NCBI GenBank assembly: GCA_048270185.1
Contig: JBLWTJ010000001.1
Span: forward strand, 736,001-800,000
Length of the DNA: 64,000 bases
Reading direction: 5' to 3'
Source of the DNA: Bacteriovoracaceae bacterium
GTDB taxonomy: Bacteria > Bdellovibrionota > Bacteriovoracia > Bacteriovoracales > Bacteriovoracaceae
In this document: positions 1 through 64,000 of the stretch, piece after piece
Layout of the letters: the number at the start of each line of letters is the position of its first letter
Numbering within the stretch: position 1 is the first letter of the stretch
Made by a program: the position numbers and the translations under genes
The notes under the pieces: generated by a model
What the model was told of the DNA's origin: nothing
What the model saw: only the letters and a program-made list of their open reading frames with translations
Databases searched by the model: none

Positions 1-2862
1 CATGGCCTGATCCAGGTGTTCTCTAAACTTCTTCACGACATAATCACTATTATGCCAAGGAAGAAGAGAATCCTGAACTGACTTGATAGCAAGATCCAAG
101 TAATCCTTCGATTTTACCTCAAGATTACGATACTTATATTCAAACTTCTCTGTTCCAAGACTTGCTAATTCACGTCCAAGTTTAAAGGCCGCGAGATTAT
201 TTTCAATTTCTGCAGACTTCATTGAGTTCTTTAGCGCTTCTAAAAGATCATCTTCACCAAATGGTACAAGACCAAGTTGATAAGCATACCCTAGAATCAT
301 AGAAGATGCGTAAACAGCTTTTCCAAAGAAGAGGTTACACCATTTTTTAAGTGGGACTAGAACAACTCTTTCATCATTCTTGGCCTTAAGTTTTTCAAGT
401 AATTTTGAACGAGTTAAACTCTCTTCGCTCTCGCCCTTATCTAACATTATCGAGAGAGGTACTTGATATGAGTCATCAAAGATTGCAATGGCATCTTTGC
501 CTCTTAGAAAACCAAGTTGTCCAATACCATCAAGAAGATCAGGACTTAGAAGAACATCAGCACCACCACGCGGAGTAACCGCACCCATGGACTTATCTTT
601 ATGACAGATCGACATATGCCCGGTAACATTTCCATTTCTTTGAGCAAGACCTTTTTGATCCATGAACTTAAAGTCAAGATCATCACGGCCGGCCATTTTA
701 ACACAGGCATTCGCGATAATTTTTGAAATCGTTGTAATCCCTGAACCACCTACACCTGTCACCACCATACGCCAAGTATTCCCATCGGCAATCTCATCAA
801 ATGACTTACGAGACTTAACTGGAGTTAACTCATAATCAAGATCACCTAGATTTGAATCACGATACTTTGTTGGGTGATAACCCAAGACTTCAACTTTTTC
901 AAAGCTTGGACAGGCCTTAAGTTTTGTACAATAGCTATCGGCCACACAAATTGTTGGGTCGATGGCCATCTTTGTTCCGTAAGCATCAAAGACTTGAGTA
1001 AGTCCAGGGCATCCTGTCTCCTCAATACAAACTCGGCAGTCTTCACAGGCCGATGTATTAATTTGATAGAAGGTTTTTGCTTTAACGGCTCCATCATTTT
1101 TAAGAAGTTGTCTCTCACTTGCACGAACTTTTGCTTGATATGTAAGAGAGCACTCTTTATTGGAGATAATAACTTTTACGCCCTTCTCTTTAATAAAGTC
1201 GCGCATAAGATTCTTATAAAAGTAGCGATCACTTGGATTGACTTCCTTGGCAACTTTTACACCAAGGTTTTGCACGATATTTAGCATATCTTGCTTTGGC
1301 CTCTTACTCCCTTCGACATTGATCTTTGAAGCAGGAGTCATCTGATGTCCCGTCATGGCAGTGTTATCATTATCGAGGAGTATATAAGTAATATCGTGGT
1401 CAGCTTGAACTGAGTTTGAAATATCAGTAAGGCCAGAGTGAAAGAAAGTTGAATCACCCATTAGTACCACTGACGGATTCTTCGTAAAGAGATCCATCCC
1501 AGCACCAAGTGCTCCTCCTTGTCCCATGGCCGAAAGGTTGTGCATTTCTCCAAATGGTGGAAGAAATGATAGAGAATAACAACCAACGTCTCCGTGGCTG
1601 ATAAGATCGATTCCTTGTCCTTTAAGCCAACGTCTTAAATCTTTTAACAGAGATAATGTTTCACGGTGTGGACAACCGGGACAAAAAGTTGGCAGACGCT
1701 TTGGAAGAATTTCTCCGAAATTTCTTTCTTCAAAAGACATTGACTGACATTGCCCAAGCTCTAAGAAGTCTTTTAAGGCCGAAAGTTTTTCGTTGATGAT
1801 CTCATAACTTAGGCCACCAAAGGCAGGAAAGCCTTCGGCTTCATCTTTAAATTCTTTCCCAACGATATCAAGACTTAACCCATGCTTTTGGCAAAGGGCC
1901 CTAATCTCACCTTCTAAGAAGCCACGCTTTTCTTCAACTACAACGAGTTTTTTTAAGCCTTTTAGGTAAGGCAGAATTAAATCATCAACTAGTGGAAATG
2001 AACTTGCGACTTTATATAATGAAAAGTGATCAAGGTAAGCACCCTCTTCAAGACATTGTTTAAGTGTTTCAAAAATCACACCACTTGATATAAAACCAAT
2101 TTCAGCATCGAGGCGTCCAAAAGTCTTGTCTAGCTTCATCTCATTTAAAACTTGTTTCACTTTTGGGAAACGTTCTTTAATCATTGAGATATCAGCAAAT
2201 AAAGAGTTCGGTGGAACCATAACGTTCTTTTGAAGATCAAAAGTTGCAGGATCGATATCAATCAATTCACCATCAATCTTAGCTTCGTCAAAGCACTCAA
2301 CTCGCCCTCCACCTTCTGCAAGGAAAGTCGAAAGAAGAAGCCCTTGATAGAGACTTGTCTTACTTGAAACCTCTTTTGCTACAGCGATCCAGTCTTTTAA
2401 CTCTTTAGGATTTGAAGGTTCAAGAAATGACATATGTAAATGTTTAAATAAATATCTTGAGTCAGCGGCCGTAGAAGTTGACATTGACCATGGGTCATCA
2501 CCAACACATACGACTGTTGCAGGATAAATCTCACGGCCATCAACCATTTGAGGTTTAGCAGGGTTTGCAAAGTTACCAACACTTAGTGCATCACTGGCCA
2601 CATGCAGTCCCATAGATTTCATGGCAACAATACAATCACGTCCAGCTTGCTTTACACCACTTGCCATGGCAGCAGCATTAGCTTCTGAGTTAGCAATCAC
2701 AACACGAATACCTTTCTCGTGTAATTCATTTTTCTTGCGGTATAAAATATTGAAGTAATCTGCAAGTGGTGATCCCGGATAACCTGTATATAAGTTAAAT
2801 CCTGCTTCAAGAGCACCTTGAATGATTAGCTCATTCCCGTTGAGAATTTGATATTGTCCCAT
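1..2862 (-). CDS. ior: Fused alpha/beta indolepyruvate (arylpyruvate):ferredoxin oxidoreductase; 3' end runs off the window
   Basis: Absent from the ORF track because it has no stop in the window. Manual translation from ATG 2862 (SD GAGGA): MGQYQILNGNELIIQGALEAGFNLYTGYPGSP; also PTFCPGCPHRE, TPP motif MGDSTFFHSG...DNDNTAMTGHQ, ferredoxin motifs CEDCRVCIEETGCP and CVADSYC...CPSF, then beta-type VTGVGGSG. Confidence 0.9.
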   Translation of the reverse strand, partial: MGQYQILNGNELIIQGALEAGFNLYTGYPGSPLADYFNILYRKKNELHEKGIRVVIANSEANAAAMASGVKQAGRDCIVAMKSMGLHVASDALSVGNFANPAKPQMVDGREIYPATVVCVGDDPWSMSTSTAADSRYLFKHLHMSFLEPSNPKELKDWIAVAKEVSSKTSLYQGLLLSTFLAEGGGRVECFDEAKIDGELIDIDPATFDLQKNVMVPPNSLFADISMIKERFPKVKQVLNEMKLDKTFGRLDAEIGFISSGVIFETLKQCLEEGAYLDHFSLYKVASSFPLVDDLILPYLKGLKKLVVVEEKRGFLEGEIRALCQKHGLSLDIVGKEFKDEAEGFPAFGGLSYEIINEKLSALKDFLELGQCQSMSFEERNFGEILPKRLPTFCPGCPHRETLSLLKDLRRWLKGQGIDLISHGDVGCYSLSFLPPFGEMHNLSAMGQGGALGAGMDLFTKNPSVVLMGDSTFFHSGLTDISNSVQADHDITYILLDNDNTAMTGHQMTPASKINVEGSKRPKQDMLNIVQNLGVKVAKEVNPSDRYFYKNLMRDFIKEKGVKVIISNKECSLTYQAKVRASERQLLKNDGAVKAKTFYQINTSACEDCRVCIEETGCPGLTQVFDAYGTKMAIDPTICVADSYCTKLKACPSFEKVEVLGYHPTKYRDSNLGDLDYELTPVKSRKSFDEIADGNTWRMVVTGVGGSGITTISKIIANACVKMAGRDDLDFKFMDQKGLAQRNGNVTGHMSICHKDKSMGAVTPRGGADVLLSPDLLDGIGQLGFLRGKDAIAIFDDSYQVPLSIMLDKGESEESLTRSKLLEKLKAKNDERVVLVPLKKWCNLFFGKAVYASSMILGYAYQLGLVPFGEDDLLEALKNSMKSAEIENNLAAFKLGRELASLGTEKFEYKYRNLEVKSKDYLDLAIKSVQDSLLPWHNSDYVVKKFREHLDQAM

Positions 2863-2933
2863 ATTTCCTCTAAATGTTATTGAGAAGTGAGTATAGTGGT
2901 ATAATCATGTTTTTTGACGAACCAAAGCGTCAT

Positions 2934-3440
2934 TTATTCAAATGAAAAATTGATTACCTTACTTAAAATTGTCGGTACTTTTTGAGGCCTAAATCTCCAA
3001 TGCTTTGCCGAAGCTAATACGACTTCATTAAATGCATCAAAACTTGCAGCTTCCAGTAATTTAACATTCGTTACTAGTCCATTAGTATCAATGCTTAATT
3101 CGACGACAACTCTACCAGTGGCACCGATACGTCTAGCAGACCTAGGATAAACAGGGGCCTTAAACTCTAAGATCTGATTATCAAAAGTCTTTGCCGTTAA
3201 AACTTCTTGCTGAAAGTCCTGTTTCTTATCAACATGATTGATTTCTTTCTTAGCCATATTTTGTTGAGTTTCTTCTATTTCATTTTTTGTATCTTGTTTC
3301 TTGCGCGCTTTGATTTGGATATCAATTCCTATAGGTGCAGGACGGACTTCAGAGCGACCTTTCTTTATATTTGAAAAGAAGATAACAGCATGAGTCACAA
3401 GACTGATGGCAAAAAAGAAGAACCAGAGGCGATGTTTCAT
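2934..3440 (-). CDS. tonB: TonB-family energy transducer
   Basis: N-terminal TM with SLVTH motif; C-terminal PVYPRSARRIGATGRVVVELSIDTNG...WRFRP. Start moved to ATG 3440 (track start 3506). Confidence 0.85.
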   Translation of the reverse strand: MKHRLWFFFFAISLVTHAVIFFSNIKKGRSEVRPAPIGIDIQIKARKKQDTKNEIEETQQNMAKKEINHVDKKQDFQQEVLTAKTFDNQILEFKAPVYPRSARRIGATGRVVVELSIDTNGLVTNVKLLEAASFDAFNEVVLASAKHWRFRPQKVPTILSKVINFSFE

Positions 3441-3530
3441 ACACTTATCATAATGCAACTTGCTCCATTTGTGAAAAATCGTTAGTATCTGCTCACCTAA
3501 AATCAAAATTAATTTACTAAGGAAGTTTTT

Positions 3531-4604
3531 ATGAGCTCAAAAATTTCTCCAGAAAACCCATTAGGGGTACTGGCCATCGACCACCTAGAATTCACTTGTG
3601 ACACACTAGAAACTGCCACAAAAGACCTATTCTACACATTTGGATTTGCAAAAAGTTATGAACTAAAAGAAGACAAGAGAGAACTCTTTTCTCAGGGTCA
3701 GGTTCGTTTTCTACTAACAGCAAAAGAAGATGGTCACTCAAGACAATATTTTAAAGATCACGGTGAAGGTGTCTCAACAATTTCATTCTTAGTTGAAGAT
3801 TGTGAGCATGCTTATAAGACAGCTCTTGAAAGAGGGGCCGAGTCACTACAAGAAGTTATTGTAACAGAGAATGAACACGGTATTTACAAGTCTGCTCGAA
3901 TCAAAGGCTTTGGCGATGTTGCCAATGAGTTTATTGAAAGACCTCGCGCATTCTTTAGACCTGGTTATACAAAACTTGAAGAAGATCCAAAGGCACGCCC
4001 ACTATCTTCTCGTGTTGCACGTATTGACCATTTAACAAATAATGTTCCAAAAGGTGAAATGAAGAAATGGGTTGAGTTCTATGACCGCGTTTATGGGTTT
4101 AAAGTAACTCGCTACTTCGATATTAAAGGATCAAAAACGGGACTTAACTCAGAAGTTGTACAACTTCCAAAAGGTGAAGTTATCATTCCTATTAATGAAC
4201 CAAAAGAAGCTGGTGGAAAAGACCAAATTCAAGAATTCCTCGATCGTCATAACGGCGCTGGAGTTCAGCATATCGCCCTTACTTGTGGAGATATTCTCTC
4301 AACTGTAAAAGATCTAAGAGAGCGTGATATTAAGTTCCTCGACATTCCTCATTCATACTATGAAGGAATTTCAAGTCGTGGAATTAATGTTACAGAAAGC
4401 CTTGAAGATCTTGAAGATCGCCAACTTCTTGTTGATGGCGATGAGGAAGGCTACCTTATCCAAAATTTCACTGACACTTATGTTGGTCCACTATTTTTTG
4501 AATTTATTCAAAGAAAGAACCACAACGGGTTCGGAGAAGGAAATTTCCAGGCCCTCTTTGATGCGATTGAGCGCGATCAGATGGCCAGAGGTTACCTGGA
4601 CTAA
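3531..4604 (+). CDS. hppD: 4-hydroxyphenylpyruvate dioxygenase
   Basis: IDHLTNNV, QIQEFL, GVQHIAL, FFEFIQRK and GFGEGNFQALFDAIERDQ motifs. Confidence 0.96.
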   Translation: MSSKISPENPLGVLAIDHLEFTCDTLETATKDLFYTFGFAKSYELKEDKRELFSQGQVRFLLTAKEDGHSRQYFKDHGEGVSTISFLVEDCEHAYKTALERGAESLQEVIVTENEHGIYKSARIKGFGDVANEFIERPRAFFRPGYTKLEEDPKARPLSSRVARIDHLTNNVPKGEMKKWVEFYDRVYGFKVTRYFDIKGSKTGLNSEVVQLPKGEVIIPINEPKEAGGKDQIQEFLDRHNGAGVQHIALTCGDILSTVKDLRERDIKFLDIPHSYYEGISSRGINVTESLEDLEDRQLLVDGDEEGYLIQNFTDTYVGPLFFEFIQRKNHNGFGEGNFQALFDAIERDQMARGYLD

Positions 4605-4607
4605 TTC

Positions 4608-4976
4608 CTAATTAAAGCAATTAGAAATGCTTTGTTTCACGAGACTTTCGTTAGACTTTGAAGCAAAGCATTTCTTATTAACCTCTACATCCTTCCAACC
4701 TTCGTATGCGCGATCACGAATCTTACTAACTACTGCAACAAATTCTTCTAAAACTTCATAGTCAGTTTTATCGCCACAATCAAAAGCGAAGTTTGTACAA
4801 ATTACATCTCTTGTCACCACAATATTCTCATGCTCAACACCTAGAACAACATAGGCATCATGGAATGGTTTAAAAGAGTCAATAATATGAAGACTAATAT
4901 CTCTTGGAGCTGTACATGCAGCGAAAATCGATTTCGTCATCATTACAACAATCATTAGTCTGATTAATTTTTTCAT
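4608..4976 (-). CDS. Hypothetical secreted Cys-containing protein
   Basis: Signal-peptide-like MKKLIRLMIVVMMTKSIFA from ATG 4976 with GAGGA upstream. Confidence 0.6.
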   Translation of the reverse strand: MKKLIRLMIVVMMTKSIFAACTAPRDISLHIIDSFKPFHDAYVVLGVEHENIVVTRDVICTNFAFDCGDKTDYEVLEEFVAVVSKIRDRAYEGWKDVEVNKKCFASKSNESLVKQSISNCFN

Positions 4977-5233
4977 TTCTTCCTCGTTATTTTTAAGTTG
5001 CGGCAATATACATGGAAACGAGTGCGCAATGCGTAAAAATGAATAAATTTCAGCCTAGGCCCAATAAAGGCCATATTAGATATTAGTCTTAACTTATATC
5101 TAAAAATTAACGATCTAAACGGTTGAAAATACGTCAAAAAATGACTCGATAAGCCTATTCAAAGGGCCTGTCCTTTCCCTACAATATTGCTTTAATTAAC
5201 TAAAATTTAAACACAACACAACAAAGGACTCTT

Positions 5234-5545
5234 ATGTATAAGTTAATCGCCATTTATAAAATTCCAAATGACATTGATGCTTGGGAAAAGCACTACTCTG
5301 AAGTCCATACTCCACTAGTTAAAAAGGTTCCAAGCCTAAAAGAAATTCGTCTAAACCGCATCACGGGAACTCCAAGAGGAGCAAGCGATCTACACGTTAT
5401 TGCAGAACTAGTTTTCTCAAATAAAGACGACTTCAAGCTTGGCATGAGTTCTGAAGAAAATATGGCCTGCGGAAAAGATCTCTTTAACTTTGCAAAGGAA
5501 ATCGTATCTGTTCATTTTGCAAAAGAAGAAGTCATTTCACTATAA
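5234..5545 (+). CDS. EthD-family (dimeric alpha+beta barrel) protein, first gene of the paa-like operon
   Basis: MYKLIAIY...HYSEVHTPLVKKVPSL...IAELVF pattern; SD AAGGA. Confidence 0.85.
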   Translation: MYKLIAIYKIPNDIDAWEKHYSEVHTPLVKKVPSLKEIRLNRITGTPRGASDLHVIAELVFSNKDDFKLGMSSEENMACGKDLFNFAKEIVSVHFAKEEVISL

Positions 5546-5556
5546 AGGCCACATTA

Positions 5557-6336
5557 ATGAAGAATATACTTTGTGAATTCCCATATAACGACCACAAGCA
5601 TATTGCACTTGTGAAACTAAACCGTCCGAAGGTTCTAAATGCTCTCTCAACAGATCTTATGAAAGAATTAGTTGAGACTCTTTTCGAGCTAGACGATAAC
5701 CCGGAAGTTCGTGTCATCATACTAACTGGTGATGATCGTGCCTTTGCGGCCGGTGCTGATATTGCCCAAATGGTTGAGGCCACGCCAATCGACCAGATCA
5801 ATGATAATCGCTTCCGTTCATGGCAACAGCTTTCTCAAATTACAAAGCCAATGATTGCGGCCGTTAACGGTTACGCACTTGGAGGCGGATGTGAGCTAGC
5901 GATGCATTGTGATTTTATTATCGCAGGCGATAGCGCTAAATTTGGGCAACCTGAAATTAGTATTGGAACTACGCCAGGAGCAGGTGGAACTCAACGCCTA
6001 ACTCGTGCCATTGGAAAATCAAAGGCCATGATGCTTTGTATGACGGGTGAAATGTTTGGAGCCCAACAAGCACAGAGCTGGGGACTTGTTGCAAAGGTTG
6101 TCCCAAGTACAACCCTACTTCAAGAAACTTTTGAAGTTGCAAAAGAGATTGCTAATAGGGCCCCTGTCGCCATCAAGTTAATTAAAGAATCAGTGAATAA
6201 AGCATTTGAAATGTCACTATCCGACGGTGTTGATTTTGAAAGACGCAATTTCTATTTAACATTTGCAAGTAGCGACCAAAAAGAAGGCATGCGTGCTTTC
6301 TTAGAGAAGCGCTCACCAGAGTATAAAGGAAATTAA
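5557..6336 (+). CDS. paaF: Enoyl-CoA hydratase (PaaF-like 2,3-dehydroadipyl-CoA hydratase)
   Basis: LNRPKVLNAL, AFAAGADI, NGYALGGGCELA, FGQPE...PGAGGTQRL; operon context. Confidence 0.85.
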   Translation: MKNILCEFPYNDHKHIALVKLNRPKVLNALSTDLMKELVETLFELDDNPEVRVIILTGDDRAFAAGADIAQMVEATPIDQINDNRFRSWQQLSQITKPMIAAVNGYALGGGCELAMHCDFIIAGDSAKFGQPEISIGTTPGAGGTQRLTRAIGKSKAMMLCMTGEMFGAQQAQSWGLVAKVVPSTTLLQETFEVAKEIANRAPVAIKLIKESVNKAFEMSLSDGVDFERRNFYLTFASSDQKEGMRAFLEKRSPEYKGN

Positions 6337-6337
6337 G

Positions 6338-7129
6338 ATGTCTAACGAATTTAGAAATATCATAGTTGAAAAAGAAGCCTTCACAGGTGTGATAACAATT
6401 AACCGCGCTGAAGTTTACGGTGCCTTAACACGTGAAGCGAAGTTTGAAATCATCAAGGCCTTAAGAGACCTTAACCGCGACAATGAAGTGGGCTGTATTA
6501 TCCTAGCTTCAAACGGAAAAGGATTTTGTACAGGACAAGATTTAAATGATCGCACAGTACAAGCTGGAGATAAGCCCGTTGATCTAGGAGTGACGCTAGC
6601 AACAGAGTGGAATCCATTAGTTAATGCCATCAAAGAATCAAAGAAATTAGTTATTGGAGCAGTTGAAGGTGTTGTGGCAGGAGCTGGTGTTTCAGTTGCT
6701 CTTGCTTGTGACCTTGTGATTGCAAAACCTGGTATTAAATTTGTTTCAGGTTTTTCTAAACTTGGTCTTTGCCCTGATGCTGGTTCAACTTTTACTTTCA
6801 CAAGGGCACTTGGAGAGAAGAAGGCCATGGAATTTTTCATCCTTGGCAATCCACTAACAAGTGAAGAAATGGAAGGTGCTGGTCTAATTAATAAAGTAAG
6901 TGAAGAAGCATTAGCTGATGCTAAGGCATGGGCCGCCCAGATTAATGCCATGGCACCACTTGCCGTTAAGGCCATCAAAGAAAATATTCAAGTTGCTGTT
7001 GATTCAACGGCAAAGCAATCAATGGATCGCGAAACTGCATACCAGAGATTCTTAGGAAATAGTGATGATTATAAAGAAGGACTAAGTGCCTTCTTTGAAA
7101 AGAGACAAGCAAAATTTTTAGGAAAATAA
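6338..7129 (+). CDS. paaG: Crotonase-family isomerase (PaaG-like epoxyphenylacetyl-CoA isomerase)
   Basis: GFCTGQDL, VAGAGVSVALACD, GLCPDAG with the PaaG-type Asp; context. Confidence 0.8.
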   Translation: MSNEFRNIIVEKEAFTGVITINRAEVYGALTREAKFEIIKALRDLNRDNEVGCIILASNGKGFCTGQDLNDRTVQAGDKPVDLGVTLATEWNPLVNAIKESKKLVIGAVEGVVAGAGVSVALACDLVIAKPGIKFVSGFSKLGLCPDAGSTFTFTRALGEKKAMEFFILGNPLTSEEMEGAGLINKVSEEALADAKAWAAQINAMAPLAVKAIKENIQVAVDSTAKQSMDRETAYQRFLGNSDDYKEGLSAFFEKRQAKFLGK

Positions 7130-7140
7130 AAGGAGGCCAT

Positions 7141-7950
7141 ATGGCAGCAAGAGAATACACTCAAGAAGAACTACAATTATTTGACGACATCGCAAACGGT
7201 AAGAAGTTTGATAAAGGTGATGAGCTTCCTCCTCTATACAAGAAAGCTCTAAAGAACCTTCTTTGGATGCAACACGATTCAGAATACTCAGGTGCACTTG
7301 GATATGCACCTTGGATTGAAAAAGCACCAACGATGCAAGAGAAAGTTGTTGTTGCACAAATTGTAAAAGATGAAATGAGACACGCTTCAGTTTGTTACCG
7401 ACTACTTAAGGGAATTGGTGAAGATGTTGACTCACATATTGAATCAAGTGAACTTGGTTTTAAAATGCCAGAAGATAAAGCACAAATTGGATTCCAAAGA
7501 CTAAAAGAAGATTACCGAGTGAATATCTTCTATTACGGAATTAACTACTGGGAAGATTTCATTCTCTTTAACTTTCTAATGGATAGAGCTGCTGGCCACC
7601 AATTAGAAGATACTCTTGATTCAAGCTACCTACCATGGAAGAAAGGAATCGAAGGTATCTATAAAGAAGAAATTATGCACCTTGCTCACGGAGATAAGTG
7701 GATCAAGATCTTAGCAGATGGTGAAAACAAAGAATTCCTTCAGGAAAGACTTGAGCTATGGTGGCCAAGAGTAATGAACGTTTTTGGATCAACAAAAGGT
7801 CGCTCGAATGATCTTTATGTAAAGCTTGGCCTAAAGAAACGTAACAACCAAGTTGTTCGTGATGTTTTCGTAAAAGAAGTACAAGAGATGTGCGATAAAG
7901 CAGGTCTTGTTCTTCCAGAGTATGACGAAGACGCACAACCAAAAAGGTAA
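7141..7950 (+). CDS. paaA: PaaA-like ferritin-fold diiron phenylacetyl-CoA epoxidase subunit
   Basis: DSE, KDEMRH, MDRAA and KEEIMH diiron ligand set; WIEKAPT and WWPRVMNVFG resemble PaaA. Confidence 0.8.
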   Translation: MAAREYTQEELQLFDDIANGKKFDKGDELPPLYKKALKNLLWMQHDSEYSGALGYAPWIEKAPTMQEKVVVAQIVKDEMRHASVCYRLLKGIGEDVDSHIESSELGFKMPEDKAQIGFQRLKEDYRVNIFYYGINYWEDFILFNFLMDRAAGHQLEDTLDSSYLPWKKGIEGIYKEEIMHLAHGDKWIKILADGENKEFLQERLELWWPRVMNVFGSTKGRSNDLYVKLGLKKRNNQVVRDVFVKEVQEMCDKAGLVLPEYDEDAQPKR

Positions 7951-7958
7951 TTAATTAA

Positions 7959-8822
7959 ATGAATATAAAAAGTGTACTAGTCATCGGTGCGGGAACCATG
8001 GGGCGAGGAATCGCTCAATGGTTCTCACAACACGGTGTTAGAGTTGAGCTTGTTGATCAACATCTTGAAATGGCCCAGGCCAGTGGTGATCTGATTTATA
8101 GCTCTTGGGATAAATTAGCGAGTAAGGGAAAATTTGATGCGCAAGAGATTGCGGCTTTCAAAAAGAACTTAAATATCGTCGAGATGGAAAAACATCAAAT
8201 TGATCACGACCTCGTGATTGAGGCCATTGTTGAAAATCTTGAAATTAAGAAGAAAGTCTTTGCTCGTCTTGATGAGATAATGAGCAAGGAGACAATCCTA
8301 AGTTCAAACACTTCTTCAATCCCGATTACAAAGATGGCAAAAGATCTTTCAAAAGATCGTCGTGAAAGCTTTCTTGGACTGCACTTCTTTAATCCAGCAA
8401 CAATTATGAAGCTTGTTGAGATTATTGAAACACCATGGAGTAAGAAAGAGACGGCCCATGCACTTTATGATTGGTTTGAGCGCTTTGGAAAGAAGCCGGC
8501 CCTTTGTAAGGACTCTCCTGGTTTTATCGTTAACCGCGTGGCCAGAAATTACTACGGTGAATCTTTGCACCGCCTAGAAAATTATAATCATGAACAAATT
8601 TCAGAAATCGATCGTGTCATGACAAATGTTGGTGGATTTCGCATGGGACCATTTGAATTAATGGACCTTATTGGAATTGACGTCAACTACGATGTGACTC
8701 AATCAGTTTGGAATGCTTACTATAATGAGCCACGCTTTAGACCTCACAAGATTCAACGAGAAATGGTTGATAGCGGTCGTATTGGCCGCAAAGTAAAAGA
8801 GGGGTTCTACCGTTATGAATAA
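7959..8822 (+). CDS. paaH: 3-hydroxyacyl-CoA dehydrogenase (PaaH-like, N-terminal part)
   Basis: GAGTMGRGIA, IEAIVE, SNTSS, GLHFFNPA, PGFIVNR, FRMGPFELMDLIGIDV. Confidence 0.88.
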   Translation: MNIKSVLVIGAGTMGRGIAQWFSQHGVRVELVDQHLEMAQASGDLIYSSWDKLASKGKFDAQEIAAFKKNLNIVEMEKHQIDHDLVIEAIVENLEIKKKVFARLDEIMSKETILSSNTSSIPITKMAKDLSKDRRESFLGLHFFNPATIMKLVEIIETPWSKKETAHALYDWFERFGKKPALCKDSPGFIVNRVARNYYGESLHRLENYNHEQISEIDRVMTNVGGFRMGPFELMDLIGIDVNYDVTQSVWNAYYNEPRFRPHKIQREMVDSGRIGRKVKEGFYRYE

Positions 8823-9474
8823 GACAATCTTAATTAGTGAAAACCATCCTCTTTTAAAAAACGTTCAAGGTAGTGACTTCCCTTCTATTGTTGTTGATCC
8901 ATTTAGCATCAATACTCTTGATGGAGTGGACTTTGATGAAACTGATCTATTAATTGATCTAACTTCATTTGATCGCAACTCAAAGATGGATCTTTATGAG
9001 CATCTTGATCAAGTCTATGAGGGGCCAATTGTTTCAGACCTTTCAATTAACTGGGGTGAATACCTAGTCTCACAATATGAAAATGTTGTTGGTGCCGTAG
9101 CAGCTGCCTTCTACTCACCAAAGAGTTGTTTTGAACTCTACTTAAAAGACGACACTTTTGAGCAAGCAATTTTTGAGGTCTTTAAGAAACTAGGTTTTGA
9201 TCTTGAATTAGTTGAGCACGTTGGCATTGGATTTACTTACCCACGTGTAATTTCTCAAATTATTAATGAAGCGTACTTTGCTAAAGAAGAAAAACTAGCA
9301 AGTAATGCTGATATTGATAAGGCCATGATGTTTGGGGTGAACTATCCTTTAGGTCCATTTGAATGGGCGCAAAAAATCGGCCTTGAAAAAATCATTATGC
9401 TTCTTGAAGAACTTCGAGAAGTAACAGGAGATGCACGTTACCGTCCATCTCGCCTACTAAGGATGAATTTATGA
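8815..9474 (+). CDS. 3-hydroxyacyl-CoA dehydrogenase C-terminal-domain protein (second half of PaaH)
   Basis: RVISQIINEA...DIDKAMMFGVNYPLGPFEW...RYRPSRLL; 8-nt overlap with the upstream gene. Confidence 0.8.
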   Translation: MNKTILISENHPLLKNVQGSDFPSIVVDPFSINTLDGVDFDETDLLIDLTSFDRNSKMDLYEHLDQVYEGPIVSDLSINWGEYLVSQYENVVGAVAAAFYSPKSCFELYLKDDTFEQAIFEVFKKLGFDLELVEHVGIGFTYPRVISQIINEAYFAKEEKLASNADIDKAMMFGVNYPLGPFEWAQKIGLEKIIMLLEELREVTGDARYRPSRLLRMNL

Positions 9475-10682
9475 GCTTAACTTTTAAAGATGCCTATATT
9501 GTTTATGCTAAGAGAACACCAATTGGTAAATTAGGTGGTTCAATGTCTCACCTTCGCGTCGATGACATGATGGCAACTCTTCTGCGCGACTTCTCTCAAA
9601 ACTTTGACTTTGATATGAAAGAAATCGACGATGTGATTGTTGGTTGCGCCAATCAGGCCGGAGAAGATAACAGAAACCTTGCCCGTATGGCGGCCTTATT
9701 AGCAGGTCTTCCATACGAAGTCCCAGGGGTTACACTTAACCGCCTCTGTGCTTCTTCACTAGATGCCATTATCGATGGTTGGTCACGAATCAACTTAGGA
9801 GTCGCCGATTGTCTTTTAATCGGTGGAGCAGAGAGTATGACTCGCGCGCCACTGGTTATTTCAAAAGGCTCAACTCCATTTGGCCGTGACTCACAAATGT
9901 TTGATACGACTTTTGGTTGGCGTTTTCCAAATAAGAAGATGGAAGAAATGTTTCCACTTCTTGGTATGGGACAAACGGCAGAAGAAGTTGTGACTAAACT
10001 TGGTATCTCTCGTGAAGACCAAGATCAATTCGCACTTAACTCTCACCTTAAGTCATGTGCGGCATGGGAGAAGGGAGAATTTAATGACGAGGTTCTACCG
10101 GTTGAAATTAAACTTAGAAAAGAAACCCTAAATATCACACGTGATGAAGGGCCACGTGCTAACTCAAGCCTAGAAGCTCTTAGTGGACTTCGCCCTGTCT
10201 TTAAAAAAGACGGAAGTGTGACAGCAGGTAACTCATCAATGATGAATGATGGAGCCGCTTGCGTTGCTCTTGTTAGTGAAGACTTCTTAAAGCGTCATAA
10301 CCTAACTCCTCTAGTAAAGCTTACAGGAGCTGGTGTGCGCGGAATTCACCCAAGTATTATGGGACTTGGTCCAGTTGAATCGACAAAGAGACTCATGGAG
10401 AAATTTGGTAAGAAGATCACAGATTTTGATGTGGTTGAACTTAACGAGGCCTTCGCTTCTCAGTCCCTTGGTTGTATGCGTGAGCTTGGAATTGATGATT
10501 CAAAAGTAAATCTTAGAGGTGGCGCCATCTCTCTTGGTCACCCTCTTGGTGGTTCAGGAGCAAGAATTGTGACGACTCTGACTCATATTATGAAAGATAA
10601 TGCCAACCTTAAGCAAGGTCTTGCTTCAATGTGTGTTGGTGTTGGTCAAGGTGTCTCACTTTCAGTAGAAAATTGTAAATAG
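9471..10682 (+). CDS. paaJ: Beta-ketoadipyl-CoA thiolase (PaaJ/PcaF-like)
   Basis: GCANQAGEDNRN, NRLCASS, GWRFPN, NEAFA, GHPLG, SMCVGVGQG. Confidence 0.88.
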   Translation: MSLTFKDAYIVYAKRTPIGKLGGSMSHLRVDDMMATLLRDFSQNFDFDMKEIDDVIVGCANQAGEDNRNLARMAALLAGLPYEVPGVTLNRLCASSLDAIIDGWSRINLGVADCLLIGGAESMTRAPLVISKGSTPFGRDSQMFDTTFGWRFPNKKMEEMFPLLGMGQTAEEVVTKLGISREDQDQFALNSHLKSCAAWEKGEFNDEVLPVEIKLRKETLNITRDEGPRANSSLEALSGLRPVFKKDGSVTAGNSSMMNDGAACVALVSEDFLKRHNLTPLVKLTGAGVRGIHPSIMGLGPVESTKRLMEKFGKKITDFDVVELNEAFASQSLGCMRELGIDDSKVNLRGGAISLGHPLGGSGARIVTTLTHIMKDNANLKQGLASMCVGVGQGVSLSVENCK

Positions 10683-10691
10683 GAGAATAAA

Positions 10692-12182
10692 ATGGAAGAA
10701 ATTAAATTATACATAAACGGAGAAATCCGCCCTTCTTCAACTGGTGAAATGGTTGATTCAATCGACCCATCTAATGGGGAGCTAGTTGCCAAGGTTCATA
10801 TTCCAAGTGAAGCGGATCTTGAAGAAGCGGTACAAGCGGCCAAGTCTGCTTTCTATAGTAAAGAGTGGCGTGATTTCACACCGGCCAAACGCTCAGAGAT
10901 CTTACTAAAAATTTCGGAGCTTCTTAAAGAAAGAAAGCGCGACTTCATCACACAAGAAATTAAAGATAGTGGCTCAACTTTTAGAAAAGCAGCTGCTGAT
11001 ATTCACAACTCAATTAGCTTCTTTAAAGTAATGAGTAAGGTAACGGCTAAATTTAATTTTGAAGCCGTTGATGAAGCTGCAACACGTGCAGGCTTTTCAA
11101 AGAATACTCGTCGTTATGAACCAGTTGGTGTTTGTGCTCAAATTATCCCATGGAACCTACCTCTTCAGATGGCAGCATGGAAGATCGGGCCGATTCTTGC
11201 AACGGGTTGTACAACAGTTCTAAAATCTGCTGTAGAAACTCCTGTGACAGCAATGATGCTTGCTCAAGTCTTAATCGATGCTGGAGTACCTAAGGGTGTT
11301 GTTAATATCGTAACAGGTGGAGCAAAAGAAGGGGCCTACCTTGTTAATCACAAGGATATTTCAAAAGTGGCCTTCACTGGATCAACGGCCGTTGGGCGTG
11401 AGATTCAAAAGCAATCTTCTCAAACTCTAAAGAATACAACAATGGAGCTTGGTGGAAAATCTGCCAATATCATCCTAGATGATGCTGATCTTGATATCGC
11501 TGTTGATGGATCACTCTTTGCCTTCCTTTATCACTCAGGTCAAGCTTGTACATCGGGTACTCGCCTACTTGTTCAAGAAGGAATCTATGATGAGTTTATG
11601 ACAAAATTCAAAGAGCGTATTGCTCAGGTTCCACTAGGGCCTACGGCCGAGAAGACAACAGGACTTGGGCCAGTTGTTAGTGAGAAGCAATTTAATACTG
11701 TTATGAATTATATCAATAAAACGAAAGAAGAAGGTGCAACTCTTATCGCAGGTGGTGAAAGAGCGACAGATAATGGACTTGATAAGGGATTCTACGTAAA
11801 GCCTACGGCCTTTGAAATCACGCCTGATAATACAATTTGGCATGAAGAAATCTTCGGCCCGGTTGTTGGGATCACAAAGTTTAAAACTGAAGAAGATGCC
11901 ATTGCCATGGCCAATAATTCAATCTACGGACTAGCAGGAGCTGTTTGGTCAAAGAATGAAGAACGCGCCCTAAATCTTGCTAAAGATATTGAAGCTGGAA
12001 CTGTGTGGATTAACGAATACCACCTACTAAACCCAGGAATGCCTTTTGGTGGTTTCAAGCAATCAGGAATTGGACGTGAAATGGGTGAAGAAGGAATCAA
12101 GGCCTACCTTGAAGTGAAACACCTATGGGAATCAGACTGCAATACTCGTGAAGGGAAAATGTGGTTTGATGCTATTTTCTAA
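10692..12182 (+). CDS. Stand-alone NAD(P)-dependent aldehyde dehydrogenase
   Basis: IPWN, FTGST, MELGGKS, GQAC, EEIFGPV, PFGGFKQSG; no MaoC domain. Confidence 0.92.
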   Translation: MEEIKLYINGEIRPSSTGEMVDSIDPSNGELVAKVHIPSEADLEEAVQAAKSAFYSKEWRDFTPAKRSEILLKISELLKERKRDFITQEIKDSGSTFRKAAADIHNSISFFKVMSKVTAKFNFEAVDEAATRAGFSKNTRRYEPVGVCAQIIPWNLPLQMAAWKIGPILATGCTTVLKSAVETPVTAMMLAQVLIDAGVPKGVVNIVTGGAKEGAYLVNHKDISKVAFTGSTAVGREIQKQSSQTLKNTTMELGGKSANIILDDADLDIAVDGSLFAFLYHSGQACTSGTRLLVQEGIYDEFMTKFKERIAQVPLGPTAEKTTGLGPVVSEKQFNTVMNYINKTKEEGATLIAGGERATDNGLDKGFYVKPTAFEITPDNTIWHEEIFGPVVGITKFKTEEDAIAMANNSIYGLAGAVWSKNEERALNLAKDIEAGTVWINEYHLLNPGMPFGGFKQSGIGREMGEEGIKAYLEVKHLWESDCNTREGKMWFDAIF

Positions 12183-12196
12183 AAACTAAGTAAAAG

Positions 12197-12228
12197 AAAA
12201 GCCTTCGAAAGAAGGCTTTTTTATTTTT
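12197..12228. terminator. Probable bidirectional intrinsic terminator
   Basis: AAAAGCCTTC-GAAA-GAAGGCTTTT with A and T tracts between convergent genes. Confidence 0.85.
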
Positions 12229-13422
12229 CTAGAATTTCTTATAAAGAACATTTAATGCGACATTGCCGTAATCATCGTAGATCGTAAATGTACGGCCCTG
12301 GTTCGTTGTCCCAAATTTAACTTCAACAAATGTATCACTACAATTAATCGCTGAAGTTCCGTAGTAGAACTCATATGTCGGGCGAATGCTTGGAGTGAAT
12401 TTACAGATTTTAATAATTGGGCGGCCGTAGTAATTGAACTCATACTCAAGAGCGTAGAATTCACGGTATTGATAGCTTCCGTCATTAAGTGCTGATAAGC
12501 GAGAAAAGACGTGCGAAATATTGCGACTTGAAGAAAATCTAAAGAGCCCGCTTAACTCTTGGCTGAAGTCTGAAGTCCCAGGCCTAAAAACTGGAGTATC
12601 ACAGTAACTGGTTTCATCATACGAGATATTGTGCATATTAAATTTCTTAAGTGCACATTTAATTGGTGTTGCAAGTGTTAGCGTTGAACCCTTGCGGCCA
12701 CGCATGAAACGACGGAAAGTAATATCCTCTGTAATCTCATCGTGAACAAGCCCTAGAACATCCCCACTAATTGAATCAACCACCACTGCACCATGGGAGA
12801 TATTTCTGATATTACAATTTGTCATAGCAACAACTGATGCATCGTCGTTATTTGTTGGAAATAAGATATTATTACGAGTACGACGACAATTGTAGCGCGT
12901 ATGCTCAAGAGTATAACCCGTGTTATCGTGCTTTTTGGCGACATACCAAAGGCGGTAGTAATTATACTCAGTCATTCTTGCATCAGAGATTGGAGCAAAA
13001 TCTCCATCAATCCCATCTTCTAATTCAACAACTGAGAACTCACCATTATAAGCTTCGGCAGCACGACTATCACTTTCCAATTGCTTGATATTGGCGCACT
13101 TAACAACCTTACCACCTACAGTCTTCGCAGCAATAGTAGAACAAGTAGCCGCTTCAAGACAATTTGACGGCACAACCATCTCAGTCGAGCTGGCCATATA
13201 TCCCGTACAATACTTAGGAAAGTCACCAGCACTATTAATGGCAAGGACAAATGAATTTGTACACTCAGCTTCATCCGCACAATCAAATTTGACATTCGTC
13301 GATGTCTCTAACTTTGATACAATTCTCTTGATTGGACCTGAAGCATTATCTCCTTCAGGGGCACCACAAGAAATCATCAAAGCAGAAAAAAGAATGAGTG
13401 TTGTTATTCTTGCTAAAAGCAA
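12229..13422 (-). CDS. Lipoprotein with a degenerate trypsin-like protease domain
   Basis: Lipobox LMISC; CTGYMASSTEMVVPSNC aligns with the trypsin His motif and NISHGAVVVD...VLGLVH with the Ser motif; TTG start with AGGAG SD. Confidence 0.6.
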   Translation of the reverse strand: MLLARITTLILFSALMISCGAPEGDNASGPIKRIVSKLETSTNVKFDCADEAECTNSFVLAINSAGDFPKYCTGYMASSTEMVVPSNCLEAATCSTIAAKTVGGKVVKCANIKQLESDSRAAEAYNGEFSVVELEDGIDGDFAPISDARMTEYNYYRLWYVAKKHDNTGYTLEHTRYNCRRTRNNILFPTNNDDASVVAMTNCNIRNISHGAVVVDSISGDVLGLVHDEITEDITFRRFMRGRKGSTLTLATPIKCALKKFNMHNISYDETSYCDTPVFRPGTSDFSQELSGLFRFSSSRNISHVFSRLSALNDGSYQYREFYALEYEFNYYGRPIIKICKFTPSIRPTYEFYYGTSAINCSDTFVEVKFGTTNQGRTFTIYDDYGNVALNVLYKKF

Positions 13423-13575
13423 ATTCTCTCTCCTAAACTGACTCTAATAATAAAGAAAGTTCATTTAAGTAGATTTCTACCATATTTAATTCTTGGTAAT
13501 ATCTTATTGTAAAATGTTCAAGAAACCTCGACACACCTTGCCAAAATCGACGATTTTAACCTATTCTTGTTAAAT

Positions 13576-13983
13576 ATGATCGTCGTTAGTGCGTGTTTGG
13601 CCGGAAAAAAGTGTCGTTATGACGGCCAGCACAAAGAAATATCTGATATTACAAGACTTGTCCTTGAAGGCAAGGCCGTCCCCGTATGCCCTGAAGAGCT
13701 AGGTGGACTCCCAACTCCAAGACCTCCTGCTGAAAATGTCGATGGCAAACTCATCACCGTTGAAGGAAATGATGTGACTCTGGCCTATAAGACAGGGGCC
13801 CAAGAAGCTTTAAAGATTGCTAGGGAGTATGGCTGTGATCAGGCCATCCTAAAATCCAAATCACCCATGTGTGGAGCTGGCCTCGTCTACGATGGTAGCT
13901 TTTCAGGCAAGCTTATTGAAGGTGACGGCGAATTTACAAAATTACTTAAGCAGCATGGCGTTCAAGTTATCGCAAAAGATTAA
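13576..13983 (+). CDS. DUF523 / TudS-like (2-thiouracil desulfidase family) protein
   Basis: VSACLAGKKCRYDG, PVCPEELGGLPTPR, LKSKSPMCG. Confidence 0.88.
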   Translation: MIVVSACLAGKKCRYDGQHKEISDITRLVLEGKAVPVCPEELGGLPTPRPPAENVDGKLITVEGNDVTLAYKTGAQEALKIAREYGCDQAILKSKSPMCGAGLVYDGSFSGKLIEGDGEFTKLLKQHGVQVIAKD

Positions 13984-14078
13984 TCCAAAGATTTCACACC
14001 TATTACATATGCGTAACTAAAAATACTGACCTTCATATATGATAAAGGCACAAGCAATGAAAACAAGGAGCCTTTCAT

Positions 14079-14423
14079 ATGAACCCATTAGAGACAAAGA
14101 AATTTCAAGCACGAAACCTGCAAGGTCGTATGAAACACTTAAGCAATCAACTTGAATACCTAAAAACCCACCCTGAAGAATGGCCAACATTTAAAGATAT
14201 AATGAATATGAAATTTGACCACCTCATCAGTGACTCCATTGGACTTGGAAGTATTGAAGCGGCCAATTACCTGGCCCTACTTCAAAATCAACTAAATAAG
14301 GACTTTAATATGGATGTCATTTCCATCGTTAAGGATCAATTTGATGAAGTTCTTGAAGCGCTGGATAGCCTTGGAGTTGAATTACTTATCAATGATTTTG
14401 ATACGCCAGAATTTGCGCATTAA
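14079..14423 (+). CDS. Hypothetical protein
   Basis: 114-aa ORF with AAGGAG SD, followed by a terminator. Confidence 0.7.
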   Translation: MNPLETKKFQARNLQGRMKHLSNQLEYLKTHPEEWPTFKDIMNMKFDHLISDSIGLGSIEAANYLALLQNQLNKDFNMDVISIVKDQFDEVLEALDSLGVELLINDFDTPEFAH

Positions 14424-14447
14424 AACCAATACCCCTAAAAGCAAGAT

Positions 14448-14474
14448 GCCCCGCATTCGCGGGGCTTTCCTTTT
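14448..14474. terminator. Intrinsic terminator between the hypothetical gene and flagellin
   Basis: GCCCCGC-ATTC-GCGGGGC followed by TTTCCTTTT. Confidence 0.75.
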
Positions 14475-14497
14475 GCAGTATTTGTGTGTGGTTATAA

Positions 14498-15331
14498 TTA
14501 ACCAATTAATTTAAGGGCCGCTGCACCTTGAGCATTCGACTGAGCAAGAACTGAAGAACCAGCATTAACAAGAATGTCGTTCTTAGCTTTCTTAGCAGTC
14601 TCAGCAGCGTAGTCAGTGTCTCTGATACGTGAGTTAGCAGAGCTTAAGTTTTCAGAACTGATCTGTAGGTTGTTAATTGTAGAGTTTAGTCTATTTTGCT
14701 TAGCACCTAGTTCAGCTCTTTGACCTGCGATATTTTCAATAGCAGAGTCAAGGTTAGCAAGAGCGTTTTGAGCACCTTCTTTAGAAGCTACTTGAAGATC
14801 TGCTACACCTAATGCCTCAAGACCAGAACTTAGTACGTTTGTATCGAACTGAATTCTATCTTGGAAGTCATCATTATTAATACCGATTTGGATATCAAAC
14901 TTTTCACCAGATCCAGTAAGAAGTTTCTTACCGTTGAACTCAGTAACTTCTGAAATTCTTTGGATCTCTTGCTTAAGGTTTTGATACTCAAGATCAGTAA
15001 ATCCACGTTCAGTATCACCTACTGTGTCTGAAGCTGATTGGATTGATAGTTCTCTTAGTCTTACTAAGATGTTTGATACTTCGTTCAGACCACCTTCTGC
15101 AATCTGAATCATTGAAATACCGTCATTAGCGTTTCTTTCTGCTTGGTTTGTCGATCTAATTTGAGACTTTAACTTCTCAGAAATTGCTAAACCTGCAGCA
15201 TCGTCTGCTGAACGTACAATTCTTGTACCAGATGAAAGCTTTTCTAAAGATTTAGTTTGTGCTTGATTACTTAGACCTAACGACCTTTGTGCTGAAAGTG
15301 ACGTTACATTTGTGTTAATACGCATACCCAT
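14498..15331 (-). CDS. fliC: Flagellin (short, D0/D1 only)
   Basis: MRINTN, LSSGTRI...DDAAGLAISE, RAELGAKQNRL, SRIRDTDYA. Confidence 0.97.
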   Translation of the reverse strand: MGMRINTNVTSLSAQRSLGLSNQAQTKSLEKLSSGTRIVRSADDAAGLAISEKLKSQIRSTNQAERNANDGISMIQIAEGGLNEVSNILVRLRELSIQSASDTVGDTERGFTDLEYQNLKQEIQRISEVTEFNGKKLLTGSGEKFDIQIGINNDDFQDRIQFDTNVLSSGLEALGVADLQVASKEGAQNALANLDSAIENIAGQRAELGAKQNRLNSTINNLQISSENLSSANSRIRDTDYAAETAKKAKNDILVNAGSSVLAQSNAQGAAALKLIG

Positions 15332-15456
15332 TGTGATACCTCCGTGATCTATTTCCCCCCCGTACTCAGGGTTGTCCCGACCATTGGAACAATGAGCATA
15401 CTGCTCTTGTGAATTTTATTAAAAAATTAATTAAGTCTTCTGACCTAACATAAACC

Positions 15457-15483
15457 TTCTCGGAGGCCAAAAATAAAGCTTGA
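15457..15483 (-). promoter_or_regulatory. sigma28 (FliA) promoter of flagellin
   Basis: TCAA-N15-TCCGAGAA versus consensus TAAA-N15-GCCGATAA. Confidence 0.7.
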
Positions 15484-15527
15484 GGATTTTTTTAAATTAT
15501 TTTTTTATTTTTTTCATTATTTGTTCA

Positions 15528-15554
15528 TAAATAAAATTAGTAAGTAACCGATAA
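15528..15554 (+). promoter_or_regulatory. sigma28 promoter, probably leaderless
   Basis: TAAA-N15-ACCGATAA ending 7 nt before ATG 15562; no SD. Confidence 0.7.
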
Positions 15555-15561
15555 TTGAAGC

Positions 15562-18108
15562 ATGGAAGATGGTAAACCGCTCATATTTCTAGAGCCCCTC
15601 ACTGATAGCGTTAAGAAGCTTAAAGAAGCCCTTGAAGCAACGGCCGAACAGGACGGAATAGAGATCTATGAAGTCGAAAATCCAGAGGAATACAATCAAC
15701 TAATCCCTACAATTGGCCAATCACTAACTATTGCATGCTCTCCTAAAAAGACAGCACAATGTATTCAACCATTAAGAAAATTCATTTTAAAGAATAACGT
15801 CAAAGTACTTCTTATTAATAATAAGAATATTCCACCTAAGACTTTAGAGAAGTTCAGAAAGATAGGACTTACTGAATATATACAGGAACCAGTTCCTCCT
15901 AAAACCCTACTCTATAAAGTTAGTCTTATTCTACGCTCCTTGAAAAAAGCTGAAGAAGAGCATGATATGGAGTTTAAAACAGGTGAAGAGCGACAGGTCA
16001 TCGAAAATGATTATGAAGACAAGAAAGAGAGTTCTCGCTTTGCTAACGGTGGAAAACTTGAAGGTAAAGTTCATAAGCAAGAACATATAAAAGATAATAA
16101 AGATGTCTTTGACGATAATATGCTCTTTAATGATGGTGGCGAAGCGACTCAAGAAGATCCACATAAGAATACCAAAGAGTACAATGCACGCCAAAAACAA
16201 GATTCCTCCACAAGTGGAAGGTTAACTGGCCAAATTTCCAATCAGAAGAAGTATGGTGATGAAAATGATGACTTTGATGATGACGAAGATCTATTTGGTT
16301 CACTTGATAATATAAAGAAGTCTCAAAATAAAGCAGACAAGCTTGGAGGTCACCTTCAAGGTAGTGTTTCTAAAGCGCAAGAACAAGAAGACAATGATGA
16401 CTTTGATGCAGATGATCTCTTTAAGAGTCTCGATCAGAATACTAAGTCATCTTACAAAGAGGAAGACAAAGGTGGAAACCTTAGAGGTGATCTTGCTTCA
16501 ATAGAAAAAGAAGAGTCTTCTAAAGAAGAAGATGTTGATGACCTCTTTGCTAGCCTCGATAAGAACTCTAAGTCATCATATAAAGAAGAAGACAAGGGTG
16601 GAAAACTAAAGGGTAATGTTGAGACAACAAAACGCGAAGAGCTCGAAGAAGATGACTTTGATGAAGACCTCTTTGCTAGTCTTGATAACGTTAAAAAGTC
16701 TTCATATAAAGATGCACCTCAAGCAGGGGTTCTAAAAGGTGATGTCTCTCCTACTATTGATGCTGTGGAAGATGAAAAAGATAAGGACGAAGACCTATTT
16801 GCAAGCCTTGATGATATTAAGAAATCGTCTTTTCAAGATAAACAGTCAGCTCCTTTAAAGGGAGATGTGACAGCAAATGATGAAACATCTCCTACTCAAA
16901 AAGATCGAGAAGCACAAGAAGACCTCCTTGCTGGACTCGATGCCGTAAAAAAGAATAAGGCCCCAACAGGTATTGATGATATTGACCCCGAGCTCTTAGA
17001 AGATATGGACTTTCTTCAAGAAGAGTCTCAAAAATCAAATCTTTCAGGTGATCATAGTAACGAATTAATTGATAATGAAAAGGGCCTAGAAAGGAAAGGG
17101 AATGAAAAGACGGATGCAAAATCTCGCTCCGATCAAGACCTATTCGATTCCCTGGCCAAGCACGCTTCCGAAGAAGCTCCTCGCCCGGCCAATGAAGAAC
17201 TCTCTCTAAGAAGACCTGAGGATGAAGCGGACACACCTGATGAAAATCGTGGTACGTCCGATACAATCACATATGAGAAGAAAGGTGACCTTGGAGAGCA
17301 GACAATTGACTATCGAAATCTCGATAAACAACCAGTCTATGAAGGTGGAACTAAAGAAAAGCTTGAAATAAAAATCACTGATGGACAAGCTGCTCAAGTA
17401 AAGAAAGAGCAAGAAGGCTTCGAACATCAAGAATCATCATTCGAAGATGATGATCTCTTTGATTTCGATTTTGATGACGACGACGATGAATACGATGCAG
17501 AGGAAGAAGCACGAGCTCAAGCTGAAGCGCAAAGAGAAGCAGAAGAAGAGGCCCGCGAAGAACAAGAACTTGAAGAGGCCCTCAATTCTATAATTATCCC
17601 AGATCCAAAAGATATGGACTTCTTTATTGAAGCTACAAATAAAGTTATTCTTGGTGATAGCATCAAACAAATGACAAGTGATTATATCAATAGCTTCTGT
17701 AGTGGAACACTCGTTGTTTATAACCTTGAAAATGAATGTATTCTAGGCAATGAGATTGTTGATGAGCGTTTCGAGGCAATTAAAAATGTTTTAAAGATAA
17801 AGCGCAAACCAAGTTGGAACGATACAAGCTTTCGAAGTGAACTTCTATACTACCACTGCCCTATTATTGAAAACGGTCGATATCATAACTTCATCATCTT
17901 TATGACAACACCTCAAGATATCAATCGCGACAAAGCTATACCAGCACGTATTGAGCTATGTATGACGGCCCTAAAGGGAAGCTATCTAAATGGGGATGAT
18001 CGAAGCACCACAAAAATTGAAACGAAAAAATCGGCCATTAATAATGTGAAAGATTCGGTTTCAGGCCTATTTAAAGGCTTCTTTGGAAAGAAAGAAAAAA
18101 AGGCATAG
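15562..18108 (+). CDS. Pseudo-receiver domain protein with a long acidic 42-aa repeat region
   Basis: N-terminal REC-like fold (KVLLIN...GLTEYIQEPVPPKTLLYKV) lacking the phospho-Asp and the KP Lys; D/E-rich middle; globular C-terminus. Confidence 0.7.
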   Translation: MEDGKPLIFLEPLTDSVKKLKEALEATAEQDGIEIYEVENPEEYNQLIPTIGQSLTIACSPKKTAQCIQPLRKFILKNNVKVLLINNKNIPPKTLEKFRKIGLTEYIQEPVPPKTLLYKVSLILRSLKKAEEEHDMEFKTGEERQVIENDYEDKKESSRFANGGKLEGKVHKQEHIKDNKDVFDDNMLFNDGGEATQEDPHKNTKEYNARQKQDSSTSGRLTGQISNQKKYGDENDDFDDDEDLFGSLDNIKKSQNKADKLGGHLQGSVSKAQEQEDNDDFDADDLFKSLDQNTKSSYKEEDKGGNLRGDLASIEKEESSKEEDVDDLFASLDKNSKSSYKEEDKGGKLKGNVETTKREELEEDDFDEDLFASLDNVKKSSYKDAPQAGVLKGDVSPTIDAVEDEKDKDEDLFASLDDIKKSSFQDKQSAPLKGDVTANDETSPTQKDREAQEDLLAGLDAVKKNKAPTGIDDIDPELLEDMDFLQEESQKSNLSGDHSNELIDNEKGLERKGNEKTDAKSRSDQDLFDSLAKHASEEAPRPANEELSLRRPEDEADTPDENRGTSDTITYEKKGDLGEQTIDYRNLDKQPVYEGGTKEKLEIKITDGQAAQVKKEQEGFEHQESSFEDDDLFDFDFDDDDDEYDAEEEARAQAEAQREAEEEAREEQELEEALNSIIIPDPKDMDFFIEATNKVILGDSIKQMTSDYINSFCSGTLVVYNLENECILGNEIVDERFEAIKNVLKIKRKPSWNDTSFRSELLYYHCPIIENGRYHNFIIFMTTPQDINRDKAIPARIELCMTALKGSYLNGDDRSTTKIETKKSAINNVKDSVSGLFKGFFGKKEKKA
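16285..16950 (+). repeat. Six degenerate in-frame ~126-bp (42-aa) repeats
   Basis: [ED]DLF[AGK]SLD units start at 16285, 16411, 16537, 16663, 16789 and 16918. Confidence 0.85.
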
Positions 18109-18112
18109 AAGA

Positions 18113-19126
18113 ATGAGAACATATTTCTTTATCAAATTAAAATCGTTAAAAGATATTAGAACTTTTCCGTTCTCTCTCTACCTCTATAATACAAAAGAAA
18201 AATTCTACAATGACTACCTTGCAGCCAATACGCCAATGACAGAGGATAGCTATCAATTACTTCAATATATTGAAGAGAATAAGAATGGAAAGATTGCCAT
18301 TAAAATGTCACAGCGTATGACCTACTTGGCAACGGTAGGAGAACTTGTTGATGTTGATCCCCTTGAGATAGCAAAGGCAAAGAAGAAAACACAAGTCTTA
18401 AGTGAGTATGAAAAGATTGTTGAAGCAGATGAAGCTGAGAATAAAAGTGCCCAACCTCCTCTTCGTATGATGATGTCAAAATCAATTGATCGCGATGATT
18501 TTCTTCCAATTATACTAAGAGCACAAAAAGAAATTATTCTCTTTCCTATTAATCTTTCTCATACAGTCTCTCTAGCAAGGCACTTTGCTAGTCAGCATCT
18601 ACATACAGATAATTTAACAAATCGAATCGTTGCCTTAAGCTACTTCTTTGCAAAGAAGGTTGGAATCAAAGAGCAACAAAAGCTAGCCGATCTGATCTGT
18701 GCGGCCTTCTTATGTAATATTGGACTAACTCAAATCTCACCCAATATTATTCATGAAGATCAAAATAAAATTTCGACAGATCAAATTGAACAATACTATA
18801 AGCATGTTAAATTTAGTCGTATGTTCATTGATCAATCAAAGATCGACTTAAGCTATGAGTGCAAGAAGATTATTGATCATCATCACGAGAAATACGATGG
18901 TTCAGGTATGCCAAGTCAGGTTTCACAGGCAGGGCTTACCCTTGAATCTGAGATCCTCGAGTTCGTAACCCATACTCTAGAATATAGTAGTGGTTTTATC
19001 ACAGGGGAAAAGAATGTTCTTAGTAGTGTGATCTATATGATTGATGCTCAAGCAGGACTTCCTGGCCTCAATATCAATTATAGTTCAAAGATTAGGCCCT
19101 ATATCACACAGCTCTTAAGTCTCTAA
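18113..19126 (+). CDS. Degenerate HD-GYP domain protein
   Basis: AAFLCNIG where HD is expected; HHEKYDGSGMP where GYP is expected; ATG 4 nt after the upstream stop. Confidence 0.75.
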   Translation: MRTYFFIKLKSLKDIRTFPFSLYLYNTKEKFYNDYLAANTPMTEDSYQLLQYIEENKNGKIAIKMSQRMTYLATVGELVDVDPLEIAKAKKKTQVLSEYEKIVEADEAENKSAQPPLRMMMSKSIDRDDFLPIILRAQKEIILFPINLSHTVSLARHFASQHLHTDNLTNRIVALSYFFAKKVGIKEQQKLADLICAAFLCNIGLTQISPNIIHEDQNKISTDQIEQYYKHVKFSRMFIDQSKIDLSYECKKIIDHHHEKYDGSGMPSQVSQAGLTLESEILEFVTHTLEYSSGFITGEKNVLSSVIYMIDAQAGLPGLNINYSSKIRPYITQLLSL

Positions 19127-19130
19127 AACT

Positions 19131-20267
19131 TTAGTTAAAGCTAGCATATGGAAGTGTATTACGCCCATTCCATGAATGAAGGTTGGCTTCAACACGTGTA
19201 CTCTTATCTTTCTTTTCATGTACTTCAATTTTAGCAAAAGTTAAATTAGCATTTGAGCCACCTTTACCAAAATCGAGATTATACATACGAGTCCAAGTTC
19301 CGGTGTTGATAAAAGTCTTGCCATTTGTGTACGTTCGACAAATTGGCTCGTGAGTATGCCCAACAATTAGGACGTCTGTATCATCTGCATTTTGTAGGTA
19401 ATCAAAAGTAATGGATTCATAATCTTGAAATAGATGTAATTCTTTGAAAAAGAGCTTTATCCAATCCCCAAAATTATCGCTAATTTTAAAAAGGTAAATT
19501 GAGCGAACCATGATGAAGTAGATGGTATTGGCCATCATAAATCGTAATGTGAAGAAAGTGTCGTAAATTAATCCATTGATTAGAAATTTATTAATCGGTC
19601 TCACGGCATTGACGTGATCTCTTTCTTCTTTAAACTTATTAATGACTCGAGTGACATAATATGAACCCCAAGGAGGATTAAAGTATTTCTTTCCTTCTTC
19701 ATCTTCAATAATACAGTGGTCTTCATCAAAGGTATGAGCGATTTCATATTCATGGCCATGCTTTAAAACAACTCTTGGAGTTGGCCTATAATCATCATTT
19801 AGATGCTTAATAACAAAAAGATCTCGTACATCTTCATCAAAGCAATCAAGAACCATCTTCTTAAGTGAATCAAACACTAGCTCTGCATCGTGATTACCAA
19901 TAATGAAGGTAACCTTCTTATTCTTTGCCTTTAGGAACTTATTTAAGGCTTCCATTACTTCTGGGTGGGCCTTAAGGATCATCTCTAATTTCTTTAAGGA
20001 CGACTCTTCTGACCAAAATTCATCATCGTAGACTTTTACATAAGGTACGGCCAAAAGATCAAAGAAGTCACCATTGATTATTAACTCAACATCTTTACTG
20101 GCATAGTCATCACTACTAAAGTATTCCAGAAATTCAACTAGTTCTTCGTCATAGTGGAAGTCTTCAAGATAATTGCGAACACCATTCACATACTCACCTG
20201 CACCCAAGTGAACATCTGAGATGACGATAATAGTTTTCTTTGAATTACTCTTGCGCAGGAATCTCAT
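19131..20267 (-). CDS. Calcineurin-like metallophosphoesterase
   Basis: SDVHLG, NGDFFD, GNHD, HGH, GHTH. Confidence 0.9.
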   Translation of the reverse strand: MRFLRKSNSKKTIIVISDVHLGAGEYVNGVRNYLEDFHYDEELVEFLEYFSSDDYASKDVELIINGDFFDLLAVPYVKVYDDEFWSEESSLKKLEMILKAHPEVMEALNKFLKAKNKKVTFIIGNHDAELVFDSLKKMVLDCFDEDVRDLFVIKHLNDDYRPTPRVVLKHGHEYEIAHTFDEDHCIIEDEEGKKYFNPPWGSYYVTRVINKFKEERDHVNAVRPINKFLINGLIYDTFFTLRFMMANTIYFIMVRSIYLFKISDNFGDWIKLFFKELHLFQDYESITFDYLQNADDTDVLIVGHTHEPICRTYTNGKTFINTGTWTRMYNLDFGKGGSNANLTFAKIEVHEKKDKSTRVEANLHSWNGRNTLPYASFN

Positions 20268-20619
20268 ATGCGGATTTTCCTATATTTAAAATGATTTTTT
20301 GAAAGGCCGGATCAAGTGGTACAAAGTAAAATTTCTTATCGGTATCGAAATTAAACTCCACTGTTTTCTCACCATCTGATTTAACTGTGATGAATTTTAG
20401 ATTCTTTTCATTCTCATCAATAAATTTTCCCTTAATTGAATTTAAGGTTTTATTTTGTAAAATAACTGCAACTCGCCCACCGCGCTTCTTAGCAGGAGAG
20501 ACGACTTTATAATAATTAGGCATTGCCTGAATAATAAAGGCCTCTGCTCTCTCCATTCGCTGTGCGAGAGTGCTAAATTGTAAACAAATCCCAAAAATTA
20601 GTGGCCTAAGGTAATTCAT
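20245..20619 (-). CDS. Hypothetical exported protein
   Basis: Signal-peptide-like N-terminus; overlaps the start of the phosphoesterase gene. Confidence 0.65.
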   Translation of the reverse strand: MNYLRPLIFGICLQFSTLAQRMERAEAFIIQAMPNYYKVVSPAKKRGGRVAVILQNKTLNSIKGKFIDENEKNLKFITVKSDGEKTVEFNFDTDKKFYFVPLDPAFQKIILNIGKSAYEIPAQE

Positions 20620-20733
20620 ATAACTATTGTAACTATTTAAAATCTTATAAGGGCACTATGGCAAAGCTTACCTACTGCACACTTTCATTCATCATAAATT
20701 TGAATGACTCTATAGGCGTCCGATGAATTAGCT

Positions 20734-21252
20734 ATGATAACGACACTGAAGAAAACATTCACAAGATCAAATACACAAGAAGACAAACCAACTGAGTTAG
20801 TCAACTTTAGCGACCCGGCCCATCACTGGATCAATGAGAACACTCATATTAAGCGCTTCTTTGAGACGGCCATTTCAATGCTTGATAGCGAGGATATTGA
20901 AAGTCTTAAGACTTATGGTGAACTTGTGTTCTTAGAATCTAAGGGAATGTATTCAAGTGTTATTCCATCTCACGGTGATAAGACTTTTATTATCGTCTAC
21001 CCTGAGCTTATGAAGATGATCCGTTCAGCTGATAATGAACAGGCCTATGCTGTCATCTTTCACGAATTAGGACATCTCTATTATCGTCACTTTACAATGA
21101 GATCCGTTATTGATGATATGACTAAGCAAATTGAAGCCGATGAATTTGCCATTCGCCACGGACATGCAAGAGGTTTATTCAATTTTCTAAAGAGTATGCC
21201 AATTAGTCATGAAGTTAGCCGAAGACTAGAAATGATTCGTTTAAGAGCTTAA
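20734..21252 (+). CDS. Zinc metallopeptidase-like protein (M48-type HEXXH)
   Basis: [14 protein letters not shown] and EADEFA. Confidence 0.75.
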
Positions 21253-23212
21253 TCTCATCACGAATTTTCGCGGCATCTTCAAAGCGTAAATCTTTTGATG
21301 CCTCTTTCATCTCAATCTTTAACTCAGCAATACGTTTTTTGATTTCATCAGGAGTCATTGTGACATCTTTTCGTGCAGACTTCTTGCCTTTCTTCTTACC
21401 GCCACGAAGGGTTTCGATTACACCTCCAGATACTTCTTTTAGAATTGTTTGTGGTGTAATTCCATGTTCTTCATTGTAGGCCATTTGAATCGCGCGACGT
21501 CTCTTGGTTTCACCAATAGCTCGCTCCATCGATTTGGTTTCTTTATAGGCATACATTAGAACCTTACCATCACTATTTCTGGCCGCACGTCCGATCGTCT
21601 GGACAAGAGATCTCTCACTACGAAGAAAGCCTTCTTTGTCAGCATCCAAGATGGCAACAAGTGATACTTCTGGTATATCAAGCCCCTCTCTTAAGAGGTT
21701 GATTCCAACGAGAACGTCAAACTCCCCTAAACGTAGATCGCGAATAATCTCAACTCTCTCAATTGTATCGATATCACTGTGAAGATACTTAACTTTAATT
21801 CCACTTCCGTGATAGAAGTTTGTCAGCTCTTCGGCAAGCTTCTTAGTTAAAGTCGTAATTAGTACGCGTTGTCCTTTATCCACAATACGCTTTACTTCAA
21901 CTAAAAGATCATCAACTTGATTTGTAGCATCTCTTACTTCAATAATGGGATCAAGAAGACCTGTTGGCCTAATAATCTGTTCAGCAAACTCTCCATGCGT
22001 TCTCTCTAATTCATAATTGCCTGGAGTTGCTGAAACATAGAGAACGTCATCTAATTTTGTTTTAAACTCTTCAAAATTAAGAGGACGGTTATCGAGGGCC
22101 GAAGGCAGTCTAAACCCATATTCCACGAGATTGAGCTTTCTTGCCCTATCACCACGATACATCCCACCAACTTGAGGTACAGTTATATGGGACTCATCAA
22201 TAATCATCAAAAAGTCTTTCTTAAAATAATCAATAAGCGTTGGAGGCGGCTCTCCAGGAGCACTTCCTGTCATATGACGAGAGTAATTTTCAATTCCAGA
22301 ACAAAAGCCCATCTCTTCTAGCATCTCAATATCAAGAAGAGTTCTCTGCTCAAGCCTCTGTTTTTCAACAAGTTTATTTTGTTTTTCTAATTCTTGCAGT
22401 CGCTCTCTTAATTCGACCTTAATCGTCTCAAGGGCACCATCCATTTTCTCCTCACCAACAACATAGTGAGACTTTGGATAGATCGTAACTTTTGGCAGTG
22501 ATTGTATTTTTGTACCGCGAAGAGGATCCACAATGGTAATACTCTCTATCTCTTCATCAAAGAATTCAATGCGAATAACATTTGAGTCTTCGTGGGCCGG
22601 GAAGATTTCAACGATATCACCTCGTACTCGAAAGCAGCCACGAACAAAGTCGATATCATTTCTTTCATATTGAATACTCACAAGAGATCTTAGAAATTCA
22701 TCTCGATCAAGTTCATCTCCAACAAAGAGAGTCTCTCTCATATTGGCATACTCATCAGGAGAACCAATACCGTAGATACAACTCACAGATGAAATGATGA
22801 TAACATCATCACGCTCTAGTAATGACCTTGTGGCACTATGGCGAAGTTTATCAATCTCATCATTAACAGATGAGTCTTTCTCAATGAAGGTATCACTTCC
22901 TGGAACATAGGCTTCCGGTTGGTAGTAGTCGTAGTACGAAACAAAGTATTCAACAGCATTATCTGGAAAGAACTCGCGAAACTCAGCATAGAGCTGGGCG
23001 GCCAGTGTCTTATTATGTGCGAGAATCAAAGTCTTCTTTCCTAGCTTTTGAATAACATTGGCCATGGTAAAGGTCTTACCAGATCCAGTTACACCAAGAA
23101 GAACCTGCTCTTTTTCACCGGCAGCAAGCTTCGTTGTGATCGTCTTAATTGCTTCTGGCTGATCACCACATGGTTGGAACTTTGATTTGAGATTAAAGAC
23201 TTTGTTGTTCAT
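21215..23212 (-). CDS. uvrB: Excinuclease ABC subunit B
   Basis: [32 protein letters not shown]-terminal FEDAAKIRD. Confidence 0.99.
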
Positions 23213-23252
23213 ATTAGGTATTGTAGCTTAATTACACCCCTAAAAACAAATA

Positions 23253-23333
23253 AAGCGTTTGTAAGTATTAACCCACAAACGCTTATTCACACACACAACA
23301 CAAGAGAAAAGTTCAAAAAGATTTTTTGAACTT
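23253..23333 (-). terminator. Two hairpins in the carD 3' region; the distal one is probably the terminator
   Basis: Inverted repeats at 23309-23333 and 23253-23284, the latter followed by a U-rich tract on the minus strand. Confidence 0.65.
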
Positions 23334-23345
23334 AAGCTATCTTAA

Positions 23346-23822
23346 TTAGTTATTAAAACAGCTCTCAATTTGATTTTTTATTTCTGTTTTTTCAGAACCA
23401 TTCTGGATTGAAATCTCCTGAACAAGTAGGTCTCTACATTGCTCAAGCATCTTCTTTTCTCCGAAAGAAAGATTCTTCTTATTCTTAAGTAAGAATAATG
23501 ATCTTAGGACATCCGCAATCTCTAAAAGTGAACCTGTCTTCACTTTTTCCATATAGTCTCTATAGCGACGGTTCCAAGTTGAATTATCAACCTTCACGTC
23601 ATGATCATTTAGAAGTTCATAAACTTCATTTATTTCATTTTCGTCAACCAAGACTCTGATTCCATCTTTGGAATTCGTAGGAACCATAACAGTCATACCG
23701 TTAGCTACAACTTTTATGATGTAGAACGACAACTTGTGCTCTCCTACTTCGCGATCTTCGATGTCCACAATTTGACCGACACCGTGTCCAGGGCAAACTG
23801 CGTAATCTCCAATGTTAAACAT
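23346..23822 (-). CDS. carD: CarD/CdnL-family RNA polymerase-binding regulator
   Basis: FNIGDYAVCPGHGVG, TWNRRYR, LSFGEKKML; start ATG 23822 with GGAGG SD. Confidence 0.93.
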   Translation of the reverse strand: MFNIGDYAVCPGHGVGQIVDIEDREVGEHKLSFYIIKVVANGMTVMVPTNSKDGIRVLVDENEINEVYELLNDHDVKVDNSTWNRRYRDYMEKVKTGSLLEIADVLRSLFLLKNKKNLSFGEKKMLEQCRDLLVQEISIQNGSEKTEIKNQIESCFNN

Positions 23823-23976
23823 TTCTACCTCCATGGGTATTTCTCTCATTCATAGTTATACTACGTCGCATTATTACTCTCAATGGAGTGTGTAAGAAAT
23901 ACAGGCGGGGTATGATTTTTTGACGGAAAGTTGTAGGGGGACTTTCTTTAAATAACAGCTACTTAGGCGAGATAAT

Positions 23977-23998
23977 AAAAGGCCCCAAAAAGGGGCCC
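23977..23998 (-). terminator. Intrinsic terminator after ndk
   Basis: GGCCCC-TTTTT-GGGGCC-TTTTATT on the minus strand. Confidence 0.7.
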
Positions 23999-24028
23999 TT
24001 CGATATTCAAATGATAATTATTTTCTTA

Positions 24029-24451
24029 TTACCAACGAGAAACGATTTCGTTCTTTTCGAAGAAATACGCAAGCTCTCTCTCAGCAGAAGCTAGAGAATC
24101 TGAACCGTGAACAGCATTTTCACCAATTGACTTAGCATATAGCTTTCTTAGTGTATTTTCTGCTGCTTCAGCTGGGTTAGTTGCACCCATGATTTCTCTG
24201 TTTCTTTCTACAGCGTTTTCACCTTCTAGGCACATAAGAACTACTGGTGCAGAAGTCATGAAAGCAACAAGCTCACCAAAGAATGGTCTGTCTTTGTGCT
24301 CAATATAGAAACCTTCAGCTTTCTCTTTAGAAAGGTGAGTAAGTTTAAGTGCAGCGATTCTTAGACCTTCTTCTTCGAATCTCTTTACAATGTTACCAAT
24401 GTTGTTATCAAGTAGCGCGTTTGGCTTGATGATACTAAAAGTTCTTTCCAT
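24029..24451 (-). CDS. ndk: Nucleoside diphosphate kinase
   Basis: [25 protein letters not shown]. Confidence 0.98.
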
Positions 24452-24496
24452 TTCAATCTCCTTAAAATTATCTTGTGGAAAATAATAATCTTTAAA

Positions 24497-25372
24497 TTAA
24501 AGGTTCTTTAACACCTTTTCCATTGTTTCACCAAGTTCTGCAGGAGAGCGTGAAACAGTTACACCACACTCTTCAAGGATTCTGAACTTAGCTTCAGCAG
24601 TATCATCTCCACCAGAGATAATTGCTCCTGCGTGACCCATTCTCTTACCCGGAGGCGCTGAGGCACCTGCGATGAAAGATACAACAGGCTTGCTCATATT
24701 CTTTTGGATCCAACGGCCAGCATCTGTCTCAGCAGATCCACCGATCTCACCGATCATGATAACTGCATCAGTATCTGGATCTTTTTCAAATAGCTCAAGT
24801 ACGTCGATGAAGTTTGTTCCGTTTACCGGGTCACCACCGATACCAACACAAGTTGATTGTCCGATATCTCTTTGAGTTAACTGATAAACAGCTTCATAAG
24901 TAAGAGTTCCTGAACGAGAAATAACACCAACACGACCTGGCATGTGGATGTGACCTGGCATAATTCCAATCTTACACTCACCTGGAGTGATAACACCTGG
25001 ACAGTTAGGACCAATTAGTCTTGATTTTGAACCTTTTAGAGCGGCCTTAACCTTAACCATATCTAAAATAGGAATCCCTTCAGTAATAGCAATGATTAAT
25101 GGCATTTCTGCATCAATTGCTTCAAGGATTGAGTCAGCAGCAAACGGAGGTGGAACCATAATCATGGCCGCATTCGCGTCTGTTTTGCTCATAGCTTCTT
25201 TAATTGTATTGAATACAGGGAAACCTTCGTGAACAGTTCCACCCTTACCTGGAGTTACACCACCAACAAAGTTAGTACCGTAATCTCTTGATTGAAGTGA
25301 ATGGAAAGTTCCTTGTTTACCAGTGAAACCAACAGTGATTAATTTTGTATCACGATTAATAAGAATGGCCAT
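24497..25372 (-). CDS. sucD: Succinyl-CoA synthetase alpha subunit
   Basis: [33 protein letters not shown]. Confidence 0.98.
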
Positions 25373-26544
25373 TACGCCTCCCCTTTTGCCGCTTCAACTG
25401 CTTTCTTAGCAGCATCAGCTAGATCTTCAGCAGCAATAATTGCAAGATCTGATTCATTTAATATTTTCTTACCTAGAGCTACGTTAGTACCTTCAAGACG
25501 TACAACTAATGGAACAGTTAAATCTAGTTCCTTAGCAGCAGCAACAACACCTTCTGCGATGATGTCACACTTCATGATTCCACCAAAGATATTTACTAGG
25601 ATAGCTTTTACATTCTCATCTTGCAGGATAAGTGAGAAAGCTTTTTGAACAGTTTCTTTTGTAGCTGATCCACCAACGTCAAGGAAGTTAGCTGGTTCAC
25701 CACCGTGAAGCTTAATAATGTCCATTGTACCCATCGCAAGACCAGCACCGTTTACTAGACAACCAATTGTTCCATCAAGCTCAATATAAGAAGCACCAAA
25801 TTCACTTGCTGCTAGTTCTTTTTCACTTTCTTCAGTTGGATCTCTTAGAGCTTCGATTTCTTTGTGCTTAAATAGTGCATTTGAATCAAAGTTAAGTTTA
25901 GCGTCTAGAGCTAAGATATCACCTTGCTTAGTTTTTACTAATGGGTTGATCTCAGCAATTGAACAATCATACTTCATATATAGATCGTATAGACCTTTAA
26001 AGAATTTTGATGCTTCAGCAACTTCTTCTTTCGTCTTTAGACCAATTCCGTAAGCAAGCTTTCTCGCAACAAATGGAGTAAATCCTGCTGCTGGGTCAAC
26101 TGCTACTTTAATAATTTTTTCTGGTGTATTGTGAGCGACTTCTTCGATCTCAACTCCACCTTCTTCAGATGCCATCATTGTTACTTTACCAGTGTTACGG
26201 TCAAGAACAACACCTGCATAGTACTCATGTTCGATATCACATCCCTCTTCAATGAAAAGAGTTAGTACTTTCTTACCTTCTGGACCAGTTTGGTGAGTAA
26301 CTAGTGTCTTACCTAGAATATCATCTGCGTGTAGACGAACTTCTTCAATCGACTTAGCAAGCTTAACACCACCTGCTTTACCACGCCCACCAGCGTGAAT
26401 CTGAGCTTTAACAACCCAAATATTTCCACCTAATTTTTCTGCCGCAGCTACTGCTTCATCAACAGTCTTTGCCACTTCACCTCTAAGAACCTTCAGGCCC
26501 ATATCTCTCATCAAACCCTTGGCCTGGTACTCATGTACGTTCAT
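25372..26544 (-). CDS. sucC: Succinyl-CoA synthetase beta subunit
   Basis: [40 protein letters not shown]. Confidence 0.98.
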
Positions 26545-26747
26545 TAAAACTCCTAAGTTTTTGGCTATAAAATATTTATGATTTTACTGGCTTATAATAG
26601 TGGTCATCACCATAACTTTCTAGGTGAGTCGTGTCATTTTACGCCTTTTTTTGTCCTGATAACAATTTAATTTATCAATGATTCATCTTATTAACAATTA
26701 ACGCCTGTTGTCTTGTACGAGTTTGAGGTTTTTTGGACAATCGGACT

Positions 26748-27590
26748 ATGGAAAATATATTGATAAGCCCAGGAAAATTTCGTCTCGACGGTGGTGCCAT
26801 GTTTGGTATTATCCCAAAACCTCTTTGGAATAAGGTACACCCGGCCGATGATTATAACCGCATTGACTTAGACCTTCGACTTTGGATTATTAAAGACCAA
26901 GAGCGCATTATTATAACTGATACAGGAATTGGTGATTACCACGGAGACAAATTTGATCAACAATTCGATGTCCGCCAAGAAAGCTCTCCCCTTGTAAAGG
27001 CCCTTGCCGAAAAGGGAATTGATTGTGCAGATGTAACAGACCTTGTGATCTCTCACCTTCACTTCGATCACGTTGGTGGTATGGTCTATAAAGACGAAAA
27101 TGGTGACTTTGCTCCAGTCTTTCCAAATGCAATCATTCACCTCCACAAAGACCACTGGGAGTATTCTTTAAACCCTACTCTTCGAGATGGGGGATCTTTT
27201 CATACTCAATACTTTAAAGAAACAATTGAAAGATTTGATAAGGCAGGACGAGTACATTGGCTTACAGGCAAGGAAGGTGAAATACTAAAGCTTACTGGTG
27301 ATACTCTGCGCTTTAAATGCTCATATGGCCACACTCCTCACCTCGTCCATCCGTACACAAATGAGTTTATATATTTAGCAGACCTTATTCCTACGTCAAA
27401 CCATGTTCATGTTCCATGGGTTATGGGTTACGACATTGCACCAGGACAAACGACAATCGATAAGATGGAATTTCTGAAGTTGATTGTGGATAACGACCTG
27501 CGTGTTATCTTTGAGCACGATCCAAAGTACGCCAGTGCCAAGATCACTCAAAATGAGCGCGGAAAGTATATTCCAATCGAATTAGAGTAG
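26748..27590 (+). CDS. Metallo-beta-lactamase-fold hydrolase (YtnP-like)
   Basis: FRLDGGAMFGIIPKPLW, SHLHFDHVGG, GHTPH, WVMGYD, FEHDP. Confidence 0.9.
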   Translation: MENILISPGKFRLDGGAMFGIIPKPLWNKVHPADDYNRIDLDLRLWIIKDQERIIITDTGIGDYHGDKFDQQFDVRQESSPLVKALAEKGIDCADVTDLVISHLHFDHVGGMVYKDENGDFAPVFPNAIIHLHKDHWEYSLNPTLRDGGSFHTQYFKETIERFDKAGRVHWLTGKEGEILKLTGDTLRFKCSYGHTPHLVHPYTNEFIYLADLIPTSNHVHVPWVMGYDIAPGQTTIDKMEFLKLIVDNDLRVIFEHDPKYASAKITQNERGKYIPIELE

Positions 27591-28877
27591 CGGATCGATT
27601 TGTTTTTGAATTTCATTCTTTGAAGCTTGGAAGACCACGCGGTCATCATCCATAAACTTTCTTAAGAAAAGGCGCTTTTTCTTATTAAGCATACCGTAGC
27701 GTGAAAGTTTCTCAGTAAGCTTCACACTCCAAGCGCTAATATCTTTACCAAGGGCACCCACCTCATTTTCAAGCTTGAGTTCATCAGGCTTTAGATTCTT
27801 CTTTTCAAGATCGTAATTGGAAAGAATGAGACTTTGTAGAAGAGGAGCAACATTCTTTGCATAACGCTGTTGAAATTCTTTATGAGCTAGCCAACCACTC
27901 GATTGACTTAGGCTTAAACGATAGTGAATAGAAATTGAAGAAATAATTGATTCAAGTGTTCTAAGTTTTTGAGAGATTTCATCAATATTCTTCTTAGAAG
28001 CTTTCTCTACTTTCTTCTTCACCTGGGCAACTCGTGCAATATACTCCTCACGAGAGTCAGGAACTAGAAAGAGCTTCTTTTCTAAAACCTCGCGGTTAGT
28101 TCCCATGCCTAACTTATTTTTCACATTATCCATTAACCCCAAAAATTCATAAATAAATGTAACTCGATAAGAGCCAGGAATAAAGTTCTGTCCTTCTTCA
28201 AAAACAAAATCTTTAAACTCCATCATGCCTCCCTCTCCAATATTATGAGTCTTAATCATAATATCTGTTCGGTGCAGATCATCGGCCTTACGATGAAGAA
28301 TAAGCTCAACACTTACACGTTTTTCAAATGGAAGCTTTGCATATAGTGCCGTCATCTCTTTATTAGCAATAAGCGTGACATCACCATTATTAACTGGTCT
28401 CTTTAATTCATTTAATGATGACATTGAAATATTCTTAACTTCAATCTCTTTAGGCTTTGTTCCCGTGGCCGTATAGAGACTCACAAGGATGACAATTGAA
28501 ATAAAGAAGCTTGCAATGACTGTTGTGTAGATTGGAAACTTACTAGGAGGGCCAACTTCAAGGGCCTCTTCTTCGTAACTTTCGGCCTGTTCGATAAATT
28601 CTTCAGTGAAAGCTTCAGTTGCAGGCTTTTGAACTTCATGAATTGGAATCTCAGGTAATGGATCTTGAGTTCCAAGAACTTGTTGCTCATAGTGGCTCAG
28701 TGCTTCATCACGAGCGACTTGAATAACTGCAAAAACAGGCTTCCAGCTCTTAGCACCTTGTCTCCAACACAGTTGATAGGATTTAATTAGACCTTTATCA
28801 TAAAAGTCGATAATATCTTGAGCGTTGAAAGGTCCCTTATTTTTACCGGACTGATTAATGTACCAAATTTTTTGCAT
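27582..28877 (-). CDS. GYF_2 (DUF4339) domain single-pass membrane protein
   Basis: WYINQSGKNKGPF...CWRQGAKSWKP, acidic linker, one TM helix, large distal domain. Confidence 0.75.
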   Translation of the reverse strand: MQKIWYINQSGKNKGPFNAQDIIDFYDKGLIKSYQLCWRQGAKSWKPVFAVIQVARDEALSHYEQQVLGTQDPLPEIPIHEVQKPATEAFTEEFIEQAESYEEEALEVGPPSKFPIYTTVIASFFISIVILVSLYTATGTKPKEIEVKNISMSSLNELKRPVNNGDVTLIANKEMTALYAKLPFEKRVSVELILHRKADDLHRTDIMIKTHNIGEGGMMEFKDFVFEEGQNFIPGSYRVTFIYEFLGLMDNVKNKLGMGTNREVLEKKLFLVPDSREEYIARVAQVKKKVEKASKKNIDEISQKLRTLESIISSISIHYRLSLSQSSGWLAHKEFQQRYAKNVAPLLQSLILSNYDLEKKNLKPDELKLENEVGALGKDISAWSVKLTEKLSRYGMLNKKKRLFLRKFMDDDRVVFQASKNEIQKQIDPLL

Positions 28878-28900
28878 AGCTGTATTTTAAAGGAAGTTAC

Positions 28901-29776
28901 ATGACGTGGAAAGAGGTAGATGCCAATCTTGTTAAAAGAAAATCACAATCCATTGCAAATTTATTTGTAAACGATGATTTCCACGCACAAAGAGCTCTTC
29001 TTTTAAGTGCAAATGATCTTGGGGTTGTCAGGAATGGAGGTCGCCGCGGCGCTGCCTACGGCCCAAAGGTTCTCACTTCACAGCTCAAAAAATTTGCTCA
29101 TCATGGACACTTAGAAAGTGTTGGCCTCATTCATATCACCGATTCAGGCCAGACAAATTTTGATAAAATGCAAAAATCGTCAATCGAGAAAATAACAAAA
29201 GTCCAAGCACAAAAAATTGTTCACTTAGGTGGTGGTCACGATCATATTTATCCACTAGTAATGGGCGTCGAATTAAATAATCCTTTTATTATTAATATCG
29301 ACGCACACCTCGATACTCGTGATGATGTGCTTTCCCACTCAGGAACTCCATTTAGACAAATCCTAAAAAGCAAGAAAGCAAAACTTGTGCAAATTGGAAT
29401 TCACGAATACGCCAACGTCCCACAAAATTATGCGGGAATTGAAATGGATATTATCGATACAAAATTGCTAAAAGAGAAATCAAACTCTTTCACATCAATA
29501 GACTTCTTAAAGGACCTTTATAAGAATCATCAAGGGGATATAGTCTTTAGTATTGATGCCGATGCTATAAAGGCCTGTGATATGCAGAGTGTGAGTGCCG
29601 TTAATCACGATGGGATTCCTCTTGAGTTTCTAAGACAATTAGTACAACAGTATAAAGAGGCCACAAAAAATAAGAAGCAAATACTAGGGATCTACGAGTA
29701 CAACCCTTTATTTGATGAGCTTTCGGCAAAAGATGCCAGAGCTCTGGCATCTCTAATTTATGATTTTCTAATTTGA
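28901..29776 (+). CDS. hutG: Arginase-family formimidoylglutamase
   Basis: DLGVVRNGGRRGAAYGP, GGGHD, DAHLD, DADA, EYNPLFD. Confidence 0.8.
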   Translation: MTWKEVDANLVKRKSQSIANLFVNDDFHAQRALLLSANDLGVVRNGGRRGAAYGPKVLTSQLKKFAHHGHLESVGLIHITDSGQTNFDKMQKSSIEKITKVQAQKIVHLGGGHDHIYPLVMGVELNNPFIINIDAHLDTRDDVLSHSGTPFRQILKSKKAKLVQIGIHEYANVPQNYAGIEMDIIDTKLLKEKSNSFTSIDFLKDLYKNHQGDIVFSIDADAIKACDMQSVSAVNHDGIPLEFLRQLVQQYKEATKNKKQILGIYEYNPLFDELSAKDARALASLIYDFLI

Positions 29777-30199
29777 TTCTAAACTGACAACTTTATGTAG
29801 GTCTGTCTGAGCATCAGTTATTGTGATTTCTTTGTCTGTGATATCCCATTTTGGATTTGTCACCTTCTTACCTTGTTGAGAACGGTACTTATAAGGATAG
29901 TCTCCAATAAATTTATTATTCTTTTTATTAAAGATTATCGCATAATAGATATCAATCATATGATAAGTTCCTGCGGCTCCACTATAGTAGATGATTAACT
30001 CATAATCATTTCCAACAGGCCTTACTTCGGTAACTTTATTCTCTCCAGTACGTTTTGTGATAACGGCCTTAAGATCTTTATTAGACTTTGAACTAAGCCA
30101 ACTCTTTCCATCAATATTAATAATCGTCCAATCACTAACCTTAGTAGCAAAGACAGAACTAAAAAAAAGAATGGAAGTTAATAATATTATTTTCTTCAT
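29768..30199 (-). CDS. Small secreted hypothetical protein coupled to the upstream wall hydrolase
   Basis: Signal peptide MKKIILLTSILFFSSVFA; 4-nt overlap with the upstream stop. Confidence 0.75.
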   Translation of the reverse strand: MKKIILLTSILFFSSVFATKVSDWTIINIDGKSWLSSKSNKDLKAVITKRTGENKVTEVRPVGNDYELIIYYSGAAGTYHMIDIYYAIIFNKKNNKFIGDYPYKYRSQQGKKVTNPKWDITDKEITITDAQTDLHKVVSLESN

Positions 30200-31512
30200 G
30201 ATTTAAATGGAGTCTTTACTGACCAGTACCAATCATCAGTACCTTCAGAAATCTTCCCCTTTGTATCAATTGGTTTATAAAAAATATGTCGTTGACGTCG
30301 CCAGTTCTTAGCTATTTGAGCACGTCCGCTAGAAGTATCTTCATCATACTTTGGATCAGGTTGTCTTAGCTTCTCACCTGATACTTCAACATTAAGTTCA
30401 AGTTTACTTTGATTAGCACGAAAGCCTTTCCCCCACGCTCCATCTGTTGGTAACATCCAATTGGCATGATAGTGATAGACATGATCAACATCTGGACGTG
30501 GCTTAAACTCTGCCGTACGGTATTTCATATAGGCATCAATGGCCGTTTTAAATTCTTGCTTTCGGCCAGGATACATCATCTGCTTCCAATTATCTTCGTC
30601 ATGGTTATACATTGAAAATTGAAGTGGATCCAAGGCAATATCCAATGCAGTGATATCTGACTTCTTATTTGAACGCTCGGCATCTTCATGCTTATTGCGA
30701 ACACGATTATTAATAACCTTCATAATCATCATCATTTCTTCTGGATGCTTTTCTGCCGAATCATTTCGATCCTGAACTAGAATCCCCGCCTCTCCTTGAG
30801 AAGTAAAAATCATGGCCGCAAAGTGCTGCTCTTCAGGACGAAGGTACTTGTAAAGATTCCTAAAAATCTCTCCTCGACTTGTTAATGTCCCTTGGCGAGT
30901 AATTGAGTTTTGAATACTTTGAATACATTTTCCAAGCTTAGTACTTGTTTCAATATCTTCACTTTCAAAAGTATTTCTGTTGGCCAAAACTTCACAGCCG
31001 ACTTTCCATTCTTGCTTATTAGTATTAATAGCATCTGGTTTACTCTCAAAGAACTCTTCAACAAAAACCGGACGAGGCTTTGGTCTTGGACTTGTTTGCG
31101 GTGCACTTGATGTCGTATCGTGACAAGGCTCAGTTGGAGGGTTTCCAATTGTATCGACTGTTTGATTAAGACGAATAAAATTATAAGCTGCTGAAGTATT
31201 TAAAGCATTTTTAAGAAAGTTCTTAGCAACCATATATTCAATATCATCTTCAATTCCATCGGTTTCAATCTTCACACGATAGGCCCAACTATTTTGACCA
31301 ACAATTCGAACCTTCACAGAGTGGCCACTATCACCAATTTTTGGAGGTTCAATCTTTTTTGTAAATCCAGTTTCAGGATCGAGGGCATCAAAGGAGCGCA
31401 CAACATCAAATTGAACATTATTTAAGTCAGTCTTGTAAGAATCTACTTCTAATGAGAAGGCCATACCTTGAATTAGGCATATAAAGACAAAATAAAATAC
31501 CTGCTTTCTCAT
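30196..31512 (-). CDS. Secreted cell wall hydrolase (SleB/Hydrolase_2-like lytic transglycosylase domain)
   Basis: Signal peptide; SQGEAG, VINNRV, LQFSMYN and YHYHANW follow the Hydrolase_2 motif order. Confidence 0.7.
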   Translation of the reverse strand: MRKQVFYFVFICLIQGMAFSLEVDSYKTDLNNVQFDVVRSFDALDPETGFTKKIEPPKIGDSGHSVKVRIVGQNSWAYRVKIETDGIEDDIEYMVAKNFLKNALNTSAAYNFIRLNQTVDTIGNPPTEPCHDTTSSAPQTSPRPKPRPVFVEEFFESKPDAINTNKQEWKVGCEVLANRNTFESEDIETSTKLGKCIQSIQNSITRQGTLTSRGEIFRNLYKYLRPEEQHFAAMIFTSQGEAGILVQDRNDSAEKHPEEMMMIMKVINNRVRNKHEDAERSNKKSDITALDIALDPLQFSMYNHDEDNWKQMMYPGRKQEFKTAIDAYMKYRTAEFKPRPDVDHVYHYHANWMLPTDGAWGKGFRANQSKLELNVEVSGEKLRQPDPKYDEDTSSGRAQIAKNWRRQRHIFYKPIDTKGKISEGTDDWYWSVKTPFKS

Positions 31513-31624
31513 CAACTCTCCTCACAAGTGCTGTGTGCAACAGAAACCATTGTAACACGACGCCCATAAGACAGTGAAATATGAGCGAAATCTGCCGAAT
31601 ATGACAAATTTCGCTAGCAATTTT

Positions 31625-32938
31625 TTATGGCATTATTTTTTCGAGATCCCTCTTAGAAGTTAGGCCATATTTAAGAAAATAGACTAAATCACTTTTTTGA
31701 GAATTATTGATTTGAATTCGCTGCTCTTTTAGAATCGGATGGGCCGCATCCTTCTTCTTAAAGATCATATAATTATTTGTTTCGACAAAGAGATTTCTTC
31801 CAAAATTCTTATTAAACGTATTTAAAAGCCAAGAGCTATCGTAATTATCAATTGCCTTGATACCAGAGCGGTAATGTTCAACAACATCTTCTAATGTTCC
31901 ATAGGCTCCTGAGTGAAAGTATGGAGCAGTTAAGGCAATATTCCTTAAAGGTGGAATTCTAAATTTATATCGATCATATTCGTGACCAGTGATTAAGAAA
32001 CGCCCTTCATCGTTCTTTCTTGGATCATTCTTTCCGGGACCAATTTGTGGTGTGGCCACTGCAGCAAATCCACGTCCACCTAAGAGAGTCCCCGCGTGAC
32101 ATGAATTACATTGACCAGTCTCAAAATAAACAACTGCTCCACGCTTGGCCTTTTGATTAAGAGCGAATCGATTTCCTCTTAAGTAGTCATCCCAAGCAGT
32201 ATCATAGACTGCAAACTCATGAGTTTCAAAGTGAGCTATGGCCTGTCCAAAGTGACCAATATTAAGTTCATTCTTTTGAGTTCTTGGAAAAGCTTCTTTA
32301 AATAGTTTTTGATACTTAGGCATTGCCATCAGTCTTTTCATGACAATTTCCCAAACTGCTTCTTCATTAACAGCATTGGCAATTTCGTTACTTCCCTTTA
32401 CTCCTCTCATTTCTTCATGAGATGTAATTGGAAAAAGGGCCTGGGCCGCAAGAGCACTTCCTAGATTTTCAGTAATATCCCACCTTTCAGGGTAGTCACC
32501 ATTTAAAGCTTCAACTGGCGTTGTGTAAACATCCCAATCCTTGCGGTAATGAACACGGCCATCCCAAAAGAGATGTTCCATATTCTTGTGACCTAGATTA
32601 TAAAGAGGTTGAGAGTTACGAGGGATGACATGGCCCTTAGCAATCATTCTCTCCTTGCCTTCCCACTTTCCACCTTCACCAATTCCTACAGGAAGCCTGT
32701 CTCCACTACCAAATTCTGGCATGTGACAGTCGGCACAAGTAATATTACGGTTTCCAGAAATTTCCTTTTCATTGAAAAGTTCTTTTCCAAGTCTAAAAAG
32801 ACTTTCATTCTTACCAGTAGGCTTATTAACCGATTCCATCATAAAGCGCTGAGTGTATTTTTTTAATTTTTCATCGAGCTGATCAGCACGTACGATAAAC
32901 GCACTGGCACATATTGTGAGGATAAGTAGATTCTTCAT
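31625..32938 (-). CDS. Di-heme cytochrome c peroxidase/MauG-family protein
   Basis: Signal peptide; CADCH and CNSCH; RNSQPLYN, LFWDGR, FRIPPLRNIALTAPYFHSG. Confidence 0.92.
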   Translation of the reverse strand: MKNLLILTICASAFIVRADQLDEKLKKYTQRFMMESVNKPTGKNESLFRLGKELFNEKEISGNRNITCADCHMPEFGSGDRLPVGIGEGGKWEGKERMIAKGHVIPRNSQPLYNLGHKNMEHLFWDGRVHYRKDWDVYTTPVEALNGDYPERWDITENLGSALAAQALFPITSHEEMRGVKGSNEIANAVNEEAVWEIVMKRLMAMPKYQKLFKEAFPRTQKNELNIGHFGQAIAHFETHEFAVYDTAWDDYLRGNRFALNQKAKRGAVVYFETGQCNSCHAGTLLGGRGFAAVATPQIGPGKNDPRKNDEGRFLITGHEYDRYKFRIPPLRNIALTAPYFHSGAYGTLEDVVEHYRSGIKAIDNYDSSWLLNTFNKNFGRNLFVETNNYMIFKKKDAAHPILKEQRIQINNSQKSDLVYFLKYGLTSKRDLEKIMP

Positions 32939-32994
32939 ATTGTGTGTGTTCCATAAATTGTGTTACGGAATACTAGGAAGAAAAGTTTGAGTCG

Positions 32995-33735
32995 TCAAAC
33001 TAAATTCTTATAAAGAACAAATATTGCCATCACAATGAGGAAATAACCAAAGGCCTTCTTTAACTTCTGCTGACTTATGTAAGCCACGAGTTTTGTACCA
33101 ATAATAATCCCCACACTTGCAAGAGCGATGAAAGTCGCTAAGAAGCCCCATGGAATAACTAATGTTCCGATATAGCCAGTAAATCCAGTAAGTGAGCTAA
33201 GTGATATAACAGCAAGTGAAGTTCCCACGGCCTGCTTCATTGGAAGTCTTGCGAGTATAACTAAGGCCGGAACAATGAGAAATCCTCCACCGACACCAAC
33301 AATACCTGAAATCATCCCAACCGCAAGTCCACTAAGTCCCAGGGCAATGATACTTGCGCTCTCCTCTTCATCGGCCTCTTCAGATTCCTTTCTTCCCTTG
33401 ATCATAATCACAGAAGAAGACAACATAATGATACCAAAGATAATGAGCTGAATATTAGCAGGGATAAAGGCTGCAACCTTGGCCCCTAAAAATGCACCAA
33501 GCATTGTGATCGGAGCAAAAACTCGAATCGTTTTAAAACTCACATTTCCATTTCTAAAGTGAGTAAAGACTCCAACTAAAGAAGTTGTTCCAACAATTGC
33601 TAAACTTAGAGCAATGGAAGTCTTAGGGTCCATCTTTAAGAGGTAAACTAAAACTGGAACTGTTAAGATAGAGCCTCCTCCACCGAGAAGGCCAAGACTT
33701 GCTCCAATTAGAATGGCAATAAGATAACCGATCAT
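32995..33735 (-). CDS. Sulfite exporter TauE/SafE family protein
   Basis: GLLGGGGSILTVP, GIVGVGGGFLIVPAL, AVGTSL. Confidence 0.92.
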   Translation of the reverse strand: MIGYLIAILIGASLGLLGGGGSILTVPVLVYLLKMDPKTSIALSLAIVGTTSLVGVFTHFRNGNVSFKTIRVFAPITMLGAFLGAKVAAFIPANIQLIIFGIIMLSSSVIMIKGRKESEEADEEESASIIALGLSGLAVGMISGIVGVGGGFLIVPALVILARLPMKQAVGTSLAVISLSSLTGFTGYIGTLVIPWGFLATFIALASVGIIIGTKLVAYISQQKLKKAFGYFLIVMAIFVLYKNLV

Positions 33736-34199
33736 AGTGATGCCTCAACTTTTTCATAAAGCGGAAAGACTTCTGGTGAAACTTTCTTAGAAAACTCCAA
33801 AACGCGCGCCTTAGGGTGACCACAAATATGATAGAGCATTAAAGTTAATACTGCTGTGACACGATTTCCTGAGCCACAGTAAACGAGAATATTTCCACCG
33901 GCTTCATCAATGATCTTTTTTAGTTTCATTAGATAATCGTGATCAACACTATCAAGCTGACAAGTTGGCATCGCATGATACTCGACACCTAGCTTTGAAA
34001 AAAGGGCCTCTTCATCAAAAGTATTCTCTGTTGGCTCTTTAAGATCAACTGCAACAGTGATTCCATTTTCATCGATAAAGTTTTGAGAAAGCTCTTCATT
34101 TATACGCGAGGCTATAAAGACATTATCAACCCTTGATAAGTGAGAGAACTCATCTGTTCCAAGTTTCTTATCAAAATTTGTTAAATCTAAACATTTCAT
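33732..34199 (-). CDS. DUF442/PTP-like putative sulfurtransferase
   Basis: VYCGSGNRV CX4R loop; inside a sulfur gene cluster. Confidence 0.65.
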   Translation of the reverse strand: MKCLDLTNFDKKLGTDEFSHLSRVDNVFIASRINEELSQNFIDENGITVAVDLKEPTENTFDEEALFSKLGVEYHAMPTCQLDSVDHDYLMKLKKIIDEAGGNILVYCGSGNRVTAVLTLMLYHICGHPKARVLEFSKKVSPEVFPLYEKVEASL

Positions 34200-34201
34200 T
34201 A

Positions 34202-34618
34202 TTAGCTCCAGTGCTTACTAAGTGACTTAAAGATCACCATTCCCACAAGCATACTTCCAACAAAGACAAAGGCCTTTGGATCAAAAAGAGAAAGATTTAC
34301 AATCCCAGGACCAGGACAGATTCCAGCAATCCCCCAACCGATACCAAATAAACTTGATCCAATAATAAGCTTTTTATCGATCACACGATTTGTTGGAATA
34401 TCAAATTCTGTGTGACAAATTGGTTTTGGTCTCTTCTTAATAAATGCGAAAGACACAAGATTAAAGGCAACCGCCCCACCCATCACAAAAACAAGTGCAG
34501 GATCCCAGCTTCCAAAGATATCGAGAAAGCCAATTACTTTATCAGGATTCGTCATGCCGGAGATCACAAGACCAACAGCAAAGATAATTCCTACAACAAA
34601 ACCAACTAAACCCTTCAT
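34202..34618 (-). CDS. YeeE/YedE sulfur transport protein, C-terminal half (PmpB-like)
   Basis: [33 protein letters not shown]. Confidence 0.9.
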
Positions 34619-35025
34619 AGTAGACTCCTAATTAAAACAGTAATAACCCCAGCACCAATGAAGGTACAAGTTGCAATAATTGAACGAGGCGAAAGTCTTG
34701 GAATTCCGCAAACTCCATGGCCACTCGTACAACCACTACCAAGTAAAGTTCCAAACCCCACAAATAATCCAGCAAGAACTGCTTCAAGGTATGAGAATTT
34801 AAATTGGTAATTAAAATACTGAGGTGAATTCATTTGCATGAAAAAACCACCAGCGATTAATCCAATTATGAATGTATAACGCCAACTGTGTTCTGTGCTA
34901 AAAGCTCCTAAAACATTCTTTACGATGCCGCTAATTCCTGCAATCTTACCATTAAAAAGTAACATCAACGTTGCGGCCAAACCGATTGTCACACCACCTA
35001 AAAGTGGTAGTAGATATTGTTCCAT
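34615..35025 (-). CDS. YeeE/YedE sulfur transport protein, N-terminal half (PmpA-like)
   Basis: [20 protein letters not shown]...SPRS. Confidence 0.9.
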
Positions 35026-35028
35026 TAA

Positions 35029-35901
35029 TTACTCCTTAATCCTTAAAGGTATTTTTAAATAAGAGACATTATTATCTTCGGCCTTTGGTAAAATACCGGC
35101 GTCAATATTCACCTGAATACTTGGCAGAAGAAGTTTCGGTGCAGCTAAAGTCGCATCTCGATCATTTCTAAACTTGATAAATTCTTCTCTTGAAGTATTG
35201 GCCTTAAGTTGAATATTTTGTGCCTTACTTTCTGCGACTGTTGTTTGAAACTTAAGCTCACGTCCATTTGGTTGATAGTCGTGGCCTACAAAAATCTTAG
35301 TGTCATCAGATAGTTTATAAATTTTTTCTACAACTGAGTCATAAAGATCACTTGAGCTTCCCTTTGGAAAGTCACAGCGACCTGTTCCTGAATCAGGCAT
35401 GAAAAGTAAGTCCCCTGTAAACACATTGTCACCAATTAGAAATGAAGTACAGGCCGGAGTGTGTCCCGGAGTATGGATAACTTTCACCTCAAGACTTCCC
35501 GCTTTAATGACTTGATTGTCTTCTAAGAGCTCATCAAATTGAATACCATTAGTGTTTAATTCTTTTAAGTTAAAGACTTCACTGAACACACTTTGAACTT
35601 CAGTGATCTTTGAGTTGATGGCAATCTTTGCTCCAGCTAGCTCATCTTTTAAAATTTGAGCACCTGTTAAGTGGTCTGCGTGAGCATGAGTTTCAAGAAT
35701 ATATGAAACCTTAAGCTCCTTACCTTTTACAAACTCTAAAACCTTCTTGGCCGAAGTATTTGTGATGGCACCACTAGCAGCATCAAAGTCTAGTACTGAG
35801 TCGATGATCACAGCGTCTTTAGTCTTATCATCATAAACAATATATGTTAGCGTATTAGTGACTTCGTCATAGAAGCTTTCAATATTTACGTTATTATTCA
35901 T
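35029..35901 (-). CDS. Persulfide dioxygenase-like MBL-fold protein (ETHE1/Blh type)
   Basis: ETHAHADHL, HTPGHTPAC, FMPDSGTGRCDFP, GHDY, PKLLLPSIQVN. Confidence 0.9.
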   Translation of the reverse strand: MNNNVNIESFYDEVTNTLTYIVYDDKTKDAVIIDSVLDFDAASGAITNTSAKKVLEFVKGKELKVSYILETHAHADHLTGAQILKDELAGAKIAINSKITEVQSVFSEVFNLKELNTNGIQFDELLEDNQVIKAGSLEVKVIHTPGHTPACTSFLIGDNVFTGDLLFMPDSGTGRCDFPKGSSSDLYDSVVEKIYKLSDDTKIFVGHDYQPNGRELKFQTTVAESKAQNIQLKANTSREEFIKFRNDRDATLAAPKLLLPSIQVNIDAGILPKAEDNNVSYLKIPLRIKE

Positions 35902-35928
35902 AATAAACCTCCAGTTATTTATGAATTA

Positions 35929-35970
35929 AGTATAAACAATGAAAGGCCTCTAAACTTTGATGGGGCCCAT
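35929..35970 (-). promoter_or_regulatory. Putative class II Crp/Fnr-activated promoter of the sulfur operon
   Basis: -10 TATACT at 35929-35934; partial FNR-like box TTGAT-GGGG-CCCAT at 35957-35970, centred about 41.5 bp upstream of the inferred TSS. Confidence 0.45.
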
Positions 35971-36002
35971 ACTTTTACTAAAAATTTAACAGGTAGAAAT
36001 TG

Positions 36003-36614
36003 ATGTTTTATCAACAACTTAGGCCATATCTTTCGAACACTAGCGTCAAAAAGCTTAAATTAAAGCGTGGTCAAATTATCTACCATCAAGGCGATGACCC
36101 CAAGGAATTATTCCTCGTGGATAGTGGTGTTATTGGCCTCTTTCATATTTCAGAAAACGGAAAGGAAACCTTTCTGCGTGTCTTTAATAAAGACTGTATT
36201 TTTGGCCATCGTTCATTTTTTGCCGAAAGTCCATATCACGCAACTTCCATTGCCCTGACAGAATGCGAGATCAGCGTCATTTCAAAAGATGCCTGTGATG
36301 AAATCTGTGCAAAGGAGCCAGGCCTTTTAAAGATGCTCACAAAATCAATTGCCAAGAACCTTGCAGATGCCGAGCTAAGACTTGCCGGCCTGCTTGATAA
36401 GTCGGCCAATCAGAGGATTGTAGAGTCTCTTATTTTCTTCAAACTAAAGTATCCAGAAAAAGTTTGGACGCGAAAAGAGATCGCCGACTTTTGCGGCAGT
36501 ACTTACGAGACTGTCACAAGAGTTATGACTGAGCTAAATGAAAACGGCCTCATTAGAAAACAAGGCCGTGACTTTGATATTTTAAATATTGAAGCTTTAC
36601 TAAAGTACTATTAA
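36003..36614 (+). CDS. Crp/Fnr family transcriptional regulator
   Basis: IYHQGD...SENGKE effector domain; C-terminal HTH TRKEIADFCGSTYETVTRV. Confidence 0.92.
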   Translation: MFYQQLRPYLSNTSVKKLKLKRGQIIYHQGDDPKELFLVDSGVIGLFHISENGKETFLRVFNKDCIFGHRSFFAESPYHATSIALTECEISVISKDACDEICAKEPGLLKMLTKSIAKNLADAELRLAGLLDKSANQRIVESLIFFKLKYPEKVWTRKEIADFCGSTYETVTRVMTELNENGLIRKQGRDFDILNIEALLKYY

Positions 36615-37771
36615 ATTGCTTCTTGTGGCCCAAAAAATTCAATATTAATTGAAGATTCTGCAACACCTAATTCTATTAGGTGTTTTTTCATGGCTTGCAT
36701 GAATGCTTTAGGCCCACAAATGTAGATTTCACTGTTATCTTTTAATAAATCAGAAAGAAACGATTTCTCGATACGTCCTCTGTACTCATTGGCCAAGAGG
36801 ATCTCATCACTATTTTCATAGAAATAATTAATTTCAATATTTTCATTATTCTCTGATAAATTATTAAGTTCATTTTTAAATGCCACTTCATTCTTAGATT
36901 TTGTAGCATAAACAAATTTAGCATTCGTTTCTGGATTGATGGCATTTAGCATACTTAATAATGGAGTGATTCCAATACCACCGGCCAAGAAAAGACAATT
37001 TTGAGACATGCCTTTATAAGTGAATACACCTGATGGTGCAGCAAGTTCAACTTCATCTCCAACGCTAATTTGGTCATGAAGAAAATTCGATACATGGCCA
37101 TTTGGTTTACCTAATGCGCGTTTAACGCTAATACGTAAGAAATTTGAATCGCCAAAATTTGAAAGGCTATAATTACGCATTGTCGTACTATTCTCAAGAG
37201 GGACTCTCACAGTTGTAAATTGACCTGCATTAAATTTTGGAATTATCGATCCATCTATAGGAACTAAATGAAAGGACTTAATCAATTCATTCTCGTCAAC
37301 GATATTAGTAACTTTAAATTTTTTAAATCCTTTATATGCTTGTTCTTCATAGATTTTCTTTTCTGCATCAATAAAGATATCAGCAAGGAAAAAATATGCA
37401 TCTTTCCAAGCATTAATAATTTCATCAGTAGCCGTATCACCAAGAACATCTTTAATAGCACCAAGTAAATTTACGCCTACTATAGGGTAATGCTCTGGCA
37501 TTACCTTTAAAGAAGCATGCTTATGTGTAATTAATTCAACGGCCTCACCAAGCGCACCGAGGTTATCAATATTCATAGCATAGGCGCAAATCGCTCCAGC
37601 AAGGGCCTCTTGTTGTGAACCTTTAGCCTGATTTGCAAGATTGAAGTATGGAAGAACTTCCGGATTATTTTCGAACATTTTCTTATAGAAATGCTTAGTT
37701 AAAACTACTCCATTCTCCTGTAAGACAGGTGCAGTGGACTTAATGATATTAATCGTATCTTGAGACAACAT
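36611..37771 (-). CDS. hmp: Flavohemoglobin (NO dioxygenase)
   Basis: Globin MLSQDTINIIKSTAP...KHASL...HYPIVG; RNYSLS; AGGIGITP; CGP; EFFGP. ATG 37771 with AAGGAG SD. Confidence 0.96.
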   Translation of the reverse strand: MLSQDTINIIKSTAPVLQENGVVLTKHFYKKMFENNPEVLPYFNLANQAKGSQQEALAGAICAYAMNIDNLGALGEAVELITHKHASLKVMPEHYPIVGVNLLGAIKDVLGDTATDEIINAWKDAYFFLADIFIDAEKKIYEEQAYKGFKKFKVTNIVDENELIKSFHLVPIDGSIIPKFNAGQFTTVRVPLENSTTMRNYSLSNFGDSNFLRISVKRALGKPNGHVSNFLHDQISVGDEVELAAPSGVFTYKGMSQNCLFLAGGIGITPLLSMLNAINPETNAKFVYATKSKNEVAFKNELNNLSENNENIEINYFYENSDEILLANEYRGRIEKSFLSDLLKDNSEIYICGPKAFMQAMKKHLIELGVAESSINIEFFGPQEAI

Positions 37772-37789
37772 AGAGAACTCCTTAGTCAA

Positions 37790-37812
37790 AACATGTATTT
37801 AAAATACATATT
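37790..37812. promoter_or_regulatory. NsrR operator
   Basis: AACATGTATTT-A-AAATACATATT, an 11-1-11 inverted repeat matching the NsrR consensus; weaker second site at 37843-37865. Confidence 0.85.
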
Positions 37813-37913
37813 TAAGTTTCTTTCAAATATTCGTCAACCTTAAATATGTATTTTATATATGTATTTATAGTTTTTTAAACAAATCCAGCCAGATATATGA
37901 TATTAATAATTTC

Positions 37914-38351
37914 ATGAAACTAACTTCATATACAGACTACTCCATTCGCGTTCTTATGTTTCTGGCCCTAAAGCAATCTGGTAATACTGATTTAATCACG
38001 TCGAATGATATTTCTGAAGTTTATGGTATTTCACGAAATCATCTATCTAAAATAATTCATCAACTTTCAAAACTTGGTTATATCGAAAGCTTCAAGGGAG
38101 CATCTGGTGGTATTCGGCTTATTGAAAAACCAAAGAATATCAATTTAGGAAAATTAATAAGAGAGATGGAGAATGATTTTCACATCGTTGAATGCTTTAA
38201 TAAGGACGCTAAAACGGCCTGCCGAATATCACCAAGCTGTAAACTTAAATCAATAATCAATGAATCACTCAATCAATTCCTAAACAATCTTTCACGCTAC
38301 AGTTTAGCAGACATAATTGAAAATCGAATAGAGCTGTTAAACGATTTATAA
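37914..38351 (+). CDS. nsrR: Rrf2 family NO-sensing repressor NsrR
   Basis: MKLTSYTDYSIRVLMFL, ISRNHLSKI, three-Cys motif VECF...CRISPSC; divergent from hmp. Confidence 0.92.
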   Translation: MKLTSYTDYSIRVLMFLALKQSGNTDLITSNDISEVYGISRNHLSKIIHQLSKLGYIESFKGASGGIRLIEKPKNINLGKLIREMENDFHIVECFNKDAKTACRISPSCKLKSIINESLNQFLNNLSRYSLADIIENRIELLNDL

Positions 38352-38577
38352 AAGGTACGCGACACCTTTATACAATTCTAACTACTTAAAGTTTTAAAAT
38401 TGCACCACGAATCTAAAGAGTTGCCTTATTATTAGGCTTGGTTAAGATATTAAGTCGAAATAATTAGTGAAACTAATAAATTCAAAAAAGTTGAAACCTT
38501 TCGGATAAAATTATCATTTAAATAAGAAAATTAGCCAGCTAAAAGGCTGAAATTGCATAAAGGTGTCGCGTACTTTA
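38351..38577. repeat. Inverted pair of REP-like palindromic units (REPIN/MITE-like)
   Basis: GTACGCGACACCTTTATACAATT (38355-38377) and its reverse complement with one mismatch (38551-38573). Confidence 0.7.
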
Positions 38578-38733
38578 TTGAAGATCACTAAGTTCACTTC
38601 GTGAACTGTCGCTGGTTGGGTTTAAGTTTATTAAGGGGATTTACTGGATTGCTTAGTTTCTTCACCTGACCTCCCATACTGGTCGGTCGGCGTTGTTCAG
38701 CGTCATTTTGCCATCGTGGCAAATGCCGCTTCC

Positions 38734-38763
38734 AAAAAAAAAGCCGGTTCAGTGAACCGGCTT
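38734..38763 (-). terminator. Intrinsic terminator of the candidate sRNA
   Basis: AAGCCGGTTC-ACT-GAACCGGCTT plus a T run on the minus strand. Confidence 0.85.
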
Positions 38764-38826
38764 CTTAAAGAGAGACATTTTTGACGGAGTGAAAAAATCC
38801 TTTCTTCTGCTCCAACACACACACGT
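38734..38826 (-). ncRNA. Candidate sigma54-dependent small RNA (~90 nt)
   Basis: Bounded by a consensus sigma54 promoter and a 10-bp-stem terminator with U9; no credible ORF. Confidence 0.65.
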
Positions 38827-38835
38827 TTATATATA

Positions 38836-38851
38836 AGCAAGGCCCGTGCCA
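38836..38851 (-). promoter_or_regulatory. sigma54 -24/-12 promoter
   Basis: TGGCAC-GGGCC-TTGCT. Confidence 0.85.
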
Positions 38852-38949
38852 ACTTTTGCACAGGTATGACGCATAGAAAAGGTACTGAAAATATATAATA
38901 ATGATAAATGTCGATGTCATATTAATGACTGACACATGAAGCCAATGTG

Positions 38950-39189
38950 TTACTTAATTGACTTTAGAAAGCGAGACAATTTCATCATGCCAATATCACA
39001 GGCTTCAGTTTCATCTTCGGCTCCAAACACTTGATCAACATGCTTAAAAATTTTCTTTGTTTCTTTATAAACAATTGAGACTTCTGCATTGAAACCTTTG
39101 TTAGTTCGGTTAACTTCTATCTGGCCAATGAGATTGTCATTATTTTGTAAAGTCACATAAAAATCTTTCGGATAATCATTTTGTTTCAT
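38950..39189 (-). CDS. Small hypothetical protein
   Basis: 79-aa ORF with protein-like composition filling the gap. Confidence 0.65.
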   Translation of the reverse strand: MKQNDYPKDFYVTLQNNDNLIGQIEVNRTNKGFNAEVSIVYKETKKIFKHVDQVFGAEDETEACDIGMMKLSRFLKSIK

Positions 39190-39223
39190 ATACTTGATTT
39201 ATCTAAATCAAAGGAGAAAGACA

Positions 39224-39766
39224 ATGAAATTTATTATCGCTGGTCTACTCTTCTCTAGTATGACTTTTGCTCAATGTTATGAAGTAAATAATGCCAATAC
39301 TAAAGTGAAGTGGACGGCCTTTAAGACAGCTAAGAAAGTTGGTGTTAAAGGAGAATTTAAAAAGTTTGATATCAAAACGACGAAGAAGCAAGGGACTATT
39401 GAAGAACTAGTTCGCGGTGCTCGTTTTACTATCGACGTGAACTCAGTTCATACAAAAGATACTTCACGTGATGCGAAGATCGAAAAATTCTTCTTCCAAG
39501 ATATGAAAGTATCTGGAGTTGTCTCTAAAGTTGATAAGAACTATCTCTATGTTGATATGACTCTTGCAGGTAAGACTGTAAAGGTTCCTATGAAGTATGA
39601 TATTGAAGATGGTGAACTAGAAGCTGAAGCTACAATTGATGTACTCGACTTCGCTCTAAGTAAAAATCTTTCGGCCATCAACAAGGCCTGTCTTGCTCTT
39701 CACGAAGGTAAGACTTGGAATGTTGTTGACGTCGAAATCGAATCTAAGTTCTCAAAGTGTAAATAA
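39224..39766 (+). CDS. YceI-family secreted protein
   Basis: Signal peptide; VKWTAFKT...VKGEF, IDVNSVHTKDTSRDAKI; AAGGAG SD before ATG 39224. Confidence 0.85.
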   Translation: MKFIIAGLLFSSMTFAQCYEVNNANTKVKWTAFKTAKKVGVKGEFKKFDIKTTKKQGTIEELVRGARFTIDVNSVHTKDTSRDAKIEKFFFQDMKVSGVVSKVDKNYLYVDMTLAGKTVKVPMKYDIEDGELEAEATIDVLDFALSKNLSAINKACLALHEGKTWNVVDVEIESKFSKCK

Positions 39767-39821
39767 TTCACACACTAACGGCCAAGATTGCTGAACATTC
39801 AGTAATTTTGGCCAGTGTTCT

Positions 39822-39850
39822 TTGAATATTTTTTTATTTATGTCCATAAT
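39822..39850 (+). promoter_or_regulatory. Putative sigma70 promoter
   Basis: TTGAAT-N17-CATAAT. Confidence 0.55.
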
Positions 39851-39900
39851 CAGGCTTCGCTTCACTGAAGTAAGCGTTAAACACTGGCCTGGAGGCATAT

Positions 39901-40719
39901 TTCAAAAAGATCTTAACCCTACTACTCTCCCTGTCGATTCACATAACCTATGCACAGGTAAATGAAATAGCCGTGCAGGAAGAAGAAAGTAGCATCATTG
40001 ACCTTTCAAATTTTAAATTACTTTACTTAAACTCTACTTATGGTGAAATGAATGCCAGTCAAAGAGATGGTATTTATATGGATCACTTAATGTACTTTCG
40101 TTACAACTTAACGAAAGATCAAAATATTCGTTGGGTTCCTGTCTATACTCAGATTTTTGGACAAGAAGGTGAAAAGAGTATTCAAGGTGATTACGCTTAC
40201 TCATCTTTTAGGTGGTATGTGAATAATATCCTGACGGAAAAAGATCATGGTGTGAGTCTTAATTTTCAAAATCGAAATTATATCTTTGATGGTGAAGATC
40301 GTGACAGTGGTTACGACAGTTATCACCGTGCGTACTTTCTATTCACAAAGAACACGACCAACTTCACTTTTGAGCTAAATACTTATGCGCAAATCTATAA
40401 TCGCAATGGACGTGATCCGAATACTAACACTTGGCGTACGATGCTTGGAACATTTGCATTCTACAACTTCAATGACAACTGGGGCCTAGGTCTTGGAAGT
40501 GAGTGGTATACCGATCACCGTGATGGAAAGAAAAGAATTGGTGATGATCGAATGGTACTTTATTTACCATACCTTCGATATGCTAAAGGCGATGGCTTTG
40601 TTGAACTCTATGCAACTTATACGGCCTGTAAATCAGGAGATGGAGATCATGCCATGATTATTGATGACTTCCATGAGAATGGAACGCTAACTCTTGATGT
40701 GGGTTACTATATCTTTTAA
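39901..40719 (+). CDS. Probable outer-membrane beta-barrel protein; start codon non-canonical or mutated
   Basis: Aromatic-rich alternating strands and C-terminal LDVGYYIF; in-frame signal peptide (F)KKILTLLLSLSIHITYA upstream of the track start at 39973. Confidence 0.65.
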   Translation, partial: FKKILTLLLSLSIHITYAQVNEIAVQEEESSIIDLSNFKLLYLNSTYGEMNASQRDGIYMDHLMYFRYNLTKDQNIRWVPVYTQIFGQEGEKSIQGDYAYSSFRWYVNNILTEKDHGVSLNFQNRNYIFDGEDRDSGYDSYHRAYFLFTKNTTNFTFELNTYAQIYNRNGRDPNTNTWRTMLGTFAFYNFNDNWGLGLGSEWYTDHRDGKKRIGDDRMVLYLPYLRYAKGDGFVELYATYTACKSGDGDHAMIIDDFHENGTLTLDVGYYIF

Positions 40720-40988
40720 TTCTTAACACAATCTCAACTTTTCTATTGAAGAGGTCATTGTTAAATTTACTTTGACCTCTCCACTTCATTGCACGCAACA
40801 AAGTGATTAAGTTTAGAGAACACAACACACGGCGGGCCCCTGAACTCGCCGTGTTTCCATTAAACTTCAACTATTTAGCCTATTTCACCAAACTTACCAA
40901 ATAATATTTACATTAACACAATCCTAACTTTGCATATCGTATCGCCCTTGATACTTAGGCTGAATAATACATTTTTAGGGAGATTATT

Positions 40989-41459
40989 ATGAAGCTAATT
41001 CTAGCACTACTTATTTCTGTTGTTTCTTTTGCAAACACTTATGAACTTGAAAAAACAATTACTCCAGAATTCAATTCTGACTACCAAGTGATGAATACAA
41101 TTTCACTTAAGAATGTAACTCTCGTTGACGCTGATGTTTTCACAAGAACTGTTCTTTTTACAGCTGAGCTTAACGGTAAGTTGGAAAATTTCAAAGGAAC
41201 TCTTGTTGAGAGAATCAACACAACTGATGGTTCAGAGGAATTCGTAGTTAAGGGTAACCTACAAAGAGATCACTTCAGCGAAGGTTTCTGTGATTCATTT
41301 GAAACTTTCTCATATGACTTCGAAGCAACACTTACAATCGAAGTACCAACTCCAGTGAAATACTTTGCAGTTGATAAGCTACAATTAAACCACGAGTACT
41401 CATGGGATAATTGCCACAGCACAACTCAGTACAACACACTTAATTACTTCAAAAACTAA
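40989..41459 (+). CDS. Secreted hypothetical protein
   Basis: MKLILALLISVVSFA signal; AGGGAG SD. Confidence 0.75.
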   Translation: MKLILALLISVVSFANTYELEKTITPEFNSDYQVMNTISLKNVTLVDADVFTRTVLFTAELNGKLENFKGTLVERINTTDGSEEFVVKGNLQRDHFSEGFCDSFETFSYDFEATLTIEVPTPVKYFAVDKLQLNHEYSWDNCHSTTQYNTLNYFKN

Positions 41460-41492
41460 TTCAAATACCCACGGCAGACCTTGCGTCTGCCG

Positions 41493-41569
41493 GCGATGGG
41501 CGCAAGCCCTGGCCAAACGCGATGGGCGCAAGCCCTGACCAAACGCGATGGGCGAAGCCCTAGCCAATC
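41493..41569. repeat. Three tandem ~26-nt hairpin repeats
   Basis: GCGATGGGCGCAAGCCCTG[GA]CCAAAC twice plus a degenerate third copy. Confidence 0.85.
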
Positions 41570-41589
41570 AAAAAATTTCGAAATGTATG

Positions 41590-41698
41590 CTGATTATTCA
41601 AAGTTTGCTGTGGATGCTGATGCAAGACGAGGGAAGGTGTAGTCTGCTACACCGACCGAAGTCAAGCGCAGCAGACGCAGTGAAATCTGAATAATCAG
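41590..41698. mobile_element. 109-bp MITE-like element with terminal inverted repeats
   Basis: CTGATTATTCA...TGAATAATCAG, extended imperfect pairing and an internal GGTGTAG-TCTG-CTACACC hairpin. Confidence 0.6.
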
Positions 41699-43134
41699 AA
41701 GAAGCCACCGCCCCAAGGTCCGCCCTTCTTGCGTGGCTTTTTCTTCTTTCCGCCACCAAGACCAGGCATACCACCCATTCCCGGCATACCAGGCATCCCT
41801 GGCATCCCTGGCATTCCACCACCTTTCATCATTTTTGAAAGGCCACCCATCATCTGCTCCATCTGCTTAAATTTAGCGATGAAGTCACGAACTTGGGCTT
41901 CAGTATTTCCAGACCCACGAGCGATACGCTTGATGTGAGAGTCTTTCATAATTTTATAATCTTCTCTTTCTTTCTTAGTCATTGAATTGATGATAACGCG
42001 CATACGTGCCATCTCAGCTTCTGCAGGAGAAAGATCCCCTACTTGCTTGAGAAGTCCACCCATTCCAGGAATCATTTTCATAATTGATCCCATTGAACCA
42101 AGATTCTTCATCATATCCATTTGCTTCATGAAATCGTTAACTGAAAATTTTCCTTTCTCTAAGCGCTTCATCATGCCTTCCGCATCATCTTTATCGATAG
42201 CAGCTTCGGCCTTTTCAACAAGAGTTAGAACGTCACCCATATCAAGAATACGTCCAGCAAGACGATCTGGGTGAAAGAGCTCAAGGTCCTTCATCTTCTC
42301 ACCAATTGAGATGAATTTAATAGGAACACTTGTTACATGCTTAATTGATAGAGCGGCACCACCACGAGCATCCGAGTCCATCTTTGAAAGAACAACACCA
42401 GTCAGTCCCACTGTCTCATGGAAGCTCTTTGCGACATTAACAGCCTCTTGCCCAGTCATGGCGTCAGCTACCATTAGAACTTCAGGGTTAAGCCCCTCAA
42501 GACTTTGGCGTACTTCTTTGATCTGCCCCATTAGTTCTTCATCAACGTGAAGACGTCCGGCCGTATCGATAATAACAACGTCTTTTCCATGCTCTTTTGC
42601 ATAGGCCATGGCCTCTGCAGCAATATCTTTCGGATGCTTTCCTAAATCAGAATCAAACCAATCCATATTCATTGATTTTGCAAGAGTGATTAACTGATCC
42701 TTTGCGGCTGGCCTAAAGGTATCAGCAGGAACAAGTAGAACATTCTTCTTTTCTTTCTTTGTTAGATAAAGTGAAAGCTTTCCAGAGAAAGTCGTCTTAC
42801 CTTGACCGTTAAGACCGACAATAAGAATTGGAGTAACGCCACCTTCTACAAAGTTAAGCTCAGTATTCTTATCTCCCATTGTCTTTGCAAGTTCATCATG
42901 AACGATCTTAATGAATTGCTCTTCTGGGTTAACACCTTTGATGACTTTTTCACCAAGTGCTTCTTCTTTTACGTTATTGATAAAATTCTTAACAACTTTA
43001 AAATTAACATCTGCCTCTAGAAGTGCTGTCTTAACAAGTTTTAGAGTTTCTTCAATATTACTTTCAGTAATTTTTCCCTTACCAGAAATATTCTTAAACG
43101 CTTGTGAGAACTTATCACTTAAATTATCAAACAT
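41695..43134 (-). CDS. ffh: Signal recognition particle protein
   Basis: ALLEADVN, GLNGQGKTT, DTFRPAA, DTAGR, DSDARGGAALS, Met/Gly-rich M domain. Confidence 0.98.
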   Translation of the reverse strand: MFDNLSDKFSQAFKNISGKGKITESNIEETLKLVKTALLEADVNFKVVKNFINNVKEEALGEKVIKGVNPEEQFIKIVHDELAKTMGDKNTELNFVEGGVTPILIVGLNGQGKTTFSGKLSLYLTKKEKKNVLLVPADTFRPAAKDQLITLAKSMNMDWFDSDLGKHPKDIAAEAMAYAKEHGKDVVIIDTAGRLHVDEELMGQIKEVRQSLEGLNPEVLMVADAMTGQEAVNVAKSFHETVGLTGVVLSKMDSDARGGAALSIKHVTSVPIKFISIGEKMKDLELFHPDRLAGRILDMGDVLTLVEKAEAAIDKDDAEGMMKRLEKGKFSVNDFMKQMDMMKNLGSMGSIMKMIPGMGGLLKQVGDLSPAEAEMARMRVIINSMTKKEREDYKIMKDSHIKRIARGSGNTEAQVRDFIAKFKQMEQMMGGLSKMMKGGGMPGMPGMPGMPGMGGMPGLGGGKKKKPRKKGGPWGGGFF

Positions 43135-43151
43135 TGTTCTTCCCTTATTTT

Positions 43152-43823
43152 TTACTTTTGTATTTTATTTAAAATTATTTCTAAACATTCACTTGGGTGG
43201 CTTGCCCAGTAATCAGCGCTATGCTCACCAAAGCCTTCCTTTGTAATACCACTCTCCCAAAGGGCCCCGATGCTTTCAATACCAAAAGAGCGTGCCCCAC
43301 GAGTATCAGTAAAGCTATCTCCAATCATAATGATTTTATCTTTAGGAGTCCCCTCTAACATTTCTAAAAGCCCCTGCGGGTGTGGCTTTGGAGTTGTGTC
43401 ATCAAGACAACGAAGTTCCAGAAAGTGTTGAAGCACATTTTGATCATCTAATATCTTAAGCGTTGATCTGCGATCACGGGCAGTCCAAACATAAAGCTGA
43501 AACTCGTGATTTAATAGATCGAGAATGAGTTTCTTCATTCCATCAAAGAGACGATAATTATTACTTTGTCGGGCCGTTACTTCCTTCCAAGTATTCATAA
43601 GCTTCATACGCTGAAGTTCTGAGTTTACTGGATCAAGACCAAATTGATTGGCCGTATAGACAAGATCTGGCCCATACTTATCCCGTGCTTCTTCCACCGT
43701 GACTTCACGGTTTAAAATGATGCTCATCATCTCGGCAACAGCGTGGATGACGGCCTCTTTAGAAGAAACTAAAGTACCATCGCAATCAAAAACAATATAT
43801 CCTCTTGGATTTTCAAAAAACAT
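43152..43823 (-). CDS. HAD-family hydrolase
   Basis: FDCDGTL, KPHP, IGDSFTD. Confidence 0.9.
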   Translation of the reverse strand: MFFENPRGYIVFDCDGTLVSSKEAVIHAVAEMMSIILNREVTVEEARDKYGPDLVYTANQFGLDPVNSELQRMKLMNTWKEVTARQSNNYRLFDGMKKLILDLLNHEFQLYVWTARDRRSTLKILDDQNVLQHFLELRCLDDTTPKPHPQGLLEMLEGTPKDKIIMIGDSFTDTRGARSFGIESIGALWESGITKEGFGEHSADYWASHPSECLEIILNKIQK

Positions 43824-43887
43824 TAGTAATTATTTCCAAATTATTGAAAAATGTTGACCTAATTTTAACTACTTGCTAAATAAGCGC

Positions 43888-44973
43888 ATGGCCAATAATC
43901 GCACTTTTTCACCATCTCTTCAAGCTAAGATTGACACTCTAATGGCACGTCGCCCAAAGGTCAAACTTGGTAATATTTCATTTGATTCACCACTTCTACT
44001 TGCTCCAATGAGTAGTATTTGTACGGCTCCATACCGTTTATTGATGGAAGAGCTAGGTGCCGGTGGAACAGTCAGTGAGCTCGTTTCATGCCACGGGATC
44101 AATTACAAGAATGAGAAGACTGTTAAGATGCTTGAAATTCACCCTCGTGAAAAGAATATTGGATTACAATTATTCGGAGAGGATGGGACGGCAATGGCCG
44201 AAGCAGCAAAAGTCGCCCAAGAAAGAGAGCCTAAATTCATTGATATCAATATGGGCTGCCCGGTTCGTAAAGTTGTGACAAAAGGTGGAGGATCGGCCCT
44301 CCTAAAAGATACTTCAAAACTTGGAAAGTTCTTTAATCAAATGAAGAATGCAATTGAGGTTCCTCTTACAATCAAGATTAGAACAGGATGGGATGAGAAT
44401 TCAATTAATGCCCAAGAAGTCATTCATATCGCCAAAGAAGAAGGTGTTGAGTTTGTTGCCATTCACGGCCGAACACGTACACAGGCATATAAAGGGCTTG
44501 CTAATTGGGATCTCTTAGAAAGTATCGCAGAAGTAAGTCCTCTACCAATTATAGGAAATGGTGATCTACACTCGGCCTTTATGACAAAGCAGCGACTGAT
44601 GGCCACTCGTTGCCAGGCCCTCATGCTTGGTCGCGGGCCTTTAAGAAATCCATTTATCTTCTTAGAAAGTTTTATGACTGATGAAGATGATTTTCAATTT
44701 ACTCCACTAGATCATCTTGAAGTGATCGAGCGCTTCCGCGAATATATGGAAGAATATACTGACCGAGATCGTACAGTTCTAATTACACTTAGAAAGAATA
44801 TTGTCTGGATGGCAGCAGGTTTCCCTAATGTGACTCACTTTAGAAATGTCATGTTCCAAACGCCAGATCTTGAAGAGACAATGAAGGTAACTCGTGAATA
44901 TTTCGATGCCATAAAAGATTGTCACAAGAAAATTGACCATACGCAGGCGTTTATGGCCGGCGGACACGGCTAA
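43888..44973 (+). CDS. dusB: tRNA-dihydrouridine synthase
   Basis: LAPM, DINMGCP, GGSALL, KIRTGWD, IHGRT, IGNGD. Confidence 0.9.
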   Translation: MANNRTFSPSLQAKIDTLMARRPKVKLGNISFDSPLLLAPMSSICTAPYRLLMEELGAGGTVSELVSCHGINYKNEKTVKMLEIHPREKNIGLQLFGEDGTAMAEAAKVAQEREPKFIDINMGCPVRKVVTKGGGSALLKDTSKLGKFFNQMKNAIEVPLTIKIRTGWDENSINAQEVIHIAKEEGVEFVAIHGRTRTQAYKGLANWDLLESIAEVSPLPIIGNGDLHSAFMTKQRLMATRCQALMLGRGPLRNPFIFLESFMTDEDDFQFTPLDHLEVIERFREYMEEYTDRDRTVLITLRKNIVWMAAGFPNVTHFRNVMFQTPDLEETMKVTREYFDAIKDCHKKIDHTQAFMAGGHG

Positions 44974-45068
44974 GTTCCCGATAAGCCGTAAATAACTAAA
45001 GTTTTCTTAATTAATTGACGAAAAGCTCTACTAGGAGATGAGGTTTATTCATTAAACTCTATTTAGTA

Positions 45069-47294
45069 ATGAGCAAAAGATTTATTTGTCATATTTTTCA
45101 AATATTTATCGTGAGTACCTTCACGCTTCAATCGACATTTGCCAATACTTGCTCTCAATATGAAGCCGAAATCAGCAAAATTCACCAACAACAAGATGAA
45201 ATGCAATTAACCAGTAACGGAAAAAGCAAATCTTTCAGTGATCTAAAGAAGCAAAGAGATGCGGCGATGGCCAACCTTCTTGCTCTTCGCTCTCTACGAA
45301 AAGTTCGAGATGAATATACTCAATACAAAAAAGATTCAATGCAAGTTGATATAGCATCTCTTCTGGATGACAAATCAAAAGCTGCTATTGAAAAAATTGA
45401 AAATTACACACAAGCAATCGCTAAATACGGCGTACTACACCCTATTGTCGATAAGTTAGCACAGATTAAAACGGATGATATCGACACAGTTAAAGATAAG
45501 AATTTTGTTGTAAGAGTTATGATGTATTTAAAAGAAGGACACGGTCGAAGCCTCTATGGCTACATCAGAACTAAGTGTAACGGTTTAAGCGCATCAATTG
45601 AAGACATCGAAGATATTTGCCATAATTTTAAAAGCTTTACTAAGAATTTTAGTCAAGATGATAAGTACCAGGACTCCATTAAAGCAACGATTAATAACTA
45701 CGGTGAGCTTTTAGAACAAATGTATCTTGGCGACATCGATAAAGAAGAGTTTGAAGAGCGCTTGGGAGATCATATTGAGGCCCTTTACGATAACAGTGTT
45801 AAAATTGAGCTTCAAAAACAAGGCGACACATACACAATGGTAAGAAATGAATCAAAGCAATCATTTCCAATGCTAACGAGTAATACTGATAATTCTTCTG
45901 CTTTTAAAAATATTTTTGAAGATGACTTCCTAAGAATTAAAGATGAGACTCCATCACTTGAAAATTATGATGAAAGTGAATCAGCAGCACTTAACGAAGC
46001 CTCTCAAAAGTTAAAGTCAAATATTAATGAAGAAAATGAAGCTGCACTTAGTGCCTATAATGACATTAGAAAAAATCTATCAAAATTAAAAGATTGTCGC
46101 GGTAAAATCTCAACCTGCTCATTTAATAATGAAACGGCAAAAGACTTAGTATCAAGTATCAATAAGCTAAATGCTAGAATTGGATACGGGAGTGACAGTG
46201 ACAAGATTAGTACAATAACGATCACAAATGATGATAAAGATAAGATTAGAGAAAGAGTTCAAGAGTTACTGGCAAGTCCACTAGATGACATTAAAACTCT
46301 CAACTTAACATCTGGTAATAAGCTCGATTACAAAGATATTATTACTAAGTATCTAAATGAGTTTTGTAAGGAATCAACAGTTAAGTCAATAGCACTAGAT
46401 AGTGGTGAGATTAAAGATGATCCTTTATATCGATGTATTGAAAGTGAATTAAATGACGATGCACTTAATCAGAAAATTGCTGAAGCAGAGAATCAGTTAA
46501 AGAATCAAGAAAGTTTAATAGCAAAGTTATTTAACAACAAAGCAATGAAAGAACTTGAAGTCGTCAAGGCCATTGTCTTAAAAACTTACGATAACTACTG
46601 TAAAGGATATCAATTAAAAGAAATTAGCTGTCTACCACCAGTCAATGGGGAGGACAGTAATTTAAAGGCATTGGTCAAGGTTCAAGAAGGTGCAAAGGAT
46701 ATTCTACTAACAGAAGATTATTCTCGCTACTACTACGGCGGATCTGATACTGATGATGAAAGACAATCTCAAGCCTATCTCAATGCTTACTGTCCAGAGA
46801 CTAGAACAAAAGTTTGTGGCGGGAAAGTTGTTGAAGTCGAAGTTGAAGAAGGTCAAGAAGAAGCAAGCAAGGACAAATTCCCAAATGCTTGTAACCTACT
46901 CCATAATAGAATGTGTAACCAAAAGACTTCTAAACTATACGAGAAAGCCGTTAAACTAAAAAAGAAAGAGTATTATGACTGGGATCCAATATCTGAGAGA
47001 ATGGTCAAAAAAAGACATGCTAAGGACTTTTGGCCTGAAGTTGCAATGTATGCAGCACAAAACTCTTACCGCTTTATGGGCCCAATGATAGCGACACAGA
47101 GCTTAAGAGGGCAAATACCTGGCCAAATCTATGCAGGACAGGCAAACGAGCAACGTATGGCCTATCAAGAACAATACTATGATTGGTATATGGAAAACTT
47201 AGATCTTTCGAATTCAAATATGTTTAATACATATTATGGTAGTCCTTTTTACTCAGGATCTTCATATACAAATAACTTTGGATACGCCTTCTAA
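45069..47294 (+). CDS. Large secreted helical hypothetical protein
   Basis: Signal peptide ending STFA, coiled-coil-like segments, scattered Cys, Y/G/N-rich C-terminus. Confidence 0.75.
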   Translation: MSKRFICHIFQIFIVSTFTLQSTFANTCSQYEAEISKIHQQQDEMQLTSNGKSKSFSDLKKQRDAAMANLLALRSLRKVRDEYTQYKKDSMQVDIASLLDDKSKAAIEKIENYTQAIAKYGVLHPIVDKLAQIKTDDIDTVKDKNFVVRVMMYLKEGHGRSLYGYIRTKCNGLSASIEDIEDICHNFKSFTKNFSQDDKYQDSIKATINNYGELLEQMYLGDIDKEEFEERLGDHIEALYDNSVKIELQKQGDTYTMVRNESKQSFPMLTSNTDNSSAFKNIFEDDFLRIKDETPSLENYDESESAALNEASQKLKSNINEENEAALSAYNDIRKNLSKLKDCRGKISTCSFNNETAKDLVSSINKLNARIGYGSDSDKISTITITNDDKDKIRERVQELLASPLDDIKTLNLTSGNKLDYKDIITKYLNEFCKESTVKSIALDSGEIKDDPLYRCIESELNDDALNQKIAEAENQLKNQESLIAKLFNNKAMKELEVVKAIVLKTYDNYCKGYQLKEISCLPPVNGEDSNLKALVKVQEGAKDILLTEDYSRYYYGGSDTDDERQSQAYLNAYCPETRTKVCGGKVVEVEVEEGQEEASKDKFPNACNLLHNRMCNQKTSKLYEKAVKLKKKEYYDWDPISERMVKKRHAKDFWPEVAMYAAQNSYRFMGPMIATQSLRGQIPGQIYAGQANEQRMAYQEQYYDWYMENLDLSNSNMFNTYYGSPFYSGSSYTNNFGYAF

Positions 47295-47475
47295 AAACCA
47301 CAAATTATTGCCGATCACAGTTTGGTCACTAAAGTACTTCCCCATGAAATTACTTTAAATTTCAATATGTTAACCCATATTAGGTATTTCTTACCTTTCT
47401 TTTAATATCAACAGGTTATTATTAAGTTAAGGGCGAAATCTCACGATTAGGATATGGGTAGGACATTATAAACTA

Positions 47476-50400
47476 ATGAAATTTAAGACAACACTAATCA
47501 CATTCGCATCTTTAATTCTGCTTCTAACTTCATGTATGCAAGCAGCGAATAATCGTAAAAGCGCAAACTCAAATGAAGAGGAACAAGAGTCTTCAGGATT
47601 AATCCTGGATAACCCTACTGCCGCCTCTTGGTATGCAAAAGGTCAATATGTTGAAGGACCACTAACACTAAGTTCAAGTGATACAGAAAATATCTATCTT
47701 GTCGGTGGTGTCGTTAATAATTATCTAGTTGACCAACAAAAAACTAATCAACCATTTTGTCTAATTGCTTCAATAAATAATCTAACGGACCCTATTAACA
47801 AAAGGCCACAAGCAAGGTTCAAAGTTGTTCCAGTTAAGTCGAGCCAGACTCAAGAGACGAGCTTTAGAATAAATCTATCGAATGAAATTGATAACAAAGC
47901 TTTCTGTAGTGGAGATAATATTCAATCCTATGATGGAGCAGGAAATCTTCAAACTTATAGTGCAAATCAAGCGGCTTACAGCCTAAGTACAATTTGTCCA
48001 ACTTGTAACTCAAGTTTTACGACGACGAAATTAAGAATTCATCATTCATCAAATGGTGTAGCAACTAACAATATCATTCCATCAAGCTCAATTAGCTTAA
48101 ATAGCCTATCAATTACAATTAGTGCCACAAGCACTGTCACAGACCCTACTGGTAGCTGTACAAATACTTCTTGTCAGTCACAGGGATATGGTTGTTGCCT
48201 TAATGGTCAATGTGTAATTGACGGAGAAGTAAGACCAGAAACCGATCAGACTAGCTCAGAATATCAGACGGCTCTTGCTGAAATTTTGAATGATGAAAAT
48301 AGTTTTCAAAATTATCCAAATCTATTCTTCGTCTGCCCAATTCACGTTCAACCAGATGATGGCGACGATGATAATACAACTGATCCAATTGATGAAGCAA
48401 ACCAATCTTTACTTAAAGATATCGAAGACTACAAATGCCTACTCGGACAAACAGATCACTGTGATCCAGATGTCGATTCTGTACGTGTAAAAGTATGGCA
48501 GAAATGTGGATGTCAATTTGAGCCAACATATGTAGCAGGAGAATTACAACTTGATTCACGTTGTATTGATTATGGTTTAAAAGCAACAAAAGATGCTAAT
48601 GACAATATTACAAATATTACTTGTGATATTCCCGTAGCAGAAAATGAAGATCAACCTTTCCAGAACCTATCAGTATTAGTTTCAGGAAAGAGTGCCCCAC
48701 ATCGATTCTACTCTCTTTCAGGTACTCCATATGACGATCTATCAGAGATCCCAGAAGGTACTAATCAAGAAGGAGATACATTCTTCTACTTGGATGCAGC
48801 TAATAAAGCGGGCCCTGTTGAATCAACTTATAGTATGAATTCAATTATTGGCCAGATGACGCTAGATCTACAGCAGGCACAACCGGCCAAGGCCATTGAT
48901 ATTGAAGTTGATAATGTCTATATCATCTCAGTAACATCTGGTTATGCAACTCCATGCCCATATTGTCAGCAAGATGCTTGGCAGAAAGTATTTAGTTCTC
49001 ACCCTGAGTCTAACCGAGGTTATGGTCTTACTTGGCGTGGTTACACTACAGATCGTCAAGCAATTGGAAGTAATACAACGTATGGTAACTACGAAGATAC
49101 TATCTTTGGCCGTGCATGTTGGGTTCCTCCTACAATGATCCCTAATGCTCACAAGTCATATCCAAGTGCAGGTGTACAAAGAAGAAATCGTCTTGAGGCC
49201 CAAGCGGCAATGTATGTTAACGGTTATCAAAGAGATTGGTTTGGATTTAATCAAGGTGCTCTTATTGGGTCATTTGATGGAACATCATGGTTTGCCATAG
49301 GTGCTGGAAGAAGAGTGCGTTCAACTACACAAAAGCTATTCTTAGCAATCAACGCTCCTTTTGCCGATCTTTCACAAAATACAAATTACACGGTTTCAGT
49401 TATCGAAGACCTCGGTGGTCAAACAGCCGCTGACTTTGAGTGGGACTTTACAAAAACGGCATCTGATATTACCCAAAACTACGGTGCCAGTTGTCAGTAT
49501 ATGCACTCGTGTGAAACAGATAGCGATTGTGTCTCAAAATTAGGGTGGGAATATACTTGTGGCCAAGTTACAGATATGAGAACTAATTGGCCAAAGTATG
49601 ATATTGAAGCATTCGAGAAGAATAACTATACCAGAGAAGCAGTATCTCTTTCTTCAATTCTAGCAACAAATATTAGTGGTGGCCAAAATAAGCGTTGTGT
49701 TTACCGTGGTGCAGGTGCCCCTTGTAAGCTTAATCCTAACGATAATGTAAAAAAACAATCACAACAAAAGCTTCTAACTTGTGCGCCAAACTTTTATTGT
49801 GCGGCACTTGATTCAGGCAATTTTACAAAAGAGCTAATTCGCTCACCAAATGAACCATCAGGTATACTCTTTGGACAAGCAGCGAATGTTCTAGGTCGAC
49901 CGGCCCAATACATGGATCGTACTTCAAGCCTTCCTATATCTGTGCAAGAAGCTATTGCTACTAACCTATCAGCTTATGCTGCCACAGGAACTTACGGTGC
50001 AGGAGATGTTGGACTTTGTGTTCCTGGTCGTTCTGTAAATGCAACACAAGCAAGCAATACAGATGACGAACAATCTGGAATCGACGCCTTTGTTTCGCGA
50101 CATCAGACAAGAGATCCACTTGAGCGTACAGACTATATTTCTCAAATCGGTATTTGTGATGAAACGCTTTCAGGTATTAATCAAACAAGATCTTGTCCAG
50201 TTTTCGACGATGAAGGAAACTACTTCTATAGTGAGAACTCAGATATCAATATACCGTCAGTGCTACAAAATATGTGTAGTCGTGCCTCAGTTGATGACAG
50301 CACAAATCTATCTGTTTTTAAAACAATTGAGGCCCCAAGACTAAGTGAAGTTCTTCAACTTCATACAGAATCTCTTGCGGCCAATGCTTGTTTAAGAAGA

Positions 50401-52491
50401 GCAGGATCTATTTGTCACACGAATTTAGACTGTGGACCAAATAGACTACATGCTGATATCGCAAGAGGTCTCTCACCTGCAAGCTTTGGTGGAACGATGG
50501 CCGAGCAACAATTCTGGGAAGAGGAACTTGTTTGTGGACAATCTAAAGAAGAGCCACTTCTTAATACGATACTTGCAGCAGATTATTATAATTACGACAT
50601 GTCAAAGAACCTTTGTTGTCGCGAAATATCGAAAGACTTTACAATGTATACAGCAGTTGGTTCAAGCACGACTCTTCCGGGTTATAATGTTCAAAACGAA
50701 ACACTTGATGCTTCGATAAATAATGCTGAAGAAGCTGGGCGCTATTCACGCTATCTAGCTTCTAAAACTTTTAGCACTTCATCTGTTTCTATGTCAGTTG
50801 ATGAAAATGCCGTACCATCGGCAAACCAGGCCCTCGTAATTAACGAAACAGGCCGCTCAAATTGTTGTGGTGGTGGTTTCATCAGAAAGTTTGAAGACGG
50901 AACAAATAATTGGACAAGTGGAGGACGCCTAAGTATTTCTCCATCTAATCTTGCCTGTATGAATTATTCAATGAAGTCATGGCAAGAACCAATTACAGTA
51001 GATGGACGTTCAAATTGGCTAATGGAATACTCGTATATGAGTGCAATTGGCGGCTACCGAAACTATAGCTCTGGTGGACAACCATTTGTATGGCTTAAGG
51101 CCGGTGACCCAATTGGAAGTATTCAGGCCAATATTGATGAGGAGTCAATAGATCCACCACAAGTGATTAATACGACCAATCCAATTGGAGGACGTATCAG
51201 CCTCTACCCTGCTGATGAATCAGGGACACTATTTAATACAAAGATTGCATATGGTATCTATCAAGAGACAGGTACTAATGATACATATAATGCACCTTAC
51301 TCACCGGTTATTCTAAAACCAAATAGATTTAATAACCCAATTGCTCCGGCCCTTGGGCGAGACGACCTCGATCAAAGAACATTGGCCATCTATATACCAG
51401 AGTATATTGATACTGCTTCAATTCTTGCTAATGATGAAGTTGTTCTAAACTATATTACAGATGCTGATGCTACTGATTTCTCAGGTCTTGCCGACTTAAC
51501 AATTCAAACAGCAGACTTTGTCTACTCTGATTGTTCAGGATCTAGCCTATCTTCAATCAGTACAACACTAGGTTCAGCTAGTACAGAGCCTGTTTACTGT
51601 ATCCTAGAAGAAAATGGCTTTAAGTATATGCTCTTTAGTGTCATAAATTATACTTCTACAAATCCTACTTTTGAGCTTGGTTGGCCATCATTTACTTTTA
51701 ATATTAAAGATGATGCATTTGGAACGAAACCAGGTGGACAGAAGTATTACGAAAGAATCATGGAAAAGTATGAACTTCTAGGTGTCCCACAAGTAACTTA
51801 TGAAGCCATTCGCTGTAATGATCAAAAATATGATCCTGCACAAACTACAACTAATATTGGACGTCTTGTAGACGGAATCTATAATAGCGTAACAGACCCA
51901 TTCCAAACAGACTCAATTGGAGGCGGTGCCCTATCTATCGATTCAAAAGTTCATTATAAGACAGATGGGTCGACAATATCTCTACCACAGATCTTCTCTG
52001 CCGATGAATTTAAGTGTTGTTCAAAACTTGGAACAAATGTAACTGATCCAGGATCAATGTGTTGTTCAGGTTTTGGTGTCCTCAATGCTGATAATACTTA
52101 CGAGTGTCGTTTACCTAGTGGAACAGACCTCAATACTTACTTAAACCTATTTATCTCTTCAGAGGGAATTGTAACAGATAATGTAGACCTTTCACTAAAT
52201 CCGGAGACTGATTATGTTCAAGCAACAGGCTTCCCAGATATAGAAGAAGACGATGTCGTTACAAAAATTACTCAAATAGGTATTAGATTCTGTCAGCAGG
52301 GTACGGTAAGAAATGGTGCGGCTTTTGATAAGTACTACCCACAACCAGCAGCAGGTTATTTTACAGACGATGACCAGCTTACACAGTACAATTCGATAGT
52401 TGATTCAATGGACGACTTGACGGCCACTGATAGCAATTACACAAGCTTTATCTCAGGGTTCCGTTGGAATAGCCATATCTATTGTGACTAG
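47476..52491 (+). CDS. Giant Cys-rich lipoprotein with a putative LecA/PA-IL-like lectin segment
   Basis: Lipobox LLLTSC; many Cys including CC pairs, CETDSDC and CHTNLDC; GALIG...WFAIG...LFLAIN motif. Confidence 0.75.
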   Translation: MKFKTTLITFASLILLLTSCMQAANNRKSANSNEEEQESSGLILDNPTAASWYAKGQYVEGPLTLSSSDTENIYLVGGVVNNYLVDQQKTNQPFCLIASINNLTDPINKRPQARFKVVPVKSSQTQETSFRINLSNEIDNKAFCSGDNIQSYDGAGNLQTYSANQAAYSLSTICPTCNSSFTTTKLRIHHSSNGVATNNIIPSSSISLNSLSITISATSTVTDPTGSCTNTSCQSQGYGCCLNGQCVIDGEVRPETDQTSSEYQTALAEILNDENSFQNYPNLFFVCPIHVQPDDGDDDNTTDPIDEANQSLLKDIEDYKCLLGQTDHCDPDVDSVRVKVWQKCGCQFEPTYVAGELQLDSRCIDYGLKATKDANDNITNITCDIPVAENEDQPFQNLSVLVSGKSAPHRFYSLSGTPYDDLSEIPEGTNQEGDTFFYLDAANKAGPVESTYSMNSIIGQMTLDLQQAQPAKAIDIEVDNVYIISVTSGYATPCPYCQQDAWQKVFSSHPESNRGYGLTWRGYTTDRQAIGSNTTYGNYEDTIFGRACWVPPTMIPNAHKSYPSAGVQRRNRLEAQAAMYVNGYQRDWFGFNQGALIGSFDGTSWFAIGAGRRVRSTTQKLFLAINAPFADLSQNTNYTVSVIEDLGGQTAADFEWDFTKTASDITQNYGASCQYMHSCETDSDCVSKLGWEYTCGQVTDMRTNWPKYDIEAFEKNNYTREAVSLSSILATNISGGQNKRCVYRGAGAPCKLNPNDNVKKQSQQKLLTCAPNFYCAALDSGNFTKELIRSPNEPSGILFGQAANVLGRPAQYMDRTSSLPISVQEAIATNLSAYAATGTYGAGDVGLCVPGRSVNATQASNTDDEQSGIDAFVSRHQTRDPLERTDYISQIGICDETLSGINQTRSCPVFDDEGNYFYSENSDINIPSVLQNMCSRASVDDSTNLSVFKTIEAPRLSEVLQLHTESLAANACLRRAGSICHTNLDCGPNRLHADIARGLSPASFGGTMAEQQFWEEELVCGQSKEEPLLNTILAADYYNYDMSKNLCCREISKDFTMYTAVGSSTTLPGYNVQNETLDASINNAEEAGRYSRYLASKTFSTSSVSMSVDENAVPSANQALVINETGRSNCCGGGFIRKFEDGTNNWTSGGRLSISPSNLACMNYSMKSWQEPITVDGRSNWLMEYSYMSAIGGYRNYSSGGQPFVWLKAGDPIGSIQANIDEESIDPPQVINTTNPIGGRISLYPADESGTLFNTKIAYGIYQETGTNDTYNAPYSPVILKPNRFNNPIAPALGRDDLDQRTLAIYIPEYIDTASILANDEVVLNYITDADATDFSGLADLTIQTADFVYSDCSGSSLSSISTTLGSASTEPVYCILEENGFKYMLFSVINYTSTNPTFELGWPSFTFNIKDDAFGTKPGGQKYYERIMEKYELLGVPQVTYEAIRCNDQKYDPAQTTTNIGRLVDGIYNSVTDPFQTDSIGGGALSIDSKVHYKTDGSTISLPQIFSADEFKCCSKLGTNVTDPGSMCCSGFGVLNADNTYECRLPSGTDLNTYLNLFISSEGIVTDNVDLSLNPETDYVQATGFPDIEEDDVVTKITQIGIRFCQQGTVRNGAAFDKYYPQPAAGYFTDDDQLTQYNSIVDSMDDLTATDSNYTSFISGFRWNSHIYCD

Positions 52492-52570
52492 TAATAAGAC
52501 ACTGTCTAATAACTGAACACCCTCTATCTTTTTTACAATGATTTTTTAAGTAGTTAGCACTTGCCTCTTT

Positions 52571-52586
52571 TGGCATCCCTCTTGCT
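52571..52586 (+). promoter_or_regulatory. sigma54 -24/-12 promoter
   Basis: TGGCAT-CCCTC-TTGCT. Confidence 0.75.
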
Positions 52587-52629
52587 TTATATATTGCATA
52601 TAAGTTTTAAAGCACACACAGAGGGTATT

Positions 52630-53685
52630 ATGAAAAACCAAAATCTTTCTAAAATTCTAACTATCGCAATTTTCACAGGAATTGTTCCACTTTCATCTTA
52701 TGCAAATATCTGTAAGATCATTGAAGCTAAGTTTGAAAGAACTGAATATAAGAAGATCAGCGACTTTGATGATGACTTTAAAGAAAGGTATGAAAAATAC
52801 AAGAAACGTTGTGACTTAGATAAGTATGCTAAAGCTGAAAAAGAATACCAAAAGAAAGTGAAAGAACAAAAAGCTGATGCAAAAGAACGAGAAGATCTAA
52901 AGAAAGATCGTGAGACTTTTAAGCTAACAAAAGAAGAAATTAGAGACTACTACGACAACTCTCCTATTATCGCTTACCGTGGAGTTTTAAGATATAGCAC
53001 TTACAATGGAAAAAAGAATATTTATCTACAAAAAGCCTCTGATGCTAATGCTGTTTGTAAGAATCTTCTTGACGACAAAAATGCAATGGCAAAGAGTGCG
53101 ACAATCACATTTGCAGAAAAAGAGCACTTTACAGATACAAATACAGTAGAAATGTCAGACGTACTTGAGCAAAATTATGATGGAGACTCTTCACTTGGTT
53201 TTACAATTGAGAATAAAGGATTCTTCAGCTCATCTGAAGATGTCGTGGCAGGTACTGTTGTAAAGAAGTTTGAAACAGATAGAAAGAAGAGACTTGAGTT
53301 CTTAGCTGATCTACAGATTAGACAAGCTTCAGGAAGGCCATCAACTTTTATTGGAGATATTAGAGCACTTGAGTTTACTGATATTGAATGTGTTGTAAAT
53401 CCAGTAAATAAGAAAGATGATCTTGAAGATATTAAAACTAAATTAACTGTTAAAACAAAGGTTAATGAATTGATTGTTGACGGGGAAAAAGAAGAACAAA
53501 AAATTGCAATTAATTTTGATGACCAAGAACTAAGAAACTTTACAAAGCAAAAAGGTGTAAAAGACGACTCAAATGACAGAACAGTGAATGACACTAATCG
53601 TGGCGGAGCAAGCTCAAGTGACTACACGACTGACGATATTATCGATGACATCATGAACGGTGGCTCAAGATCATTTGGACAATAA
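52630..53685 (+). CDS. Secreted hypothetical protein
   Basis: ATG 52630 with GAGGG SD; signal peptide MKNQNLSKILTIAIFTGIVPLSSYA. Confidence 0.75.
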   Translation: MKNQNLSKILTIAIFTGIVPLSSYANICKIIEAKFERTEYKKISDFDDDFKERYEKYKKRCDLDKYAKAEKEYQKKVKEQKADAKEREDLKKDRETFKLTKEEIRDYYDNSPIIAYRGVLRYSTYNGKKNIYLQKASDANAVCKNLLDDKNAMAKSATITFAEKEHFTDTNTVEMSDVLEQNYDGDSSLGFTIENKGFFSSSEDVVAGTVVKKFETDRKKRLEFLADLQIRQASGRPSTFIGDIRALEFTDIECVVNPVNKKDDLEDIKTKLTVKTKVNELIVDGEKEEQKIAINFDDQELRNFTKQKGVKDDSNDRTVNDTNRGGASSSDYTTDDIIDDIMNGGSRSFGQ

Positions 53686-53707
53686 GAACGAATAAATATA
53701 GATATCG

Positions 53708-53734
53708 GGCCTGCTACTGCAGGCCTTTTTTTTT
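53708..53734 (+). terminator. Intrinsic terminator
   Basis: GGCCTGC-TACT-GCAGGCC followed by T9. Confidence 0.88.
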
Positions 53735-53767
53735 GACCCTAAAAACAAATCCAAGTAGAATTAATAT

Positions 53768-54520
53768 ATGAATAAATACTTGCTCGCCGTAGGGCTCACT
53801 CTCCTATTTAGCACTTCGATATATGCTCAAACTGATGACGCTGCTGAAGTCATTGAAGAAGTAAAATTTCAACCTCATATGATTGAGCATCTCAACAAAG
53901 GCTGTCCAGAGAACTCTAGTTGTACGAAAGAAGTCGGAGAAATATCGGAAAAGTTTAAAGCAGCATTTAAAACAAATAAAACATCTCAATTCGTCAAAAG
54001 CTACGGGGTTCCATTTAGCTTTTGGACAACAAGGCCAAAAGAGAAAAATACCATAATCTATCAATCACGCTGTAATAACCACAGACCTCAAAAGGATAAG
54101 TTTGGTAAAACTGTTATTGATCGTCCTAATATATATGAGGGAATTAGATTTATAAAGAATACGCAAGATTTATTAGCTGATAAAGATATTCTACCTAATG
54201 TAATGCTTAGAGATAAGAGTAATAAACTTGAAATAATCCCAAGGGCAGCTCTTCCTGCTTTTACAAGTGGAAATCAAAGTTTTTTCAGACAATCATATCG
54301 TGATAATGACTTTCAGCTTGTTATTTCAAATGGAAAGCTTGATCTAACTCAGAGAAAATTTCCTGATGTCGAAATTAAGAATGTTCAATGCTCCAAAGAG
54401 CTTATTGAAAAATTTAAAAGTTTAAGTAGTACACAATTATATCAAAGTGCTTACTGTAAGAGTATCTATGATACAAAGAGCAAGAAGTATCAACGCTTCA
54501 TCTTTGGCTGGAGCTGCTAA
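53768..54520 (+). CDS. Secreted hypothetical protein
   Basis: Signal peptide; GCPENSSC motif; C-terminal GWSC. Confidence 0.75.
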   Translation: MNKYLLAVGLTLLFSTSIYAQTDDAAEVIEEVKFQPHMIEHLNKGCPENSSCTKEVGEISEKFKAAFKTNKTSQFVKSYGVPFSFWTTRPKEKNTIIYQSRCNNHRPQKDKFGKTVIDRPNIYEGIRFIKNTQDLLADKDILPNVMLRDKSNKLEIIPRAALPAFTSGNQSFFRQSYRDNDFQLVISNGKLDLTQRKFPDVEIKNVQCSKELIEKFKSLSSTQLYQSAYCKSIYDTKSKKYQRFIFGWSC

Positions 54521-55441
54521 TTGAGATCAAATGAGTTAGAAATTTGTGTCTATAACCTCGAAAACCTTTTTATTAAAGAGGCCTTTTATCACCCACCAAA
54601 TATTAATTACTTCAAGTCTAAGATCAATCTTAATCTACTTAAGCGTGTCTTTGATGAAATCAATGCAGATATCTATGCACTAACGGAAATCGGAGAAATT
54701 GAAAGCCTTGAATACTTCAATGAAAATTACCTTGAAAGTCGATATGAAATCTATCACGCCAAGGGAAATAGTGACCGTGGTATCGAAAACGCATTCTTAG
54801 TAAGAAAAGGTTTAACGATTAAATGTGAGCACTATACTCATACTCAAAGAGAAATTGACTTTCAGCTGCATCACGAGGACGATCAAGCCTATTTTCTAAG
54901 TCGTGACTTTTCCCATCTTAGGCTCTTTAATCAGCAGGGAGTGCACGTCCTAAGTCTTCTCAATGTTCACTTAAAATCGCAACGTGATGATGATACAGGC
55001 CACGACTTCCGATCAGTTCGTCGACGTGGGGCCGAGCTAAATCTTCTTATGGATATCTATAAGGAAGAACTTGGGAAGTTTCCTGATACTCCAATTATTC
55101 TATGTGGTGACTTCAACGGCAATGCTACTCTTGAAAAGACCGACGATGAATTTAAAAGAATTTACGAAGAAACAAGTTTAAAAGACGTGCTCTACCTCAA
55201 GGGCCTACCAACAGAGTATCGCACGACATTTTATCAATTTGCAGGCCAAGCGGCCCATCCTTTACAGCTTGATTACTGCTTTATAGATGAGCGCTTTGCA
55301 TCTCAATTAATCGATGCGGCCGTCTATCGTTATAAGAACTCCACCGGTAAGGTGTTGGGAGCACCGCGCAAGCGCTCTGATATTTGGAATAATCCATCGG
55401 ATCACTACCCAGTCTATGCTCTCTTACGCATTAATAATTAG
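54521..55441 (+). CDS. Endonuclease/exonuclease/phosphatase family protein
   Basis: YNLENLF, ALTE, VHLKS, CGDFN, LDY, SDHYPV. Confidence 0.9.
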   Translation: MRSNELEICVYNLENLFIKEAFYHPPNINYFKSKINLNLLKRVFDEINADIYALTEIGEIESLEYFNENYLESRYEIYHAKGNSDRGIENAFLVRKGLTIKCEHYTHTQREIDFQLHHEDDQAYFLSRDFSHLRLFNQQGVHVLSLLNVHLKSQRDDDTGHDFRSVRRRGAELNLLMDIYKEELGKFPDTPIILCGDFNGNATLEKTDDEFKRIYEETSLKDVLYLKGLPTEYRTTFYQFAGQAAHPLQLDYCFIDERFASQLIDAAVYRYKNSTGKVLGAPRKRSDIWNNPSDHYPVYALLRINN

Positions 55442-55504
55442 TAGCTTAGGGGTCTTTGCTGCGATGCAATTGCAAGTATGAATAAGATCATTTAAAAATT
55501 CTCC

Positions 55505-56788
55505 ATGCATCAAATTCAACGCCTGATAATTCTATCTTTATTTGTTCTTCCAACTCTAGCAAAGACAGTTGTTGCTATTAGTGACAACCAAATTGATACC
55601 AATCATATTGATTTGAGAGAGCACCTTTATACAAATATTTCTGAATATAAGAATGGAAGAGACAGTGATGGAAATGGAAAAATTGATGACCTTCATGGTT
55701 GGAGCTTTGTTCACGATGAAGCCTTTATCTTTGATGATTCTTTGTTAAATTCTTTTGATCCACGAGTATATGAATACTATGAAATCAGAAAGAAGAAGAC
55801 TCTAAAGACAGCAAGCGAAGAAGAGCTTAAGTGGTACAGCGATATTAGAAAAGACGATAAGTTCATGGATAGTCGCAGTGACTTTTCATCGTATACTCAC
55901 GGGTCACACGTAACTTGTATTGCCATGGAAACTCAGAAGATTCCAAGAGAAATGACTAGAAATGATCTTCAATTTCTTCCAATCAGATATTTGGGAGATG
56001 ATGCAAAAGGCCTCTTCAAAAAGACCGAATACAAGGCCAGTAATAAAAAATATCAAACAGGCAAAATTAATCATATCAGAAAATATATGCGCAACTATGA
56101 AAATTGGATGATCGAAAAGTTCAAAACAACAGTTGAGTACTCATCAAAAACGGCCAGAATTTATCATGCATCTTGGGGGCAAAGCTGGGAGCCTAGCTAT
56201 AATATGATCAACGAATTATTCCAAGAAGAGTTTAACTTAAAAGAAAAAGAAGTTGATGCAAAATTCAAAATTCAAATCGAAAATATGCGTAAACAATTTA
56301 TGCTAAATATTATCCGTAAAGGAAAACTAGTCATCCAACGATATCCGCAAATGCTCTTTGTTTTTTCAGCAGGAAATAAGAAAGATAATACAGATGAAGC
56401 ACTTCACTACCCATCTTCAATTGTTGCGGATAATGTAATCTCAGTTGGAGCTATTGATGAGCACGAAAAAGAAAAAGCCTACTTCTCTAATTTTGGAAAA
56501 GAAACAGTAACAATATTTGCTCCAGGTGTTGCTATAAATTCTTGCTCACCAGGAGATCGCTACATACCTATTAATGGAACATCTCAGGCGGCTCCTCATA
56601 TAACGAATACGGCCGCTATTATTTTCTCGATGGCCGACTATTACGCCAAGGCAATCACTCCAGCTCAGGTTAAAAGGATACTCATTAACTCAGGTACTAA
56701 ATTAGAAAGCTTAAAGGATTATTCTCAAAGTTCAGCTAAGCTTAATAAAACACGTGCAATTGAGCTAGCTCGCAAAATTCTACGCTAA
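55505..56788 (+). CDS. Secreted S8 subtilase-family serine protease
   Basis: VVAISD, DSDGNGKIDDLHGWSF, HGSHV, SAGN, NGTSQAAP. Confidence 0.88.
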   Translation: MHQIQRLIILSLFVLPTLAKTVVAISDNQIDTNHIDLREHLYTNISEYKNGRDSDGNGKIDDLHGWSFVHDEAFIFDDSLLNSFDPRVYEYYEIRKKKTLKTASEEELKWYSDIRKDDKFMDSRSDFSSYTHGSHVTCIAMETQKIPREMTRNDLQFLPIRYLGDDAKGLFKKTEYKASNKKYQTGKINHIRKYMRNYENWMIEKFKTTVEYSSKTARIYHASWGQSWEPSYNMINELFQEEFNLKEKEVDAKFKIQIENMRKQFMLNIIRKGKLVIQRYPQMLFVFSAGNKKDNTDEALHYPSSIVADNVISVGAIDEHEKEKAYFSNFGKETVTIFAPGVAINSCSPGDRYIPINGTSQAAPHITNTAAIIFSMADYYAKAITPAQVKRILINSGTKLESLKDYSQSSAKLNKTRAIELARKILR

Positions 56789-56795
56789 TTTTGGC

Positions 56796-56822
56796 TAAAA
56801 CTCTGTGTCTATCTGACGATAA
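56796..56822 (+). promoter_or_regulatory. sigma28 promoter
   Basis: TAAA-N15-GACGATAA. Confidence 0.65.
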
Positions 56823-56844
56823 GAATAGATAAGAGGTATTAGCT

Positions 56845-57612
56845 ATGAAGAAATTAACAACACTATTTTTCCTTATTTCACTAACGAGCTGTTCAAGCTT
56901 TAACCCAAGTAAGGACCCTATTGAGCAAAAACTTTCAGAATTTGAAGATCGTTCAAATAGTGAAGTTAATCCGATACCTCCTTTTAAGATAAGACATTTT
57001 GACAAGAAAAGTCGAGGTCCTGCCAGTGCAAGTGAGGCTGAGGTAACAAGAGATATCTCCAAGCTCAATAATAAGAAAGTTTACTTTCTTTCTCTCTATG
57101 AGCAGTACTTAACTTTCTCATCTTTATACCCAAGTTTTAAAAAAGAGATTAAAACTTGCGCCTACTTCCATCAGGAAGTTGTTAGCTACAAAGACAAGGC
57201 CAAGAACTGGGAGTATGAATTAAGAGAAGAAATTAGTGATGATATCGATAATATCGTTTGGCACTTACCTTATGAAGGTAAACGTGCAACGAAAGAAACA
57301 CTTCCACTTGCTATGAAAGAACATATGGACCGTACTTATACTGAACTTTCTAACCTTTGCTATAACGGTTTCTCTGATAATTACTATGTCTTTGAAAATT
57401 ACATAACACTGGCAAAAGATAAGAAAGTTGCGGCAGGAACACAAGAAGGTGCAAATTCACTAATTAAGAACTCTATTGTTTTCAATAAAGTACTTATTGA
57501 TAATCTTTCAAAGAAAAAGAAAGTACCTGTTGGACGTGGAATAGCATCAAAAGTACAAGAAATTGAATACACGGATATTTCGTTTCGTCGACTACAAGCA
57601 CTTTGGTTTTAA
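56845..57612 (+). CDS. Hypothetical lipoprotein
   Basis: Lipobox LTSC; GAGG SD. Confidence 0.75.
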   Translation: MKKLTTLFFLISLTSCSSFNPSKDPIEQKLSEFEDRSNSEVNPIPPFKIRHFDKKSRGPASASEAEVTRDISKLNNKKVYFLSLYEQYLTFSSLYPSFKKEIKTCAYFHQEVVSYKDKAKNWEYELREEISDDIDNIVWHLPYEGKRATKETLPLAMKEHMDRTYTELSNLCYNGFSDNYYVFENYITLAKDKKVAAGTQEGANSLIKNSIVFNKVLIDNLSKKKKVPVGRGIASKVQEIEYTDISFRRLQALWF

Positions 57613-57691
57613 TTAGCATTAAGCTAAATTAATATTTCTTAAGTACTTCCTACTCTATCTTTTAAAAGGTTGTTGGACCTATGATTAATCT

Positions 57692-58270
57692 ATGAAGAGA
57701 TTAATTATACCAATGGCCATAATATTCTTTCTTACTTCTTGTACCCCACAACCCAAAGAGCAACGACTTGCTCAGCTCACTCGTAGTTTTTATGAAATTC
57801 CAGATTTTTTTAAAGTTGAAGTTATTGGAATTGATATTGCAAATGAGGTTCTCGACAAAGATTATAATTGTTTTGAATACGCACTTGATATTAATCTGCG
57901 AGCAAAAGAGGATCTCCTTACGCTTAGGCCAGAGAAGCCCTTTGGAAAGTATAGGATTAGGACAACTCGCGGAGAGGAATTTATTCCAATAACAAATACT
58001 AAAGTGAAACTAGAAGAAGAAATAAGGTATTATGAAGAGCAAATCGATCAAGTGGCACTAATAAAGCAGTGTATAAGAATGCGGGGTAAACGTTGTTTAA
58101 AGTATCGCCGAATCAAAGCATCTAGAAATCATAAAGAAAAGATTATTGGACGAAAGATTGCCACAACTAAAAAGTTCTTCCCGCATCCAATAAATAAACA
58201 TCAGAATACAATTATTGAGAAATTACCCATTATTGTTTGCCAAAACAAGCTTACGAAGAGATGGAATTAG
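57692..58270 (+). CDS. Hypothetical basic lipoprotein
   Basis: Lipobox LTSC; K/R-rich. Confidence 0.65.
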   Translation: MKRLIIPMAIIFFLTSCTPQPKEQRLAQLTRSFYEIPDFFKVEVIGIDIANEVLDKDYNCFEYALDINLRAKEDLLTLRPEKPFGKYRIRTTRGEEFIPITNTKVKLEEEIRYYEEQIDQVALIKQCIRMRGKRCLKYRRIKASRNHKEKIIGRKIATTKKFFPHPINKHQNTIIEKLPIIVCQNKLTKRWN

Positions 58271-59895
58271 ATTGTGTCAGTTAATAAGAGATAAACATCT
58301 CTCACATTTGCTCTAACGACTGAAATGGAAGTCATCATATCTGAAAAATAAATATGCTTTCTTCCATCTTCATGGTGGTGAACCTTAGCAAAGTCTTCTC
58401 TTTGCTGCATAAGGGATCTTTTAAGTTCTCGAGAGTATTTAACGACTTCATCAATATCTTCTTGAGCAGCTTTCTTACCATTATAAATGGCCAAGCTTTC
58501 GTCAAAGAGCTTACTCACTTCATCATAGAAAGATAAAAGATTATGAGTCTCGTCTGTTGAAAGCTCCCAATTCTCATAATACTTAGTGAGCATTGTTGTA
58601 AGCTTATCGAGGCTATCAGCAAGTTGTTCAAGGTCTGAAGCAATACGCATTAATTTTATGGCACTACGACTCTCCTCTTCTTCAACTCCGCTTGCGATGA
58701 CTTTTGATATAAAGTCATTTATTTCATCTTGAATATTATCAATAATTTTCTCATAATCTTTGATCTTAGCAAGTGATCGTGCACCTTTAGTCGGGCTTTC
58801 AACATATTCACGACACTTAAGAAACATTCTGGCCACAATATCCATTAACTTACCAACTTCAAGCTCCACTAAGACATAGGCCATGGAAGAAGAAATATGG
58901 CGTCGATTTCCTAAAAATTTTAGCTTAGGACGATCCTTAAAGTGACCATCTGGAAAAATTCCTTCAACCATCTCAGAGATAATACTATTGAAGAAATAAT
59001 AATTTAAAATTGATAAGATCGTAATAAATAGAAAGCCAATAAATATTAAGGCAAGAGGACCTAAATCTGTTTGGGTATTATGATTAATCACGACAACTAG
59101 TAGAAAGCCTACAATTGTTGCAACTAAGAAATTAACAAGAGGTGAAACAATCAGTCTAATCGCAAGCGGTCTTGCAACTTTTCTTGTTGTATTAAAATTA
59201 ATAAAGAATGAAGTTAGAGCTGAAGAAGTAACGATTGCAAAACAAGTACTTGTTGGAAAAACACGACTTATTAATAAAACGACAGCAATGGCCAAAGTCA
59301 TGGTTTGACTACGTAAAATAATACCAATGACAAAACCAGCAACAAGGCCAATGAATAGATTCATCACAAGAGAATAATCAGCAAGTGATAACACAATATC
59401 TTGGACTGTATTCCATGTTAATAGAACGATAAAGCTCTCATGCATTACTGAAACACCAAGAAATAAAAATGCTAGCCCAAAGAGTAACTTGGAAAGCTTG
59501 CGCCCAATTTGTTGAGGAATAAGTAAACCAATAATAAGAGCTATGGCCATAAGATAAAGGGCCGTCTCTTGTTTAGAAAAAATAAGTATCATGAAAATGG
59601 CCAAGGCACTTAGGCATGATCCAAATAACATTGGGATAACTCTTTCCTTCTTAATAAGGTTAGCATTAACTAATCCAATCGTTACCATATTTGCCATCGA
59701 AGGAGAAAAAGCTAAAAGCCCGAGACGAGCACCATTTAAGAAGTTAAAAAAGAAATTATCACCATCAAGGTCGGAAATAATGCGCTTTATTCCAGCAGAG
59801 CCTAAACTCTGAATTCCGGCAGAGATAACTCGTTGGCCGTAGTAGAAAATTGCAAGACCGGAGATAAAGAATAGAATATTTTGTATATAGTACAT
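58267..59895 (-). CDS. Na/Pi cotransporter-like protein with PhoU-like C-terminal domain
   Basis: Multiple TM helices with IGLVNANLI; helical C-terminal domain EKIIDNIQDEI...SDLEQLAD. Confidence 0.75.
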   Translation of the reverse strand: MYYIQNILFFISGLAIFYYGQRVISAGIQSLGSAGIKRIISDLDGDNFFFNFLNGARLGLLAFSPSMANMVTIGLVNANLIKKERVIPMLFGSCLSALAIFMILIFSKQETALYLMAIALIIGLLIPQQIGRKLSKLLFGLAFLFLGVSVMHESFIVLLTWNTVQDIVLSLADYSLVMNLFIGLVAGFVIGIILRSQTMTLAIAVVLLISRVFPTSTCFAIVTSSALTSFFINFNTTRKVARPLAIRLIVSPLVNFLVATIVGFLLVVVINHNTQTDLGPLALIFIGFLFITILSILNYYFFNSIISEMVEGIFPDGHFKDRPKLKFLGNRRHISSSMAYVLVELEVGKLMDIVARMFLKCREYVESPTKGARSLAKIKDYEKIIDNIQDEINDFISKVIASGVEEEESRSAIKLMRIASDLEQLADSLDKLTTMLTKYYENWELSTDETHNLLSFYDEVSKLFDESLAIYNGKKAAQEDIDEVVKYSRELKRSLMQQREDFAKVHHHEDGRKHIYFSDMMTSISVVRANVRDVYLLLTDTI

Positions 59896-59927
59896 AAATT
59901 AAAATTAGTGACTTGCCTCATATAAAA

Positions 59928-60254
59928 TTAAGAAGTCGCCTTGGCCAACCAAATAGGAATTATTATGTACAGTATTGTATCTCGAATTAAATAAAATAGG
60001 AAAAAATAAATAAAAGCTTTTGGGCCCTTATTCCACAGTCCTTCGATACCTAAGTATTGAATTTTCTTAGACATTGCCACCATAAACTTAGTCTTACCAT
60101 AGTGGGTAATAAAGAAAGTTATGGCCCCATCAACCTTGCGATCAAAGGCAAGAAATGGAACTTTAACACGATCGAAGACACGACCCATCCAAGCCTTAAA
60201 AGCGGATTGCTTCTTCTTATCTAGGTCATTTGCATTTTTACTTATAGCACTCAT
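59928..60254 (-). CDS. Small hypothetical membrane protein
   Basis: C-terminal hydrophobic FFLFYLIRDTILYIIIP; GAGG SD. Confidence 0.7.
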   Translation of the reverse strand: MSAISKNANDLDKKKQSAFKAWMGRVFDRVKVPFLAFDRKVDGAITFFITHYGKTKFMVAMSKKIQYLGIEGLWNKGPKAFIYFFLFYLIRDTILYIIIPIWLAKATS

Positions 60255-60531
60255 GATACCTCAAATTAGCAGAGTTTTACGTCGGTGAAAAGGATTTTAG
60301 ACATCAATAGTAATCTTTAATGACTCCATAAACTTACTCTATTGGATACTATCTTAGATATGTAAGATAGTAATATTGTAAAGAAGATGTTGACTAATAT
60401 GTTTTGAAAAGACAAATTAGCAAAATATCAGACAACAATAATATGATCTACATTTCCGTGACACTTTACGGTTTCAATTTCGGTAACCTAGGGAAAATGG
60501 AAAGAGAACGACACAGCGCAAGGACGATTTT

Positions 60532-61428
60532 TTGTTAGAAAAAATACACCTTTTAAATATTCAAACTAAGAGTGAAGACATTCCAACTCACCTACTAAAT
60601 ATGCCAGGGGCATTTGTTTTAATTACATGCCAGCGCACAATTATTCTTACAACTTCAGAGTTTTCTGAATCAGATAGAGCACTAGGAAAATACTATTTTG
60701 GAAAGAGTGCATACCACTTTCTAATGGAAACAATCTGCGGTCTACAAAGTAAGCTAAAAGGTGAAAGTGAGATCGTTGCTCAATTTAAAGAAGCATTTTC
60801 AAACTACCTTAAAGAAGATATTCGCTCGTCATTAATTCTTAGAGTATTAGAAAAATTATTCAAAGATGCTAAAGAAGTACGTAAGGAACACCTTATAAAA
60901 ATTGGTCAACAATCTTATGCCGGTATTACAAGAAGAATCATCCAGTCAAAGTATGATTCTGGTGATGTTTTAATCCTTGGTTCAGGTCAATTAGCACGTG
61001 ACTCAATTAAGCACCTTATGAAGAAGTACAATATCTACATTAGTGCGAGAAACCCAGAAAAAGTACAAGAAATTATTAATGATTTCCCAAACGTCGACAT
61101 TAAAACTGTTTCTTGGAAAGATTATAAAGAATATTTCAAATTTGATACATACGTTAATACAATCGGTTGCTCAGGTAAAATTTTTGCTGAAGAATTCTTC
61201 ACTGGCCACTGCCCAAATAACTCAATCTTTGTTGATCTTGGCTCCCCTTCTGCAATTCAGACGGCCTACGATAAGAAACAAGGTGTTTACCGTTTAGGTG
61301 ATATCTTAAATCATGGCAGTATGCTTGAAGAAGAGAAAGTTGAAAAAATCGACCAAGCAAAGCTTGCCATTGAAAGCCTCGTTGAAAAGCGTGCCAAGCA
61401 CTTAGCAACAGTTCGCGCAAGCTACTAA
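60532..61428 (+). CDS. hemA: Glutamyl-tRNA reductase, short form
   Basis: TCQR catalytic Cys motif, GLQSKLKGESEIVAQFK, AKEVR, LGSGQLA, DLGSP. Confidence 0.8.
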   Translation: MLEKIHLLNIQTKSEDIPTHLLNMPGAFVLITCQRTIILTTSEFSESDRALGKYYFGKSAYHFLMETICGLQSKLKGESEIVAQFKEAFSNYLKEDIRSSLILRVLEKLFKDAKEVRKEHLIKIGQQSYAGITRRIIQSKYDSGDVLILGSGQLARDSIKHLMKKYNIYISARNPEKVQEIINDFPNVDIKTVSWKDYKEYFKFDTYVNTIGCSGKIFAEEFFTGHCPNNSIFVDLGSPSAIQTAYDKKQGVYRLGDILNHGSMLEEEKVEKIDQAKLAIESLVEKRAKHLATVRASY

Positions 61429-61512
61429 GGCCAGTCTTAAACTTAAATTAACTCAACTAAAAAATTAATCAAGTCGAATTAGCTCCTACAAGAATAAATT
61501 GTAGGAGATATA

Positions 61513-63162
61513 ATGGAACTTAATGGTAGTACAACAGGTATTGGCCACCTTCCTTCAAGTACATTGAAGTGGATCAGACAGAATGCGCAAGTATTCAATA
61601 AAGAATTTATTTCTCTAAGAATGTTACTCGCACTAAGTTTTGTTATAAATATAACATCACTCGCACTTCCCATCGTTCTCATGCAGGTTTATGATCGTAT
61701 TATACCTAATCACAGCGTGGGTACCGCATTTGTTTTACTAGCAGGACTAGCTGTCTTTATTTTATTTGAAACAGGCCTTAAGTATTTACGCTACTATATT
61801 ATAACTTTTGCAGGTGCCAGATATGAAAATAGTCAATCAAATGAATTAATTCGAAAAACTGTTACGGACTCAGAATTCTACAATGCAGGAGTATTCCAGT
61901 ATTCGCTAAAAGAAATTCAAAAAAACAAGGCGTTCTTTGCAGGGCAAGGAATTATCACTTTAACAGAACTTCCTTTCTTGTTTCTCTATCTTGGGTTTCT
62001 TTTCTATCTAAACCCATTAATGGCATTGGTCCCTATCGTAACACTATCTTTGTATTTGATTGTTTCATTTTACTCATTAAAAAGAATGTCTCGCATTATT
62101 CAATTAAAACACGTCTCAGAAATAGAGCAAAGTAATCTTCTTTTTAAGGTACTTGATAATTTATCTATTATTAGAAAGTTTGGAAGAATCAATCTCTTTA
62201 ATCATCAATTTAAAAAAGGACAAGCAAATTTAGCAGATAAGAATTATCACTTAAGTCGTTATGAACACTTTCAAGCAAATCTAAGTCAGTTGGCATCACA
62301 AGTGACATCGGTGGTAATTTTGGCCATTGGCGCCTACTTAGTAACACATGGAATGATGGGAATCGGAGCACTGGCCGCATCTATTATTTTGGCCAATCGA
62401 TGTGTTGCCCCAACAGGTAAAATATTTCAGGCATTAAAAAAAGTTCATGAAGTAAAAGTCATGTCAGATATTATCATACATCCAAAAAGTGCAGTTGAAT
62501 TTGAAGGAAAAAGAAAGATAGATAAGATCTTTTCAATTATTGTACCAATCTATATCGAAGGAAGAAGATATGAAATTCCTTTTATGAAGGGCGACACTGT
62601 TTCACTTGAAAATCAGGATGAAGATACAAAAGAATTTCTCTACCCACCAAATTTAAAAGCTATTACAAATAAGATCTACGTCAATGACTTCAACCTTGTA
62701 GAAGTTGATGAATTAAGTATCTATAAGAAAATTGCAGTTATCAATGCAAGGCCTAGTATTTGGAATGGAACAGTAAGGGATAATGTATCGTCATTTGGCC
62801 TAGTTCAAGATGAAAAGCTACAGGAGTATGTTAATTTATTAGGCCTTGGAAGAATCATCAGAAAACTTCCAGATGGGATGGAAACCTATCTCACCTCAGA
62901 AAATAACGACAATATATCTCAAGAGGTTAAAACGTTAATTTATATCACACGTAAACTTGCACTCGATCCAGAAGTTATCATTCTAAATGAATTCGAAGCG
63001 GGAGTGGATAGAGAAAGCTATACAAAAATATTTGAATATATCGCAAGTATCAGAGAGAACAAGATCATCTTAATTAACACCAAAGATAAAAATTTACTAA
63101 AACTATGCAATAGAGACCTACTTAATAACCGAATTGGAGAAATTGATAACTATTTATCTTAG
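61513..63162 (+). CDS. Type I secretion ABC transporter subunit with a degenerate ATPase domain
   Basis: SFVINITSLALPIVLMQVYDRIIP TM domain; Walker A, signature and Walker B all substituted. Confidence 0.8.
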   Translation: MELNGSTTGIGHLPSSTLKWIRQNAQVFNKEFISLRMLLALSFVINITSLALPIVLMQVYDRIIPNHSVGTAFVLLAGLAVFILFETGLKYLRYYIITFAGARYENSQSNELIRKTVTDSEFYNAGVFQYSLKEIQKNKAFFAGQGIITLTELPFLFLYLGFLFYLNPLMALVPIVTLSLYLIVSFYSLKRMSRIIQLKHVSEIEQSNLLFKVLDNLSIIRKFGRINLFNHQFKKGQANLADKNYHLSRYEHFQANLSQLASQVTSVVILAIGAYLVTHGMMGIGALAASIILANRCVAPTGKIFQALKKVHEVKVMSDIIIHPKSAVEFEGKRKIDKIFSIIVPIYIEGRRYEIPFMKGDTVSLENQDEDTKEFLYPPNLKAITNKIYVNDFNLVEVDELSIYKKIAVINARPSIWNGTVRDNVSSFGLVQDEKLQEYVNLLGLGRIIRKLPDGMETYLTSENNDNISQEVKTLIYITRKLALDPEVIILNEFEAGVDRESYTKIFEYIASIRENKIILINTKDKNLLKLCNRDLLNNRIGEIDNYLS

Positions 63163-63170
63163 GAAGAGCT

Positions 63171-64000
63171 ATGGCCAATTTAAAAAGATTATTCCGTGAT
63201 TTAATGGAATTGAAATTTGAAAATGAGAATAAAGAAGAGATAAATGAAATTCTCTTGTCGTATGAAAGTATGAATGAGGTAGACCTTCTAAATGCCATGG
63301 TATCATTAGGAATCCAAGGAAATTCTTTAAAGATCAAATTAAATAATATTGAAACAGATACATTACCATGTCTAGTGGTCTCAGATATCAATCACGCCGA
63401 TTTTTGTAAGAAAGGCGAACATCTGATCTATCATTATGATCAAGAAAACAACGAGAAGTATCTACAAAATTCACAAGGGAAGAAAAGGCTTGTGAGCGAG
63501 GGTAAATTTCAAATCCAATATGCACTGCTACTTAAAGCTCTAACAAATATTGATTATGAAAATGAGAAAATATTTACAAATACAAGTGTTAATTTTTCGA
63601 CATGGACTAAAACAATTATAACAAGATTCAACAAAAGTCTTCGTCTCGTTTATTTACTTTCATTCATTAATGTCTTCACCACTTTAGCACTTCCTCTCTA
63701 TGTCATGTTCATCTACGATAAAATCGTCGGATCTAAAGATTTAATGACACTTATTCCAGCGACAACAGGAATATTACTTCTCTTGCTATTTGACTTCAGC
63801 TCACGAAATATAAGATCGAATATAATTTCATGGTGCGCCCAAAGATTGGACTACTTATTTGAGAATGCTATTTTACAAAAAATAGCAAATATGTCAGATC
63901 ATCAAAGAGAAGTAGAAAAACTAGACTTCCAAATTAATCGATTTGAAGGGATTAGAAATGCAGTTAGCTTCTTTTCTTCCCCTGCTGCGACTCTCCTACT
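63171..64000 (+). CDS. Type I secretion ABC transporter with an N-terminal C39-like domain; runs off the window
   Basis: Manual translation from ATG 63171 (AGGAAG SD): MANLKRLF...TLPCL...INVFTTLALPLYVMFIYDKIV. Confidence 0.8.
   Translation, partial: MANLKRLFRDLMELKFENENKEEINEILLSYESMNEVDLLNAMVSLGIQGNSLKIKLNNIETDTLPCLVVSDINHADFCKKGEHLIYHYDQENNEKYLQNSQGKKRLVSEGKFQIQYALLLKALTNIDYENEKIFTNTSVNFSTWTKTIITRFNKSLRLVYLLSFINVFTTLALPLYVMFIYDKIVGSKDLMTLIPATTGILLLLLFDFSSRNIRSNIISWCAQRLDYLFENAILQKIANMSDHQREVEKLDFQINRFEGIRNAVSFFSSPAATLL

Follow-up and report, generated by a model that had tools for sequence, protein, structure and literature searches.

A probable phenylalanine-breakdown operon of a predatory marine bacterium encodes a PaaA-like diiron protein without its usual partner subunits

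How might a bacterium attack the aromatic ring of phenylalanine if the usual partner subunits of its ring-attacking iron enzyme are missing? In E. coli, PaaA alone is insoluble and activity needs PaaA, PaaB, PaaC and PaaE all together, as described in PMC4498308. The question is raised by a predatory marine bacterium of the family Bacteriovoracaceae (GCA_048270185.1), in which a stretch of 64,000 nucleotides (hereafter the window) contains a phenylalanine-breakdown operon with such an enzyme. The relevant features are:

1..2862, minus strand: fused IOR-family 2-oxoacid:ferredoxin oxidoreductase (Pfam TPP_enzyme_C + POR; first 954 of 1143 aa)
3531..4604, plus strand: HPPD (4-hydroxyphenylpyruvate dioxygenase; TIGR01263 361.1 bits, cut-off 277)
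5234..5545, plus strand: EthD-family small protein, operon gene 1 (PF07110 33.4 bits; TIGR02118 77.1, cut-off 30.5)
5557..6336, plus strand: crotonase-type enoyl-CoA hydratase, putatively in the PaaF role (ECH_1 283 bits; PaaF model 307.7, cut-off 371)
6338..7129, plus strand: PaaG-like enoyl-CoA isomerase (ECH; best NCBIfam match TIGR02280 PaaG 207.7 bits, cut-off 345)
7141..7950, plus strand: stand-alone PaaA-like ferritin-fold diiron protein, 269 aa (PF05138 113.4 bits; TIGR02156 97.6, cut-off 280)
7959..8822, plus strand: 3-hydroxyacyl-CoA dehydrogenase, N-terminal piece of split PaaH type (3HCDH_N + 3HCDH)
8815..9474, plus strand: second piece of split PaaH, 3HCDH C-domain only (PRK08268 model positions 390-494)
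9471..10682, plus strand: 3-oxoadipyl-CoA-type thiolase, PaaJ/PcaF-like (PRK09050 492 bits, cut-off 605; TIGR02430 485.5, cut-off 597)
10692..12182, plus strand: NAD(P)-dependent aldehyde dehydrogenase (ALDH), predicted for the semialdehyde step (Aldedh 543.7 bits; below every equivalog cut-off)
12195..12222, plus strand: intrinsic terminator-like hairpin, usable on both strands (12-pair stem, 4-nt loop, T-run)

The region is one of aromatic amino-acid catabolism. From EthD to ALDH the genes form a tight operon, in which neighbors overlap or are 1-12 nt apart and no room is left for further ORFs; the hairpin starts 13 nt past the ALDH stop. Operon, terminator and the fused IOR and HPPD upstream are, in ORFs and families, as an earlier note on this DNA had described them. 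Among solved structures, the crotonase is closest to mitochondrial crotonases (274 bits; E. coli PaaF 227), the PaaG-like protein to E. coli PaaG (4fzw_C, 181 bits; runner-up 150) and the ALDH to generic ALDH/BADH. The first dehydrogenase piece scored 366 bits with PRK08268 (model positions 6-288 of 507) and 303.5 bits with PaaH TIGR02279. With the oxepin_alt model, the top matches were the two in-cluster ECHs (183-187 bits, cut-off 300), and no dedicated oxepin-CoA hydrolase was evident from this search.

Searches of the whole genome, which is 95.9% complete, returned a single PF05138 match and no match to PaaB or PaaD. PaaK, PaaE, PaaZ and BoxA were likewise not found in the genome: top scores were 26.7 bits for PaaK (cut-off 646), 97.5 for PaaE (cut-off 420.8) and 40 for BoxA (cut-off 459), and the PaaZ search gave plain ALDHs only (≤122 bits against 562.8). 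The top PaaE match is a globin-FAD-NAD flavohaemoglobin. Since the PaaE cut-off was reached by none of 14 control genomes, three of which carry PaaA and PaaB, the lack of a PaaE match above it is by itself weak evidence. The claim that paaB, paaC, paaD, paaE, paaK and paaZ are absent held for the whole genome; a paaBCDE or paaK set elsewhere, including just left of the window, was found neither in the genome nor in the adjoining 12 kb, which contain no paa genes.

The 269-aa protein has the full set of ligand motifs of a single ferritin-like, PaaA-type subunit, as had been noted (D46-S47-E48, D77-E78-M79-R80-H81, M147-D148 and E176-E177-I178-M179-H180). All six iron ligands (E48, E78, H81, D148, E177 and H180) are conserved in 37/37 clade members, as is the equivalent of Phe108, which in PaaA orients the phenylacetyl group (PMC4498308). 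The closest fold to its AF2 model (pLDDT 96.8) is PaaA, with a TMq of 0.78-0.80. In common with the PaaABC(D)E epoxidase of E. coli, Klebsiella and Pseudomonas (PDB 3PVR, 3PW1, 4IIT), the system has the ferritin-like PF05138 fold, the six metal ligands, the orienting Phe and PaaG-, PaaF-, PaaH- and PaaJ-like downstream genes. However, PaaB, PaaC, PaaD and PaaE are missing, the protein is ~40 aa shorter than the solved PaaA chain (269 versus 311 aa; 23-24% identity), and the lysine bridge of PaaA, for which PMC4498308 reports a proposed electron-transfer role, is gone in 37/37 clade members (K68 to I or M, E49 to Y). Judged by sequence, it does not qualify as a canonical PaaA. Considering its score (97.6 bits, cut-off 280) and its position outside the canonical PaaA clade in a quick tree, substrate and chemistry may differ.

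Across 71 genomes sampled from the Bacteriovoracaceae, PF05138 was above cut-off in 27, as a single copy in 26 of these, and PaaB was found in none of the 71; elsewhere in the phylum (301 genomes sampled), no PF05138-type gene was matched outside the family. Twenty family loci were compared for synteny within the stretch fetched. In all 20, the PaaA-like gene is immediately preceded by a PaaG-like gene; thiolase is present in 17, and HPPD stands beside the module in 17, in several directly abutting the next operon gene. ALDH was seen in 8/20 and EthD in 11/20 within that stretch. The second PaaH piece is a separate ORF in 19/20 loci, showing that the split is genuine rather than a frameshift introduced by sequencing. 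An IOR orthologue occurs within ~9 kb of the PaaA-like gene in 20/20 loci, and in 27/27 PaaA-like-positive genomes compared with 8/44 PaaA-like-negative ones.

The IOR gene runs past the left edge of the window. With 326.6 bits for PRK13030 (cut-off 816) and 311 for IOR_alpha (cut-off 650.9), it is a family member below equivalog level; as it falls under all IOR equivalog cut-offs, we infer its specificity for arylpyruvates, and since leucine-catabolic genes lie 8-12 kb left of the window, it might serve other 2-oxoacids. The built-in ferredoxin motifs claimed for it follow the canonical pattern only in part: CxxCxxCx5CP at C606-C618 and a three-Cys Cx5Cx5CP at C639-C651. A functional parallel is Ior1 of the aerobic marine bacterium Phaeobacter, which feeds the paa pathway by converting phenylpyruvate to phenylacetyl-CoA, so that PaaK is bypassed and dispensable according to the review PMC5577590; unlike here, Phaeobacter retains the full PaaABCDE and PaaK. 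Together with this precedent, the co-occurrence in loci and genomes lends support by association to the idea that IOR replaces the ligase and supplies the CoA ester in Bacteriovoracaceae.

The explanation we favor, at somewhat better than even, is that the PaaA-like protein is a phenylacetyl-CoA ring oxygenase independent of PaaB, PaaC and PaaE, and IOR-fed in this family; we infer its substrate, reaction, oligomeric state and electron donor. Phenylalanine hydroxylase was not found in 7/7 genomes of the genus, so phenylalanine needs a route other than via tyrosine. Phenylalanine would be transaminated to phenylpyruvate, which the fused IOR-family enzyme would oxidatively decarboxylate to phenylacetyl-CoA; as this yields the CoA ester directly, no PaaK ligase would be needed. 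With O2, the diiron protein would then act on the ring, most likely by 1,2-epoxidation as PaaA does, and would need neither PaaB nor PaaC nor a dedicated PaaE-type reductase. The probable source of its two electrons is a general ferredoxin or flavodoxin pool, which in this family IOR itself may reduce. The PaaG-like isomerase would turn the epoxide into oxepin-CoA, one of the two crotonase-family enzymes would open the ring, ALDH would oxidize the semialdehyde, and thiolase, crotonase and split PaaH would complete the β-oxidation-like part, while tyrosine would be handled by the HPPD of the same locus. Counted against this explanation are the insolubility and partner need of E. coli PaaA, the lost lysine bridge, the lack of an evident oxepin-CoA hydrolase, a generic ALDH present in only 8/20 family loci, and IOR without a PaaA-like gene in 8/71 genomes.

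The same stripped-down design is found again in several further phyla of bacteria. In Elusimicrobiota, Melainabacteria and Cyanobacteria, orthologues with 45-56% identity again belong to an ALDH-ECH-PaaG-PaaA-like-PaaH module. Among the 80 other-phyla loci compared, 46 have ECH and/or 3HCDH beside the orthologue and 35 have ALDH, a common order being ALDH-ECH-ECH-PaaA-like-3HCDH. PaaG was the best family for the matching gene in 3/3 such loci scanned (343.5, 317.8 and 260.1 bits; cut-off 345). In at least nine Rokubacteria/Methylomirabilota loci, a PaaK-like gene lies directly upstream of the orthologue; three of these nine were scanned and gave 506-552 bits, with the next family at ≤197. Near the module, Elusimicrobiota carry a 2-oxoacid dehydrogenase complex in 7-9 loci and an aminotransferase in five, and the complex is a second ligase-free way from 2-oxoacid to acyl-CoA. 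Three independent contexts, namely the PaaG-like neighbor, ECH/3HCDH in other phyla and the PaaK-like gene in Rokubacteria/Methylomirabilota, point to phenylacetyl-CoA as the probable substrate.

These loci also bear on the earlier proposal that IOR doubles as the reductase, with decarboxylation electrons reaching the diiron center by way of its ferredoxin-like domain or of free ferredoxin (net: phenylpyruvate + CoA + O2 → epoxyphenylacetyl-CoA + CO2 + H2O, without NAD(P)H). The electron stoichiometry would fit, Fe-S cluster Cys motifs are kept in IOR, the PaaE-facing lysine bridge is missing, no PaaE- or BoxA-type reductase is in the genome, and IOR accompanies the PaaA-like gene throughout the family. 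However, no IOR was found within 10 kb of the orthologous module in any of the 80 other-phyla loci, and none of four other-phyla whole genomes searched has an IOR-type gene (top scores 32-39 bits, cut-off 650.9). The neighboring 2-oxoacid enzyme in Elusimicrobiota is an NAD-linked dehydrogenase complex, the Rokubacteria neighbor is a ligase, and the locus studied here has no ferredoxin gene by ORF list and domain scan. Four genomes have the module but no IOR, which excludes IOR as the general electron donor, and beside an NAD-linked complex or a ligase the oxygenase needs no IOR-derived electrons in general. As a general mechanism the proposal is therefore not supported; within this family such a role is possible, and on balance we consider the proposal unlikely.

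It is also unlikely, in our judgment, that the diiron protein acts on another CoA thioester or by other chemistry, for instance by hydroxylating 4-hydroxyphenylacetyl-CoA or indoleacetyl-CoA or by desaturating, with O2, an IOR-made branched-chain acyl-CoA, with ECH, HCDH and thiolase as an ordinary β-oxidation set. IOR enzymes accept several arylpyruvates. The protein's position outside the canonical PaaA clade and far under the equivalog cut-off, the nearby leucine-catabolic genes, the generic ALDH and the dehydrogenase complex of Elusimicrobiota are consistent with such a role, as is a domain scan that found no acyl-CoA dehydrogenase in the operon although ECH, HCDH and thiolase are present. 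Against this, in four phyla the neighboring ECH resembles PaaG specifically, the dehydrogenase carries the extra C-domain of the PaaH type, the thiolase is of the 3-oxoadipyl-CoA type, Rokubacteria orthologues directly follow PaaK-like ligases, and the Phe108 equivalent is kept in 37/37. Moreover, the ALDH does not belong to the methylmalonate-semialdehyde type, whose model TIGR01722 ranked 25th among its matches with 260 bits (cut-off 448).

That homology searches missed the partners is quite improbable. Such partners could be a structural or effector subunit without homology to the known ones, for example EthD, and a reductase encoded elsewhere, either the PF01613 flavin reductase that contig 2 carries within an aminotransferase-FAH-HgmA-like tyrosine-pathway operon or a housekeeping pair of FNR and ferredoxin. 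They would suit the dependence of E. coli PaaA solubility on PaaC (PMC4498308), the position of EthD as operon gene 1 here and its presence in 11/20 family loci and in five Melainabacteria/cyanobacterial loci. However, EthD is missing from 9/20 family loci within the stretch fetched and from those of Elusimicrobiota and Rokubacteria, the filled operon leaves no space for another ORF, and no other gene is common to all three kinds of context.

Other known enzymes offer partial parallels to a stand-alone phenylacetyl-CoA oxygenase. The likeness to BoxB/BoxA benzoyl-CoA epoxidase drawn earlier stands as an architectural analogy only: in that system a single diiron subunit does the catalysis on an aryl-CoA without PaaB or PaaC, and reductase binding is described as only transient (PMC4498308). 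The protein itself is PaaA-like, whereas BoxB, with 470-480 aa, is a distant relative (TIGR03225 18.5 bits, cut-off 499; TM 0.62-0.66), and BoxA is absent here. Cyanobacterial ADO is a stand-alone ferritin-like diiron enzyme of ~230 aa without a dedicated reductase gene and draws on the general ferredoxin/FNR pool. It differs in its fatty-aldehyde substrate and its chemistry, involves no CoA ester, lies outside PF05138 and matches the fold weakly (TMq 0.53-0.60).

Among solved structures, the best sequence match is SSO1313 of Sulfolobus solfataricus (PDB 4MUD; E 1.6e-16, identity only ~24%), a short PaaA-like protein of 235 aa from structural genomics for which no function was found in the published literature. 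Both ExxH motifs are retained in the printed alignment, and the Sulfolobus control genome has a PF05138 match and no PaaB match. In the quick tree, a 235-aa representative, similar in size to SSO1313, fell on the opposite side from our protein. The PDB title of 4MUD reads 'ring oxidation complex / phenylacetic acid degradation-like protein'.

The PaaA-like protein, a 269-aa diiron protein of family PF05138, is encoded in a tightly packed operon. A fused gene of the 2-oxoacid:ferredoxin oxidoreductase family (IOR) lies nearby and runs off the left edge of the window:

1-2862, - strand: IOR-family 2-oxoacid:ferredoxin oxidoreductase, fused; full length 1143 aa, of which 954 aa lie in the window
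within 1-12222, - strand: TonB_C-like ORF
3531-4604, + strand: HPPD (TIGR01263, 361 bits vs a cut-off of 277), separate from the operon
5234-5545, + strand: EthD, tightly packed operon
5557-6336, + strand: crotonase, tightly packed operon
6338-7129, + strand: second ECH, PaaG-like, tightly packed operon
7141-7950, + strand: PF05138 protein, 269 aa, tightly packed operon
7959-8822, + strand: 3-hydroxyacyl-CoA dehydrogenase, tightly packed operon
8815-9474, + strand: ORF carrying just the additional 3HCDH C-domain known from PaaH-type enzymes, operon
9471-10682, + strand: thiolase of the 3-oxoadipyl-CoA type, operon
10692-12182, + strand: ALDH, last gene of the operon
12195-12222, 3' of ALDH: hairpin of 12 pairs with a T-run

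ORF, family and hairpin analysis confirmed the layout described in the earlier note, i.e., a tight operon with a solo PaaA-type protein, IOR and HPPD upstream, and a terminator. The ORF at 6338-7129 missed the PaaG equivalog cut-off (207.7 vs 345.15 bits), but PaaG was still its top-scoring family and E. coli PaaG its closest solved relative. On the oxepin_alt model (cut-off 300 bits), the two in-cluster ECHs scored best but reached only 183-187 bits, and no clear oxepin-CoA hydrolase is evident in the cluster. The ALDH is of a generic type. The top matches of window proteins were 86-93% identical to named Bacteriovorax/Halobacteriovorax records, which marks the source as a Halobacteriovorax-like bacterium of the Bacteriovoracaceae. 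ORFs without Pfam or NCBIfam match were found at 4608-5006 (-), 12229-13422 (-), 14079-14423 (+) and 15562-18108 (+); the matchless ORFs of 132 and 397 aa were kept only in the closest genome examined, at 49-53% identity.

The PaaA-like protein has the ferritin fold and is of PaaA type, yet it is no canonical PaaA. It matched Pfam PF05138 (PaaA_PaaC) with 113.4 bits against a gathering cut-off of 28.5, but scored only 97.6 of the 280 bits set for the PaaA equivalog TIGR02156 and 55 bits on the PaaC model. On the BoxB model TIGR03225, the enzyme to which the earlier note had likened it, the score was 18.5 vs 499.1 bits. An AlphaFold2 model (pLDDT 96.8) gave its best fold matches to PaaA chains (TMq 0.78-0.80), followed by Sulfolobus 4MUD (0.73), PaaC (0.67-0.69), BoxB (0.62-0.66), and aldehyde-deformylating oxygenase (0.53-0.60). 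Searching 1.84 billion cluster representatives with the protein returned 555 matches at E <= 1e-3. When 117 full-length representatives were scanned, about a dozen lay at or near the PaaA cut-off, and the others were short PaaA-like proteins of ~45-130 bits. A quick maximum-likelihood tree, with 99 rows after 22 partial or fused representatives had been dropped and with no PaaC or BoxB rows, placed the 12 rows of canonical and near-cut-off PaaA in one clade excluding the query (SH-aLRT 100). The query's family formed its own clade (SH-aLRT 100) in a loose grouping (88) with other short forms. Among the short PaaA-like representatives, P0126 and P0131 differ from each other but were sister rows, and each lies on a 4836-bp ENA contig; possibly, one contig encodes both as paralogues, which would be a heterodimeric short-type form. 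Another representative, P0184 (379 aa), combines a canonical PaaA (316.9 bits) and then a PaaB-like stretch (59.2 bits, cut-off 85.45) in one polypeptide.

The active site was compared on an alignment of 65 sequences, including 37 members of the stand-alone clade (the query's orthologues; 29 from Bacteriovoracaceae and 8 from other phyla) and 8 canonical PaaA. According to the review by Grishin and Cygler, the diiron ligands of E. coli PaaA are E42, E72, H75, D126, E155, and H158, Phe108 orients the phenylacetyl ring above the diiron site, and a lysine bridge (K68-E49-E72-D126) near this site is proposed to act in electron transfer from PaaE (PMC4498308). All six metal ligands (E48, E78, H81, D148, E177, H180) were kept in 37/37 clade members, and the equivalent of Phe108, F130, in all 37 as well as in 8/8 canonical PaaA. 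The bridge was lost: in place of K68 (K in 8/8 canonical PaaA), every clade member has I or M, and in place of E49 (E in 6/8) all 37 have Y. That the bridge is lost agrees with the absence of PaaE. A PaaA-like epoxidation by the protein is suggested by its complete ligand set, the conserved Phe that orients the ring, and the invariant PaaG neighbour.

The partner subunits of the canonical complex were searched for in the window's own genome (completeness 95.9%). This genome contains one PF05138 gene and thus no second copy as PaaC partner. PaaB (PF06243) had no match there and was found in 0/71 genomes of a genus-balanced family sample and in 0/5 genomes of other phyla; PaaD had no match in the own genome either. 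Top scores in the own genome were 26.7 bits for PaaK (cut-off 646) and 40 bits for BoxA (cut-off 459.2), and the search for PaaZ yielded plain ALDHs only. For PaaE (FNR-like + 2Fe-2S), the top score was 97.5 vs 420.8 bits, which alone is weak evidence of absence because 0/14 control genomes reached this cut-off. This top match, at 36611-37789 of the window, was rejected as a reductase subunit, as it encodes a flavohaemoglobin (globin, FAD and NAD domains) and has an Rrf2 regulator next to it; together with a Crp-family regulator, these genes (36000-38351) resemble a nitric-oxide detoxification unit. The 12 kb left of the window contained the end of IOR, a NUDIX-metallo-beta-lactamase fusion, two large unknown proteins, and methylcrotonyl-CoA carboxylase genes, and no paa genes were found among them. 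With PaaB, PaaD, PaaK, PaaZ, and PaaE found neither in the own genome nor in these 12 kb, the claim of a solo oxygenase was upheld. According to the same review, E. coli PaaA is insoluble without PaaC (PMC4498308).

Within the family sample, PF05138 exceeded its cut-off in 27 of 71 genomes and was single-copy in 26 of these 27. Across 301 genomes of the phylum, the PaaA-like protein was matched in 45 including the window's own, i.e., in 44 of the 67 other family genomes, and had no match outside Bacteriovoracaceae. We fetched ~16 kb around the gene from 20 genomes (~17 genera) and compared them with the window proteins. Within these stretches, a PaaG-like ECH was directly upstream in all 20 loci and an IOR orthologue lay within ~9 kb in all 20. 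The dehydrogenase and the separate C-domain ORF were each present in 19/20, HPPD and thiolase in 17/20 each, crotonase in 15/20, EthD in 11/20, and ALDH in 8/20. Since the separate C-domain ORF recurs in 19 loci, the split PaaH is a conserved arrangement and not a frameshift. An IOR orthologue (>=53% identity) occurred in 35/71 family genomes, covering all 27 with the PaaA-like gene and 8 without it, counts that are not independent because the genomes are kin.

In order to follow the gene beyond the family, one genome per prokaryote species was scanned with a closer alignment of five sequences, as a diverse 11-sequence alignment had no sufficiently conserved stretch. This yielded at least 331 confirmed relatives, of which the best 80 were kept for context. 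These 80, at 45-56% identity to the window protein, span Elusimicrobiota, Rokubacteria/Methylomirabilota, Melainabacteria/Vampirovibrionales, Cyanobacteria, Acidobacteria, Verrucomicrobia, Chloroflexota, and others. ECH and/or 3HCDH genes adjoined the orthologue in 46 of the best 80 loci, and a PaaK-like ligase was directly upstream in at least 9 of the other 34 (Rokubacteria and similar); neighbour counts in high-GC loci (clusters 4, 5, 10, and others) are lower bounds because our simple ORF caller gave long antisense ORFs without Pfam match there, which were ignored. Three of the nine PaaK-like neighbours were scanned and scored 506-552 bits vs the cut-off of 646, the next family reaching at most 197. 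The commonest gene order was ALDH-ECH-ECH-PaaA-like-3HCDH, and the Melainabacteria and cyanobacterial loci also carry EthD, a split dehydrogenase, and thiolase in an order nearly identical to that of the window. PaaG was the top family for the upstream ECH in 3/3 loci scanned (343.5 bits in a Melainabacteria locus, 317.8, and 260.1 vs 345). No IOR or HPPD match was found within 10 kb in any of the best 80 loci. Seven to nine Elusimicrobiota loci have genes of a 2-oxoacid dehydrogenase complex nearby (E1-beta, E2, E3, lipoate ligase), and five have an aminotransferase near the module, i.e., the ALDH-ECH-PaaG-PaaA-like-PaaH gene set. Four whole genomes of other phyla with the module had one PF05138 match each, and PaaB, an IOR-type gene, and PaaE over cut-off were absent from all four. 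A Rokubacteria genome had four PF05138 matches.

Three independent kinds of neighbourhood, namely the paa lower-pathway module with its PaaG-type isomerase, the PaaK-like ligase, and IOR with HPPD, point to the same predicted substrate, phenylacetyl-CoA or a very closely related aryl-acetyl-CoA. The CoA ester would be supplied differently by lineage: by IOR in Bacteriovoracaceae, by the ligase in Rokubacteria, and probably by the 2-oxoacid dehydrogenase complex in Elusimicrobiota. Replacement of PaaK by IOR has a published precedent in Phaeobacter (PMC5577590). Against the route via IOR, the window enzyme falls below every IOR equivalog cut-off (326.6 vs 816 bits for the fused-form model NF009589, 311.1 vs 650.9 for the IorA model TIGR03336, with the 954 in-window aa scanned), and leucine-catabolic genes are nearby: methylcrotonyl-CoA carboxylase-type genes (biotin carboxylase, ECH, carboxyltransferase) lie at 2-3982 of L013, the stretch left of the window, 8-12 kb from its edge. 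The genes around that edge form a neighbourhood of amino-acid catabolism. Valine/isoleucine catabolism, with the diiron protein replacing an acyl-CoA dehydrogenase, has a low probability, as the neighbours are of PaaG, PaaH, PaaJ, and PaaK types and the window ALDH is not of the MMSDH type. The phenylacetyl-CoA reading fits two further observations: phenylalanine hydroxylase was not found in 7/7 genomes of the genus, and a tyrosine-type operon (contig 2 of the own genome, 606801-610673) probably supplies the remaining steps of tyrosine breakdown that follow HPPD. This operon encodes a class I/II aminotransferase, an FAA-hydrolase-family protein, a divergent HgmA-like protein (62.8 bits vs a cut-off of 510, with the same weak match in 7/7 genomes of the genus), and a PF01613 flavin reductase. 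Downstream of IOR, overlapping its stop by 4 nt, is a 445-aa fusion of NUDIX and metallo-beta-lactamase domains (L013:10097-11434, -), which follows IOR in at least 14/20 family loci. Both domain types include enzymes acting on CoA or thioesters, so the fusion may handle CoA esters made by IOR.

The earlier note had suggested a possible double role for IOR, replacing both the ligase and the reductase. The solo oxygenase was supported, and so, by association, was IOR as ligase substitute; as a general mechanism, IOR as reductase failed, given its absence within 10 kb of the 80 loci and from the four module genomes. IOR-reduced ferredoxin is therefore a possible donor in Bacteriovoracaceae but cannot be the general one. 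As no gene is common to all contexts, a housekeeping ferredoxin or flavodoxin system would be the simplest donor; the stand-alone diiron enzyme ADO works with such a system. The flavin reductase of the tyrosine-type operon is another possible electron source. We regard as improbable the full scheme of a minimal aryl-acetyl-CoA ring epoxidase of a single polypeptide type that, in Bacteriovoracaceae, forms a closed redox loop with IOR. In such a loop, ferredoxin would be reduced during phenylpyruvate decarboxylation and re-oxidised by the epoxidase acting on the product of that reaction, and ring activation would need neither ATP for a ligase nor NAD(P)H for a reductase.

Among the aerobic routes for aromatic compounds, the phenylacetate pathway is a central one, with PaaA, B, C, and E described as necessary for ring activation. 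A clade without PaaB, PaaC, PaaE, and often PaaK would escape surveys marked by PaaA and PaaC, such as a recent genomic survey that uses these two markers and is anchored on PaaK (PMC13186573). With its at least 331 confirmed relatives, the clade was seen in Bacteriovoracaceae, Elusimicrobiota, Melainabacteria, Cyanobacteria, Rokubacteria, and other groups; we found no earlier description of it in the searchable literature outside subscription-only papers. If active alone, the 269-aa protein would be the simplest known aryl-CoA epoxidase, a handy model of electron delivery to diiron centres, and a compact part for pathway engineering, and it would reveal how predatory bacteria dispose of prey phenylalanine.

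Two additional genes accompany the module in other phyla. Just 3' of the module dehydrogenase, a conserved ORF of 74-89 aa without Pfam match occurs in Elusimicrobiota (L067:11872-12141, L073:11851-12087, and 13 further loci). Most of the six members viewed have a C-x-G-C motif and an 'AAYHAVPD'-like stretch is kept; the ORF might encode a small redox partner. The Melainabacteria and cyanobacterial operons contain a third ECH (L083:6875-7744, L106:7385-8248) with no counterpart in the window. The top families of the L083 copy were MenB-type (195-199 bits, below cut-off), and this third ECH is a candidate ring-opening hydrolase.
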